Part shown: positions 1 to 64,000 of the stretch, piece by piece | How positions within the stretch are numbered: the stretch's first letter is position 1 | Layout: every line of letters starts with the position of its first letter | DNA from: Marsupella aquatica | Lineage: Eukaryota; Plantae; Marchantiophyta | Assembly (NCBI GenBank): GCA_973895155.1 | Contig: OZ316896.1 | Location: 14,914,684 to 14,978,683 of the forward strand | Length of the DNA stretch: 64,000 bases | Reading direction: 5' to 3' | Notes under the pieces: model-generated | The model's database searches: none | The model's input: the letters and a program-made list of their open reading frames with translations, nothing else | What the model was told of the DNA's origin: nothing | Made by a program: the position numbers and the translations under genes

Positions 1-671
1 CACTCGCTCCTCTTCTTCTCTCCTCCTCTTTATACTAGTGCACAGCCGGCACGCTCTTCCTCCGCACTTATATACAGCGAGAAAACAGAGCAATTGATTG
101 ACACAGAGCGAGAAGAGAGCTGTTGTTCGTTGGGGAGCGCGTGGCGCAGAGAGACTCAGCAGACACAGAGAGAGAGAGGGAGGGTAGCAAAATGATCGCT
201 CGAGCGGCCTTCGGGGTCTTATAGGCGCGGCGAGCGAGGGGCCTGCCGCGGCGGGTGGCAGGGACAAGGAAGGGGGGGATGGCGTGTCGAGGACCGGTGA
301 TCGCGATGGAAACAGGGCGGAAAGGTGAGCGCTGCGCTGAGTCATCAAAAGGAGCGAGGCCGTGTGGCCATGCGCGGGTTTATGCTGTTTATATAAGCTG
401 GCGAGATAGACAGGCTAGCTACTAGCTAGGGGCGGAAGGAGGGGCGTAGGGGAGGACGGGCTAGCCAGGGACGGAAGGAGGGAACGCGTAGGGGTATAGG
501 GTAATCCCCAAAGGTGGTTAGCCCCAGTGGTATTATTACCCTAAAGTGGCGTTTTTAAGGCCCGCTACCCTGACAGGAGGGGACGGGTCACCCCAGACGT
601 AGACCGATTTTTCGTCTCAGGATGGGGGGTTACCTAACCCCATACGTAGACCGATTTTTTTTCTCGTATAG
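1..671. mobile_element. Possible right end of an unclassified DNA transposon or repeat (GC-rich, short subterminal repeats)
   Basis: GC- and AG-rich non-coding stretch. ACGTAGACCGATTTTT occurs twice (597-612, 644-659), followed by TTTTCTCGTATAG and an abrupt switch to AT-rich sequence. The left end is outside the window, so no TSD can be checked. Confidence 0.3.
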
Positions 672-1146
672 AAGTCGTGATGAATCGCACAAACGTTAAG
701 GAAAAGTGTCTCTATATTATTCTCTTTGGCCATCCATGAAATGCCACATTAGATAAAAAATTTAGAATTATATCTCCTAAAATAAAATACTCACCGAATG
801 CTCATACAGTCAGTGTTTTATGTGTACAGCTGTATGCCCTAAAGGTGTTAGAGGATGCCAAACAGCTGTGTTGGGACGCTAATGAGCTCAACGGCAGCGG
901 TTTAAGTTCCAGAACAGGGTGTCCAATGTGCCTACACAGGCGATTCAAACAGGGTGTCTATGTACCCATGGCAATTCAGAACACTGTTTTTTCATTTGAA
1001 AAATGCATTTATTAGAGAAGCCACTGCGGCAAAGACCAGTGAGGCAGACAACAAACCAAACCATGGGCCACATGCGCCCAAACAGTGACTCAATGCCAGA
1101 ACACGGTGCCTACTCATCAAATGTAAACCTACTCAAAAGTCACATA

Positions 1147-3833
1147 TCAAATATGAGGAAAACTGCAATGGAGAGCAAGAACTTTATTATATGAAAAGAA
1201 ACGATTCACATTGAAAGGAGCCTTGTGAGGCAGTGCGTTTGCCTTGTTCTCCACGTCCAAAACCATCAGGTCCACTTCATGAATCTCCACAACTTCAGCT
1301 GCAAAAGCAGCTATACTCATCCCCACAATTGTAGTGTCAGATATGCACACTTTGTTGCTGTGGTTGTTGGAGCTACTTGTAAAACAAAAAAGTCTCACTG
1401 TCAATAGCTGAATTATGATAAAGGACATTTATGAAATTCACAAGTCTAATTGGACAGTATCTAAGACCTGTGAACGAGTCTTCTTCAGAGCCGCACACTT
1501 CTCAGCACCTTCAATCACATTATTCTTGAACAGATCCGTCTCTTGAACAACGTTAGAGTTATAAGCGCTCCCCTCACCTGCAAATCTAAGAGCAACATGA
1601 ACTTGTGCTTCAAGAGAGCAGTCATATCAGTTGTAAGCACCTTGAGATTTGTGGGCATTGATCCACATTCCCATTGCAGGTGGTACACCTTTGAAAGCTA
1701 TCCTCATAATGCATGTTGTTCTCCCATCATCATCTCCTATTCAATGATCCATAGATAACTCTATTACGGGGTCTCATTGAACCTCTTGGTTTTGGCTCTG
1801 GTGATAGTCATTCAGGTTTTCCTAGAACTGATCAAAGTGGTGGACATGCAAATAGGCAGTTCACCAAATGTGACCAACATATGAAATTCAAACTAACAAG
1901 TCATGGATGTTTTGCGGCCCTTCAAGTTTGAGACTCCCTACTCCCACAGCTCAGGTTTGAGCTAGTAGGGGGTGTCTAACATGCCCCCAATACCCTACTA
2001 AGCATGTTCATTCTATGTTTGGGTGGGAAGTGGGTCACCCTAGCTAGTCCTGTACTGCAAGAGCTGTAAAGGAGTCCAGTAACTGCCCATAACAATGCAA
2101 TTAAGGATTTGGTAATAATTATCTTATGTTTTGTTTCTCCTTTAAGGGAGGCCCTGTAGGACCACAATATTTGAATTGATGTTGAGTGTAGATCATTACA
2201 ATACCATCCTTCTAAATGTCACACTCCCTTGTCAAGATAGACTTCAACTGCAATGTTTGAAGAACTGTGCAGAAGGAACGACAATTGAAGGGATTTAGAT
2301 GAGACAAGAGGATATTCAGTTCATAGGACTGGTGTTTACCAAAGTTTCACAATTACAGGTGAAGAGCAACTCACAAGATCAAGGGAGACACTAGGAAGTT
2401 CACAATGCTCCACTTGAAGAAACAGACCCTTTGCAATGTCAATGGCAATGGCGGCTTCTCAAAGAGGAGGGGGCAGAGGATCTCTGTAATGCTTTGGTAG
2501 TCTTGTTGACAGCTGGACTAGAGATTATCGCTTGATAATGGAACGAAGTTATGTCCAGAACGGACGGTGGTGATGAATGGTCTTCCACAAGTAGAGCAGA
2601 CTACCTTTGCACTGCTTTGGAAGGGGACTTGTTCACATTGGACTATGTATGATTGGCTGATAGTGGATTGAAGAGAACTCTAGAATGGAAGAACTAGAAC
2701 TCTGGGGCCTTGCCACCTGCATTTTGTGATGTCAAGACCTGATATATAATGTATCCAGTCTTTCAACCTTTGAAGCATCCCACACAGAAGGTGCATATTC
2801 TGAAGACTTAGTGCCAATTTCTGTAGATTTAAATTACACTTGCTTTGATCAGGATGAACTTCCAAAAAAACCATAGTTCTTCAATTGACAAAGTGGGCAA
2901 AGGGTGCAATTATTCTTGGCAACGAGAAGTATTGTTCTAAAATGTGCACACCCCTGACCACAAGAGCAATAACACAATGGGCGGCTTGAATGAGATTAAC
3001 AATATCTTCAAGGTTTCAAACAGTGATGAAGGACCCTCTTACCACATGTTCATGTCATCTACACCACTACGGGAGTGAAAAAAAACATAACAAAAATTAA
3101 GCTGCTTGGTTTTCAGCATTTAACTTTCTGGTTATGTACTTGTCCAGAGACTACTAGTAACTAATGGTCTGGTCCTTGTGGGAACATACCTTTAGAACAC
3201 TTTAAGGTCTCATGTTTGAAAGTCTTAGCTGCCCATCATTGACAACCCCTAGTAGAGAGGCCTGTTCAGAAGTCTTTGAATTGTGGCCATCGTTTGGCAC
3301 TTGCTTAATCATTAAGGTTTTTACTTTTTTGCCAGAGTAGCAAATGTAGACTTTGTGAAGGAGAAGATGCTCAGAATATACTTTATCTTGCTTTATTGGA
3401 ACATTTTCCTGACCGTTAGATCTCCCTAGATTTAAGGATGACTGCTAGATTCTAGCCAATGGGGCCTGTGATTAGGTGGGACACTAGTGAGACTGAGAAA
3501 AATTAGCAAATTTTCGCCAAAAGTGGGAAAGCTTTTTGGGGAGGTGGAATCTGCCGAATTTTTCCGCCGCTAAAAAAAAGCTGAATTGACATCCCCCAGT
3601 GTAGATGTAATAATCCGCATACTAATAGGTACCCGTGGAGATCGCGGGCTGTCACTTCCTGGTTTCCCCTTCACCCGGCCCGGTAACAATGCCGAAACTT
3701 TGTCCTCGTCCACAGTACGATTGTGATTCTCTTCTAATAATAATAGCAACTTCGCGAAAACGCTAAACACGAAGTAAACGACAAGCTCAACTACCAATGG
3801 GGACTGCGGCACATCGGCGGTAAGATCGGCCAC
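1147..3833 (-). pseudogene. Possible decayed multi-exon gene of unknown function, head-to-head with mL46
   Basis: AG/GT-bounded exon-like segments at ~3733-3633 (EENHNRTVDEDKVSALLPGRVKGKPGSDSPRSPR) and ~1577-1468 (GEGSAYNSNVVQETDLFKNN...). A Ser-rich, internally duplicated segment at ~2700-2450 carries stops and frameshifts. No recognisable family. Confidence 0.25.
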
Positions 3834-4216
3834 GATGATTTGGATCGATGGCTACGAGGCGAACGAACCTGACGTAGGAGTTTAGGTCTGGATCAGGCTC
3901 GGCACCGGTGCTCCAAACGAACCTCCATTAACAAAACCAGCGCGACCACGAGCGCAGCGTGACAGCAGGTTTAGAGATTTATTGAAGCGAATTTGGAGGA
4001 GAGATTTGATCGAGAAACAGGGTGAGATCGTCAGGTGGAGTTGCGCAGGGGTGTCCGTTTTGCGGGTTGGATTGGCTGCTGCGAACGGAATTTTTCTAAG
4101 TTCGAACGGTCCAGTATTGAGGTTTTTGCCACAGGGTTTGGGCTAGACGGAGCTCGTTTGTGGATGATCCGGATGTGAGAGGCGACAGTTGAGATTGCGG
4201 GAGGTAATCGGGACCG

Positions 4217-6837
4217 ATGCAGCGCTTTTCAGGACAAATTTTGTGCGAATTGGGTCGAAACTTCGCGCGATCTAGTTGTTGGGGACCGGGTAATGGGAAA
4301 CTGGCCAGAGAGTCGTCTGCTATCTGCATCGCTCCAATTCGAAGGTTGAGTTCCACAGCAGGTGCCGATGGAAAGATTGTGGCGTCGGTGGTGCTAGAAC
4401 GACTTCCTGTAATCTTGCCGTCCTTGTCTCCTGCGGTTGCTGCGTTCCGCCAGTTCTCGTAGGTGTCCCTGATCTTCAGTGACTATGTTCTCCATTAGTC
4501 TCTACGCTTCAAGTTTGTCTATCATAATGTTAAGGTGCTCATCTTGAAGGTTGATTATGTCCCAAGCGATGAGCATGAGCTGGCTCCTACGGTGCCGATC
4601 AGACCCTTCTTTAGGCCAGTTTTGTCGATGAAGCGTTGCTAATTGAGGGGATTCATAGTTCTTGTCTTATTCTCGTGCTTCAGATTTGATTGGCAACAGC
4701 AGTATCGACGACATTACCCTCAGGAGTTTCTGGAGGCGTCCGCTAACAGGTGATTGCATTGAACGCAACCGGATCGTTGTGCCTAGTCCTGAAAACTTTG
4801 TTTAGGGCGTGTAGTGATTCCCCCGCGATTTAAGGAGCTTTCTGCTTCCAATTTGAGTCTGGTGCGGATTAGGGTTGTTTTCAGATTCGCTTGATTTGCT
4901 TCACATTAAAGGCAAAGATGGGAGCGTAGACATCTGGGTTTTGAGGTTGTGGAGAGAGGGCTTCAATGACGGGTGGTCATGGCACACTTGGCAGGGGTGA
5001 ATTCGATGATAGCGCAGTGTATGAGCCTGGCCCTGCTGTCACTGAAGCCGATCGATCGAACGATCATAGGTACGCAAGATCTCACAGAAACGGTAGAATG
5101 ATATGGAGATTGAGTTAGCCCGAAAGATTTCTACAACGTGTAGGGGGAATTGCTAATAAGATTAGACGCGTCTAGAGAGGGGGCAAAGTTCATCGTGCTT
5201 CAGTCAAGTGAGACCTTTGGTTACTAGATTGAACTTATGCCATAGACCATAGTCCACATACCGTTCTTTGGGGTCCCGTTTTTTCAGTCTTTCCATTCGC
5301 GAGTTTTCCTCCCCCGTCTTTAGTCATTCCTTTTAACTGACCCCACACTGATTGGTAGGGACGAAAACGTAAATTTAGAGCTGTGTGCCTCGTTCACCCG
5401 TTTTGTCGTAATACCTGCTCGTCTGAGCTCCTTAGACCTTTCTCTGCATTGCCGATGCAGGTCATTGAACAGAGCTTTGGATAAGCGGCTTTATCTTGTA
5501 TTGCACGGTGTACCGTCTGGTGACAGCAAGGGAAAGCCTGTGTGGCACTTTCCCGAGAAAGTTTACTCCAAAGAACCAAGTTTGAGACAGGTATAACTTA
5601 TACTGTGAAACCTGAAGTTCATCCCTGGGCTGACTGCAGTCTGCTATCCTTGCTTATCATGGTGCAGCACTAGTATTCTGACCTTTAATACAAAAGAACA
5701 ATTCCTTGCTTAGGGTCTTGCAAGCAAATGAGTAGATCACTGTGTAAACGTGGATAATAAGTTTTTCAACGAGCGGAAGCTTGTTCGACAAGACAACGCT
5801 CCCCACCCAATGTCCGTGGCTAACAACACCAATCAAGTGGTCTAGTTATTTTTGCTTTTATCTACACCCCTGAAACTTTAGTTTTAGCTGTTTCTAGCTG
5901 CTCATAGACACCTGAATTTAGACGGGCTAGCAGGGTTGAGGGTGTACTGCACTGAATGCTGTCTTTCAACCAACAGGAGTGTAGTATGAATGTAGGAAAG
6001 TACTTGCATTGCTGGTATCATCGTAGGGATTCCGAGAGTTTACAAATTCTATCTTACGGGCAAAGTATGCTCTATCTTTATTTTAAAGCCTTTTCGTAGT
6101 GCATGGCGGTTTTTTAGCTTGATTCCTGATGCTAAATGGACGCCACGCAAGAAAGGGAAACCAATTGCTGAGTTCCTGACGGTATTTGCTCTGAAATGGC
6201 AGTGTGCAGAAGCGGCCCTTGTCTCACTCTTTGGAGATCTGTCAAAGTCTGTTTACTTTGTAGGCAACGCTCCTTGTGGTCATCTGCCATCTGAGACTCC
6301 AGCACTCAAGGTATAAATTGCTGTAATCTCTCTAGGGTTTTATCGTTCCAGTACTGTATTTTATTAGAACCTGCCTTTGTTCATGATCATGTGTAGTGGA
6401 TAACTATGGGACAATTAGTCTACTTTCTCTCTCAATACTGATGCTATGAATGTTGAAGCAACCTTTTTTTTGGCAACCAAAGAATGAATACTTGAAAACA
6501 CTTTACCTCAACCTGAGCTTGGCTGACAGGCAGGCTTAATATCACCGAAAGCGTATGGCCATAGGAATCTTTTCAAACTTCTAAACTATGGAATGAGTCT
6601 CCGCTAGTTGCTATCCATTAGAGCTTGAGTTTCGATTTGCACATCAAGCTAGTAGATGGTCTTACTTGATCTCTTTTTTGCTGGATGCAGAGATTTTTTT
6701 TCAGAACGCAGCTGCTTACTAGTGAGTTCAATTTAGAAGACAAAGAGCATACCGATTTTGCTTGGATATCTAAGGAAGAAGTTCCCCTCTACTTTGAAGG
6801 GAATGAAGCGGATTTCGTGAATAAATTGCTTCGATAA
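4217..6837 (+). CDS. MRPL46: Mitochondrial ribosomal protein L46 (mL46), 6 exons: 4217-4458, 4684-4749, 4995-5069, 5461-5590, 6203-6310, 6691-6837
   Basis: GT-AG introns join in phase. Motifs KIVASVVLERLPVI, FDWQQQYRRHYPQEFL, RSLNRALDKRLYLVL, WHFPEKVY, YFVGNAPCGH, RFFFRTQ and DFAWISKEE match plant mL46. The N-terminus is a basic, transit-peptide-like sequence. Confidence 0.9.
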
Positions 6838-7110
6838 AGCTCACGATTCTGAAACTTTGAGTCGCGTGGGTGTCATACATGAAGGATTCCTCTGGTTGCT
6901 TTGTGAATGGACTGGTAAGTTGCCGGAGCAGTTTTAGCTCCTGAGAATGGGTGCCAATTGGAAGGTATATCTCTGTGTACTTTGAAATATTGACTGATTG
7001 ACTGCATTGCATGATCTGTCTCAGTCCCCTGATTTGTTTGTTGCAACCTTGTGCCTTTCCAGATTGGACGAGCTCAATACTTTGCTGCGTGGAGGCCAGT
7101 GCATTTATTT

Positions 7111-7179
7111 AATCATTTAGTCGCACATCACCAAGACTCTGCGAATCATTTAGTCGCACATCACCAAGACTCTGCGAAT
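7111..7179. repeat. 33-bp perfect tandem duplication
   Basis: AATCATTTAGTCGCACATCACCAAGACTCTGCG x2. Confidence 0.9.
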
Positions 7180-7506
7180 TCCTGCAAACTCCTGATATCA
7201 GGAAGCTTCTAGTTTTATTGCCTTCACCATCCGTACGAAAGGATGATCCAGGCAAAAGCCATTTCTGGAGAGTGTAAATCGGTTGAAACAAAATACCAGT
7301 GATGCTCGAGCAGCTGTGCATCCTCCTTGTCTCTATCCCTACATCTATTGCTCTTTGCAACATGAGCCTCATGGGACTTTTTGGGTATATGCGATGACTG
7401 TATTTGTCACAAATATCCGGAAGTATCTTTACAGCGGAACTAAGAAGATGCAATTCACGACGTGCTTGGCGAGCAACCAGTAGTGCCAGCTCTAACTCTA
7501 AAACTT

Positions 7507-7645
7507 TGTGATGTACGTAGTACGTACCATCCCCCCTAATTCCCTAGAGTCCAAGAAGATTGTGATGTACGTAGTACGTACCATCCCCCTAATTCCCTAC
7601 AGTCCGAGAAGATTGTGATGTAAGCAGTACGTACGTACCATTCCC
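7507..7645. repeat. ~53-bp tandem repeat, ~2.5 copies
   Basis: TTGTGATGTACGTAGTACGTACCATCCCCCTAATTCCCTA(G/C)AGTCC(A/G)AGAAGA repeated. Confidence 0.85.
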
Positions 7646-9110
7646 TATAAATCGAGCTAGGAAAAAGCCATCGTTGACCCTCGAGCCGAAATGAAGAGGA
7701 GGAATATCAAAAGGTTTTGCCTTGTACCGTTGGAGTCAGCCAAGATGACTGCCGCTACATAACAATCACACATCCACCAAACCCTTGACTTTGCAACCAA
7801 GCAGAGTCAGCGCAGAGACCGCCATTTGACTGTCGGCCTATTATTTCATTGGAAAATGACGGCACTCCCCCATCGCGGCCAACTTTTGGTTAGCGTTGCC
7901 CCGACAGAAACTGGTTGCTGTGCTCGGAAAAATTTTAAACGGCAATGTTTTAAACGAACGGCATTGAGACTGGCAACCAACTATCACTTGATCAGACAAA
8001 CCAAGTGTTCGCGTTCACACTGAAACGTAAATGCATGATGGGCGAAGTGATCGCTTTCACATTGTAACCGCATTGGAGGAGCCAAGCCAAGCCAAGAAGA
8101 TTCGCTGCTAAGCTTACGAATAATTTCAGAAACAAATGAAGGCCAATTCACATGGAAAGAAAACCACAGACATGCAGATCATTACCAACTGATTGCCAAC
8201 ACTGAAGCCAACAGTGTTTAGAAGTCCATCACATTGAAGGGGACAGGGGCTATGTTTATTTTCAGGTCTTCTACCAGCTTTGATATACTTGTGAGCCAAG
8301 ATTTGCTTCAACTTCTACAACCAGAAGCACAGATATTCATTTATGTGTTGTAAGATCGCTAATAACATCATTCCTATCCAGTATCTGAGAAACTAGACAG
8401 GAGAGGACCAACTGGAATGGATCGAGACGACCTGTTATAGATCTAGAATCACAAAATCAATGAAGTGAGACTGCCTCTTCCTCAAAGGCTTTGCAGTAGA
8501 TATCATTGTTCCCACGTCCGAATCACAAACGGACTACTGAAATGGAGGCAATGAGATTCAATACAATGAACACATTTAAAAGCAGCAGGTGACGAGTCTG
8601 ACTAGGAGAATTTATTTCTATACCTACAAGACATTTGCATCAGCTTAATTTTGTAACAGTAAAGAATGTTCAGTCAATTTAGTTGTCAAGCCAATATTTT
8701 AACTACCAGGAAACATGAATTCACTTAAGAATAATGATACCAAGCCATTTCTACTTTGCTAGTAATAGTTTTGGCCCAGAACTTTGTAGTGTGAAATATC
8801 GAGACCCATTAGAGATTGTCAAGAACACTTGTTTAGAGACCTCTTCCTACTCTCAAGGATCCTTGTCCTTTAAAAATGTACCCAAATATTCTCAAGGCTT
8901 GCTTTAGACATGGTCGTGCCTTTTCTCCCAAGAGTCCACCAGCGAAGGCTCAAAGGTAGAAACAGATCCTGCTACCCTCAGCCTTTACAGGCCATACCTG
9001 ACCGAGCATTCCACATACACAGATAATCGCATACGCTATAATTCCATCAAATCACAATCTGGCTCCCGTAGTTCCCCAAATCGAGCCTGATATAAGTGAA
9101 TGCTATTGGT

Positions 9111-12100
9111 CTATTGTTTTGGAGCTTCTAAGAAGCCATTTTGTTGTAGAGTTGTCACAGTGTCTACGAGTTGCGATTCGATAGATTTGAATTGTACTCC
9201 CAACTTCTTTGCCTTCTCATTGCTCAATTTGAAAGTAGGCAGTTCCTGTGATATCTCATATCCGGGCCTACAAACATGCAATAAACTGTGTCAGTGATAT
9301 AACAGAGCAGTACTTGGTTGCACTGTCCCATCTCCTGCATATTATTTGGATGTCACCAACAAATCCTCAAGAGAAGTTTGATCTCCTGTAATTGTATTCA
9401 GCGCACCATATACCCTAGCTCCTAAAAGGTCGCCCTGTAGTTATTCAAGGGTGGATATCTGAATCAATAATTGTGGGTTCTGTTCATGGAGAAGCAACTT
9501 TCGAGGACCTCACATCCATTTTCGCCAATGATGTGCCTCTAGAAAGCCAAATGGAGACATTCTCACCCATACCTACGATCTTAAACTATACACCACACCT
9601 AACTTCTCTTGGTCCAAAGAACTGACACATTATACAACCATCATTGCCATCATTGTTTCGAAAACGGACTGATGTGTGACATTCGTTGGTGCTTTAGTCC
9701 TGCGTGTGCAAACGTCTGCCCTTCAGAAATCGCTTTCACTCATCAAAATTCCAAATTTTTTTGGAAAGGATTTGGTAACGTACTCTGTGGGGACTGGATA
9801 GTCTGGATATAGTTTCCGTAGTATCTGCACAATTTGCTTGTAATTATACACTTCTTCGACCAAATTGTAGCGTCCTTCTGCTTTGGGATCTTCATAACCC
9901 AAAATATGACCTAACGAAACATCTTCAATATGCACAAAGCCCCTTGAATTATTGCCGTATTTCTTAGCAGTGCCTGCAAAATAGTACAAATAGGTGAGTT
10001 TAGACTGGTTGATCACTAGCCGTCTATCTTGTCCATGTACCATTGAGACTCAACCACAAAGTGTTTTCAATCACAGCTTCTCTCTTTCCTGAGTCATCAT
10101 CACAACAAAATATTACAAATAGGTGAGTTATAGACTGATTGATCACTAGCCGTCTATCTTGTCCATGTACCATTGAGACTCAACCACAAAGTGTTTTCAA
10201 TCACAGCGTTCTCTCTTTCCTGAGTCATCATCACAACATCAGACACGAAAACAGCATCACAACCCAAACAGTGTGACGTGCAGAGATACTTTCAATTGCA
10301 AACATTGCTCTCAATTTTTGAACCCAATATTCTCTGAATAGTTGAACACAAAAAAAGCATTCTAACCAAATAATATGAGATGTGGAGATGCTGAAAGTTA
10401 TAACATTTCCTTTAGTTTTATTATCTATCTTACAGAAATATAATCCTGGAAAAGTCTAATCTTCTATAGCTTCGACATGTTGTAAATCACTACTGCAGCT
10501 TCTATGACAAAAAGGCGAGCATTGAATTATAAGTCTCTTAACGGATAAGATCCGGACAATTAGATGGCTGTCCGTTCTTTATATCGAAGGTTAGAGAATT
10601 CTATGTTCATCGATGTCCAATGATTTTGTTGTTCCTTCCCTCTGTACCCTCAAGTTGGACGAAATCATAGGTCCGGCCAGAAGTACAGCTTAAATCTGTC
10701 TGTGGTCCTTGAAATTGTGAATTGCCTCAGGTCATTGAAGTTTTAATCTTTCGGTTAGACTTGAATTATCTGCGCGCTAGCATACATTCTTCGTCTCAAG
10801 AAGACAGGTAACTAGGTTCTATTTTCCAATGATAGTTTGCCTTGGCCTGTTACATACTACGGATTCCCTACTCCTATCAGAGCACGAGCTAACAGAAGTT
10901 CATAGGAAGATTGGCTAGCTGCACACCCATTATTCTTCGTTTATGTTTTTAACAGCTGAGCTGGCAAATCGTTCTGGGAGAGTAGAGCAGATAGGAAGAG
11001 CAAAGTGACGTTACGGAAGACCATCTAAGCTAGCTTAGTTCACTTATATACGCTAGCACTCATAGAGACTGGTCTATTGTACATTTCTTTTTGCAGTCAA
11101 GCTGAAGAATGCATTAACCTGACAGGTAATAAGGGTAAATCCCAGGATTTCTTGATGTCGGGGCTGGGATAAAAAACTTGGGTCAAAATTGGGAGATTGT
11201 AAATACTTGCCTGAAACAAGGTCTAAGATTTCTTCGGAACTTGTATTGAGCGTCGGCTGCAGCATGGGTCCAATCACAAGTGTTGGATTCATCACCACCA
11301 AATCGAAATGTTTACCCTTCACGAAACCCCAGGCAGCTTTTTCTGCCAGCGTTTTAGACAAGACGTACCATAACTGTCAACGAAAACCACACGTTAGAAA
11401 GAGAACTGGATCAACCGTACAACACGGCTGTTTTTGGTTAAGACACTTCCCAGACGACGGGCGAGAGCCCATGCTGACCAAACAAAACTACATGATTCAT
11501 CACGAGTATATACACTAGTAACAAAAGAACAAGCAAGATTGTGAGAAAAAATTGAAGGAACATGACAGATACAGAATTCAGCGACAAATAGTTCAGTACA
11601 ATACCCCTCTCTCTCTGCACCACTCGGGGTCGCTCCACCAGCTTTCGTCAATAACGACACCTTCCCGGGGTTTGCCATTGAATAAGACAGAAGCACCCGA
11701 GGAAGTGAGGACAACACGCTTCACACTCTTGGCTTTGGCAGCTGCTTCAAGAAGATTGAGTGAACCCTTCACTGCAGGATCAATTAGCTGCTTCTGCAAC
11801 ATGATGAATCCAGGATATAGACTGAGTTGCAAGTCCGATCGCACACCAATGTGCGTAGAATGCGGGAATTCTAGATGCCAATCCGATTCCAAAGAAACCA
11901 TTTATTGAACCAGATCCCTCCGTGATTTGGAAAGTGATTCTCTGGATCTCACCCGACACATAGAATGAACTCTTTTACAGACGAGGCAACCAGAAACAAT
12001 CCAGAGGGAAAAGCTAACTGGGAAGCAATTTCTTTCATTTTATGTCTTGTACAAGGTGACGGTGCACCATGTGGTAAGCAAACTTCAATGAGTGAACTAT

Positions 12101-13163
12101 ACATATTGAAGAGAAGTTTGATCTAGTACCAACTTCGTCTGCACGAGACGAGTTGGATGACATTGCGGATCCTTTTCCATTTAATCGATATTGAACTATT
12201 CAGAAAAGAAGGACAGATTGACCGAGGGAAGCGTCCTTCAGTCCTAATGACGAATGGCGGATAGAATCACACATCAACCACAGTTGCCAAAGGAAGTTTC
12301 TTGAACCATCTGAATCGTTCAATACTAAATCCAGAGACAAGAAAGCTGTTGCAATCCCCCAATGCCAGCCATCGTAGGGAGATGAACATCCACAAAGAGC
12401 TAATGTACTGCAGCTAACCTCTGGGTCTGTGATATTTTTGTTGAAGAACGGCGATGCAGTGTGGAAGACACCGTCCACCCCATCGACAACGCTATTAAAC
12501 GAGCCCTCTTCAAGGAGATCCGCTTTATACAATGTCAGCCTCTCTTTCGCCCAAGGCAGGTTCAACAGAAACCCCACTTTGGAAACATCATCTACACAAC
12601 GCACAGTTAGTGAGTCCACCGCAAGAACCGTCAGATCGACTCCACCAGCTACTGTATACAATTATGCACAGTAAACTAGATCAAGACAATTCACTCCCAG
12701 AATTAGCTATGATCCAGCTCAAAATCTTGACCCAAATGTAGTAGTTGGCCTTTCACAATTTGGGTACAACCGACCCACCAGCAATCGAGAATGCCTACAT
12801 CCGAGCTCGTTCACATTGCTTGAATGACTGAAAATTTCGGACCGGCTTTTCTGAAATGGGATCACCGTAAACTGGAAAAATGAAGCGAATGGACAACCTC
12901 CCATTCAACCAACAACACAGTAGCCAACGTTATAGTTGAGCTGCTTGCTTGCTGACAACCAAGCTTGGCCCATAATCATCTGCACAATTCACTGCACTTG
13001 CATGATTTTGTTGACAAGCAACAGAGCACTCTAATTACAGTACCAACATACCTGGATTCCGAACGGTGCCCCTCACATTGTAACCACGCTCTAGAAGGTC
13101 CTTCACTAAGCGAGAGGCGATGAACCCCGTCGCTCCCGTCACAGCCACCGTCTTCCCCGCCAT
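9111..13163 (-). CDS. Cinnamoyl-CoA reductase / dihydroflavonol-reductase-like NAD(P)-dependent SDR, 6 exons: 13163-13052, 12591-12419, 11793-11605, 11373-11211, 9973-9784, 9267-9111
   Basis: Rossmann motif [12 protein letters not shown]; DGVFHTASP; [13 protein letters not shown]; KRVVLTSS; WWSDPEWC; catalytic [14 protein letters not shown]; VIGPMLQP; FVHIEDV. Exon phases are consistent. Intron 4 uses a GC donor. Confidence 0.92.
9985..10238. repeat. ~125-bp near-perfect tandem duplication in intron 4 of the CCR-like gene
   Basis: ACAAATAGGTGAGTT...GAGTCATCATCACAACA at ~9985-10107 and ~10113-10238, with few mismatches. Confidence 0.9.
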
Positions 13164-13503
13164 CCTGAGTGTCGATCGATGCAGTTTAATTGATCTTCAA
13201 GTGATTTGATAGGCGAAACGAGGAGGGGCGAACAGAATACAGTACTGGGTTTTGAAGAACTCAACTGCCGAACTGCGATCATCAAATTGAGGTGGGCGCG
13301 ATATTTATAGCGACATCGGAATTGGTACCTTCGAGCGTACGGTGAGCAGAGTAGGTGGGAACTTCAGAGCTCGATTCATTTATGGGAACTTCAGAGCTTC
13401 CTCTCTATTCTGTTCTATCATTTCTATGATGCTGCTGGCATTCAGGGAGCAAGGAAGGTTCTGGGACGATTTCCTTGCCCAGTCGTCCTGATGCGCTGTG
13501 GTG

Positions 13504-13710
13504 CTGAGACATGCTTGATAGACCCCCAAAATGAGATGCATTTCTTGATGGACGACACGAGTGATTCAGAATTTTGATAGACCTTAAATGTGGACCCCAT
13601 GTGTGATTTAGAGTTTTCATAGACCTTTTAATATGGATCCCATGAGTGATCCAAACTGTTCCTAGACAATAGATTACCCCAAACCTCATGGGGTCTATCA
13701 CGGAGTCTCA
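13504..13710. mobile_element. Possible MITE-like element with imperfect inverted termini, upstream of the CCR-like gene
   Basis: TGAGACATGCTTGATAGACCCC at the left end versus the reverse complement of the right end, TGAGACTCCGTGATAGACCCC. A smaller related inverted repeat lies at ~13936-14017. No clear TSD. Confidence 0.35.
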
Positions 13711-16211
13711 ATCTTTGTAGTTCTTGTTTTCAAAAAAGGATGGCTGCAACTATGGCTGGGATATGGCTTTTGGGCATGAGTAATCCCGGGGGGAAATGAA
13801 TTTTGAGAGGGCTCATAGCCAGTCAGCCTGCCATTAGCAAAAAAGTGCGGTTGCCAATTTGGTGTACAACACACTTTAGGTCTGTGTCCCGCACCGCAAA
13901 GTCTTGGCCCGACTAAAAGCCAGTGTCTTGTAATGTTTGAGACGCACTATCAAATAACACCTTTCCATTTAGAGGTCCATCATGTACAGTCTATCTTTGA
14001 TAGATTATTTGTCTCAAAGGCTTTTCTGTTTGTCCCTTGGAAATCTAGATCTATTCAAAATAAACAATCGCCGCAGAAAGCTACTCTTTGGGACCTATTG
14101 CCTAGAGTGATTTGGGAGTCTGTTCCTTTTTTTTTCTTCTTTGAAATCTAAAGTTATCAAAGTATATAATCCCTATAGAAAGCTACTATTTAGGGCCAAC
14201 TGTCTAAAGTAAAACCTTTAGACCCTGACTGGCAACTGACCTGAATGTTCTCACCCCAATTTATGTTCAAAGAAGGGACAAAATAAAGATGAGATGAAGG
14301 GAAACCTATTAGTTCCCAACTGGCCCATAACTCTTCCCTTTTCCTTCAAAGTATAGAGAGGGTTTGGAGATTTTGTGTTGTTGTCATCACAGGGACAGTC
14401 TTGGATATAGACATAAAATCTATTTCACAATTGTAGAGGTGTGAGAGCCATCTGGCATGCCAAGATTCCTCAAGAATGGCTACTTGGTGTAGTTGGTGCA
14501 AGATGACAGATGCATGTTGCCAATTAAAGGGCAAAAATGCCAAACCTGGAGACAAGTTTCCAAAGGCAAAATAACCCAATAAAGGGAGGGAAGAGGAAAG
14601 GGCAAAAAACTCTAGAAGACCAGAGAGGCCAAACAAGCCTCTACAGTGACTTATACTCATAGTATATGATCCATAACATTATGGATCATGATTTGACAGT
14701 CCATAACTTTTTCTGTCTCTAACTTTAATTGCTAAGGTCCATCAAATTTTGAAGTTAGAGACCCCCTCAAGCAATTCAAATGCATGGAGGAAGATTCTAT
14801 AGATTCCTTGTGAATGGTCTATATATGCTTTTTGGTCCCAATGCTTAAATCACAGGTGCCTTTTCAAGAGCTATGGGTGAATCGTAGGATCCAAATTTCA
14901 TTATTAACAGTAAATTTTTCTCTAAATAGTGGAGGAGACTGCACCTTAAACCACCACTGGCCACGTATAATGAGAAGTGTCCAAGGCTTTAATGAAAGGA
15001 AAGAAGTGAGTGGAATATGGAAAAAAGTAAAAGTCTTGGACACTTGCCCATTACATATGGGCAGCTGTGATTTAAAAATGCGCCAACTTTAAAGGTATTT
15101 AGTATTGACTGGCCAAACGTTTTGCACCCGGTAAGAGCAGGCTGCAAACTGGACAGGTTGAAGAGGTACAAGTCGAAGCTGAAGAGCAAGGGAAGGACAA
15201 GACCCATGAAGCCTCACCTGCTTATGAAGGCTTCATCATCCTTCATAGTGGACATCAGGTGACCCGTGAAGGATATAACTCACGAAGGATATGACTTATC
15301 AAATGAAGGATACCTGAGACTTCCTGCTCAGCTGAGCAACGACAAAGCTGCTGCTCTGCATGCCACTAGGATCATGAAGAGTGACGACCTTCACAGGTTT
15401 GGATGAATTGTCAGATGACGTTTGCCGAATTTAGCAGTTCGTACAGGATCCCCTTAGGTGGGCCAGAAATTTTGCTTCCGTGATGTTTGTGTCTTGCGCA
15501 TTGTGAAATAAGTGTTATTTGTTTCTTCAAGAAGCAGCATTAGAAATTCTCCTTTAATTCTTCTAACAGCGGAAAATTCTCGACACCTACATCACAAACA
15601 TGGGGAGGATAAAGCGTATGCTGCAGTTGTTAAGACGAAGGGCGAATTGGAATTGAAGCGAATTCGATTGGAACCATTCAAAGAGGGACACAGACAGCGA
15701 AAAAATGAATTCGTTTTCGAAGTCCATGTGAAATAACCCATCCATATTCCGGAGGGGCGTCGGGACTAGAGCATGAACATTGTCAAAATCATCAACACGC
15801 AAGGCAAGCAGACTGAAAACGGAAAAATGGAAGGAAGAAGAAGAAGAAAAAATCACCATAAGTAGAAGTTTCCACCTAAGAGATGAAATGGTCCAACCCA
15901 GAAAAATTTCAACAAACCGAGAGATGTTGGCTTGTTCGTCTTCTCCATGTCTGTCTTGGGCGGATTACTTTGTGACCAAGAAGTCTGTCCTTCTATCTGA
16001 TTTCGTTTCCATAAATGACGAACCTCCAACGGATTGCATCACGCTCTGGAAGTTATTTTTCGCTACTCCATTTTCCTACCGCAGGGAGGTTTTTCACTCA
16101 AAATCTTGGTCAAAATCATCACCATTTCTAAAAGAGAAGATAAACCTACATTATCGTGGTGCAGCTGCCTCCCTGAGAACTTATCTTGAGTTGCTCTTCT
16201 AATGACTCCAG

Positions 16212-19200
16212 ACAGGATGATCGTCTCCTTGTAACAAGAAGAATCAAGAGAGACCTATGGGGACACGATGTGCACACTCACTCCAACCGCTGCATTGCAC
16301 TACTAAACAGATACCATATTCAGGTATGTATTCTTCTATTTTCAATGAAAGCCAGTTCTCAACCTGGCAACAGCCATGAGCTTCTGCTTCTTTCGTTCAA
16401 TGGTTTTAATTTCTTGACAGATGGTGAATGACACAGTCACTAATGCTTTAATTAGTAGATTCTGTCTTCCTAGCTGGAAGACTGTTATAGGAATGAACCC
16501 ATTGTACACGTCTGGCAAGCAGAGTTTTTTACTCAGTGTATTCTTAATGGAGTTTTTTTTCTTTTCTATATAAATTACTATAGAGGCAGAAATTCAGCCA
16601 CTGCAAAAATTCCAACTACTGGCACTACGCACGAATGATGGCCTGATGATTTTCAGCATTCATATAACCTGCCTCAAGAATGATTTTACATATTGCCTGT
16701 TCGACTCAGAAAAGTCACATGCATCAGAAAATATACAGTCTTGCCAAAGTCATAGTTTTCAGAAGCATTCTGAGGTAATTGTTCGAAGAGGTATGCATGT
16801 CTGTATGGAAGGCTGATTTAATCCTGACGTAAGCTGTTCTCTTCCAGGTTCTGAGTTATGGGCGAGATAAACGTGTAATACTAGAGGCAGCAAATGCGGA
16901 CAAAAGCTGTGCATTGGCGTGTGCTTTAGCTGCTGCATATCTATGGGGTCATAAAAATTCCAGCAAAGCCTCACCTCAAGTGGTTGTCTACCTTTCAGCA
17001 GCCAAAGCGAATTGGGTACTTCTCTTCTAGGAATATGCTTCTTTGATGACGTTGTGCCCAAATGGAGCCACTCTTCTTGTATTTCTGATGAACTGATCTG
17101 TGGGCCCCGAGGGCATATTTTTCCCGTACTTCAAAGATTCACCACGAAGCTATAGAGTGTGTCGATTTTCTTCCCGAGAATATTGTCTCCTAAGCCGTAA
17201 GATGTGATTTTTGAGGACTTGAGGAATCTGCTCAGATCTTGCTGCAAAGAATACACGTTCTCACTTGTACATTGTATATCTGTCATCTCCTTGTGCAGGA
17301 AAGCGCCTCAGCGTATGAACAGCTAGTCGTTGGGGCAGTATTAGATTGGATAGCAGGAGATGATGAAGTTGCACTCAGTTCCTATTTTGAGGCAGGTGCT
17401 CGTTCTCTGGTTCGATAGGAGCTGGTTGTACCATTCTTTAGCCTTTGAAATTATTCTACATTGCCACAGCAACTTTAAATGACCCCACACATTTCTTGGT
17501 GTTTCAGGTTTTAGACAGCTATCCAAGAGACCTTGGGTCGTTGAAGACAGCACAGACACTAAGCTTTCACATGGGAAGGACCAGTGACATGCTCAGAGTA
17601 GCATGGCAGGTAAAACTGGGTTGTCTGTGACCCTATTGTGATGGTTGAAAGCGACGATCTCATTTAGTCCATCAGTTTTCTTCTCAAGTTTTCATCAGGC
17701 ATGCACGATTTATTGATTGTAAATTTAACCACAGAAAAATTGATGTAGTATAGAAATGAAATTTTCTGTTCTTAGCCAGATCGATTCCTTCATCGTCTGC
17801 TAAGTACTGGCATTGGGCTATCTCGGTCTATCCGATTAGTTTCGTTACAGGCTCGCGACAACACTCAGCTTTTGTAGCTTTTTGTTCGTCATGGAACAGG
17901 TTCTGCATGTGAATTTGGGGACTCCATATGTGTATGGAATGTTAGCGTTTGGTTTGTCGGAGGTTGGGAGCATAAAGGAGGCAGAAAAGTTTGCACGACT
18001 AGCTTTGTCGATTGAGCCTCAAGATGTATGGGCCCAGCATGCGGTGCGTGTCAAATCAGCCTATGACATTTTCTGTGTGTTTGGAGTGGAAGCTTGAACG
18101 TGTCCGAGTCAGTGTTTTGTGTTTGATATGTCGTCGAAGGAGTTGATTGTGCTGCGTCGCTTCTTCATTCGCCAGGTGAATTTTCGTTTAGGGTGGGTGG
18201 CTAGATAGAGCCGTGTTTGTTTTAATTTCGCTTCAGTGTTTGACAACTTTTCCCCATTTTTCAGCTCTGCCATGCCCTTCAGCATCAATGCAGATTCAAG
18301 GAAGCCCTGGCTTTCATGGCGAAACACTCAACCTCATGGGACAATTGCTGCACATTCATGTACTTTCTATTGTCTTTCTTCCCGTTCTGTAGGGTCGGTT
18401 GAATGAGCCAGGTCTACCACACTTTTGACTTCGCTTCTGAATCTGGAGCTGACCCCTAGAATCGATCTGTCATTCATAATTTACTTTCAATTCTGCAGAT
18501 ATGTTCACAATTGGTGGCACATGGCTCTCTGCCAGCTTGAATTTGGAGGATGTAATGCGATAAATAAGGTCCTTGCAATCTTTGACAATCGAATATGGGG
18601 AGTCCGGCATGGACACAAGACTTCTCAGGTTCACTCGTGAAGCGTCCTTTCCTTGTGTGGTTACTGCACTGCATATGCCCAATAATCTTAGGGAGTGAAA
18701 TCTGCAATCGCTAACCAATAAAGGCTCAATTATAGCGAAGGAAGCTAAAAGTTTGGGGGGAAATTGCGTTCAATGCTGTGAGGGATCCATATTCACTGTG
18801 AAGCACCATTGGGTTTGGCCAGCTGATGAGCTTCTCGAAAGAGAGGGCAGTAGGTCTATGTCATGGACTGTTTCCAACATATTGATTGCATGCAAGGGGC
18901 TCATGGGCAATATGTTCATGAAACAGAGCCACATTGATGGACTTGGTCTCCTCCTACGACTAGACCTTCGTGGTCACAGCAATACCATAGGAGAACGAAT
19001 TTCCCAATTGGCCGATTCCATAAAAGTATCAGTGAGTAGGCTTCGAAAGTCTTTTATTTGAGCCTTGTCTGCTACCAACTGTTTTAGACTCGACGTGTAC
19101 CTACTTGCCATGCAATTCGTATCATTGCAATCAGTACCAAATTCTGTTCATTTCTTCAGTCCCTAGCTATCAAATTATCACCCGTCAGTGTACTCTTAAC

Positions 19201-20708
19201 TCTATAGACTCACGAGGAAGGTTGATATTTTTTGTAATAGTAGTGATCATTTTGTGACATCCGTACTCAAGCATCCGTTCTTCGAACTGTTATTCTCCAT
19301 CGATGGTGGGATTTCAGACGTCTTGCCGTGAAGAGGAGCTGTTACTGGAAGTTCTCTCTATATGGGCGCTGTCACGCGCAGATCAGTTGGCTGAAGCCGA
19401 GCAAAAACTTAAAAAGATAGAGTCCAGGTAAACTCTAAGCTCAAAGAAAGCTATGATACACTTTTTGCAAAAGCCTGCTAATCCGCAACAATGATGCAGC
19501 GTTTGACTGATTGCCGTGCAGAAGTTTGGCAGTGGACGCACGTGAAAATGGAGTGTGGGAGATCGTGACTCAAGTACACTTTCGAGAGACTTGATTTTGT
19601 GCAGTACATTATGTGTCTAAAGCGGAGAAGCTCCCCTGTTTCTTTGACCAGTGATGAATGTCGCGTTGATTTGGAATTTTGATTTCCTGTTGGAGGGTGT
19701 TTTGTGCATCAACAAGAGCCATTATGAGTTACAACAGAGGCATTTCACTGAACAGTCTCTTAGCTGCAACGCTTATTTAAGGGGCATAGTGTTTTCTAAT
19801 GTCATTCATTGGTTTTTGTATTCATGATGGCAGCTTCTCACAGCCTTGTATGAATTTGGGAGGGCTAATTACGAGGCCGTTTGCCAAGCTATGGGACCAC
19901 CTTTTAACGCCAATAATTTTAAGGTACGATCGTGTTTTTGTCGCAGGAATTGTTCTTTGGGGCTCAAGTAGATCATGTTGACCTCAAGTTCTTAGTCTCA
20001 CTATTGTTGTATTCTCAGAGTTTCAGTCTCCAGTGTCTGGGTTCCAGTTCAACCTTATGAGCTTGCATCTGCTATGCACTTTCTGTCTAATTGTGACTTG
20101 TTGACGAAGACGTCTTCCCTTCCTACTTTCCTTTGTTCGTGATGTAATGCTCTTGATGTTCTTTTTGTCAGATACTAGGGGCTTCCAACGAACAGTTAGA
20201 AGTATTTGAGGAAATGTGGTGTGTATCTCATCTCCGAGCAGGGCACTTCGAAAGAGGTCTGTGGGAATAATACCTTCGTTCTTTCCAAATCTGTACTTCT
20301 TCTGGTTTCTTACTCTACATGCATTTCCTACATGGTTTCAAATCTCTATTGCTTAACCTGTGCATCGTTTGCTGTCAGTGATTCAAGTTGTCGAGCAGCG
20401 AACCAGAGAACGACCAGGTGTTTCATTCAATTGGAGAATACTGGTGAACACAATAGACTGTTACCGCTGTGTAGTGTCTTGCTCCTGTTCGTATGCTTGA
20501 GCTGCCATCGGAAGGTTTTGCTGCCAGAAAGTTCAGCTTATCTGCAATCATCTCTGCAGATTGTACAGTATATGAATGACCTGATGTATTTCTTGCTTTG
20601 GCATGATGACAGGAAGAAGCGTATTCAAATGCAGGGCAGGGAGCTGAAGCAAAACTTGCAGCCAGTAAGGCAATTGCACTGGAAGCAGCTGCTGATGAAG
20701 ATTGTTGA
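16212..20708 (+). CDS. Tetratricopeptide repeat protein 38 (TTC38)-like gene, ~13 exons; start codon not resolved
   Basis: Exons encode DLWGHDVHTHSNRCI, VLSYGRDKRVILEAA, YPRDLGSLKTAQTLSFHMG, YVYGMLAFGL, DVWAQHA/LCHALQHQCRFKEA, YVHNWWHMALC, GLGLLLRLDLRG and ILGASNEQLEVFEE, all characteristic of plant TTC38 homologs. Last exon 20613-20708 ends in TGA. Confidence 0.85.
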
Positions 20709-21889
20709 CAGCGCCGGGAGTGTTCTAATCAAGTTTGTAACATCGTTCGTGTCCCATCTTGTTGGACAGCCAAATGCGTAAGGCAGGGCTACTGTCTTCG
20801 AGAACTCTCTTATAGACAGATATCAGCAACAATGCCAAGGTTAACTAAGAGCCTTCCTCACAAAGGACTTCGTTGCCTTCTGACAGAAGATGAGAACCCA
20901 AATTCTAGCGTGGGGAGAGGTGAAGTTACTTTCACCTTCTTATGTTAAGCTAATTGAGGCTTTTCTCGCCCTCTAAAGAAATGATTTATGAAGTAATCTG
21001 ATGACCCGAAAAGAAGAGGAGAACCCTTTCACTACAATCGGGTCAGCTAGGGACATCAAAAGGAGAATAGAGCCCGGAGAGAGACAGAGAAACAACTAAG
21101 AACATATATGATGCGATCTTCAAAACTGTCGGGGTTTCTCTTCCCCTCATCAGTTGTTTTGATTTACCATTTCATTCGCACATAACTGGCTATTTGCACA
21201 TCTAGAATATTGGAGAAACTGACAAACAGTGGGCTGCAGCGCAGGTCTTATGAAAGCAATCATTGGAATCCAAGCAATTAGAACTTTGACATAGATCCCT
21301 CTGTGATCTTGGCAGTGATCGTACAAACGTTAACGACATGGACTTAATGTGGAAAATGCATTACTAACCACGAATTAACCCACAGAAAAGTTGATTGCAT
21401 CCCATTTCCTTTACTGGAAACCCGCTATGTACTTTGGATTCTTTTCTTTTGGGTAACGCTTATCGGTCAAGACAAAAAATACGTTGGACCATCGGTTGAG
21501 CAGTCTATCTGCGGGCCTAGTGGCCATCGAGTTACGTACGAAATAAGCGTTGTGTGGAGCTAGTTGCTACTGTAGCTAGCCGGCTGGCCGGCTGGGCGGC
21601 AGGCGAACTGCCTGCTGCGGTACAGAAATCGTCGTCCAGTTCCCCAACGCCTTGCCACTACACTCCAGGAACGGCTCTGCCGGCTCTGCCGGCTCTGCCG
21701 AATGGGTCAAAATTTCTTACAGTAAGAAATCATGAGACCGATACGTGAAGGTCGAGAGTGTCGAGTCGAGACTTCCCCGCCAGTCTAGTCTAGTCAAGTT
21801 CAATCCTGTCCCCTGATTTCATATGCGGACCTGTCAAAGAATACTAGCTGTACCTTGAGCTTTTCAGTCGCTTCCTTAGTAGAAGCGTC

Positions 21890-23473
21890 ACTCGTTCCTC
21901 AATGACATTTCAACGTCGATGGTGGGAATCAGTCACTCCGTTGACTAAGTACCTGTTGCTGAATTCTTCCGAAGAATAATCTAGCACGAAACTGTCCCGC
22001 GCTTGATCTCTCGTCTGGAATTGAGGACCAATGTCTTCACACAATTCTAGATCCACCGTGAGCCACTCGTTACGCAATGGCATTTCGACGTCGATGGAGA
22101 GAGTCAGCCACTCCAGTGTCGCCCTGTTGCTCAATTGCTGCAACGTACTTACCATGTCTACGGTATCCACCCAGTAAACTGCTGAGATACATTGTCTTCC
22201 AGTCCGTTTCTCGAAGCTCCTCTGGTTTTACGTTCTGAAAGACCTTTACAGTAGGAGTTTCTGCTGGTGATGGAAATGCATTCTTTCTGTGGCCTCGGCG
22301 TAGTTGCTCAGAGTGGCCAATTGTGTCCGCTACTATCGGCGGACGCGAATTTGGATGACGTTGTGGTGACCGGCCACGCTGAAGTCGCCCCATTTCGCCC
22401 GAGTTAATAACCGGGGAGTTCACTTTCGACAGCTGGCTGATGAAGGCCTCCTCCGATGCTCCCATCTGCTCCCGCAGGTCATCAAGCAAGAGCTTTAATT
22501 TCAGAATAACTTACAATACTGCATGCACCGAAACTGAATTTGACCGAGCGAATTTCAAGAACTTTATCTAGCCAAGGCACCCCTAACTTATTTAGAAAAC
22601 ATTAAGTACTATACAATTGACAAGGAATAATGAGTCGCAGCAAAAATTCTAGGCCGTGGTGCAGTTTTAACAAGCTAGGAATTTAATTTTAGCTCGTCGG
22701 AGTTTCAATTTGTTGATGATCCTCTTCCTCCCGTGATTAGTCTCGACCATAACTACTCCTATAGGTTACTTCGATTAAAATTTAGATAACATGTAACAAG
22801 ACCTATAGATGTTCCCAACAAAAGATCCGAGGACAGAGTTATGGGGCATTACAGCGAATGAGGAACACCTCGTATTCTAAGTTCAAGAGCTTGATTTGTA
22901 AATATAATTATCAAATCAAGAATTAGAAGATAGGTAGAAATTTACATGAGGATGCAGGGGATGAAAAGGAGGTCAAAATTCACATTACGAACTGAAATAC
23001 GGTTCATTGTGTTGCTTCACCTAGCTGGAGGGATTATGAAATCGCATTTATTACGAACTACACATTGGCCTGTGGAATGACACACTCGCAGTCGCTCAAA
23101 TCTTACAAGAAAATTGAGCCTCACCAGTACATGCGTATGTTCTACTTTTCAAAGTATTAAGAAGCCAAACCATAGCTCTCAAGGCCGACTTGCTCCCTCA
23201 AGCTCAAGATCCACAGAGGTTTTAGTGCCTGCCTGCTGAATCTCTGACCACGTGCTGGCGCCATCTGTATCCATTTCACATGCGCCACCTAGAAATCCTG
23301 CATGTGCTCCCAGGACAAACGATAATCCAGCAACCAACAGTATCCCAAGAATATTTCTTACAACTACTGCCGCACTCCTCTTGGGTTTCGAGCTGGAAAC
23401 AGGAATCAGCGAGTGCGTCTCCTCAGCCCTTGTCGTCGCTGTTGAGCCATCCCAGACGGCTGGGCTCAAATTC
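21890..23473 (-). pseudogene. Frameshifted or degenerate gene for a protein with one N-terminal transmembrane helix; family unknown
   Basis: TM segment NILGILLVAGLSFVLGAHAGFLGG. Downstream ORFs 22070-22489 and 21910-22170 overlap in different frames. An internal repeat (WLTLSIDVEMPLRNEW / *LIPTIDVEMSLRNE*) carries stops in the second copy. Confidence 0.4.
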
Positions 23474-24299
23474 TGATGAAAGGGAATAGCATCTTTGCTT
23501 CTGGATTTGGCCGAGCATGTGGAACAGGCAACAAAATCGATGCGACTTCGTACACAACGCCGACCTTCACACTCGCCTTCGCATTCGGCTTCAATGCCAG
23601 TTGAACCTTTCGCACTCTCTGTAGACGAAAATATTATTTGTCAGACATGTACGACAATACTATGCAATCGTTTAAATGGATTAAGTCATTGGAACAGCTT
23701 TGTGATATTCCTGAATTTGGATAATGATTCCGTACTGAATTAATAGACCTTGAAATGTCTAATCCAAAATTCCTTATCTCGTGGAACACTGCTCTACATT
23801 TGTCTACTCCATATATACGCAGGACCGTCGTAACCTACACATCGGGCATTTCTCACGTCTCACGTTTCTGAAGACTTGATACAAGCGAATATTTATGTAC
23901 GGAAAGGGGGAAAGCAGAAAAAGGTCGAATACATTACCGATCTCAAGGTCAGCTGGAGAAGGCGAAACGGGAGCAGAAAAAGGACCCTCGTTCAATTTTT
24001 GTCCACTGACCGTGTCAACCTGGTCTCCACGGAAAGATCGAAATTAAACTTTCACGTACAGTGCTACGTAAAGCACAGTCAACCAATCAGTAAAACCGCA
24101 AATCAGTCAAGCAGGTTTGCATTCAACATTTAACAACCAAAAATTCACCTCTGGCAGAAGTCTCTCGAGGCCAGATAAGATGCCCTTTATATCGCATTCA
24201 TCAGATTGTGACCTCAATAAGACACGGGTTGCGCCTAGTGTCGAAGAAATGCCGCGGTCAGCCGACTCTTGCGTCCGAGGCAATGTCGATTGAGAATCA

Positions 24300-27200
24300 C
24301 TATCTAAGGATTGCAGGCGCTGCTGCATCGTAAAACCCGCAGCAAAAAAAACTGCCGCGTGAAGATCTCTCTGACTCGGGTATTTTCGTTCCTTTGGCTT
24401 CTTCCGTTGCCCTCCTATCACTGGGAAACAAAATCCCCATATTCAACTTTTCAATACCAGCGAGTAGGTGAGAAGCATGGTTGAATGGCGCACTGCTACA
24501 TTTGTACCTTAGGTTTGTTGCAAGACTAAGGCTATAAAGCAAGGATATTACGGTCAGTCTTGACAGAGAATGGAAAATGAAGGCTACATCCATCAACGTA
24601 CCCAAAAGTGGTCTTGTCTCAGAGTACTCCGTGACAAAGTCTTTCAAAATCGAATCGAGTCCAAGAAAATCGCCTTCAAAGTCTTGAAAGGAGGGTATCT
24701 GAGCAGGAAGTATCATTTCCCGTCATTAGTGATTTTTTCGAACAGGGGAGCGGGCAGTGGAGATAATTCTCAGAAATAATGCAGTTCAAAATGACAAAAA
24801 GATCCGTTCAAAAGAATGATACTCTATAGCTAATCGAAATTAAGATCTTTTTGAAATTTAGTTGACATAGTAAATTTAATTTACATCACATCATGTTCGC
24901 TGAAATCCATGTTCTGAAAGTCTAACCTGAGATTGAGCCCCATCCCCTTGCAGTTGGCCAAGGGATTCCTGATTGTTCTCTCCGAATTTGGGTTGGAGCC
25001 CATCGACTCTACCGTGAGATAGTGCCGCACATCCTTGCTGCTGGTCGGGGACATCCAGATTGTTCTCGACGACTGAGCCCGCTGGATGTGGAAGGGGCTC
25101 AACTTCGGGTTCTTTATGCGAAGACATCAAAAAACTGCCTCACACAATGTCAAGCATCATGAGGACGTGGCTTGCAATAATTTCCGCTCCTTCCGACATT
25201 TTAAATATCGTGCATGTACAAGTGACAGATAGGTCCCAATACTCCGGTGGAGTTTAAAATCCTGACTTAATTCCGAGTAAAAACCTATGCTAGTCGTCTT
25301 CTCATGTTTTCCAATAGATTTAGACGTACGGAGTATATTATAAAGTCCTACCTTAAAATCCGCTTTTGCTAGGGTACGGTACCGATTTGGAGTTTCATTC
25401 GCTACCTTGTGTTGAAAACTGAATTCATACCTTTCTGGAAATTCATCATAGAGAAACGCCTCCAGGTCCATGTCCAAGCAGTCATCATTGTCATATTCTG
25501 GGGGACCTTTACATTGCACCACAACCTGCAGATGGCGAATATTGTCAACCGTGCTATGTGATTAAATATTATAAACTACTGTAAGACTGCAACGACGTCG
25601 AAGGCGGCTTCACAGTTCCTCTCTCCTTTGTAACTTTATTGCTCGACACGGCTTACGTTCAAGGCAAAAATAAATAAAATTGCAAGGATGAAGTTCTTCG
25701 ATGTTGATCCGCTCTTTAAGTGTTTGTTGAATTGTAAATCACTTTCGTGCGACACTCGGTTTCTTGTACGTCAACGGCTTTGGACAATTAGATAATTGCC
25801 GCTCATTCCTTCTATAGAACCTACCATACGCAAACGCACGAAAAACTATCACGTAGGTTAAGTTTACCCAATTTGCTTTAGATTGCGTTGACTAAACTTT
25901 ATACTGAACGTAGGAAGTACGCAGTCCATAATTATCGTCATAGTGAACTACTTATGAGCTATTCGATCGAATCTGCAGCTTGACGTACCTGGAGCTTCGC
26001 AGTGCGATGCCGCGAATTGCTCGCTGAGAGGGGATACTCGAGGTATATTTCAGAATCATCCTCTCCGACAAACTGCATGCGCGAGTACGAAAGGGATGAG
26101 GTTGACAATTCATCACATATATGATAAGTACGGTCGTTCAAATTTTCGCAGAACGTGTCCGCAGTCCCAGCAACAAATATCACTGACCTCTATTACATTT
26201 CAGTGCAAAAATCTGAGGGGAGGCCATAGTACTACAGCTATGACTACAAATCCATTGAGGCACTGGGAGCCTGTACTCCTTGGCCGATTGTACGTTTTCA
26301 GTCAATTTCAAGAGTGAATGTGAAACGAGAACAAAGGTTTGAGCTAGCCGGCAGTCACAAAGTGATATAAAAAAATTCTGTTATGGCTCAATTGATGTCT
26401 TCAAGACAAGATCGAATATTAATTCCAACAACAGGAGAAATTTGTCTGACGACAGTAGCTAAGATTGTACCTCTTGGAGATCAATAGTTACGTGACCAGT
26501 GAGCCCAGAGTTGAATACCTGTTAAATTGGACAGTGTTCTGAAAATGAGATTCGAAATCTCTGAAGAAGCAAATTCAAGTCTCAAGATTGTGCCATTCAT
26601 GCGACAATTTAACGATTGGACACCACATACATCCATGGAAGAATTCCATATTGTCCGATCAGTATGGGATTGAATTGTAAGGAGGAAGGGATACAGTAAT
26701 AATTACCTCATCTACTCGTTTTTAATCCGCAACCACCAGCAGACAATTATGCAACAAGTAACAGGACAGGTAAAGTAAGGAGGAGAAATGCTTCAGATTG
26801 TTGGAAAGGTAGCTACTATCTGTGAGCAATTTACCGGTACATTTATGGTAGAGCGTTTGGCAGCTCGCAAAGGTGTAAAGGTAAGTACGTTCGAACATTG
26901 CCAATTACATTTTTGTTTTCTACGATTCATTTTAGCTGATTAATGATGCATTCTGTTTTGGCAGCATTCAAAGTACTGACAGTGAATTCTGAGCGCAATT
27001 AATTTTTTCCAGACGTCTACTCGATCCAAATGCAGAACGCTCTTGAGATCCGGGGTTGGTACTTCTGCATGCAATTGATCAATTATGTAGCTAGTCTGTA
27101 GTATTCAACTGATGTCCGGTAGATGATTTAACTTACCGACATATATGTGAAGCTTTGTGACCGACACTGCATCTGTTGAGACAAATTTGTAGCTCCGTCT

Positions 27201-27861
27201 CTGGTTAATGTCACATTGACTTCCAGAAATCTGAAATTCACCGATTTCCTGCTGTCCGGTGCCATACAGTGTAGTGAGTTTCAGAAATCTCTTTGGGAGT
27301 TCTTCACTTCGAACACCTGGCGATCCAGAAGAGGATCCAGCAGAGTTAAACGAACGTGATGGTTGAAGCGGGACGCTAATATCCGAAACCGTGAGAAATG
27401 TCACGGTACAATCGTACTCCCGTGAAAGATACTGCATGTGCATCGGGTAAACTCGATGTCCGAACATGTCTAATTTCTCATGAATGAACCATTTGACCGA
27501 GTACACATTCGCTCTACTGAAGCAACTGCATCCTCAATCTACTCGACAAATTGCCAGTTCGTAGGATCATTCCACTGATCGATTAAGAGTTTCTGCACAG
27601 CGCTACCGCAACATGATGCTGGATTGGAGCACCTCGCTCAGCTCCCACGCCGGTTCTAGCTGGTCAATGGAAGAACGCACTTCGAAGCGGAAGAAAATCC
27701 TCAATATTCCCCACTGTCCAGCGCGAGCACCACGATGCTCCCACGATCTTCTCACTCTGAGCTTCCACAGTGCCGTCACCACTTCTTCTCGGTTTCTCAG
27801 TCGATCTGGGCCAAACAAACGAATCTACCGCACCACCACTGTAGAGAACCCAAATGCTCAT
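24300..27861 (-). pseudogene. Degenerate multi-exon gene, weakly MATH/BTB-like
   Basis: Protein-like minus-strand ORFs at 27664-27861, 27105-27506, 25959-26183, 25157-25522, 24891-25130 and 24300-24716, with AG/GT boundaries and stops. WTVGNIEDF resembles a MATH first strand; QDFKLHRSIGTYLSLVHARYLKCR resembles a BTB start. The domain assignment is tentative. Confidence 0.3.
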
Positions 27862-30569
27862 TGTCCGCTGGCCATCTCCGTGTCGTCCGCCTCGTTCTCA
27901 GTGTCTCTGCCGTCCAGTCTGGTCTCGTCGTGAAAATGTCAACAGCTGCTCAGAAGCGTGACCCGATCAATGCCCGCCCCTCCCCGCCCCGCCCGCGCCA
28001 TTGGAAATTCGAAATAATCTCTCCGGTTCTCCGTTACCCCCTATGCCGGTCACATGTCCCGCTTCCGGGTCTGTTTTTCACTAAGCAACTAACTTTTAAG
28101 TATTTTCTAATTGACAATATTGTAACCCTTTTTTTTAATTTATAAAAATGCATTTATAAAAATGCCAGTTTTGTACATGGATAACAAATTCACCAGGATA
28201 GGCGAGTTTTTTTGTATTTATAAAACTGTCAGAGTTTTGTACATGGATAACAAGTTCACCATGATAACCATAGGAGCTATGTAAGGAAAATGTGGCACTT
28301 TTGTAAATACATAAAACGAATGGTAGTATTGTAAATTCAAACTTCTTTACTGGTAATGTAATTAAAAGTGCATTACTAAGTTACCCCCAAGATTGCACAA
28401 CTTTTTTAATTGCCCCCAAACCAATGTAATCTTCAAAGTTTTTCCTTATTAGCCTGAGTGGCCAATGTCAAGTGTGTGAAGGAGAAGTTAGGAATCTTCT
28501 TTATCTCCAATTCCTAAATTACTTTCTGACCATTAAATTTACCTATGTTAAATATTGCTCTAGTCTTGTGATTCATGAGCTAACCACAGTTAGTCTAACT
28601 CAGGTTAAGACTTAGCTAATGTTAGCGCCAGTGCTGTTGTGCATATAGCTAGGGCTGATGCCAGACCCAGGTGGAACTTAGGCTCATTGTTACGGAGCTA
28701 GTTACGGACCTCACTAGAGGTCCCTTCCAAAATTCCTGGCACCACAGCGTGCCATGTCAACAACAACCGCAACAAACAAGACTCGTCCGTTTTGTGAATC
28801 AAACTTATAGTTTTCATTCGTGTTTGTGTCAATTTGGGTGTAAATTTTGGGACGCGGTGCCGTAAAAAGAAAAGTAAAAACATTGGAAATGCAAAGAACA
28901 AGACGATTAAAACTGTCACTATGTAACCGTTTTAGTTACATTTCCAATTTTAAAACTTAAATTCAAAGATTTATAAAAAGTATTTATCGTATAATAAATA
29001 ATGACTAATAACTAACTTGATAACTTCCTTGTTAAACCACAACTCCCGGTATGTAAGGACCTCTCGTATTGTACAGCCATTACTGCTGGGAACAGCACAT
29101 AGAAACCTAGGATCAGGGAGGAGGAATGGCTGGAATCTTGAAAGTTCATCGAATTTTATACTCAAAACTATTTACTCATTCTGAAAACAAAAAAAATACC
29201 CAGTCGTAGATCTCATTGAGATCTTTCTTTTGCACCTTAGATCGCCTTCTAACATGGATGAATAAGATTTCTAGAGGCATTACAAAATGGATGGCAAAGA
29301 TCGTAAAATCAACAAAATCGACGGCTAGGAAGGCTTGGATTTGTTTAATTTTTCATTTGAAAAATAGTAACCCATTTGCAAAACGGACAGAACCCATCCA
29401 TAGATCTATTTGAGATCTTTCTTTTGATCCATAGATTGGCCATTATGATGGACGAACGAGATTTCCGAAGATAAGAAATTGAGACGGCTCAGATCGACTC
29501 TTCCCCCTGATTTTATTAGCCAAGGGGTCCATGAACTAATTGAGAGATAGAGAGAGTTTGTGCTGTGGATGTTTGGTATGGCCGGTCAGCCTAGAGTGCA
29601 GTAATTAAAGCTCTTGTGTGTTCCTGTGGACGTAGCCTCATGTGGAGGTGAACCACGTATCTCTCTGTGTCGACTATTGTGCGTTGGATGGTTCATGGGC
29701 TTGCCGTTACGAATGTCGTCTATACTCAACACCCTAGATTTAAGGAGAACCGTTAGATTCTGGCTGATGTATGGGGCTGTGATGAGGTGGAAAATTGACA
29801 TAAAAAAACTAACAATTTTTTGCTAAAAGTAAATGGTGAATACTTTTTGCAGTGGTGAAATCTAGCAAAAATTAGCCACCAACAAAACGCTGCCCTGAAA
29901 TGTTTTCATTAGTAAGTAGCCTATGGGATAATCTTAGCCCCACATTCCAATTGTTTATTATGGCGCAAATATTCCTTGCAAGCCCTTGCAAGGGAATAAA
30001 ACAGTAATCAATTTAATTTAGTTTAGGAGGTAACCTGGTATTTTTGTTCAATTCTGGGGGTGATATAATAAAAATGGTTCTTGGTAACGTGGAGTCCACT
30101 ACAAGAGTTCTGGTCAGTTTTTTTTGTAGTGAAGAAATATTGGCTAGTTTCACCTTAAATAGGAAAAGTCTTTTGGCTACATTAGCCAGCTTTTTTTAAT
30201 TACGGACCCCCATTAGGGGTCTCTTGCAAATTCTCTGTCATGAGGTTGCGCCACATCACCACAACCAGCCACAAACAGGAATGATCCTATTTTTAACAAT
30301 AACAAATGTGCACATTCCTGTTTGTGGCAAAAGCAACATAATTTTTGGGGCGCCATACCGTAAATATTAAACGTAAAAAAACCAAAATACAAAGAAAGAG
30401 ATGTCATTTAGTAAAACAAAGTTACCATTTTGATGTTTGTCAAAGATATATCAATGTTTTATATCAAAATGTTTGTATTTTCTAATTGTTTGTAAGTTTG
30501 AAAAAACCAATCGATAGAAATGTACATAGTTAAAACCTCTTTGGCTTCACATTGTAAACTAAATATTAA

Positions 30570-31055
30570 TAAATCTCCTTAGTACTTGATAAACTCTGTC
30601 AATGTTTGATTCATTGGAAAACTCAAGATCAAGATTTAGAAACTCGTGACCTCTTTAGTAATGTCTTGATAAAATCTCTCAACGTCACACTCATTAGAAA
30701 GCTATAGTAAAAGTAAAAACTCATCATCTCCTTAGTACTTGACAAAATCTATCAATGTTAGATTGATTGGAAAGTTAGAGAAATTTAGATACTCATGATC
30801 TCTCTATATATTGACAAATAATCTCAATGTCACACATTAGAAAGCTAAAGAAATTGAAAATCTCCTGATCTCTTTAATACCGTGACAAAATCTGACATTG
30901 AATTTGTCAATGTCAGACTCAATGTTGGAAAGCTAAAAGAATTCATGAACTCATGATCAAATTTTTTTATGCTCACACTCATTGGAAAGGCAAAGAAATT
31001 CAAAAACTCATATGGAACTTGACAAAATTTGTCAATCTGAGGCTCATTAGAAACC
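30570..31055 (+). repeat. Degenerate ~72-bp tandem array (~7 units), possibly a decayed LRR-coding tract
   Basis: Recurring CATTGGAAAGCTAAAGAAATT..AAAACTCATGATCTC..AGTACTTGACAAAATCT.TCAATGTCA.ACT; pieces translate as IGKLEKFR, IRKLKKLK, IGKAKKFK. Confidence 0.6.
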
Positions 31056-33000
31056 CATTCTCAATTAAGAGGTATCACAATCTCTTCACCATCATAAACT
31101 TAGCCGCTACAAATTGATTTCTTTGATTACGTCGTCATTGCTTGTCCACAATGAGTGCTTTCCGACTTGAATTGTTTGCATCTCTTAGATAGTCTTCAAC
31201 TAAAGTTCACTCTGAACACAGGTTGACGCCAAATACAGCCTCTATGTCAAAGAAACAATTGTTGGTCTTCCCCTCACACCATAACTTTTTTAAATAAAAA
31301 TAACTACAAATCTTTTGTGTGAAATGATGGCTCGTTCGTTTTGTGTGTTCTTCCCACTGAATCGACAAGCGCTCTTTAGCCAACAGCTGAGTGTTGTGCT
31401 CCAGTCTATCTTGTGACGGTAATGCTCAATGTAACTCACAAACAATCAATCAAGAATGGTTGAAACATGATTTCTCCAATGTGTAAGCAAAACCTGTCAA
31501 AAAACTCAATTCCTCCACATTCAACCTTCTGTTTGATAAATCTATATCTTTTGAGCATTTCTTTTGTGCAAGCACACACCAATACCATCGGGAGACTCAA
31601 AACCGTCAGTTACCGTCTTGCTGAAAATTGATTTCACTTAATCACACACACATTCCTTGGATGAACATGGGGGTCCACGGATTAATTTTATCTCGTGTAT
31701 AGCTAAAACTAGGTGGGTTTTTTTGGTTGTCTTCCAATAGCCAGTTTCCCACCTAGCCACAAAACCCCACTAAGCAGCATCTAGTGGTTTTCTGGAGAAT
31801 GCTTACAGTCATGAATCAATCCAGGAAATTCAGACAAGATGACATATGCCACCATGGCAAAAAAGAAAAATTAAAGCCTTTAATTTACGCTGGTTCTAGT
31901 GTCTAGACTAGACTCCAGAGAATCCTGACTCGCTTCCCAGGCAGTAGTGATCCCAATCGCAATAGAATGTACATAAAGGATAAAGCAAGTCTGGTCTCAA
32001 CTGGGTTACTAGCCTGTAATCATGTGACCAGAATCATGTGACCAGAAAGTGAAGGGCAACCAGGAAAGTTTTTTGCATTGAGCTTTCTTTGCCTGGAGCA
32101 GGGTTCAAGATAGAACCCTACCCAGACATGCATTATAGTAAGTAACTCTGTCCGGAAAAAGGTTACTAGTTTCTGGGCAACAGATTATGTGAATAGCAAG
32201 GGCCTCAAAAATTAGTTACATGCCAATAACCTGGCTTCCTGACATAATTTACAATCAGGAGGTCATACTTGGGTAATGGGTCAAGCCATTCTATCCAATG
32301 GCTGCTGGTAGGATCAATTCAAAACCACCCAGACATGACAGAACACACAGCCCGTGTTGTAGCACACTCCTCATAGTACCGTCCACCTTGCATAAGTAGT
32401 CTGCTAAAATTAGAGCTTCTTTTCTTGTAAATGCACCAAAAAAAGCAGATTTTACCCTTGCATCTAGACACTTACTAAAGGCCAATACATAAGTGCAATT
32501 TTTTCTAGAAATGCATATATGCTTTTATCCAATAATGCAGGGCCACCTAGAAGCATTTATTGATCAGGGCAATGGAGTATTATATAGAGTAGTTTTATGC
32601 ACTTATCCAATTGAATTGTACAATATGAGGACTGGGGGGTAGGAGTAGTCCTTTGTGTGACTGTCACTTGAGAGCACATGACTGTTGGGAAGTGCACAAC
32701 TAAAGGCAGCCATTTTCCATGCAGATATTGGCTAGTGCATACCTTGCCCATACTAGGAAGGACAAAAATGATTTCTCATGCACTTATCACATAGTGCATA
32801 TTGTGGATGGGTGCAGGGTTAAGCCTTCTTCCCGGGAGCACTTATGCACAGCAGACTGTGTAATGATTCAAAACAGGAGGTACCCACAAGGAGGATGGCC
32901 TAAAATCTTACCTCAAGCTTAGCTACTATTATTTTAATATTTTTTGAAATGTTAGTCCCTCGTATTATGTTTCATGCAAAATGTATGTATATATCCTGCC

Positions 33001-33077
33001 CATTTCCCCAGGGGGACATTTCACTGCTTCTGCTCATTTCCCCAGGGGGACATTTCACTGCTTCTGCTCATTTCCCC
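33001..33077. repeat. 34-bp tandem duplication
   Basis: CATTTCCCCAGGGGGACATTTCACTGCTTCTGCT x2 plus a partial third copy. Confidence 0.9.
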
Positions 33078-34398
33078 TGTCACTCTTGGTTTCTCCCTGT
33101 ACACTTGAGGCACTAGACAGACCTATTGTGTCTCTAGAGCCCTCACTTAGCTCGCTCAGTATGTTTAAAGCAAAACTAGGATGAAGACTAGTGGAGCACA
33201 AAGAAAAACAAAAGCCGAGGGCCAGAAAATGTCTGATGGGATGCCACAGCGCTGGCGACCCACAACCAGGAAACCCCAAGACACCATGCAAGCCAGGGGG
33301 CCTAGGAGTTACCAACCCATAACCTGGGTACAAATTCATAGAAAGAACTTTTTGCTGTAGTGTTATGGTTGATGGAGGATTGAAGATGAATATGATATGC
33401 AGCTCATACCTCGCGTATTGTCTCTTAAGTAAGCCAAAGCAGAGCATCTCGTTGATAGACTCAATCCAGGAGAAGTCCAGTCTCTTTAGGCAGTCTTTGG
33501 ACCCATCCAACACGGAACCTGTGTTGGATGGGTCAGCTTTCGGTATTCAAGGCAAAAAAAAAGACCACCAATCAGAAGAGGTAACTATTATGTATGCTTG
33601 GGAAGACGATCATGGCTACCTGGAGAAGTTCTTCGAGACGCCACTTTGTATCTCATTATCCAATTCCCTGTTTCGAATATCTTTCCGTTTGCAACACGGA
33701 ACCCCTTGGTTGCTGAGTTACGTTGAATTCCCCTTTTGGATATTTGCACTGATACTCCAGATTGCATAGGTTCCTCAGGAAAATTAGGTCAAAGTGTCGT
33801 CTAGTTTTGGAAAAAGTGTAGGATTTGCTAACAGATAATCCGTCCAGTAGCATGAGACAGGAGATCAATGTGAGTCTGTCAGTCATTAAACTAATTTTGG
33901 CCGACCACACTCCGATGTCAACATGGCAACCGCCGCAAGCACAACCGACTGAGGAACATTCTGCTGCATTTCTGAAGCGCTCCACGCGCGGTCCCACCAA
34001 ATTTTGTAAACTGTGAAAGCCCATTCTGCAAGTTTAGTTTGATTGACGGGATTGCCAGCACCTTCACGCCATCACACGTCAACTACATATGGATTGACGG
34101 CAGCCAGCCCGGATCTGCGAAAGTAACGAAGAGTTCCCGTATTTTCTGAGGCGCAAATTGGGAATTGACGACGTGATTACAAAGAGAAGCCATAACTGAA
34201 TTTGAAATCTTCGAGGAATGGAGCGAGGCAGAGAGATAAATAATACACAAAGTCGTGCTTCTCGATCATCAGTTGAGGTCAATTGGGGAAAGGCTTGCGT
34301 TTCTCGGGAACCAGCTTTCTGTCTGAGACAACCCCTGTGCTGCGAGGGTTTGTAGCGTTGCAGTGACTACGTGAGAGAAATATCAGTAGCCAATTAGG

Positions 34399-35247
34399 AT
34401 GGTGGCGCGGAAAGAGAGCAATCCTTTCGACGAGGATGATGTGAACCCGTTCTCTGATCCAGTTGTCCGTAACCAAGCGGCAAGGGACGCTCGAGGGGAT
34501 GCTATTGTGGACATGCCGTTGGGAGGAGCAAAAGAACTGCAAAGGAAGGAGAGAGAGTTGAGCCTGAAAGAAGATGAGTTGAACAGGAGGGAGGCAGATG
34601 TGATACGGAGGGAGCAGGCAATAGCCAGAAGTGGCATTAAGATCTCGGACAAGAATTGGCCTCCACTAGTACCAATCAAGCTTCTCAGTCATGATATTCA
34701 GAAAGACATTCCTCTCCATTTGCAACGTCTGCAGAAATTTGCGTATACGAGCTGGCTCGGAATCCTGTTCACCTTGGTCTGGAACTTTATCGCTGTAACG
34801 GGAGCATGGATAAGTTGGCCCATCTCACTAGGAAGCTATGGTGTGCAGATCTGGTTACTTGCAATCATCTACATACAAGCTGGCTTCCCTTTGTCATACT
34901 TCTTATGGTATCGGCCACTGTATCTTGCCATGAAGAGTGGGAGCGGATTCAGATTTGGATGGTTTTTCGTCTTTTACATGGTACACATTCTCTTCTGCAT
35001 TTTTGCGGCTGTTGCTCCTCCAATTGCTTTCAAAGGCCTATCGCTTACCGGAATCTTGTCAGCAATACGACTCTTCCCTCACAGCACAGCTATAGGGGTG
35101 TTGTATTTCGTCGGATTTAGTTTCTTCGTCGCTGAGATACTTCTCAGTGTATGGGTTCTCTTGAGGGTCTATCACTACTTCAGGGGCACAGGAACAGAAG
35201 CAGAGGCGAAGCGCCGCGCAGCACTTGAGCAACAAGGAAACTATTAG
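34399..35247 (+). CDS. Secretory carrier-associated membrane protein (SCAMP), single exon, 282 aa
   Basis: N-terminal NPF motifs ([13 protein letters not shown]), coiled coil ([21 protein letters not shown]), [14 protein letters not shown]-peptide [10 protein letters not shown] and four TM helices in an uninterrupted ORF. Confidence 0.93.
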
Positions 35248-36639
35248 AGCACCAGGAGACTATATATTAGAGCAGTAGATAACTTAGCGGAATTTGTGTG
35301 GTAGGGTGATCAATCTCTGTATCAATATATCCAAGTTTCTTTCTTTACGTGCTCATGATGTTCTTCAGGGATGATAGTTCACTCTCTATTCAACTGGGCT
35401 TTGAGTGACTTCTTTGGTAAACTTTAGCGATTCTGTTTAGAATAAGGAAAATGTGTAAAAGGTCGCCAGAACCGAAAGACAAACTGGACTCGATATACCG
35501 TAGCATGTCATTCTATATATTTGGGAGATAACAAAGGCAAAGTAAAAGTGTGCACGTACTGCATGGCACTGCTGTCTCATGCGTTTCTCGTCGCGCAACT
35601 GCCAACTGCATTTCTCGATGACATGATCCTTGGATGTACGTCCAAGCCACAGGACGTTAGAACACAATGAAGAATGTGCTCGGACTCTCAACATTTTCAG
35701 CAATACCAAAGGTCGCTAAGCTCACCTCAAAGCTGAGGTACACTTTCTCGCGCTTTTCACTTCGCTCCAGGTGGTGAAGGACCAGAGTTCAGATTTTTCA
35801 GCTAGTTCTGAGTGGTTCTGAGTGGTTCCTCTCTGACTGGTTTCCAGTAAAATACTCTGGACGTACTCTAATAACTATTCAAAGGAAAGCTCAAAGCTCG
35901 AGCCTCGTCAGTTTGGTACAGAGTTATTTTTGGTTCTATCTTGTTTAGAAGGATAATAATATTGACTTGTCGATCTCCATCACAAAATCCAATCATGGTC
36001 ATGGAATTCGAGAAGAGCCACCACATATTTAGTCACTGGTGCAACCAACCAACTTTATTTCCGCCAAACCAAACCGATAGCTTTCAGCTTAAGGGGTACA
36101 AGATACACAAGATGCATGAAGAGCCCATGGCTTTGTTCTCCTAAAGTGCGTTTGGCCCAAAAAACCAACTAAGATATGAAAACCTAGGAAAAGGCAGTTA
36201 AAAACACCCGTAAAAACATGACGGCATCTAAAATGATGAATCCTATGATCGTAAGGAGCCTAATGTAAACCTGTCAGCTGACAAAATAAATGAATCGAGA
36301 ACCTGCAGATAAGCCTTTCCACCTCTGAAGTTCCCAGCCCAGGCAACCAAAAACAGGGAAAGTGCCTTTCTAGGACAGATCAACTGAATCCTACTGGTCT
36401 GTACTTTGTAGATTCTGATCAGCATTGCTCCAATGAAAGTGTAACTGAGATCCTTCAAATGTAAATTTCATCTACGAACAAAGAGCCCCTATGTGAAGAA
36501 GTTAAACATATTCAATTTGCAGAACGAGATTTTGCACAAAAACAGAACGAACTGTTCACAAAGGCATGTGTGAGATTTTCAGACCCAAGAATAGCATTTC
36601 TTTTGCCTTGAAACCAAAAGCAGACCCAGGATAGACAAT

Positions 36640-36793
36640 TTACTCAGGCACACCTCTGAGAAACCAGCCAGGACTAGCACCACTACCAACCCAAACACAC
36701 ACTCCCTCCACAACCCTTGCATGTGGAGGGGGATTGAACCTGGGACCTCTCAGTTCTACTAGGCTATTCCCCAACTGACCAAAACCAGGTGCC
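36640..36793 (-). mobile_element. tRNA-derived SINE-like element
   Basis: Minus strand begins GGCACCTGGTTTTGGTCAGTTGG (A-box-like), has GGTTCAATCCCC (B-box) about 30 bp later, then a non-tRNA body. No clear TSD or tail. Confidence 0.55.
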
Positions 36794-37804
36794 GTTAAGT
36801 GTAGCATTTCTTGGCTTGCAAGTGAGGGAAGAAGCAGCCGGTCTTTAGGGAGCCTTTTATAAGATTCTGATAATAAGCATAGACTGAGCTTCAGTGATTC
36901 TCTTGTCCATTTCATACATGCATCAGTCAGTAATTAATACCAACTGTAGAACCATGGGGGTTTGTATGCTGCGAGGAAACAGGAGAAATTGAGTGACAGC
37001 GAGGTTAATGTTTGCTAGCGAGGTAAAACTAATGGTCAGAGTGGGAGATTGGGAGAAATGAATCTTTTTTCCAGAATGGGATCATTCCATTTTATGTCCA
37101 GCGAGGTCGCTAGCCTTCAATCATTGACAAACCATATGAATATACACAAGTGAAACGCCAGGCGGATATGAAAAGGCATAGTGAATGAATGAACTCAGAT
37201 TTAAAACCCGTTTTAAAAGTCATGTCTCCACAAAATTTACTGCCTTTAATACTTTGTCAAAACTGACAGTAAGTTTGAGTAAACATTGCAGGGATATCCC
37301 TCTATTCCCTCAAAAATCAGAAGACAGTCACTTGAATGACTTTCATCCGACTCGATCTATATCATTCCTACTACTAGAATTGCTCTGGTCACTGCTGAAA
37401 TCCCGATCAGTTGACTTTGTCAGCAGACTCATCAACATATTGTTTAACAAGGCATGCCTCATCGTCAACAAAAGGCAAGCAATATAAATTTCGTCTAGCG
37501 CCACGATGTGACCTACGACCTTTGCCTTCCCAGGTGACTACAAAAGCATTATCCGACTGAATCGTCGACTTCTCTGCATAGCAAGGCAGAATAAACGTCT
37601 TCTGAGGGGAAACAATGGAAGATTCTTCAATCTTCCTTCGAAGCCAAGATCTCTCTTCAGAAAACCAGTTGACACGAGTATGTCTGAAATCAGAAAAACA
37701 ATTAGAGCACTATGAATGAAACATCCAATCAAAAGACAATAGAAAGCTTCAACAGCCAATTGATTAAATCAAAGGGATCTGGTATAAGCGAGAGGATCAG
37801 TACA

Positions 37805-39138
37805 CTACTCCAGGTCAAATTCATCATCACCATCTTTTGAATCAGGAACATTAGGAGCTCCATCTTTGTTTTTTCCACTCTTTGATCCTGCAAGAGAAAA
37901 TTCATCATCTGAATCGAAGTCCTCCAAAGTTTCAGTGAGGTCTTCAATTTTCTTGTGTCTCTCAAGAACACTCTTCAATGCCTTCTCCACAGCACCATGG
38001 AGAACATCCCTGTCCTCGACCCCAACAACAAACCTCCCAGAGAGTTCTCCAACTGAAAATGAACTACCGTCTCCAATATTCCAATCAAGCACAATGTCTC
38101 TAGGCTTTGTGAGAAGCTCCATAACAGACTGCATGAATCCAACAGACAACCGACAAGAAACGGAAAAAGCTAACTCTGCCCGAGACTCTGCCCTGGTATC
38201 CCTTTTTGGATAACAAAGACTCAACATCGTCTTATCTGATGCATCTTCAGACGTGGCCAGAGGGACATACTCCGGGTCCTTTGAATTGGGATCTTCCCAC
38301 TGAATTCAACTCAACAAAAGACATCCAGCCTTAAGTTGCAAACCTGGAAAATAACAAAAAAATGTCAATTCATGAGTCAAGGAAGGCCAGCGAGATCGCT
38401 GTCAAAACAACATCCTATTTAATCCTGCAAAAATTACTCAAATCTCACCTCAATGTTCATGTCTGGCATCCACATCGGGGACCCCAATAAAATGTGGTAC
38501 TTCCGAAGGTGTTTTAAATTTGTTCCGCTGTTCAACAACAGCAAAAATTTGCTTTGTGTGGTTCAATTCTCCACTGTGGAGAACGGCCACATACCCATCA
38601 TCAGACAACATGGGCCTCATCACTCCAAAGAAATAGTAAGGGAGCTTCTCTGAAACCCAGACATTCCACTGAGGAACTTCCACATCGATCAGTGACACGA
38701 GGCCTCAGCCCAGTCAGAAGAGCTATGAACCCCAGATGGGCACCGGTTCCATTGTAAGGCTTCCCGGCCCGTTGATATATATTTAAGGGATTTGGGTGTT
38801 CCAGAAGAACTTGAAATCTCCGAAAGCCATTGATCCCCCTCCCCCATCCAAGAAAGTCAAACCTTCTTCATACTTATCAAGTCAGCCGTCAAACTGAGAT
38901 TACTCTTTGCAAGGAAATGTCTAAATGTCTTCTTCCATCCAACTGGAGTCCACAGAGCCTTGTCACACCCTCTCGGATTGAAATTTCTTCCTCATTAGAA
39001 TCTGACAACACTTGAACCTTTCTCTTCTTTTTCAGCCTTTGGGACCCTGACTTATCACCTCCTGGTTTAGTCACAATTTCAAAATCGGGTGACTCAGGCT
39101 CAACAAGATCCTCCTGACGACCATTATTCACAGTTTGA
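37805..39138 (-). pseudogene. 3' part of a decayed gene with a beta-class N4/N6 DNA-methyltransferase-like C-terminal domain (interrupted by CACTA copy 1)
   Basis: FMQSVMELLTKPRDIVLDWNIGDGSSFSVGELSGRFVVGVE resembles the SAM-binding block LLERLI...T.PGDIVLDPF.GSGTT.......GR.FIG.E. Upstream are AHLGFIALLTGL (possible degenerate D/SPPY region) and MRPMLSDDGYVAV (R.LK.GG-like). GT-AG intron at ~38448-38345; stops and frameshifts present. Confidence 0.6.
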
Positions 39139-39159
39139 CACTACAACACAATGACCCTC

Positions 39160-39665
39160 TTTTGCGAAACACCCTCCCTCGCATGCAACAAAGGAAACAA
39201 TATCGGCCAACTCCTTGTTGCGAAACGCCGCGCATCTCAACATCTTCGCTCTTTTCCATGCCCACACCTTCGCAACCGGACCTTTGCAAAAGCTTCGCAC
39301 TTTGCGACTCTTTTAAAATCGCAAAACTGCGATGCCATACCTAACGCAATATTTGCGAAATAGGAACTATAGGAGCGTTTGCAATTCGCCGACAAACACT
39401 AATGTAGCGATGCTTAAATCATCGCCAGATTGCGATTTAGGACACATCGGTAGATTGCGAGCCATTTTTTCTCTCAATACTGCGATACATTTATATTCGC
39501 TACATTTGCGAAATTAAACACATCTCAAACGTGCGGAAATCATGTGTTCGCATATTTGCGATTGACAAAATGTCGCAAAATTTGCGAGGATGAGCGGTTA
39601 GAACATTTTGCGATGGTTGTGTCTTGGCTATTTGAGATGACATCTGGTTCTCAAGTGTTTCGCAA
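39160..39665. repeat. Left subterminal repeat region of CACTA copy 1
   Basis: Many TTGCGA/TCGCAA motifs in both orientations. Confidence 0.85.
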
Positions 39666-39919
39666 AAGGTATTTTTGAAGTATTAGGGTATAATAGGGTT
39701 TAGTGGTTTAGGGAGACAATTCATACAGTTGAAGGAGGGAGAAAACGGATGTAGGTAGACTGGAATGCCGCGATTAAAATGGCATTACTCAAAATGTACA
39801 AAAGTTACAAAATGGAAGCGTAAGAACCCTTATCTAAAAGTTGCATGTCCATGCTAATCCCCCTATACATGTGAACTACCTAAGTCTCTAGGGTAATCTA
39901 GGCACCTATCTAGATAGAG

Positions 39920-42053
39920 CTAGAAAGGAGAGTTCCTGCCCCTCCTTGACTTCTTCCCCTTGGCCTTCTCCTTGCCCTTGAGTGCTCTTGGGGGGGGACC
40001 GGGGCCTCCTCCTCTTGGTCTCCCTCCTCATCCTCATCCTCATCCTCATCCCCATCACCACCACCATCCCCATCCCCATCCCCATCACCATCACCATCCC
40101 CATCCCCTACCGCACTACCACTCGCAGCACCAGTGGAGTGTGCTGATGCAAATGACTGCTCCCCAGTGCTAGTTGGCCTGACTCAACTAGCAGGAGCAGT
40201 ACTCCCCTCCCCTGTCCCCTCCTCATCCTCATCGCTACTATCACCCTCGGTATGGGAGTCACCATCATCATCCGGTCTCTGTTACATTAGCAAACCAGCC
40301 ATGCATTAGTCATATAGAACCTTACAATTAAGTGAATGACATAAGAGGGAATTTTTCATAAATGCAATCCACACATTAACCTGAAAATTAACGCTCACCA
40401 ATAATTGATCAACTTGCCGAAAGAGATGCTCCTTCCCATGTTTCTGGCCCACCTCCATCTCAGGCGTTATGATCTTCCTCTTGTACCTCTTGTACTAACC
40501 AAAACAAAAACCGGCACAATTGGTCAAAACCAAGCAATAACGGCAAGCCAAAATGCCTTAAAACAATTAGAGGGGTTAATTAGGTGCTGGTGGGGTTGGG
40601 GCTTAGGTTGGGGGGTGGTTTTACAAGGGTGGCATGGGGGCTTACGACCCTCAAACAACACTTCAACATTTTGAAATTTTCAAAAATTCAAAATTTTGAA
40701 TTTTGCAAAGTCTCCAGCTTCGCAAACGTAAGGGAAAACTAGGTTGCAAAAGTAATTAAGATACGCATGGCTTCGCACGGGCATCGCAAAATTATTTCCA
40801 AAAAATTGAATAACAAGGTGTGCGAAGCAGTTGCAAAGCGACGCGCATCGCAATTGCTTCGCAAACTCTGTTATGACAAAAAGTCAAAAGGGAAGCAAAT
40901 GTACGTGACCTAATCTGACACAACAACTCCAATTGGAAGTACTTGGTGCCACAACAAAAAAGAGTTGGGGCATTGCAAGTGTGTTGGAATAGAAATTGGA
41001 GGAGTAAGAAGTCAAGAGAGGAGAGGGCGGTGCACTCACAAATGCTGCTTTGAGGCCGGGGAGGCCACCTTGACCAAGCCTGTGGGTGATGTTGGGCTTT
41101 TCTCGGACTCTCTCAGCTGCCTTCAAGAACTTGTTGGGCGGATCTCCCACCTCTGCTACAACCTGCTGCAGCTCGGCCACCTTCTGCTCCATCATCTTCA
41201 GGTCACGGTTAGACTTCCCGGCCTCCTTTGCCTTCTGGGCCTTTGTCAACTTCTCTGTAAATTCATTCAGGACCCTGGCTGCTTTCAACTTCACCTCCGT
41301 GGCGTAGAAGGCCTGCCAAATATCTTCTAAGAACTGCAACGGCCTCCCCAAATTCCTGTACTCCTCCAGATCTCTCAGGTGAGCCTTGATCTTCATCCTG
41401 TCATGGTATCGTGCTGGTGACATGGAATTTGAGATTTTATCAGCAAGCCACTGTGAATCCATCTCTCCTCCATTTTGGAATGCATCTTTCACCTGATTGA
41501 TCACTCGCTTCTGCTCTGCCTTGGAGAGAGTGCCCCACTCGACTCCTCTTGCAAAATTTGTGGACACAATGTGTCTGATTGTGCTCTTGGCCCCATTGTA
41601 AGCAAGCTCTGTGGGAATTCCCTCATCCTCTAATGTAATCAGAGGCAACTTCCTCCTTGCCTCCTCCTTCTTTCTCTGCTCCTCCCTCTGTTTCCTCATC
41701 AAGTCTCTCTCATCTTTCCTCCTCTTCTTTTCCAAGGCTTGAGGGGAGAGTACTCCAGCCTGAGCTCTCTCATCCCTCTTTCGCTTCTTCTCAGCGGCCT
41801 TCTGCTTGGCTGTCCTCCTTTCTTCCTCCTCTCTTGCTGCTTCCCCTGCACTGAGACCAGATTGCAAGGCCTGGCACAATAACGCACTCAACGATGCAAG
41901 CCCTGCTGGAGAGGTGAAATCAATCTTACTCAACTGCGCAACCGAGAAATGGTCATCCACGATCTTTTGAAGTCGATCCTCCTCCTCTAAGTGGTTGCCT
42001 CCGTTGCTGCCAGAAGCTCCTCCATCATCTCCAATTCCCCCTCCGCTTGCCAT
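39920..42053 (-). pseudogene. CACTA ORF2 (TnpA/Ptta-like), divergently oriented; exons 42053-41040, ~40494-40399, 40278-39920
   Basis: Exon 1 is an intact ORF with a charged coiled coil and KPNITHRLGQGG (HRLG motif of Ptta/Transposase_24-type proteins), followed by a GTGAGT donor. The acidic, Gly-rich last exon has a premature TGA and a frameshift and ends ..KKSRRGRNSPF*. A homologous gene exists in copy 2. Confidence 0.7.
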
Positions 42054-42369
42054 CACTCCTCCCTCGCCTGCGCTGCTCTCTCCCAAGGCCCGAAAGAAAT
42101 GGATCCGCCTCGTCCGCACTCGGCAAATGATAAGGATAGTAGAGTTAGGGTTTGCGAAGTCATTCGCATCGCAGTTTGCGATGGTTCTACCTTCTCAACC
42201 AGCTTCGCAAACGCTATCTTTGCGAAGAATACAGCTTCGCAAACGTGTTCGCTATTGGGTTTACGAAAACCCCCATCTTGCATGTGTATTTTCTGTGAGC
42301 AGGGATACTAAGAGGGGTCATAAACATTAAATTTGGTACAAGTAATTCATTGCATGTGATCATATAAGG

Positions 42370-42800
42370 GTTGGGGGGTTTAAAAGTGCTGACATTGGAG
42401 GGTAAGAGGAGGGGTCTTATGTTACGGCTTTTGGGTTTGGCCTGGTTGGGGGGGAGTGTTATTTCAGAAGGTTGGGGGTTATATTGGAAGGTAAGAGACG
42501 GGGATTTATATTTTGGCTTTTGGGTTTTGCCTGGTTGGGAGGGTTTTTATTTTATGAAGGTTGGGGTTATGTGTATTGGAGGGTAAATGGAGGGATTTTA
42601 TGTTTGACGTTTGGTTTGGTTGGGGGAGGGTTTATTTTATGAAGGTACGTTGGGCTTAGATTGGAGGGTAATATGAGGTGTTTTATGTTTTGGGTTTGGC
42701 CAGGGGGATTTCATTTTATGAATGTTTGGCTTATGTATTGGAGTAAGAGGAGGTGTTTATGTTTTGGCTTTTGGGGTTTAGGCCAACTTAGGAGGGAAAG
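42370..42800. repeat. G/T-rich ~88-bp degenerate tandem repeat (5 units) between the divergent CACTA genes
   Basis: TTGGAGGGTAA core at ~42396, 42484, 42576, 42661 and 42738, each followed by TTATGTTT..GGCTTTTGGGTTTGG. Confidence 0.75.
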
Positions 42801-44032
42801 ACAGGTTCTATTTTCATGGACACTTGGGTTAATTTTATGGTAACTTATGAGGGCAAGTTCTAAGAGGTTTTTATACTAACAATTGAGGGGAAAACCCATG
42901 TAATCATGATACAGCCCAGGGACATCACTACTTCTTCAACTTTTGTCTAATGCATATGCATTGTGGAGACCCAGGCATCTAAAAGGTATAACATGTATGT
43001 AGTGTTGTTAGTGGAGATTTTTCATAAACCTTGCCATTTTTTGTTTTGCAAGAATACTTATGTGTAACTTATGTTTGGGGTTCCACAACTTGAGAGATGC
43101 TAATGACTATCCAAAACTTACATTTTGTTTCCAGTATTTTCCTCCTACTTCTAGATTTGGCTCATGTTCATTGAGCCACACGACCTATAGGCACTGTTGA
43201 GCCCGGGTCTCATTCAGGTAATTCACTAACCTAATTCAGGGCTTAGACCATTACAATTTTCCCAAGGGTGACAATGTGATATTTTTGTGCATGACACTCT
43301 CCTTTGGGTTTCATGCTAAACAAAAAAGGGTTTTTGTAGTTTAGTTTTAGGATATTTTTTGGCCGAGAGGGATTCTAATCATGCCCTACATGCAATGTAA
43401 TGTGGCAGTGGATATGTCATCCTCCTCTAAACTATCCAGTAGTGAGTACTCCTCCTCCGATGATGTACCCCCTCCTCCTCAACCTGAGGTTACCGGTCCT
43501 CGTGGTCCTCCCCGGAGACTTTGTGAGTGCACCAGATGTGTGGGCCAAGTTTCTCAAAAATCTTATGTGTGTGCTCAACATATTGAGAGATATGGACGTC
43601 ACAGGGGTCTTACTCGGGGGGCTTCTTCATCCCATATGGTACGTGGATTTCAATTGTTTGCCTTTTTTCCCTCATATTTTCATAAGTGAATCAATGTTTA
43701 CACATGGTTTTTTGTGGGTTTTTGCATGGAATAGGGATCAAGTATGCGTAGACCGGTGACACCACCACCCTATGTCCCATCACAAGGAGTTTTAGATGCT
43801 ATAGGCAATGCACTTTCACAAGCCTTGGGTGTAGGGATCAGTACCAATCATGGGACTGAAGAGGAACAGTCTCATGTGCCCACTGAGACACGAAGACCCC
43901 GGTCCAGGCCCCAGTCCAAGAGGAGGCCACGAGCACCCAATGACCCATCAAGAACACTAGTTGAGGGTAGGTGGGGCATTTGTTCATTCACTGGCAAGTG
44001 TGCCTCTATCATCAAAGATTGGGATCCTATGA

Positions 44033-44330
44033 TGTTAGGAATTGACTCCAGTTCCCGACATAGTTAGCTTGGTCTTACTAGGGTTAGTTAACCCTAGATT
44101 ACATTTGGATAAGATCCGTTTAGTTTAGGCCCACTCATCTTGGCCCCCTTGGGGGGTATAGGCTGGAGGGAGAGCACTCTCTCCCTCATTCTTCACATGT
44201 ACTCTCATTTGCTATGTAGCCTTCAGGAGTTTCTCCACTCGGGGTGTCTTGTCGGTGTAGCATGTGATTGAGTGAGTCTCTCTCTCATGTTTCCGCATTG
44301 CTGTCTAGTCCGGAGCTGACGTTTCTTACA
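44033..44330 (+). repeat. Copia 5' LTR
   Basis: TGTTAGGAATTGACTCC...GTTTCTTACA, preceded by TATGA. Confidence 0.97.
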
Positions 44331-44332
44331 AG

Positions 44333-44344
44333 TGGTATCAGAGC
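44333..44344 (+). promoter_or_regulatory. Primer-binding site (initiator tRNA-Met)
   Basis: TGGTATCAGAGC, 2 bp after the 5' LTR. Confidence 0.93.
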
Positions 44345-46037
44345 TTTGTGTTCATGGTTTGGTGGCTTGGGTAGTGATGAGAGCATTCGTTGTGTTGGAT
44401 CGTGGTGGAAGATTGAATCATCGTCGATGATTGTGTGATTGTTTCACTGGTCGTTTCGCGTTGAAGATTTCGTGAATACAGTGACGGTTTCCCGATTGAA
44501 ACTTCAGCCTGGAGTGTCGGATGTGTCTCTGTTCTTTGATGTACTGTCAAGAGGACAGTCTAGCGATCTCTTATGCGCGTCGGTGGGCACTACATTTTGG
44601 TGAAGGTTTCACTGCTTTTCATCATTGGTGTGCCGAGTAATCTTGTAGATGAGGTTGCTGTTTAGAGCTTGATGCTCTAGGTTATGGCTTGTATATGTTT
44701 CGACTTAATCTTGTGTGGGGCCGAAAAAAAAGTTGTTTTCTTTGTAAAAAGGTCGTGCGTTGAGGGACCGGTGTTGCAATTTTTTTGTTTTCGTATACTT
44801 TTGTTTGTGCCGCCTCGCAACAGAATACGGCGGCGCGGATGGGTTTCTTTGCGTATGTGCGGAGAGAGGGCGAAAGGGAGATTTTATTGCCCGGGCACGT
44901 TGCCCTATGCGCGCGAGTGAGCTAGGAGGGCTCGGAATACAAAGGATTGAAGGAGGAGCAGAGGAGAAAGTCGAGCCCCTGGCCCGAGGCCCTATGAGGT
45001 ACTAGAGCACGGCCTTATGTCTGTGCAGGTACAATCGTACCTGTAAGTACAGTTTTAAAGTGAGGGGAGGGGGAGTTCAAAGCTCCCTTCTCTTGGGAGC
45101 TTTAAGGGGGCCATTGCCCTATGGAGAAGCAATAGGAGGGGAAAGGGGAAGCGAGCATACTCCTTTCCTTAGGGAGCACTTATTAACATGGGCACGAGGC
45201 CCTATGCTTGTACTTTAAGTGAGGAGGGGGAGCATACGAGGCTCCTTTCACTTTGGAGCCTTTAATTAAGGCTTGCGTCAGGTGGGTGGCCAAGGACACA
45301 AAAGGTACTACTGTACCTACACAGTACAGATTTGGGAGGGGGTACGAGGGGGTATTATATATCCCTGTACTCTGCCAGGTACAGCATACACAATAGGTGA
45401 ACAAGGAGATGGGCCGGCGTGCGACCCTATGTGCGAGAGGATTTTTTTTGAAAAGTAATTGAAGGCCGGGAGGATGATTGTAGTCTTTTCGATCTTATTT
45501 TTTTTTTGTAAAAGCCAAAGGGTTTTTACTTGTTTTCTTTTCTTTTCCTTCCGTGTTTGGATCTTTTCTTTTCCAATCGGACAGGTGTCGGCTCCACGTT
45601 CTTTCTGCTGTACATTTTTACTGTACTTTGATTCCCTGGAAAAGATACTTTTCTAGAGAGCTGATTTTTGACTGAAATTTTCAATTTCGGCGGTCGTCGA
45701 GGCAGAATTTTTTCGCGACACTTTGCAAGGGGATACTCAAGGGAGTTGAGCACGGGCTAGTGAAATTGATTTGTGCGTTGCTGTTGTGAAATTTTTTCGG
45801 GACCTAAGATACCTGACGGGGGGAAAAAAATAGCCATTTTGACCCCCCTCTGGTCCGGGTTGAATAAGTTTTTGCTGAAGAAGTTTTTCGCCAAATTATT
45901 TTCAGATCTTGGCAGTGTACCTTGCAGGCTACGCGGCGGTGCATTCCATTTCCACTTTCGCCAACTTTCAATTTTTGGTGAATTTTTGGGTGGAGGTATT
46001 TCGGTTGTGTATTTCCTTTGTGTTTGTGGCAGCATCA

Positions 46038-49000
46038 ATGACTTCAAGAAAGCTTGCAGTGCCAAAGTTTGAGGTGGAGAAGTTTGATGGGAAGGTCAGC
46101 TTCAGCCTCTGGACTCGAAAGGTGACCAATGTGTTGATCCAGCAAGGTCTTGAGAAGACCCTCACTGGAGTGAAACCCTCGAATCTAACAGATGAGGAGT
46201 GGGAGGACATGTCGGTGTAGGCATGTAGCACAATTGAGTTGTTCTTGGCAAACAACATTCTCAAGAACGTGTTGGGGATGGATCGGAATGCCAAGAAGAT
46301 CTGGGATATGCTTACTCAGCTATACCAGAGTACTTCGTTGACTACTCGCATTTATCACTTGGAGCGGCTGTTCAGGTTGAAGTTGAAGGATGGTGGCAAC
46401 ATGCGTGATCACCTCAGTCTCTTCGATGAGATTGTGCACGAGGTGACCACGGCAGGAGACAAGTTGACCGATGAGTATCTTGCGATGCATTTGTTGATGT
46501 CGCTTCCTCAGACCTATTCAACATTGGTGACGGTCATCACACATGACAAGTCTACGTTGAAATTGGATGAGGTGAAGGCTACCGTTGCAGAATGGGGCAA
46601 GCGAAAACTTTCTGGCCGTGACAATGAGTCTGCTGCCTTAGTGGTTAGAGGCAGATCGACGGAGCGTACTACGGATCAGTCTAGATCTAAATCACATAGT
46701 AGATCTAAATCTAAGTCCCGTAGTAAGAAAGTTCAGTGTTGGCATTGCCATGAGAAGGGCCACACCAAGTGGAATTGTCCTTCTCTATCGAAGCAAAAGC
46801 GTCCTGCTTCCAATGGTGCATCCTCATCGTCAGCTGGTATTGTGATTGCTGATAATGAGGATGCTGCTGAAGTGCTATGTATTGGTGCTGTGAATTCTGT
46901 GTATGACAATAAATGGATGTTGGATTCGGGTTCCTCTTATCACGTGTGTCCAACGCAATCGTATTTCTCCACTTACCAACCTTGTACCGGTACGGTGGAA
47001 ATCAGAAATGGTGTTCGATGTGCGATTGTTGGCATGGGGACTATCAAATTCCGGATGTTTGATGGTGTTGTGCGAGCATTGACGGGAGTCAGGCACATAC
47101 CAGACATCTCTAAGAACTTGATTTCTCTTGGTGCTTTGGAAGCTGGTGGATCTCATTTCACTGCACGTGATGGTGCGCTCTTTGTCGTCAAAGATAATGT
47201 ATCTTTGATTAAGGCGCTACGGCAGAATAATTTGTACATCTTGGAAGGAGATGTCATTGCTCCTAGAGTGGAGCATGTGGATTCTGTGATGGAACGTTCG
47301 GATGCAGCAGCAACATCTGCTATAGAGTCATTTACGGCTGCTTCAATTGAAGCACCCTCAACATCTGGTCGCACACAAGCCATAGATTTGTGGCATGCAC
47401 GGTTGGGGCACTTAAGCGGTAAAGGATTGGCAGCCTTGGCAAACAGAGATTTGCTGCAAGGCGCTCAATCTGGTAAACTCTCTTTCTGTGAAGATTGCAT
47501 CTTCGGCAAGCAGAGGAGAGTGAGTTTTAGTTCTAGTTCATACCATTCTCATGAAATTCTTGAGTATGTACATTCGGATGTTTGGGGTCCAGCGCCGGAG
47601 CCGTCGTTGGGTGGAGCCAGATATTTTGTGACATTTGTAGATGATTACTCTCGAATGTGTTGGTTGTACTACATGAAGGAGAAGTCTCAAGTCTTTGAGA
47701 TTTTCAAGGAGTGGAAAGCCATGGTAGAGCTCCAAACTGGGAAGGAGTTGAAGTGTGTTCGGTCCGATAACGGTGGCGAGTATAAGTCCAATGAGTTTGA
47801 TCAATTTGGTCGGGACCTTGGCCTCAAGCGTCATTACACTATACCGGAGACCCCGCAGCAGAATGGAGTTGCAGAACGGTTGAATCGGACATTACTGGAG
47901 AAAGCACGCAGCATGCTATGTAAGTCCAAGTTGCCCAACAACTTTTGGGCTGAAGCTATCAACCAAGCTGCATACGTCTACAATCTGTCACCGCATAGTA
48001 GTAAGTTGATGCAGACTCCATTTGAGTTGTGGTATAAGAGACCTGCTGATTACTCTAGACTTCGAGTTTTTGGTTGTGCTGCCTATGTTTACATTGAGCA
48101 GACACACAGGTCTAAGTTGGATCCCAAGTCTAAGAAATGTATTTTTCTAGGCTTTAGTCCTGGGCAGAAGGGCTATAAATTGTGGGATCGTGTCGATTGC
48201 AAGGCAGTTGTGAGCAGAAATGTTGTTTTTGACGAAGAATGGTTGTCAAGACCCCGGGATATTCAGGAGGAACAGGTGGAGGAACCCACTACGGTGGAGC
48301 TTGGTGGTGATGAGGAAGCTGTTGGTCCCTCTGGTAGAGGAGCAATTCATCAACCAAGGCGCTCCACCAGGGCCAATTTTGGCCAACCCCCTGATAGATT
48401 TGGTTTTGCAGATCCTCGTGTTCACGTTGTTGAACATGACGTTGATCCCGGTGTTGTTTTGCTTACTGAACATGGAGACCCCTCTAGCTATGAAGAAGCT
48501 ATGGCCTCTCCAGAGAAGGATAAATGGTTGGAGGCGATGTTGAAGGAGATGAATTCTTTGAAGAAGAATTCAACTTGGCGCTTAACTGACATGCCTCGCG
48601 GGAAAACACTGGTTCCGTGTAGATGGTTGTACAAGAAGAAGCAGGATGGCACTTACAAGGCACGCCTTGTGGCCAAAGGGTACACCCAGAAGGAGGGCTT
48701 GGACTACACGGAGATTTTCTCACCAGTTGTCAAACTCGCTACTATCCGTGTTTTACTTGCGATTGTGGCATTCTATGATCTTGAGTTAGATCAGATGGAT
48801 GTAATTACTGCTTTCCTGCATGGATTGCTTGATGTAGAGATTTATATGACTCAGCCTCCAGGTTTTATTGACGAGAAGACCAGACACTTGGTGTGTAAGC
48901 TCTTGCGCTCGTTATACGGATTGAAGTAGAGTCCCAGACAATGGAATAAGCGTTTTGATTCCTTCATGTTATCTCAGGGGTTCACACGAAGTGAACATGA

Positions 49001-50674
49001 TTGTTGTATTTACATGAAGGAGGTGAAGAATTACTCACGTTTAGGTTACATTGTGCTGGCATTGTACGTGGATGACATGCTTATCCGGACCCAAAAGGAA
49101 CGTCACACTCAGAAGTGACCATAGTTTATTATGCTTTAGGACATCATTTGTAAGGTGTAATGAGATGATATGCAAAATTTGATGTACTATACTTAATAAA
49201 CATCCTGTAGGTTGGTAACATTAATTAAACTATCTAGCATTTGAGACTTTGAAGCTTTCCTTATATGTCCTTCAAAGATCGATAAAAGGACTTGTCACGC
49301 AACGAGTCACATCATTTCAGGACTCGAAAGGACTCTAAAACTTGCATTTTAGACAATGAAATTTTACCAAGGCATGCATACTAATAGAATAATCTTATAT
49401 TTTAAAACTCAAATATTGACACACACTAAACCTTTATGTACAGGACAAAAATAATTAGTAATTTTGGCTTATTTAGGGCCATCAATAATAGGATCCCTTA
49501 AAAAAGTTAAAAACTTGATTTATCTACATGGTGAGGTAGGTTACACCATGTAAAATTATCTTGTGAAAAAATTAGACTTAAATGTCTTGAGATAAAATCA
49601 TGATGAAGCTTTTTCCATGTTACGAAAGTCATTTTTCACTAAAAAAACATGTTTTTGAGTCTTGAAAGTGGTTCCTGTGAGGTACACCCAGTTGTGAATG
49701 AGGCCATCCTGGCTGAGAATAAGTCTGATGTTGCCCATCTGAAAGCAATGCTGAGTAAGGAGTTTTCAATGAAGGACTTGGGTCAGGCCAAGAAGATACT
49801 AGGGATGGAGATTCATCGTGACAGGGAGCAAAGGCAATTATGGTTGTCTCAGAGGCAGTATTTGGAGAAGGTACTTGCCAAGTATGGAATGGAGAATGCA
49901 AAACCAGTTGGTACTCCATTGGCCTCCCACTTTAAACTCTCAAAGGATGATTGCCCTTCTAGTGAGAGTGATAGACTGGCAATGAAACATGTTCCCTATG
50001 ATAGTGTTGTGGGTAGTTTGATGTATGCAATGACATGCACTAGACCTGACATTGTCCACGCTATTAGCATTTTGAGCAGATTTATGGCAAATCCTGGTAA
50101 GCTTCACTGGGAAGCAGTGAAGTGGGTTTTGCGGTATCTGAAAGGTACCTTAGATTGTGGGATCTTATTTGACGGTAAAGCAGACTCTACATTAGAATTG
50201 GAAGGTTTTGTAGATTCAGATTATGCTGATAACTTGGATAACAGGAAGTCTACTACAGGCTATGTGTTTATGCTGGGTTGAGGTTGTATCAGCTGGAAGT
50301 TGGCAACTCAATCTTGTGTTGCGTTGTCTACTACTGAGGCTGAGTACATGGCTGCATGTGAGGCAACCAAGGAGCTGATCTGGCTAAGGAGATTGGTGAG
50401 TGATCTGGGTCTTTCACCTAAAAGACCGGTGTTGCTGTGCGACAGTCAAAGTGCTTTGCATCTGGCTAAGAACCCTGTGTTCCATGCCAGGACAAAGCAC
50501 ATTGATATTCGTTATCACTTCATCCGTGAGACGATTGAGACGAAGCAGATGTTTTTGGAGAAGGTGGCTTCAGAGGAGAATGCGGCAGACATGCTTACCA
50601 AAGTTTTACCTACCAGTAGCTTTAGTCATTGTGTGGATATTATTAATGTTAGGGCCAAACTGGAGACTATGTAA
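46038..50674 (+). pseudogene. Copia gag-pol polyprotein (disrupted)
   Basis: KFEVEKFDG; Zn knuckle CWHCHEKGHTKWNC; protease WMLDSGSSYH; GAG-pre-integrase WHARLGH; integrase VHSDVWGP, RSDNGGEY, QQNGVAER; RT YKARLVAKG, QMDVITAFLHG, LYVDDML; RNase H VDSDYA, STTEAEY, ENAADMLTK. Stops at 46220, 48929 and 50281; insertion at 49087. Confidence 0.95.
49087..49705. mobile_element. 619-bp AT-rich non-autonomous insertion in the Copia RT, with 4-bp TSD
   Basis: Flanked by ATCC (49083-49086, 49706-49709); termini GG...CC. Removal restores YVDDMLILAENKSD. Confidence 0.85.
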
Positions 50675-50741
50675 ATATGTTACTTAGTTGCATATTGTAT
50701 ATCACCTGACTCATTGTGTGAACTTGAGTCAAGGTGGAGAT

Positions 50742-51039
50742 TGTTAGGAATTGACTCCAGTTCCCGACATAGTTAGCTTGGTCTTACTAGGGTTAGTTAA
50801 CCCTAGATTACATTTGGATAAGATCCGCTTAGTTTAGGCCCACTCATCTTGGCCCCCTTGGGGGGTATAGGCTGGAGGGAGAACACTCTCTCCCTCATTC
50901 TTCACATGTACTCTCATTTGCTATGGAGCCTTCAGGAGTTTCTCCACTCAGGGTGTCTTGTCGGTGTAGCGTCTGATTGAGTGAGTCTCTCTCTCATGTT
51001 TCCGCATTGCTGTCTAGTCCGGAGCTGACGTTTCTTACA
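50742..51039 (+). repeat. Copia 3' LTR
   Basis: Copy of 44033-44330, preceded by the PPT and followed by TATGA. Confidence 0.97.
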
Positions 51040-51826
51040 TATGACTCTTGGCTTGCCTTATTTTCCCGGTTATGATGAGGAGATTGTGGTTTGGGGTAGA
51101 CGTTGGATTGTGAAAGCTTCCACACTTGGAGAGAGACACAGATATGGAGTATTTGCTTGTGAGGATATCATCATGGATGATGGGAGTGGGTCAAGTGCTC
51201 ATGGTAGAGAGGGTCCTACTTTATTCCCATACGGTGTACCCATCTACAAGAGAAGACACTGGAACATGATCCTTGCAGAACATCCTGAGTGGAAAACATA
51301 TGCCTTGGAGATGGATACTTTTCATGGTAGCACTAGAAGGTATAGTGAGCAGCGGGTGATAGACGATGATCCCGTACGTAATGGGAATATTGCTGGCTTT
51401 ATAAATAGTACTGTGGGGATTCGACCCAAGCGTAGGGCCAATTGTGAGTGGGTTTTTTATTGATGGCCCAATGCCGGCACCATATGGAACGACATATCAT
51501 AAGGACCATTGCTTAGTTCTTGCCACTAGGACTATTAGAGCTGGAGATGAGTTATTCACACACTATGAGTGGGATTAGGGAGCCATGTCATACATCCTCT
51601 TGTACCTTGTGTGTACTTCACACTTATCATTATATACATGTCCTCTGGCCTCATTTTGGAGTAGTATAATTTTGGTGTGGCCCTTCACTTAAGTTCTTAA
51701 TGTGAATGCATGCAATCAATCCTTAAAACTGATTGTTAATTTGTCTTGAATGAATGGTCTGAAGTCTGTTTTTTTTGTACCTGGTGAAATATACATCAAG
51801 AGGTTTTTTGGTTGTGTCGTGCGTAG

Positions 51827-54800
51827 AATGTGCAACCATCTCAACAAATGTTACCACGAAGGTTGAGAGCAGCATATCGGGAGATGGGCATGCCAGAAGA
51901 GGGAGAACCATCAGAGGATGATTCCTCATTAAGTAATGATGTAAGTGATCATGGTGATGAGGAAGCAACACCTCAGACTGATGACCAGGTCATGCATGAC
52001 CAGGACAGAGCCATGGATGACTTCATGGTTGATTGGTTTGGTGCTGATGTTGAAGATGGTGTCCCTGACATTAGTGTTGAAGGAGCTGCCCCCCAAAATG
52101 ACCCACGATCACAACATACTCCAGAGGGACAACAACAATGGAAGGAGGCTGCGGAACATGCCCGAACACCTATCTTTGAGGGTGCTCGGTTGAGTCGTTT
52201 GTCAGCCATATTGGGGTTGTTGAACATTCAGGCCAAACATAAGGCAAGCAATTCTATGTTATCAGACATATTTGAATATTGTCATGACTTGATGTTACCC
52301 TTGGAGAATGTGTTGCCTGGAACTTGGAAGGATGCAAAGAAGATTCTCTCATCCATTGGCATGGATTACCATATCATTCATGCCTGTGTGAATGATTGCA
52401 TATTATTTCATGGGGACAAAGCCCATATGACAGAATGCACAGTATGTCATGAGCCACGGTATGACCCAAACATGCTAACCGGGAAGGTGCCAAGAAAAGC
52501 AGTTCGTTGGTTCCCCATTATTCCTCGTTTGTTGCACATGTATAGATGTTCTGACTTGGCCGAGTTGATGGTATGGCACAAGAAGCATCGTTCGGAGCCC
52601 GGTGTGATGCAATTACCAGTTGACTCTCCTGCTCATAAACATGTGGAGTCAACATGGCCAGATTTTGAGCGTGACCCTCGGCATGTGCGACTTGGGTTGG
52701 CATCAGATGGGGTTAGCCCTCATTCACTTGGAGGGAAGGGGAGACCTACATCAGTTTGGCCAGTGGTTCTCATGAATTACAACCTTCCACCATGGTTGTC
52801 CATGAAAAAGGGTTTTTTATTGCTATCTTTGATTATCCCAGGGCCAAAGAAGGTGAAGAACATGGACACCTATTTGGCATTAGTGGTTGAGGAACTCCAA
52901 AAATTATGGGACGGAATATGGGCATATGACGGTCAAAAGACTACAGGGGGTACCCCACGGGTTTTTAAACTAAAAGGGGTTTGTATGTGGACCATGCATG
53001 ACTACCCAGGTAAGAACTATGAAACTACAACACTTTTTTTTGTTTACATCCAGCATGATATGATAATGCATGTTATCCCGTCATTTCCATGTGCTAATTC
53101 TACATTATGTGTGTCTATATGACCAGGATTTGGCTTTGTGAGTGGGTTGCAAACCCAAGGCTACAAGGCTTGCTCCACTTGTGGCCCAAGTCTTGGTGAT
53201 ATAGCCAAGTACTCATCACACCTTCACAAGATTGTTTATCTTGGGCATACAAAGTTTCTGCCAATGGGCCATCAGATGAGGTTTGACCCACTACTATTTT
53301 CCTCCATTGATATGCCCTTTGGTGATGAACGTGATATACCAGAGCCAACAACTTTTGCACATTGGAAAGACTTGGCTGATAGAGTGGCAAACCCGGAGGA
53401 TCCCATGCAATTTGAGGGTAGCGGGTTGACTAGATGGAGTATATTAACCACTTTGCCTTATTGGGGAGATCGAGTTGAAGATCCGCCATCTATTAGACCC
53501 CATGCACATTGAGGGAAATGTGGGAAAGGCTTTCTATGGAGAAAAGGACACTAACTTCAGGGAGGCTTGTGAGGATCTTGAGATGCATCCAGATGTATGG
53601 GTCACAATTGATCCTATCACAGGGATAGAACATCGACCTTCAGCCCCATGGGTGCTTCCTGTTGGCCAGAGAAGGGAGTTTAGGAATCGCATAGGAGGCA
53701 TGCGGTTTCCTACTGGTTATGGTGCCAATCTCCGGAAGGCCTTTGGGATGGAGGACAATCATAAGTGGCCAATGTATCTCAAGACGCATGACTATCATCG
53801 GTTATTGCAGCATATATTGCCCGTGGCCATAATAGGTTTGGCAAGTTCAGAAGTGCAAGATGCCATTTGGTCATTGGGAAAACTATTGAGATGGGTATGT
53901 TCTAAGGAGATATACTGTGAAGAGATCCCGGGAATGGAGGTACTGGCAACAGAGGTGGTATGCAAGTTAGAAAAGGCCCTTCCTCCTTCCTTTTTTGATT
54001 GCCAAGTGCATTTACTTGTTCATCTTGTTCATGAGGTGGCCATTGCTGGTCCTGTGCATTGTCGGTGGATGTATTGGTTGGAATGGTACATGGCAGTATT
54101 AAAGGGTTATGTACGTAATCGGGCACGGGTTGAGGGAAGCATGGCTACAAGATACTTGGCAGCAGAGAGTATGTTCTATTGCAGTAACATATTAGCCACA
54201 ATTGATCGTACCTCTCCCCGTACTTGGGTAGAGGAGAGGGAAGATGAGGAGGATCGTTTAACAGGTGCTATCAAAACCCGCATGTTGACACCAGTGGAGT
54301 TGAAACAACTAACCACATTCATGTTGAGTAACAGCACTATCATGGAAGAATGGAGGGATTTCTATGAGGATGCCAAAAGTACCAGTAGAAGACCAAGGAT
54401 CTTTCCAAAGTACCATGACTACATGAAGGAGAAGTTGGTTGAGGTGGATGACATGGTAGCGAGGGGAGAGAATGTATTACATTTTCTAGCCATCACAGAT
54501 GATGTCCGTACCATTGTTCATGGTCCCTTGAGAATGGTTACAACAAGGACGGCAATGTGGACACAAGGGAGACATTTCAGGTTATTTCCAAGTACCTTAG
54601 TAACCTTTCATCTATGGTGATTTTAATTTATGTGTAATACACCCACATATATTGAAGAGACAATTTTTTGGCATGTGATATTAATTGTTATATGTTTATG
54701 CCTATTTTTGTAACATGTCCTTATGGTTTGGTTGATTTTAGGGTTTCTTCCCTTGATGAGAAGAGGGGTCGTACCTTTGATTGTGGAGTTCAAGGACAAT

Positions 54801-55231
54801 TCTCTCAAGATTCCCGCAGCAGTCGCCATGACACAAATATTATTCGAGATGTTGTGCCACATTATGGAAAGATAGAGGAGATCCTAGTGATCTCTTATGA
54901 TGCACAATCAAAGTTAAATGAAGAGTATGTCTTCAAGTGCAAGTGGTTCAAAGTGAACCTTGCAGGTAACAATCCCACCGTGCTTCAAGATGAGTGTGGA
55001 TTTACACGGCTAAAGACATCTGCCACTAGTTTCTAGCCATCTCATTGGCAAACATCAGAGCCGTTCACTTTTCCAAGTCATGTGGAACAATGTTTCTATA
55101 TTCCATACCCCCCAAACCCAGAGGAATGGTCACTTGTCATCACATATGTGCCACGATCTCGTTCAGTTGTTGGGGAAAAGCCAGATATTCTGGTTGTGTC
55201 CCAACCTGAAGAGGATGAGGACCAAGTTTGA
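51827..55231 (+). pseudogene. CACTA transposase (TnpD/Tnp2; Transposase_21, DUF4218, DUF4216), copy 1; exons 51827-53009, 53127-54580, 54742-55231
   Basis: IHACVNDCILF, YFP-like WFPIIPRL, RHVRLGLASDG, WPVVLMNYNLPP, MHDYPG, RHLLDPMHIEGN, LKTHDYH, PPSFFD..VHLLVHL, GPVHCRWMY, LKGYVRNRARVEGS, FKCKWF, EPFTFPSHVEQCFY. Frameshift at ~53470 and stop at 55036. Confidence 0.95.
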
Positions 55232-55919
55232 GGGGTATATGTTATGTGGATATATAGTTAGATTTGAACATATGAGGATCTCTCTTCTTGGTTGGAGAAA
55301 TATGTGTTTCTAAATGATTAATAAATTTATGTTTGCCCAAATCAATCTTGTAAGTATATCAATTTTAAATGTGGCTTTTTTACATCTTCCATCCCCACAG
55401 TCCTATGTACACTCCCACACCTTTTGGTACACTTTATGAAAAGAAAACTCATCTCGCTTGTAGTCATTCCTCCTCGTAGCTTTCCTTCTCCCACCCCCTA
55501 GCCTTTCTCTCTAGTACTTGTACCCACCTCCCTCCTCCCCTTGTCTCAACCCCTTCCTTTTTAAAACCTATAGATGCCCTCAATTTTTTCCACCTTTCAC
55601 TGTCCTCAACCTATGCTCCTCCCTCCTTGGCTTGTCCCTCTCCTAAACCTATACCTTCCACCCTCCCTCCCTCCTCCCTCCTTTCCTTTTCCCTCCCTAA
55701 ACTGTAGGTAGGTACGCTCCCTCCTCCCTCATTTCCTTGTGCACCCTAAACCGCCCTACTCCTCCTCCCTTTGTTCCTTGTCCCCCCTTAAGTCAACCCT
55801 TCCTCCTCCTTTTCTTCCTAAAGTGTGCCTCCTCCCTCCTCCCTCCTCTCTCCTTGACCCTCCTTCCTCCATTCCTTGTCCCATGCCCTTTCTAAATCTG
55901 ACCAACCCCAAAACCAAAT

Positions 55920-56445
55920 TTCCGAACCATTTTGCGAACCCCCACCCATCTCAACCTAATGGCTACATTAACGATCCCTACCTCATCGCTAGATCCCATC
56001 CCAACACCATCGCTACATTCCGAAGCAACTCGCATCTCAACTTTCCGAAACTCAAGCCTTCTCTAAAGAGAACCACTGAGGCGCCATGATTTTGCGAGCC
56101 ACAATATCTCGCAAACTAGCGATTCTCTTAGTTTTGCTGTATTGCGATTAATTTTGCATCGCACGCCGCTTTCAGATAACAAAAATATCACAACGTTATC
56201 GATGCAATCGGCGTCGCAAGTTGTTTGCGAAACGGTAAACATCGCTACTAAGTAGAATGCTCAAAGGTTCAGAAACATTTTGCGACATATTTGGTTTTGC
56301 AAATATTTGCGAAGATGTTGGTTTCACAAATAATGGTTGCGAGAGTGTCAGTGTCGCAGTTTGAGATGCGGTTTGCATCGCAAGATGAGTGATGAACGGC
56401 GCTTTGCGGTGCGTTTATCCCCTTGTAATTGACCTTCGCAAAAAT
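55920..56445. repeat. Right subterminal repeat region of CACTA copy 1
   Basis: Dense TTGCGA/TCGCAA motifs, preceded by a C/T-rich low-complexity tract at ~55480-55880. Confidence 0.85.
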
Positions 56446-56466
56446 GGCAAATATGTAGTAGTGTGA

Positions 56467-57777
56467 ACACTCTCAGAACCCGAAGACTTCCTCCTTTCTG
56501 GATACAAAAAGCAACCTAAGAGCCTCAAGATATGTCATAAAATAAATGAGAAGAGCAGCTTGGGAGAGATAACAAATTAAAGTAAGCTTTGGAGAGATGA
56601 GAGTATACTTACTTTTCTTTCCTGAAAGCATAGAGCTGTCTTTTGATACCTCCTTGGCAACATCTCTCTTCAATTTCCGAGGGCGGCTCCCCAATTTCCG
56701 AGGGTGCCACCCAAGGCATGCTTGCTCCATCAACACACAGCCAGCAATTTCTACTTCCGGGTTGCACAATTTAGATGCACTAATAAAAGATTCTGGGGAC
56801 CAAGCCACGATTGGCCTTTTGAAGCGCAACTTTCTATGTCACATCAAATGTTAGTGACCAATTCTCTGAATCTAAATACCACGGTCGACAATGCAACACC
56901 TCCCATTCACTTATCTTTTGCAAGGGTTCAATGTCCTCAATAGGGTACATCAAGTACTCCCCAAACTTCTCACAATCGGAATCATCTCTTGCATATTGCG
57001 CCCATTGAGAGAAGCATGTCGCCCGGGTAACACCACCAAAAAGATCTATTTTCCACCTCTCAATCAACAAAAAACCTGTAAACATACCTTTCGGCCCTTC
57101 GCTTGAAAGCAGCAATGTCAATCTTTTCCCCAACTTTCGGGGTCTAGATGCTCTTGAAGAACCTTACCTTAACCCGCTGTAGGAAATCTTCAAACTCATC
57201 ATCAATTTCAACAAGGAGGGATGCCTGACTATTCTCCGGGGAAGAAAGAATTCTAGACTCAGGGACAGTGAGAATAATCTCAGAGATTGCTTCACTTAAT
57301 AAGCACCTCGCAATGGACTCTACTTGTTCCCAAGTAGCCCATCAATGCAACCAGAGCTTGGTCTCACTATCTGAGAATTGAGATGGATGGAAATACTGTT
57401 TGCGCAACTCTGGTCTGCACTGTGCTTCGAGAAGAGTGCATCGGAGTTGTGGACTCAGAGAAGTTACCCCAGTGAAAAGCCTTGCACAATCAAGGCCACA
57501 CGAAACATTCCCTTATCATCCGTCCGCTGAGCTTCTTTCCTTCTTTCTCACAATAATTGTGCATCTCAACACATTTCTTGAAGAAATCCCCAAAGTCTGG
57601 ATTCAGAAGTGGGGCAAACTTTGGACCTTTGACATTCCAGTTAGAGAGTTGCTCCTTCATCATATCTCAAACTGCAATGTCCTTTGCTGCTTTGGACAGA
57701 GGTTCGCCAAGTTCCTCCTTCAGTGCAAACTTCTTCAGCAAGTCAGCAATTTGCGAAGCTATGTTTGCAGCTGAAAG
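56467..57777 (-). pseudogene. Middle part of the decayed MTase-like host gene, lying between the two CACTA copies
   Basis: Long protein-like frame with scattered stops (LSAANIASQIADLLKK..., KLWLH*WATWEQVES..., KRRAERYVYRFLLIERW..., WEVLHCRPWYLD...). GTAAGT..TAG intron at ~56610-56516. Joins 39138 in frame across the TSD. Confidence 0.65.
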
Positions 57778-58460
57778 CACTACAACACTACCCACACCTT
57801 TTGCGAACTTGAAAGCATCGCAAACAACAAAGGAAATCAAAAAACAAAACTCGCCTTTGCGAAGTATCGCGCATCGCAATAGAATCGCAAATTGCGAAGC
57901 CCAAAGGTTCGCATCCGGTCTTTCGCAAGACCTTCGCAACGCCTTCGCAACTTGCGACACTAATAGAATCGCAAAGGACTCACATTTAAGCGACTCCGTG
58001 GGCGTCGCGAGAGGCTTGCGATAATAATCAAGCAGTTAAATATTTGCAATCCCAGAAGTTTGGTAATCGGTTTGTGATATTAAGTTAATGGTAGTTATGC
58101 CATGAACATGGCTTCGCATTTTTGTGAACGTATGTGGTTTGCATAATGTTTGCGATACCTTCAATATGGTAAATATGCGAATTGGGTTGTTCGCATAGGT
58201 TTCGCAAGATGTCTTGAGGCTAGGGTTTAGATTTAGAGTTTTGAATTATGGTTGGGGTCTTGTCGTCCAACACGGAGAATGAGGTCTGAATCAAAATTGC
58301 TTTATAGAAAATTGATAGGTACACAAAAATTAGGGTTTCCTAAACCCTAAACCCTAGATGGGTGTCATATGACAAGCTAGGTCCCTATAAGACTACCCAT
58401 ATCAAAACTATATACTACACTAAGTAAATGGGCATCCCATAGGCACTACACCACCAAGCT

Positions 58461-59737
58461 CTAGAATGGGGTCCTCCTACTCCTTGTCGCCGGCCTCTTC
58501 CCCTTGTCCCTCTTGCGACAATCCGGACGTGGCACAGGAGGTGGTGCTGGCTGCTCCTCCACATCTGGTTCCTCCTCGTCCTCGTCCTCATCCTCTTCCT
58601 CCCCCTCCTGCTGGGAAACTCCTCCTACTGGTCTAGATCCACTACTCCCTCCTACCTTGGGCCCCTTTGTCGTGGTCCCCTCATTGTTCTCATCGGTGCT
58701 GCTGGTATCACTGGCATCCTCATCATCCTGTTTGCACAGCACAACGCCAAATTGGTTTAGGTTTACGGAATGAAAAGATAAGTGGATTGGGTGGGAAAAA
58801 CTGAAGGGGATACATGCACTTACAGTCGCCAACTCTGCGTCAACCAAGTCAAAGAGATGTTTGGCTCCATGCGCAGCTCCTATCTCCATCTCTTTTGCTG
58901 TTATCTTCCTGCGGTACCTCTTATACTACCACAACCAAACATTCCAAAACTTTCTCAGCCATTGCCTTGAGCTCTCGGTCGGACTTCCCGGCCTTCTGTG
59001 CCTTGGCTTCCATCTCCTTCCAGAAGAGAAGGTTCCTGGCAGCTCTCATCTGCACCTCCACTTTGTAAAAGGCATTCCACACGTCCTCAGTGAATTGCAG
59101 TGGCCTCCTCACGTTTCTGTACTCCTCCAAGTTTGCCAGGTAGGCCCTTACCTTCTTCCTATCATGGTACCGTGCTTGAGACATTTGCCTTGTTGAGTTT
59201 CCCCCACTCAACTCCTCGTGCAAAATTGGAGCGCACCATAAGCCTGATAGTGCTCTTTGCCCCGGTGTAGGCCAGTTCAGTAGGAATGCCTTCGATCAAG
59301 GCAATCATAGGCAGCTTCTTCCTCTCTTCCTCCTTCTTTCGCTGCTCCTCCCGCTGTGCTCTTATCTCATCTCGTTCCTCTCTCCTCCTCTTCTTTTCTA
59401 GGGCAGCAGGTGAGACTACTCCTGCCTTGGCCCTCTCCTCCTTCTTACGCTTCTTCTCTCTTGCCTTCTGTTGAGCTGCACTCCTTTGCTCCTCCTCCCT
59501 TGCAATGTTCCCTGCATCTACTCCCGTTTGCAAGGCTTGCCCAAGGATTGCACTCAAAGAAGCAATCCCTGCTGGTGTAGTCAAATCTAAGTGGCTCAAC
59601 TGTGCTGCATTGAGGTGCTCAGCCATCAAATCGGTCCATCGATTCCTCTCCTGCTCCCCATTGCCTTCATTCCCATTGCCACTGTCACTCACCCCTGCCC
59701 TATCACCTCCATTTGCTCCACTGGAATCCATAGCCAA
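58461..59737 (-). pseudogene. CACTA ORF2 (TnpA/Ptta-like), copy 2, internally deleted
   Basis: Homologous to 39920-42053 (EGIPTELAY.GAKSTIR, NFARGVEWG, ARYHDR, LEEYRN). Frameshifting deletion at ~59190, and loss of the HRLG segment plus most of intron 1 at ~58940. Ends ..RSRRTPF*. Confidence 0.75.
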
Positions 59738-61030
59738 GCCACCCCCCGAGCGCGCGCGAGCTCCCTTCTCCCTCCCTACGCTTGAAATTTGTCAAATGCC
59801 GCTGAGTACGCCGCGGCCGAGTGCAAAAGTACAAGCGGGAAAGACTTGCGAAGCAACCCGTTTCGCAAGTTGCGATTCTTCTTGTTTCGCATATAGTTTC
59901 TCAATTTTGTGAAACCATTGCGACGTGAAAGGCTTCGCAACACCTTCGCTCTCTCATAGAAATGCTCTCGGGCTCTGTTTTTCTGAAGGTCTTGCGAAAG
60001 CAGCAGCTTCGCAAACCTCAATTCTAATTTGTGATGGTATTTGCGAAGGAAGCGGCTTCGCAAGACATTGGCAACTCGTCCTGGGGGAATGTTGGTTTCA
60101 TTTGAAAGGGTTTTTTTCAAAGGTGAAGTGGACCCCTCTATACTCATATTTGGAATGCTTTTTGGCCATGTTTTGGGTGTTAGATAATAGTTGAAGGCGG
60201 GTTTGAAGGGTTAGGCAGATTTCAGGTTAATGGGTTATGTATGGTGTTGGTTTAGGCTAAGGTTTGGGTTTACATTAGTTTAGAAGAAATAATAAAGGTG
60301 TGGGATTTAGTTTACAAGAAATAAGTAAGGTTTGGGTTTAGGGTTTTAGGGTTTGGGGTTTTTAAATAGAAAGGTCTCTAGGGTTGAAGAAAGATTTGGG
60401 TTTGTGTGTAAGTCAGATTTAGGTTTAATAGGTAGGATGCGGTTTGGGGTTGAAGGTTTGGATAAGACAAAGCAAGGTTTCATGAGATTTATATTGCAGC
60501 CTTTTGGGTTTAAGAGAGGTTCATTGGGTTTATGAATCAAAAGGGGATTGGCATGGGTTTTGCTAACAAAGGAGGGGAATATATGATAGCTTGCAGGGTG
60601 CGGCACTTTTTGATGATTTGATACTAATGCATATGCATTGTGAGAGCCCGGGCATCTGAAAGGTAAACATTGCATGATCGGCTAAAGTGTTCCTTTCATG
60701 TACTTAACACTTTTGGTTGCCACTATGTATAAAGGGGACATGTATATAGGGTTTTTTGTTCTTGTCTGGTCCAGATTATTGTGCTTACATATACATGGAA
60801 TGGTTGCAGCTTTTCCCTCATACTTTCAGATTGGGTTCATTAATTATCTTAGAGCCACAAGAGCTATTGGCACTGCTGAGCCCGGGTCTCATAAAGGTAC
60901 CTTTTTTATTGCTATGGTCATTTTGGTTTGGGTTTCTTGTCATCATTATTTGGGAACTTTGATTTATATCATTTTGTGGTATGTTTTGGTCATAACATGC
61001 CCATTTTAATTATATCTTGTTACAGGGGAT

Positions 61031-62183
61031 ATGTCTTCATCTTCTGAAATCTCCACCACAGACTCGTCCTCCTCTGATGAAGATACACCACCTCCACCTC
61101 AACATCACACGACCGCACCTCCTCCTCGCGGTCCACCCCGTCAACTTTGTGAATGTTCCAGATGTGTGGGTCAGGTTTCCCAAAAATCTTACATATGTGC
61201 CCAACATATTGAGAGATATGGGCGTTGTGGACGTCATACGGCAGGGGCTTCTTCATCTCATATGGTAAGTGTTATGCCTTAGTTTTCCTACCCTATTCCC
61301 ATTACTCAATGGTTGAAGGTTTGCAATTTCACACCTACTTTTGTTTGTTTTGGTTTCGGTGGAATAGGTATCCAATAGGCCTAGACCTGCGGCACAAGCA
61401 CCCTATGTCCCATCACAAGGTGTTCTAGATACTATAGGCAATGCATTCTCAAAAGCCTTGGGTCTAGCGGCAAGGCCCACCAGTCCTAGGGAAGTTGGGG
61501 TTGAGGCTATTGTCCCAGGAGGGAGAAAGCGTTCCAAGAGGCGGGCCCGAGGGGATACTGATTTGTACAAGGCAGTGGTTACGGGTCGGTGGGGTGATTG
61601 TGAGTTCACTGGCAGATGTGTCCCTATCATCAAGGACTGGGATCCTGAGACTCTTGGTTTGCCACAACAGCTTTCCTACGGTGCGGAGGTAGAGGTTTGG
61701 GGTAGACGTTGGGTTATCAAACCTTCCACACTTGGGGATAGACATGGCTATGGAGTTTTTGCCTGTGAGGACATCATTGTGGACGCCGAGAGTGGTAGAG
61801 GTGGACGCGGCCGAGAGGGGCCTACTTTGTTTCCTTATGGTGGACCCATCTACAAGAGAAGACATTGGAACATGATCCTTGCACAACACCCTGAGTGGAA
61901 GACTTATGCATTGGACATGGATACTTTTGATGGAAACACTAGAAGGTATAGTGAGCAGCGTGTCATAGATGGGGACCCCATACGGACTGGGAATATTGCT
62001 GGTTTCATAAACAGTACCGTGGGGACTCGCCCTAAGCGTAGGCAAAATTGTGAGTGGGTTTTCATTGAGGGTCCTCCGCCAGCACCTTATGGCCAGACAT
62101 ATCATCATGACCATTGCCTAGTTGTAGCAACAAGGACCATTAACTCAGGGGATGAGTTATTTACTCACTATGAGTGGGATTAG
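61031..62183 (+). CDS. CACTA-borne ZnF-SET domain protein, copy 2, apparently intact: exons 61031-61264 + 61368-62183 (~349 aa)
   Basis: ATG|GTAAGT donor and GAATAG acceptor join in phase 0. Exon A has CECSRC..C..H. SET motifs: KPSTLGDRHGYGVFA, PYGG, GNIAGFINS, NCEW, LVVATRTINSGDELFTHYEWD*. Confidence 0.88.
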
Positions 62184-62359
62184 GGTTAAGTTAAGGGTCA
62201 TAGGTGGTATGTTGCATATCAAAGGGCACTACATATGGCCTTTGGCCACATTTTGTATTTGCACCACAACCAATATTATTTCATTTTTGCACACCCCTAG
62301 CCCATTTGTGTGTGTGTTCTCTTTGCAATATAACTTTCAATTGTTTGCTTTGTTTTTAG

Positions 62360-64000
62360 AATGTGCGACCCTCTCCAAATATGTTACCACGGAGATTGAG
62401 AGCAACATATCAAGAAATGGGTATGCTAGAAGAAGGACATGGATCAGAGTCACACTCCTCATCAAGTGCTAGTGGAAGCAGTAACCCTGATGAAGAGGTA
62501 CCTCAGACGGATGAACAAGTAACTGATGACCAGGATAGAGCCATGGATGACTTTATGGTTGATTGGTTTGGTGCCGACAACCTTGGTGATGACCTTCCCA
62601 ATGAAGGGTAGGTGCCCCCCAATGATCCACACCCAAGACATACCCCTGAGGGACAACGCCAATGGGAAGAAGCAGAGGAACATGCCCGAACACCTATCTA
62701 TGAGGGTGCTCGTTTGAGTCGTCTTTCAGCCATCTTGGGGTTGATGAACCTACAGGCCAAACACAAGGCAAGCAATGCCTTGTTATCTGATATGTTTGCA
62801 CTTTGCCATGACCTTATGTTGCCCACTGAGAATGTGTTGCCAGCAACTTGGAAGGAGGCAAAGAGTGTTCTCTCATCTATTGGCATGGAATATCATATTG
62901 TTCATGCATGTGTGAATGATTGCATGTTATTTCATGGGGCCAATGCAAACATGACACAATGTACAACATGTGATGAGCCTCGCTATGACCCCAACATGCT
63001 AACAAAGAAGGTGCCAAGGAAGGCTGTTCGTTGGTTTCCCATCATTCCTCGGTTGTTGCACATGTATCGGTGTTCTGACTTGGCAGAGTTGATGGTATGG
63101 CATAAGACTCATCGATCAGAGTCTGGTGTCATGCGGTTGCCAGTTGACTCCCCTGCTCACAAACATATTGAGGCAACATGGCCAGACTTTGCACATGATC
63201 CTCGCCATGTGAGGCTAGGATTGGCATCTGATGGAGTTAGCCCTCATTCACTTGGAGGAAAGGGGCAACCTACATCAGTTTGGCCTGTGGTTGTCATGAA
63301 TTATAACCTCCCACCATGGCTATCCATGAAGAAGGGGTTCCTTTTATTGTCTTTGATTATCCCAGGTCCAAAAAAGGTGAAGAACTTTGACACTTACTTG
63401 GCACTATTGGTTGGAGAACTTCAAAAATTATGGAATGGAGTGTGGGCATATGATGGCAGGAAAATTACAGGAGGTTTTCCACGTGTCTTTCAATTGAGAG
63501 GGATCATTTGTTGGACAATGCATGACTATCCTGGTAAGATGACTTCCATGCCATTTGCAACCCTTCAATAATGTGTAGTTCCTATTGATGTTTCTCATGT
63601 GACAACTCTAACATAAAGTTTGCATGGTTTGATTTCTTCTATGTAAGCAGGGTTTGGTTTTGTCTCTGGATTGCAAACTCAGGGGTACAAAGCTTGCTCT
63701 ACTTGTGGCCCAAGCTTAGAGGACATGGCCACATATTGTTCATGGATTAGAAAGATTGTTTATATTGGGCATACAAAGTTTCTTCCCATGGGGCATGAGA
63801 TGAGGTTTGACCCACTTCTATTCTCCTCCTTTGACATGCCATTTGGTGATGAGCGTGAAATTCCTGATGCAACAAGTTTTGCACATTGGAAGTCACTAGC
63901 TGATAGGGTGGCAGACCCAAATGATTCCTTCACCTTTGATAGGACAGGTTTGACCAGGTGGAGTATACTAGCCACTTTGCCCTATTGGTCTGAGTTGAAG
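62360..64000 (+). pseudogene. CACTA transposase, copy 2 (exons 62360-63533, 63651->64000); one in-frame stop at 62611
   Basis: Highly similar to copy 1 (HACVNDC, RHVRLGLASDG, NYNLPPW, MHDYPG); same intron position after MHDYP. Confidence 0.93.

Follow-up and report, generated by a model that had tools for sequence, protein, structure and literature searches.

The window analysed here, a stretch of 64,000 nucleotides from the liverwort Marsupella aquatica, contains a methyltransferase-like gene on the minus strand that is interrupted by one CACTA insertion (CACTA1) and whose start is covered by a second (CACTA2), which extends past the window end. The features, in window positions, are as follows:

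36994..37342, no strand assigned: multi-copy non-coding tail, with the right end of the repeat likely near 36994
37343..37683, minus: last exon (W..EER..LRRK...SPQKTFILP.YAEK...FVDDEA), end approximate
37684..37808, minus: intron c, phase 2
37809..38343, minus: exon of the SAM-binding half, with the SVGFMQ helix, motif I DWNIGDG (38086-38066) and FVVGVED
38344..38448, minus: intron b, phase 0, conserved position, with the palindrome AGCGANNTCGCT inside at 38389-38400
38449..39138, minus: remainder of the interrupted exon, with a linker, the catalytic strand, VPQWN and RPMLSDDG
39136-39138 and 56464-56466: 3-bp target duplication TGA flanking the CACTA1 termini at 39139 and 56463
39139..56463, plus: CACTA1, with Transposase_21, DUF4218 and a SET-like exon
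about 44030-51040: Copia LTR element nested within CACTA1
56467..56497, minus: first stretch of the CACTA1-interrupted exon, from the sequence and empty-site contigs
56498..56612, minus: intron a, GTAAGT...CCAG, phase 1, placed from the sequence, as the homolog DNA does not span it
56613..57777, minus: 5' coding part of about 388 codons, truncated upstream by CACTA2
57778..64000, plus: CACTA2, with a SET domain (61368-62180) and Transposase_21

Excision of CACTA1 together with one TGA gave the single minus-strand gene that had been predicted, with a frame open over the join (RRKSSGSESV/QTVNNG). The empty-site join without CACTA1 was present in contigs from two of four public sequencing runs (X1 and X2), which skipped exactly 17,328 bases (two contigs in X1; one in X2, with 147 letters on the short side), and no such contig was found in runs X3 and X5. 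Both halves of the split gene were also matched by two Calypogeia fissa paralogs. The gene runs to about 920 codons inside the window, in keeping with the large gene first proposed, and its start lies beyond the window. The TKPRDIVLDWNIGDGSS...GRFVVGVE, HLGFIALLTGL and RPMLSDDG stretches were all found in it. Its three introns (56612-56498, 38448-38344 and 37808-37684) are GT-AG, the position of intron b is shared with homolog L001, and homolog L002 shows the intron b acceptor and has intron c at the same position and in the same phase; the claim of spliceosomal introns is supported. The gene end originally placed at 37805 had to be moved, since that TAG falls inside intron c and a further exon runs from 37683 to about 37343. 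This last exon aligned to residues 520-603 of the C. fissa paralog P0057, scoring 63 bits where the best of 300 shuffles reached 28.9.

The 5' coding part was matched by residues 3-58 of P0032 (57314-57147, 34.8 bits) and residues 1-39 of P0057 (56914-56795, 32.5 bits), the best of 300 shuffles reaching 25.2 bits in each case. A Pfam scan of the 5' coding part and the last exon gave a best match of only E=0.058 and no informative domain, and the scanned 5' pieces of a gene that starts beyond the window showed neither ParB nor any further DNA-binding domain. Removal of intron a would create a basic KKRRKSS stretch resembling a nuclear localization signal.

At least six in-frame stops and at least two frame changes were counted in the 5' coding part, several frameshifts and one stop in 38449..39138, and a stop at 38313 with one frame change near 38285 in 37809..38343. 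Because of these stops and frameshifts, and the two CACTA insertions, the window copy is dead. The stop at 38313 and the four additional bases at each of 38684, 37416 and 37352 are absent from other copies; uninterrupted paralogs occur, and intact ones appear to exist.

The C-terminal piece of the window gene alone matched PF01555 weakly (E=0.002, 18.6 bits against a gathering cut-off of 26.7), and the assignment therefore rests on the whole family. PF01555 was matched at E<=0.1 by 25 of 30 family members, the best with an E of 9.7e-7; the paralog P0013, at 23.5 bits, was also below the gathering score. The family profile A2 aligned to CcrM (6PBD) with E=2.4e-6 across 190 positions. A structure was predicted for P0013, not for the window copy, with moderate confidence (pLDDT 61, pTM 0.55), and Foldseek returned 44 matches to this model at E<=1e-3 (best 5.8e-8), the best 25 of which were all DNA amino-methyltransferases. 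In VIA, the top 11 entries (Z 11.2-14.0) were likewise all DNA amino-methyltransferases. An RNA or small-molecule methyltransferase identity, the alternative named in the original prediction, was rejected, since such folds reached Z<=9.8 with the P0013 model, below the 11 beta-class entries. In the window, the motif-IV position (38723-38712) precedes motif I (38086-38066), which is the permuted order expected. Judged by profiles and the model, the family domain is a beta-class amino-methyltransferase fold with permuted motif order, as first proposed. An Atlas search placed unnamed clusters on top and PF01555 clusters next, and named no N-terminal domain. Matches to DUF3667 in 8 of 30 members were put down to chance on an LLTKPG stretch, which is an assumption.

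The catalytic motif is where the family departs from its class. With the motif-IV register set from a pairwise alignment of the Riccia member with a phage enzyme and from strand 48-52 of the P0013 model, HLGFIALLTG occupies the catalytic-motif position in the window copy, reading ALLT on the catalytic strand, as the original prediction had suspected. None of the ten family members spanning motif IV carries a canonical (D/N/S)PP(Y/F/W), and eight have xLP[N/T/S]. Catalytic-motif loss is therefore a family trait, which bears out the suggestion that the motifs were degenerate even in intact copies. The Riccia member reads DPPT, which pairs with phage DPPF and with the family xLP[N/T/S]. The SAM side is well kept: motif I has the form DWxxGxG (D in 29/30, the first G in 28/30 and the second in 29/30) and the motif-II acidic residue (E/D) is present in 28/30 members. 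When profile A3 was compared with one phage enzyme, the SAM half alone aligned (probability 66).

The polar and aromatic residues of motif IV are both required for positioning the target amino group. The aromatic residue is absent from all ten spanning sequences and both are absent from nine, which counts against the idea that intact copies work as amino-methyltransferases through a reshaped, non-canonical active site and mark their own element, or some other substrate, with 4mC, 6mA or a different modification. Among paralogs less than 50% identical, however, conservation of the xLP[N/T/S]G loop and of the SAM-side motifs implies selection, and the Riccia member retains DPP. Algal accessory PF01555 proteins are also proposed, without assays, to modify their own element (bioRxiv 10.1101/2025.02.11.637652; PMC12477816). 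On balance an active enzyme is improbable, although it is the best placed of the alternatives. The locus itself gives no support for 4mC or 6mA.

Summed contig depths, a rough measure and not copy numbers, gave median gene-to-flank ratios of 15x (X2), 20x (X3) and 8x (X5). A ratio of 61x in X1 was set aside, since 57% of that run was covered and the baseline included one repeat bin. The window gene is a dispersed multi-copy repeat and not a single-copy host gene, so the description of it as a host gene was abandoned, and the suggestion that it might itself be mobile fits its many copies. Most copies resemble each other at 90-99%, a figure that pools every repeat in the stretch. The X2 flank contig showed no differences across 3204 bases and this single-copy contig stops at 37023; from the overlap of 31-letter words the repeat boundary probably lies near 36994. 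CpG o/e was 0.43-0.49 here vs 0.67 in the SCAMP gene. Six C. fissa paralogs lie on five contigs, and 50%-identity representatives gave 48 matches, 24 of them at E<=1e-10. A metagenome pattern scan confirmed 2 of 255 candidates as relatives. Longer proteins were sought in a word-seeded search with the window piece (0/217 candidates) and, at 794-2265 aa, with alignment A2 (0/6403), both weak negatives for a full-length form.

These copies could also be a host multigene family, in which a domesticated DN4MT1-like gene was expanded by duplication and the window copy is one pseudogene. Intron positions are conserved, relatives carry gene annotations in C. fissa and R. sorocarpa, and liverworts do possess a host beta-class enzyme (bioRxiv 10.1101/2021.02.12.428880). 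Within the window, neither a transposase nor a terminal repeat pair or target duplication tied to the repeat was seen, the far end lying beyond CACTA2, and a search of the repeat edge for terminal inverted repeats, tRNAs and Rfam families gave nothing of note. Against this, the non-coding parts are multi-copy too, the repeat meets single-copy DNA at an abrupt edge about 350 bases beyond the last exon, its copies are highly alike, and the TSPPY of DN4MT1 is absent from the family; a host family is accordingly a still less probable account. An origin as cargo in a virus-like endogenous element, of the giant virus or Polinton type, with introns acquired afterwards, is very improbable, for although phage methylases are among the nearest named prokaryotic-type relatives (weakly, E 2e-3 to 0.9) and phage ParB-methylase clusters are among the Atlas structure neighbours, pattern-limited scans confirmed none of 46 viral (IMG/VR) and none of 9 GTDB candidates, no viral hallmark gene was found among 39 further ORFs scanned, and distant copies keep the same intron positions.

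Besides the intron b palindrome AGCGANNTCGCT, a palindrome lies at 37100-37111 in the non-coding tail, with half-sites at 36998 and 37017. The pattern was built from the two window sites, and a count within the window is thus circular; the one piece of independent support is a single site with one mismatch in the same intron of L001, noticed by eye before testing and equalled in 4 of 200 shuffles. Nothing above chance was found in L002, which includes only part of intron b. The palindrome is a candidate 12-bp binding site.

We consider it fairly probable (roughly 0.6) that the locus holds a damaged, CACTA-interrupted member of a multi-copy, intron-bearing beta-class family that lacks the catalytic motif, likely a DNA-transposon accessory binding and not methylating its own element. 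The window gene is best read as a dead copy of a pseudo-methyltransferase gene that transposons carry in bryophyte-type genomes, similar to the PF01555 accessory genes of algal Plavaka and Sola1 elements. The algal precedent and the abrupt edge against single-copy DNA suggest that the repeat would be a DNA transposon. An intact family protein would still bind SAM and DNA, in the manner of METTL14-type pseudo-enzymes, may recognise short AGCGANNTCGCT palindromes within the element and could modulate host silencing or transposition of that element. A speculative and, in our estimate, unlikely extension is that a bacterial-derived pseudo-methyltransferase with introns travels in bryophyte DNA transposons, recognises palindromes of its own element, one of them within its own intron, and protects that element against 5mC silencing by the host, as an anti-silencing factor made from a dead 4mC/6mA enzyme.

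Annotation pipelines name the family proteins 'DNA methylase N-4/N-6 domain', a label that invites claims of more plants writing 4mC or 6mA, and such claims are at odds with a catalytic motif lost across the family. Should these genes prove to be transposon cargo, land plants would join the algae in having methyltransferase-like accessory genes of this class. The family also offers a concrete way to test how an element might bind or protect its DNA.

The beta-class enzymes CcrM (6PBD), M.MboIIA, M.BceJIV, M1.HpyAVI, M.PvuII and M.RsrI share the fold, in which the catalytic strand precedes the SAM-binding motif. Compared with them, the family keeps TKPxDIVLD and the motif-II acid, has DWxxGxG in place of DPFxGSG and xLP[N/T/S] at motif IV and, unlike them, is interrupted by introns and extended by a long N-terminal part and an additional C-terminal exon. 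The original prediction likened the gene to Marchantia DN4MT1 and bdelloid N4CMT, a comparison that was not supported: 4mC production is reported for MpDN4MT1a/b, which keep TSPPY (bioRxiv 10.1101/2021.02.12.428880), and for N4CMT (PMC8885841), both of them host enzymes of low copy number, whereas the window family is multi-copy and without an SPPY motif, and the window frame is broken. N4CMT structures are among the fold matches of the P0013 model (Z 11.2), and the two have a eukaryotic beta-class fold in common. The DIRS1 retrotransposon MTase and METTL14 are inactive methyltransferase domains (PMC4738411) that likewise retain an amino-methyltransferase fold without catalytic residues, DIRS1 being also mobile-element-borne. 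They belong, however, to different structural groups (PCIF1-derived for DIRS1, MT-A70 for METTL14), and MT-A70 entries scored Z 7-10 vs 11-14 for the beta class.

Closer published parallels come from red and brown algae, whose transposons carry accessory PF01555 genes, and they make the earlier description of eukaryotic members as rare an overstatement. Bostrychia Plavaka PAG2 is such a gene, with inverted repeats reported beside the accessory gene PAG3 (bioRxiv 10.1101/2025.02.11.637652), and Ectocarpus Sola1-1_Ec32 encodes a 1104-aa protein combining ParB-like and N4C/N6A methyltransferase parts (PMC12477816). Transposase linkage, SET fusion and ParB were not seen in the part of the gene inside the window, and the window family is found in a land plant; both it and the algal examples are large, eukaryotic, repeat-borne genes of similar size with a PF01555-type domain.

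The methyltransferase-like domain of the minus-strand gene at about 57777-37343 was compared with known enzymes by sequence and by structure. The window piece alone matched the beta-class N6_N4_Mtase family PF01555 with E=0.002 and M1.HpyAVI with E=0.057. It matched 48 representatives at E<=0.001 (24 at E<=1e-10). The weakest of the 48, among them methylases of bacterial type and an unrelated repeat protein, were excluded from the 30-row family alignment. The relatives that carried an organism name among the 30 proteins looked up were six from Calypogeia fissa and one from Riccia sorocarpa, both liverworts. The profile of this alignment matched CcrM with E=2.4e-6 across 190 positions. With a predicted structure of the paralogous protein P0013 (pLDDT 61) as query, Foldseek reported 44 matches at E<=0.001; the 25 of these that were listed are without exception DNA amino-methyltransferases. 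An independent structure search of all representatives with the same model placed DNA amino-methyltransferases in the top 11 ranks, with CcrM at Z 14.0 (rmsd 4.2, 191 aligned) and MT-A70 proteins below them at Z<=9.8. The original prediction of a methyltransferase fold is therefore upheld, with DNA amino-methyltransferases, and not RNA or small-molecule methyltransferases, leading the matches.

The stretch HLGFIALLTGL had been proposed as a possible degenerate catalytic motif (motif IV), and was rightly picked, because Riccia ADCIVIDPPT pairs with VDCIITDPPF of a phage enzyme and with ADMGFIFLPN of Calypogeia and AHLGFIALLT of the window, while the motif-IV loop follows strand 48-52 of the P0013 model. 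The canonical (D/N/S)PP(Y/F/W) was found in none of the ten sequences spanning this motif; eight carry xLP[N/T/S], one DPPT (Riccia) and one ALLT (window). The SAM-side motif I is retained, with its aspartate in 29 of 30 members and its glycines in 28 and 29, as is the motif-II acid (28 of 30). Conservation of the motif-IV replacement among paralogs less than 50% identical suggests that selection has maintained a pseudo-enzyme, and that the loss is not the result of decay. The family is structurally a beta-class amino-methyltransferase but probably not a catalytic member; an active enzyme whose catalytic site has been rebuilt is an unlikely alternative.

Three GT-AG introns fit the gene sequence, namely intron a (56612-56498), predicted from the window sequence, and introns b (38448-38344) and c (37808-37684), which were compared with homologs. 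The position of intron b is common to the metagenome locus L001 and its acceptor is visible in a second such locus, L002, where intron c is identical in position and phase, in agreement with the spliceosomal introns that had been proposed. The reading as a degenerate methyltransferase-fold gene stands for the fold and the motif position, but not for the gene end at 37805: the TAG there sits inside intron c, and coding resumes from 37683 to about 37343 in an additional exon that aligns with residues 520-603 of the C. fissa protein P0057. Near 37460 (-) this last exon also encodes FVDDEA, and P0057 and L002 share the motif as FVDDxA; it may be akin to the FxDxEA-type motifs that mediate interactions of chromatin and elongation factors. 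About 920 codons lie within the window, and the gene start is hidden past the element CACTA2. The window copy is dead. At least eight stops and several frameshifts interrupt its homolog-supported frames, and three frameshifts fall inside the methyltransferase domain. In four public sequencing runs (X1, X2, X3 and X5), the stop at 38313 and the 4-base extras at 37416 and 37352 were absent from related copies in all four, and the 4-base extra at 38684 in three. The window copy is no evidence for 4mC or 6mA.

Features in and around the interrupted gene
34390-35247, plus strand, intronless SCAMP gene (PF04144, E=6.4e-50), single-copy by depth
39139-56463, CACTA1, TGA on either flank
40884-42194, minus strand, opposite-strand ORF in CACTA1, no informative Pfam match
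43750-44043 and 51044-51575, SET-domain exon homolog of CACTA1, split by a Copia element
about 44030-51040, LTR retrotransposon of the Copia type inside CACTA1, 98% identity between its LTR segments
57778 onwards, CACTA2
58464-59791, minus strand, opposite-strand ORF in CACTA2, no informative Pfam match
61368-62180, plus strand, SET-domain exon of CACTA2 (PF00856)

Excision of CACTA1 had been noted to rejoin one gene, and three lines of evidence confirm it. Removal of the element and one TGA from the window sequence gave a continuous open frame over the junction, and contigs skipping exactly 17,328 bases at this site were present in two of the four runs (two contigs in X1, one in X2). Two C. 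fissa proteins, P0032 and P0057, align to both sides of CACTA1; residues 3-58 of P0032 align at 57314-57147 and residues 1-39 of P0057 at 56914-56795, each exceeding all 300 shuffles. The X2 empty-site contig derives from paralogous copies without the insertion, since on one side it differs from the window at nine of 147 bases, and its depth is 103 versus 18 for single-copy DNA. Empty-site contigs for the Copia element were found in all four runs. Both CACTA elements bear a SET-domain exon 5' of the transposase (PF00856 E=6.2e-6), and their opposite-strand ORFs, with 72-74% DNA likeness over matched stretches, are possibly TnpA-like.

Relative to a single-copy flank (an X2 contig with 0 differences from 33530-36733), the median depth over the gene was 15x in X2, 20x in X3 and 8x in X5, where the ratios are a rough guide from summed contig depths and X1 was excluded. 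The 5' half had a depth similar to the rest, and the non-coding tail past the last exon is also multi-copy. The unique X2 contig runs no further than 37023, which places the probable repeat edge near 36994. The level of CpG depletion in the repeat falls between that of the SCAMP gene and that of the CACTA genes. Within the window, neither a transposase nor a pair of terminal repeats nor a target duplication was assignable to the repeat. A host gene family is an unlikely alternative, slightly less probable than an active enzyme, and viral cargo is very improbable. The flank also holds a short, very high-copy repeat at 36704-36758, SINE-like and tRNA-derived by eye, in which neither ARAGORN nor Rfam found a tRNA; further out are a very high-copy region with internal direct repeats (30139-31938) and a small CACTA-ended hairpin (30097-30131).

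The gene is most likely an accessory gene of a transposon. In its intact form it would encode a large nuclear protein with a methyltransferase-like domain that may bind SAM and DNA without methyl transfer. Binding would probably be on its own element, and could affect the silencing or transposition of that element. A candidate target is the palindrome AGCGANNTCGCT, which occurs exactly twice in the 64 kb, both times within the methyltransferase-gene repeat, a circular count as the pattern was taken from these sites. A one-mismatch site lies in intron b of L001 (4/200 shuffles), the intron that holds one of the two window sites, and in L002 nothing above chance was found.

In the literature searched, with short coverage of subscription papers, no repeat-borne, catalytically rebuilt methyltransferase family was found in bryophytes. 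Related enzymes and elements are described in several sources. The Marchantia enzyme MpDN4MT1 has the motif TSPPY (bioRxiv 10.1101/2021.02.12.428880), and bdelloid N4CMT, fused to a chromodomain, deposits 4mC (PMC8885841; PMC10406627). DIRS1 elements carry a methyltransferase domain that is likely inactive (PMC4738411). In Bostrychia Plavaka elements, PAG2 combines PF01555 and SET domains, and PAG3 has a ParB-like domain and adjoins inverted repeats (bioRxiv 10.1101/2025.02.11.637652). In Ectocarpus, a Sola1 element contains a gene for a 1104-aa ParB-like and N4C/N6A methyltransferase protein, and the paper describing it puts forward a class of accessory proteins thought by its authors to bind and modify the element that encodes them (PMC12477816).

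Follow-up and report, generated by a model that had tools for sequence, protein, structure and literature searches.

Several described transposons resemble single aspects of the locus analysed here. In maize En/Spm and in Arabidopsis EN/SPM3 and EN/SPM7, TnpA and TnpD are produced by alternative splicing, according to the available text of PMC13547354 and bioRxiv 10.64898/2026.08.24.746577; a term search of what was accessible of the latter returned no mention of moss, bryophyte or methyltransferase. Plavaka elements of the EnSpm lineage in red algae carry PAG2, a PF00856 SET accessory gene, and Helitrons are described in the same account to have captured SET (bioRxiv 10.1101/2025.02.11.637652), as HarbingerS and MuDR families of Phytophthora also bear SET genes (PMC12730594). 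SET-carrying transposons have been reported from oomycetes and red algae, and the accessible parts of those accounts give no tested function. Some proteins through which plant transposons evade silencing are known, VANC and TnpA among them, and these are not of the SET type. Transposon-borne SET genes and alternative splicing in En/Spm are already known separately, and the combination of both in land plants was not found in the parts of the literature searched. Likewise, our searches found no paper on SET-bearing CACTA elements of bryophytes; Repbase, subscription journals and bioRxiv supplements lay outside their scope and could already hold the family.

The window, a stretch of 64,000 nt from the liverwort Marsupella aquatica (contig OZ316896.1, positions 14,914,684 to 14,978,683 of the forward strand), contains one CACTA family in two diverged copies that share their orientation. 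Its larger features, in window positions, are as follows.

39139–56463, plus strand: CACTA element copy 1, complete, with CACTAC...GTAGTG ends and a 3-bp TGA duplication, measuring about 10.3 kb once the copia insert is subtracted
41001–42119, minus strand: main exon of a third gene of unknown family, divergent from the exon A unit
44033–51039, plus strand: copia LTR retrotransposon splitting the SET exon of copy 1, with a TATGA duplication and LTRs differing at 6/298 nt
57778–64000, plus strand: CACTA element copy 2, which has its left end at CACTACAACAC and its right end beyond the window
about 58960–59710, minus strand: third gene of copy 2, 57–62% identical to that of copy 1, with an internal deletion

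Both copies are elements of the CACTA (En/Spm) superfamily. Copy 1 starts at 39139 with CACTACAAC, ends at 56463 with CACTACTAC on the minus strand and is flanked on both sides by TGA; CACTACAAC also opens copy 2 at 57778. Pfam searches identified Transposase_21 (PF02992) at E-values of 4e-38 and 1.7e-37 and DUF4218 at 2.4e-19, and 57 of the 66 TTGCGA matches fall within 2282 nt that make up the element ends and the surroundings of the minus-strand gene, in segments chosen post hoc. CACTA ends, 3-bp duplication, a transposase with PF02992 and DUF4218, and subterminal repeats are features that the locus shares with En/Spm, EN/SPM3 and EN/SPM7 as far as the available text describes them. The TTGCGA repeats, often in inverted pairs, are located at 39139–39700, 40650–40900, 42130–42300, 55900–56463, 57778–58250 and 59820–60080, that is at the element ends and on both flanks of the minus-strand gene, the shared promoter region included. 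In each copy, the minus-strand gene is followed on the plus strand by the predicted non-coding exons U1 and U2 and then by exon A, the SET exon and the transposase exons. Neither copy is intact: copy 1 has frameshifts and stops, and the transposase exon of copy 2 is interrupted by a stop. The exons of the plus-strand unit are given below, with reference to L001, a relative recovered from metagenomes.

42986 (copy 1) and 60663 (copy 2), plus strand: U1, a further predicted donor, conserved in both copies and L001
43135–43217, plus strand: U2 of copy 1, counterpart of U2 in copy 2
60810–60896, plus strand: U2 of copy 2, predicted 5′ non-coding exon, conserved in both copies and L001, without a shared open frame
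43414–43638, plus strand: exon A of copy 1, 75 codons, phase-0 donor at 43639
61031–61264, plus strand: exon A of copy 2, 78 codons, acceptor AG at 61024–61025, phase-0 donor at 61265
43735–51578, plus strand: SET exon of copy 1, split by the copia element, frameshift near 51460
61368–62183, plus strand: SET exon of copy 2, open, 271 codons and a stop, first in-frame Met at residue 169
51827–55232, plus strand: transposase exons of copy 1 with PF02992 and DUF4218; introns are predicted to begin at 53010 and 54581, and a frameshift and a stop lie further downstream
62360–63533, plus strand: transposase exon 1 of copy 2 with PF02992, interrupted by a stop at 62609; ATG codons lie out of frame at 62361 and in frame at 62381

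We propose, with a probability of roughly 0.7, that one transcript of this family is spliced in two ways by alternative 3′ processing, giving either a protein that joins the zinc-finger-like exon A (ZnF) to SET or one that joins it to the transposase. If the near acceptor is used and polyadenylation follows the SET stop, ZnF–SET (349 aa in copy 2) would result; if the SET exon is skipped within a 1095-nt intron, a full transposase would result, complete with the Cys/His module usually found at its N-terminus, so that both products would compete for one pre-mRNA. The initial annotation had already proposed SET as an alternative terminal exon located in the intron between exon A and the transposase, and this arrangement is backed by phase, selection and start-codon logic. 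The SET exon would be a gain inside the first transposase intron. A clear poly(A) signal after the SET stop was searched for by sequence and was not found. CSB-PGBD3 reportedly contains an alternative terminal exon within an intron, a layout like the one proposed here. As in the available descriptions of En/Spm, EN/SPM3 and EN/SPM7, two proteins are predicted from one transcription unit; in contrast to En/Spm, where the second product is an HTH regulator, it would here be a SET enzyme, whose exon lies upstream of the transposase core. In SETMAR (PMC8616336), SET likewise adjoins a transposase. By the accounts available, however, SETMAR and CSB-PGBD3 are domesticated host genes that gained a transposase, while here a mobile element gained SET, and the two domains appear to be used alternatively and not fused.

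All six predicted splice sites of the initial annotation, three per copy, proved to be correctly positioned and in phase 0. Exon A terminates in ATG|GT in both copies, and the SET acceptors (61368 and 43735) as well as the transposase acceptors (62360 and 51827, both TAG|AAT GTG) are in frame with their own ORFs. Since a TAG codon precedes all four acceptors, neither the SET nor the transposase ORF extends upstream unspliced. It should be noted that joining of exon A to SET, together with homology of the copies, would already fix the SET phase; the phase of the transposase acceptor is therefore one 1-in-3 coincidence and not six, and phase agreement taken alone is weak support. The transposase acceptor itself looks real, because the two copies are identical at 16/21 nt after the AG compared to 11/21 before it, and because a more divergent copy (runs X1 and X3) aligns from the TAG at 62357 onward, with a different T-tract before it. 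Contigs from 4 runs, not recorded as RNA, contained no joint at the predicted splice positions, a result that has no bearing on expression. Upstream, U1 comprises conserved stretches at 60640–60662 in copy 2 and 42965–42985 in copy 1, U1 and U2 of L001 span 285–495, and the 3′ sequences of the U1 and U2 exon ends are alike. U2 is 75% identical between the copies, compared to 45–60% in introns, which suggests a regulatory role. These two conserved non-coding exons were not mentioned in the initial annotation and make other splice routes possible.

Purifying selection acts on exon A as well as on the SET and transposase exons, all three of which are hence working protein-coding sequence; dN/dS is 0.17–0.21 in exon A (three core pairs including L001, and the exon as a whole), 0.14 in SET and 0.13 in the transposase. 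For copy 1 against copy 2, dS amounts to 0.76–0.85 across the three exons, as expected if they travelled together. This bears on the idea that the SET exon is passively carried host cargo without a role for the element, which we find barely credible: CACTA elements do capture gene fragments, by the accounts available, yet a dN/dS of 0.14 at a dS of about 0.8, a single Sphagnum cluster with 360 member sequences and a SET core about 80% identical between Sphagnum and Calypogeia speak against it.

For copy 2, splicing of exon A to SET would seem close to forced. The first in-frame Met falls beyond the GxG motif (residue 127), retention of the intron between exon A and SET leads to a stop codon in copy 1, copy 2 and L001, and U2 of copy 2 lacks an ATG, leaving exon A as the sole available start for this SET exon; intron retention was discarded on account of these stops. 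In addition, exon A is joined to SET at the same point in 20 stored gene models from Sphagnum and Calypogeia, all of them predicted models. A SET protein without ZnF could nevertheless arise if exon A served the transposase alone and SET was translated from a U2-to-SET-acceptor transcript, starting at a Met just inside the SET exon. Such a Met is present at residue 4 in copy 1, at residue 6 in L001 and in many Sphagnum 263-aa models, which renders this route possible there. As copy 2 has no Met before residue 169 of the SET exon although the part upstream is conserved, and as its U2 contains no ATG, this route cannot hold in the copy 2 subfamily; the early Met is also missing in Calypogeia model P0001, and we regard an unshared ZnF as improbable for the family. 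A single fusion of ZnF, SET and transposase, similar to SETMAR and produced via a donor inside the SET exon, would agree with Sphagnum model P0028, which joins exon A, a partial, truncated SET and a transposase stretch. In copy 2, however, the SET exon offers no phase-0 donor scoring at least 6/9, the strongest shared donor (62050) is in phase 1, and copy 1, copy 2 and L001 all keep the SET stop. We therefore rejected such a fusion on donor phase and consider it very improbable.

The alternative processing of one transcript further predicts that exon A can serve as the N-terminal module of the transposase. Exon A consists of a Ser-rich, acidic and Pro-containing N-terminus followed by a C-x-C-x2-C-x13-H-x4-G core, which is in register in 17/17 exon A sequences. 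The initial annotation had likened it to the transposase-associated domain PF13963 and named an HMM search as the check; the likeness holds for the core and fails at the Pfam level for the window itself, where exon A of neither copy matched any Pfam family at E<=10. Relatives consisting of exon A only, searched against Pfam as a check independent of the profile comparison below, gave PF13963 as best match in 3/8 cases (E 0.025–0.08, 13.6–15.2 bits, below the gathering score of 27.7), the match spanning just 26–32 of the 74 PF13963 positions. Angiosperm PF13963 domains carry the H in 16/19 and the G in 12/19 cases at matching spacing, in a set from which 3/22 were left out for a missing Cys pattern. 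Profile–profile comparison of the exon A family with these 19 regions gave a gapless alignment of 31 columns with a probability of 73% and a score of 27.4, compared to at most 15.9 in 100 column shuffles, a test that is partly circular because the angiosperm domains were cut by the Cys pattern. On a profile built for this analysis, exon A of copy 2 scored 7.7 bits, a value reached by 2/1000 shuffles, and one off-frame stretch among 833 window frames scored above both exons A. In the reverse direction, the exon A profile reached at best 5.4 bits against 40 angiosperm transposases, which is not significant, with its top matches on the Cys motif; against the PDB it gave a single chance-level match, and an Atlas search with exon A gave no usable match. 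Neither the N-terminal helix nor the WxxHGE tail of PF13963 is present in exon A. Because PF13963 is the best match in three relatives only below the cut-off and no match at all for the window exons, exon A is likely a reduced homolog and not a formal member, probably a stripped-down PF13963-like core.

Splicing of exon A to the transposase is likely, judged from the sequence. PF13963 is carried by 22/40 long transposase homologs, and no PF13963-like motif was detected by profile in the window transposase exon (below 0 bits). The predicted spacing between ZnF and transposase core is 150–153 aa, compared to 88–133 aa in 17 angiosperm proteins (2/19 were mis-anchored). In the opposite arrangement, exon A would serve SET only, the transposase would be translated from an ATG of its own (MLPRRL) on a transcript joining U2 to 62360, and the agreement in phase would be due to the 1-in-3 chance. 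Indeed, the MLPRRL ATG (transposase codon 8) is present in both copies without a variant among the matches listed, and separate-gene layouts are known in Arabidopsis EN/SPM from the available text of PMC13547354. No stored gene model joins exon A directly to a transposase, the 14 matches of the exon A profile over 1.84 billion representatives comprised 2 joined to SET, 11 continuing into the intron, 1 frameshifted and 0 joined to a transposase, and a longer-protein search with exon A returned 4 matches among 9 candidates, none with a transposase. The phase-0 donor of exon A is retained in 10/11 of the read-through relatives. Start at MLPRRL would, however, be hindered in both copies by an ATG in another frame that begins at base 2 of the exon, 20 nt upstream, and opens a 12-codon ORF overlapping the MLPRRL ATG; no such cost arises if AAT GTG are internal codons. 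Moreover, the resulting protein would miss the Cys/His module present in those 22 homologs, while a matching module sits one intron upstream. The seven codons before MLPRRL show 4 nonsynonymous changes and 1 synonymous change and no purifying signal, being too few to judge. Overall, we hold a separate transposase start to be unlikely and retain exon A as probably shared between both products. Should both splices be real, the balance between transposase and chromatin enzyme would be set by the choice of splice and poly(A) sites, and the exon in common would offer a handle on the transposase-associated Cys/His module, for which a literature search found no functional study.

The SET exon can be assigned from its sequence to the SET lysine methyltransferase fold class: PF00856 was found at 27–28 bits, above the 22.4-bit cut-off, and in 36/39 relatives, and Atlas placed it at 0.97 in a Streptophyta SET cluster. 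A PDB sequence search with the exon matched no SET entry. SET domains are characterised by the functional motifs GxG, YxG, NHS and ELxxxY. The family retains GxG, YxG, the Asn and the terminal Tyr, Ser or a similar residue replaces the His of NHS family-wide, and the protein ends 3 residues after the terminal Tyr; the product probably has protein methyltransferase activity. In a fold model with a pLDDT of 58, the matches listed were all SET or PR domains, with SETD8 and MLL on top at E of about 1e-3 and none at E<=0.001, and the top rank of SETD8 in this model is too weak to name a substrate class. A first model had been set aside (pLDDT 45).

Bryophyte transposons bear H3K27me3 or H3K9 methylation according to the available text of bioRxiv 10.1101/2022.10.24.513474, and the SET enzyme might counter these marks on the element. 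We tentatively suggest that it acts as a protein-lysine methyltransferase keeping element chromatin open for expression or excision, a role for which a self-serving chromatin helper would be the most likely form by analogy with VANC. The VANC anti-silencing proteins of VANDAL elements cause DNA hypomethylation (PMC5735166). They are a likely functional analogue, being, like the proposed SET helper, self-directed chromatin accessory proteins of a plant DNA transposon with short target repeats; in contrast, VANC acts on DNA methylation, with no SET described in the accessible text, and function is shown for VANC and proposed here. Plavaka PAG2 is similar in being a PF00856 SET accessory gene of an EnSpm-superfamily element, and differs, by the available description, as a separate gene fused to an adenine methylase domain, with no transposase-shared exon mentioned. 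HarbingerS, MuDR and Helitrons equally contain a transposon-borne SET methyltransferase, in other superfamilies and hosts and, in what was accessible of those accounts, without mention of exon sharing. That the shared ZnF itself does the targeting, as the initial annotation suggested, is the weakest step and doubtful, being less likely than the open-chromatin role of SET. For the third gene, Pfam and PDB searches gave no meaningful match. Its C-terminal half, examined by eye, seems reminiscent of TnpA-type proteins. TnpA-like proteins are called restricted to flowering plants in the available text of PMC13547354 and bioRxiv 10.64898/2026.08.24.746577. The product of this minus-strand gene, which the initial annotation did not mention, is as good a candidate DNA binder as the ZnF.

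The best named relatives of the SET exon come from the liverwort Calypogeia fissa (73%), Sphagnum (56–83%) and Riccia (39%), which points to a bryophyte as the likely host. The CACTA family is likely one of liverworts and mosses. A metagenome search was positive for 1/123 candidates, namely L001, which contains U1, U2, exon A and SET and ends 225 nt past the SET stop, before any transposase. Viral contigs gave 0/7 candidates and prokaryote genomes 1/38 (L002), where the match covers 36 residues of a SET-like, apparently bacterial ORF. In the SET tree, copy 2 is located near metagenome sequences and Calypogeia, at a resolution too low to show transfer; from the sequences, horizontal transfer between Sphagnum and liverworts is possible. 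The full scenario, in which a land-plant transposon produces a transposase and an active histone methyltransferase as competing splice products, the shared ZnF exon brings the enzyme to the element or transpososome as a self-targeted anti-silencing switch, and the element has possibly spread horizontally between mosses and liverworts, seems rather unlikely to be right in all its parts. With a conserved SET within a high-copy CACTA family of genera with reference genomes (Sphagnum, Calypogeia, Riccia), the question whether a transposon writes its own histone mark becomes directly testable.

The SET core identity between Sphagnum and Calypogeia mentioned above (proteins P0001, P0003 and P0095) is high for a transposon across the moss–liverwort split. 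Regarding copy 1, its promoter region contains degenerate tandem repeats of about 89 nt at 42388–42800. The copia insertion is young, given its few LTR differences; its class was read by eye from the ORF order, and an AT-rich insert of about 600 nt is visible by eye within it near 49085–49680.
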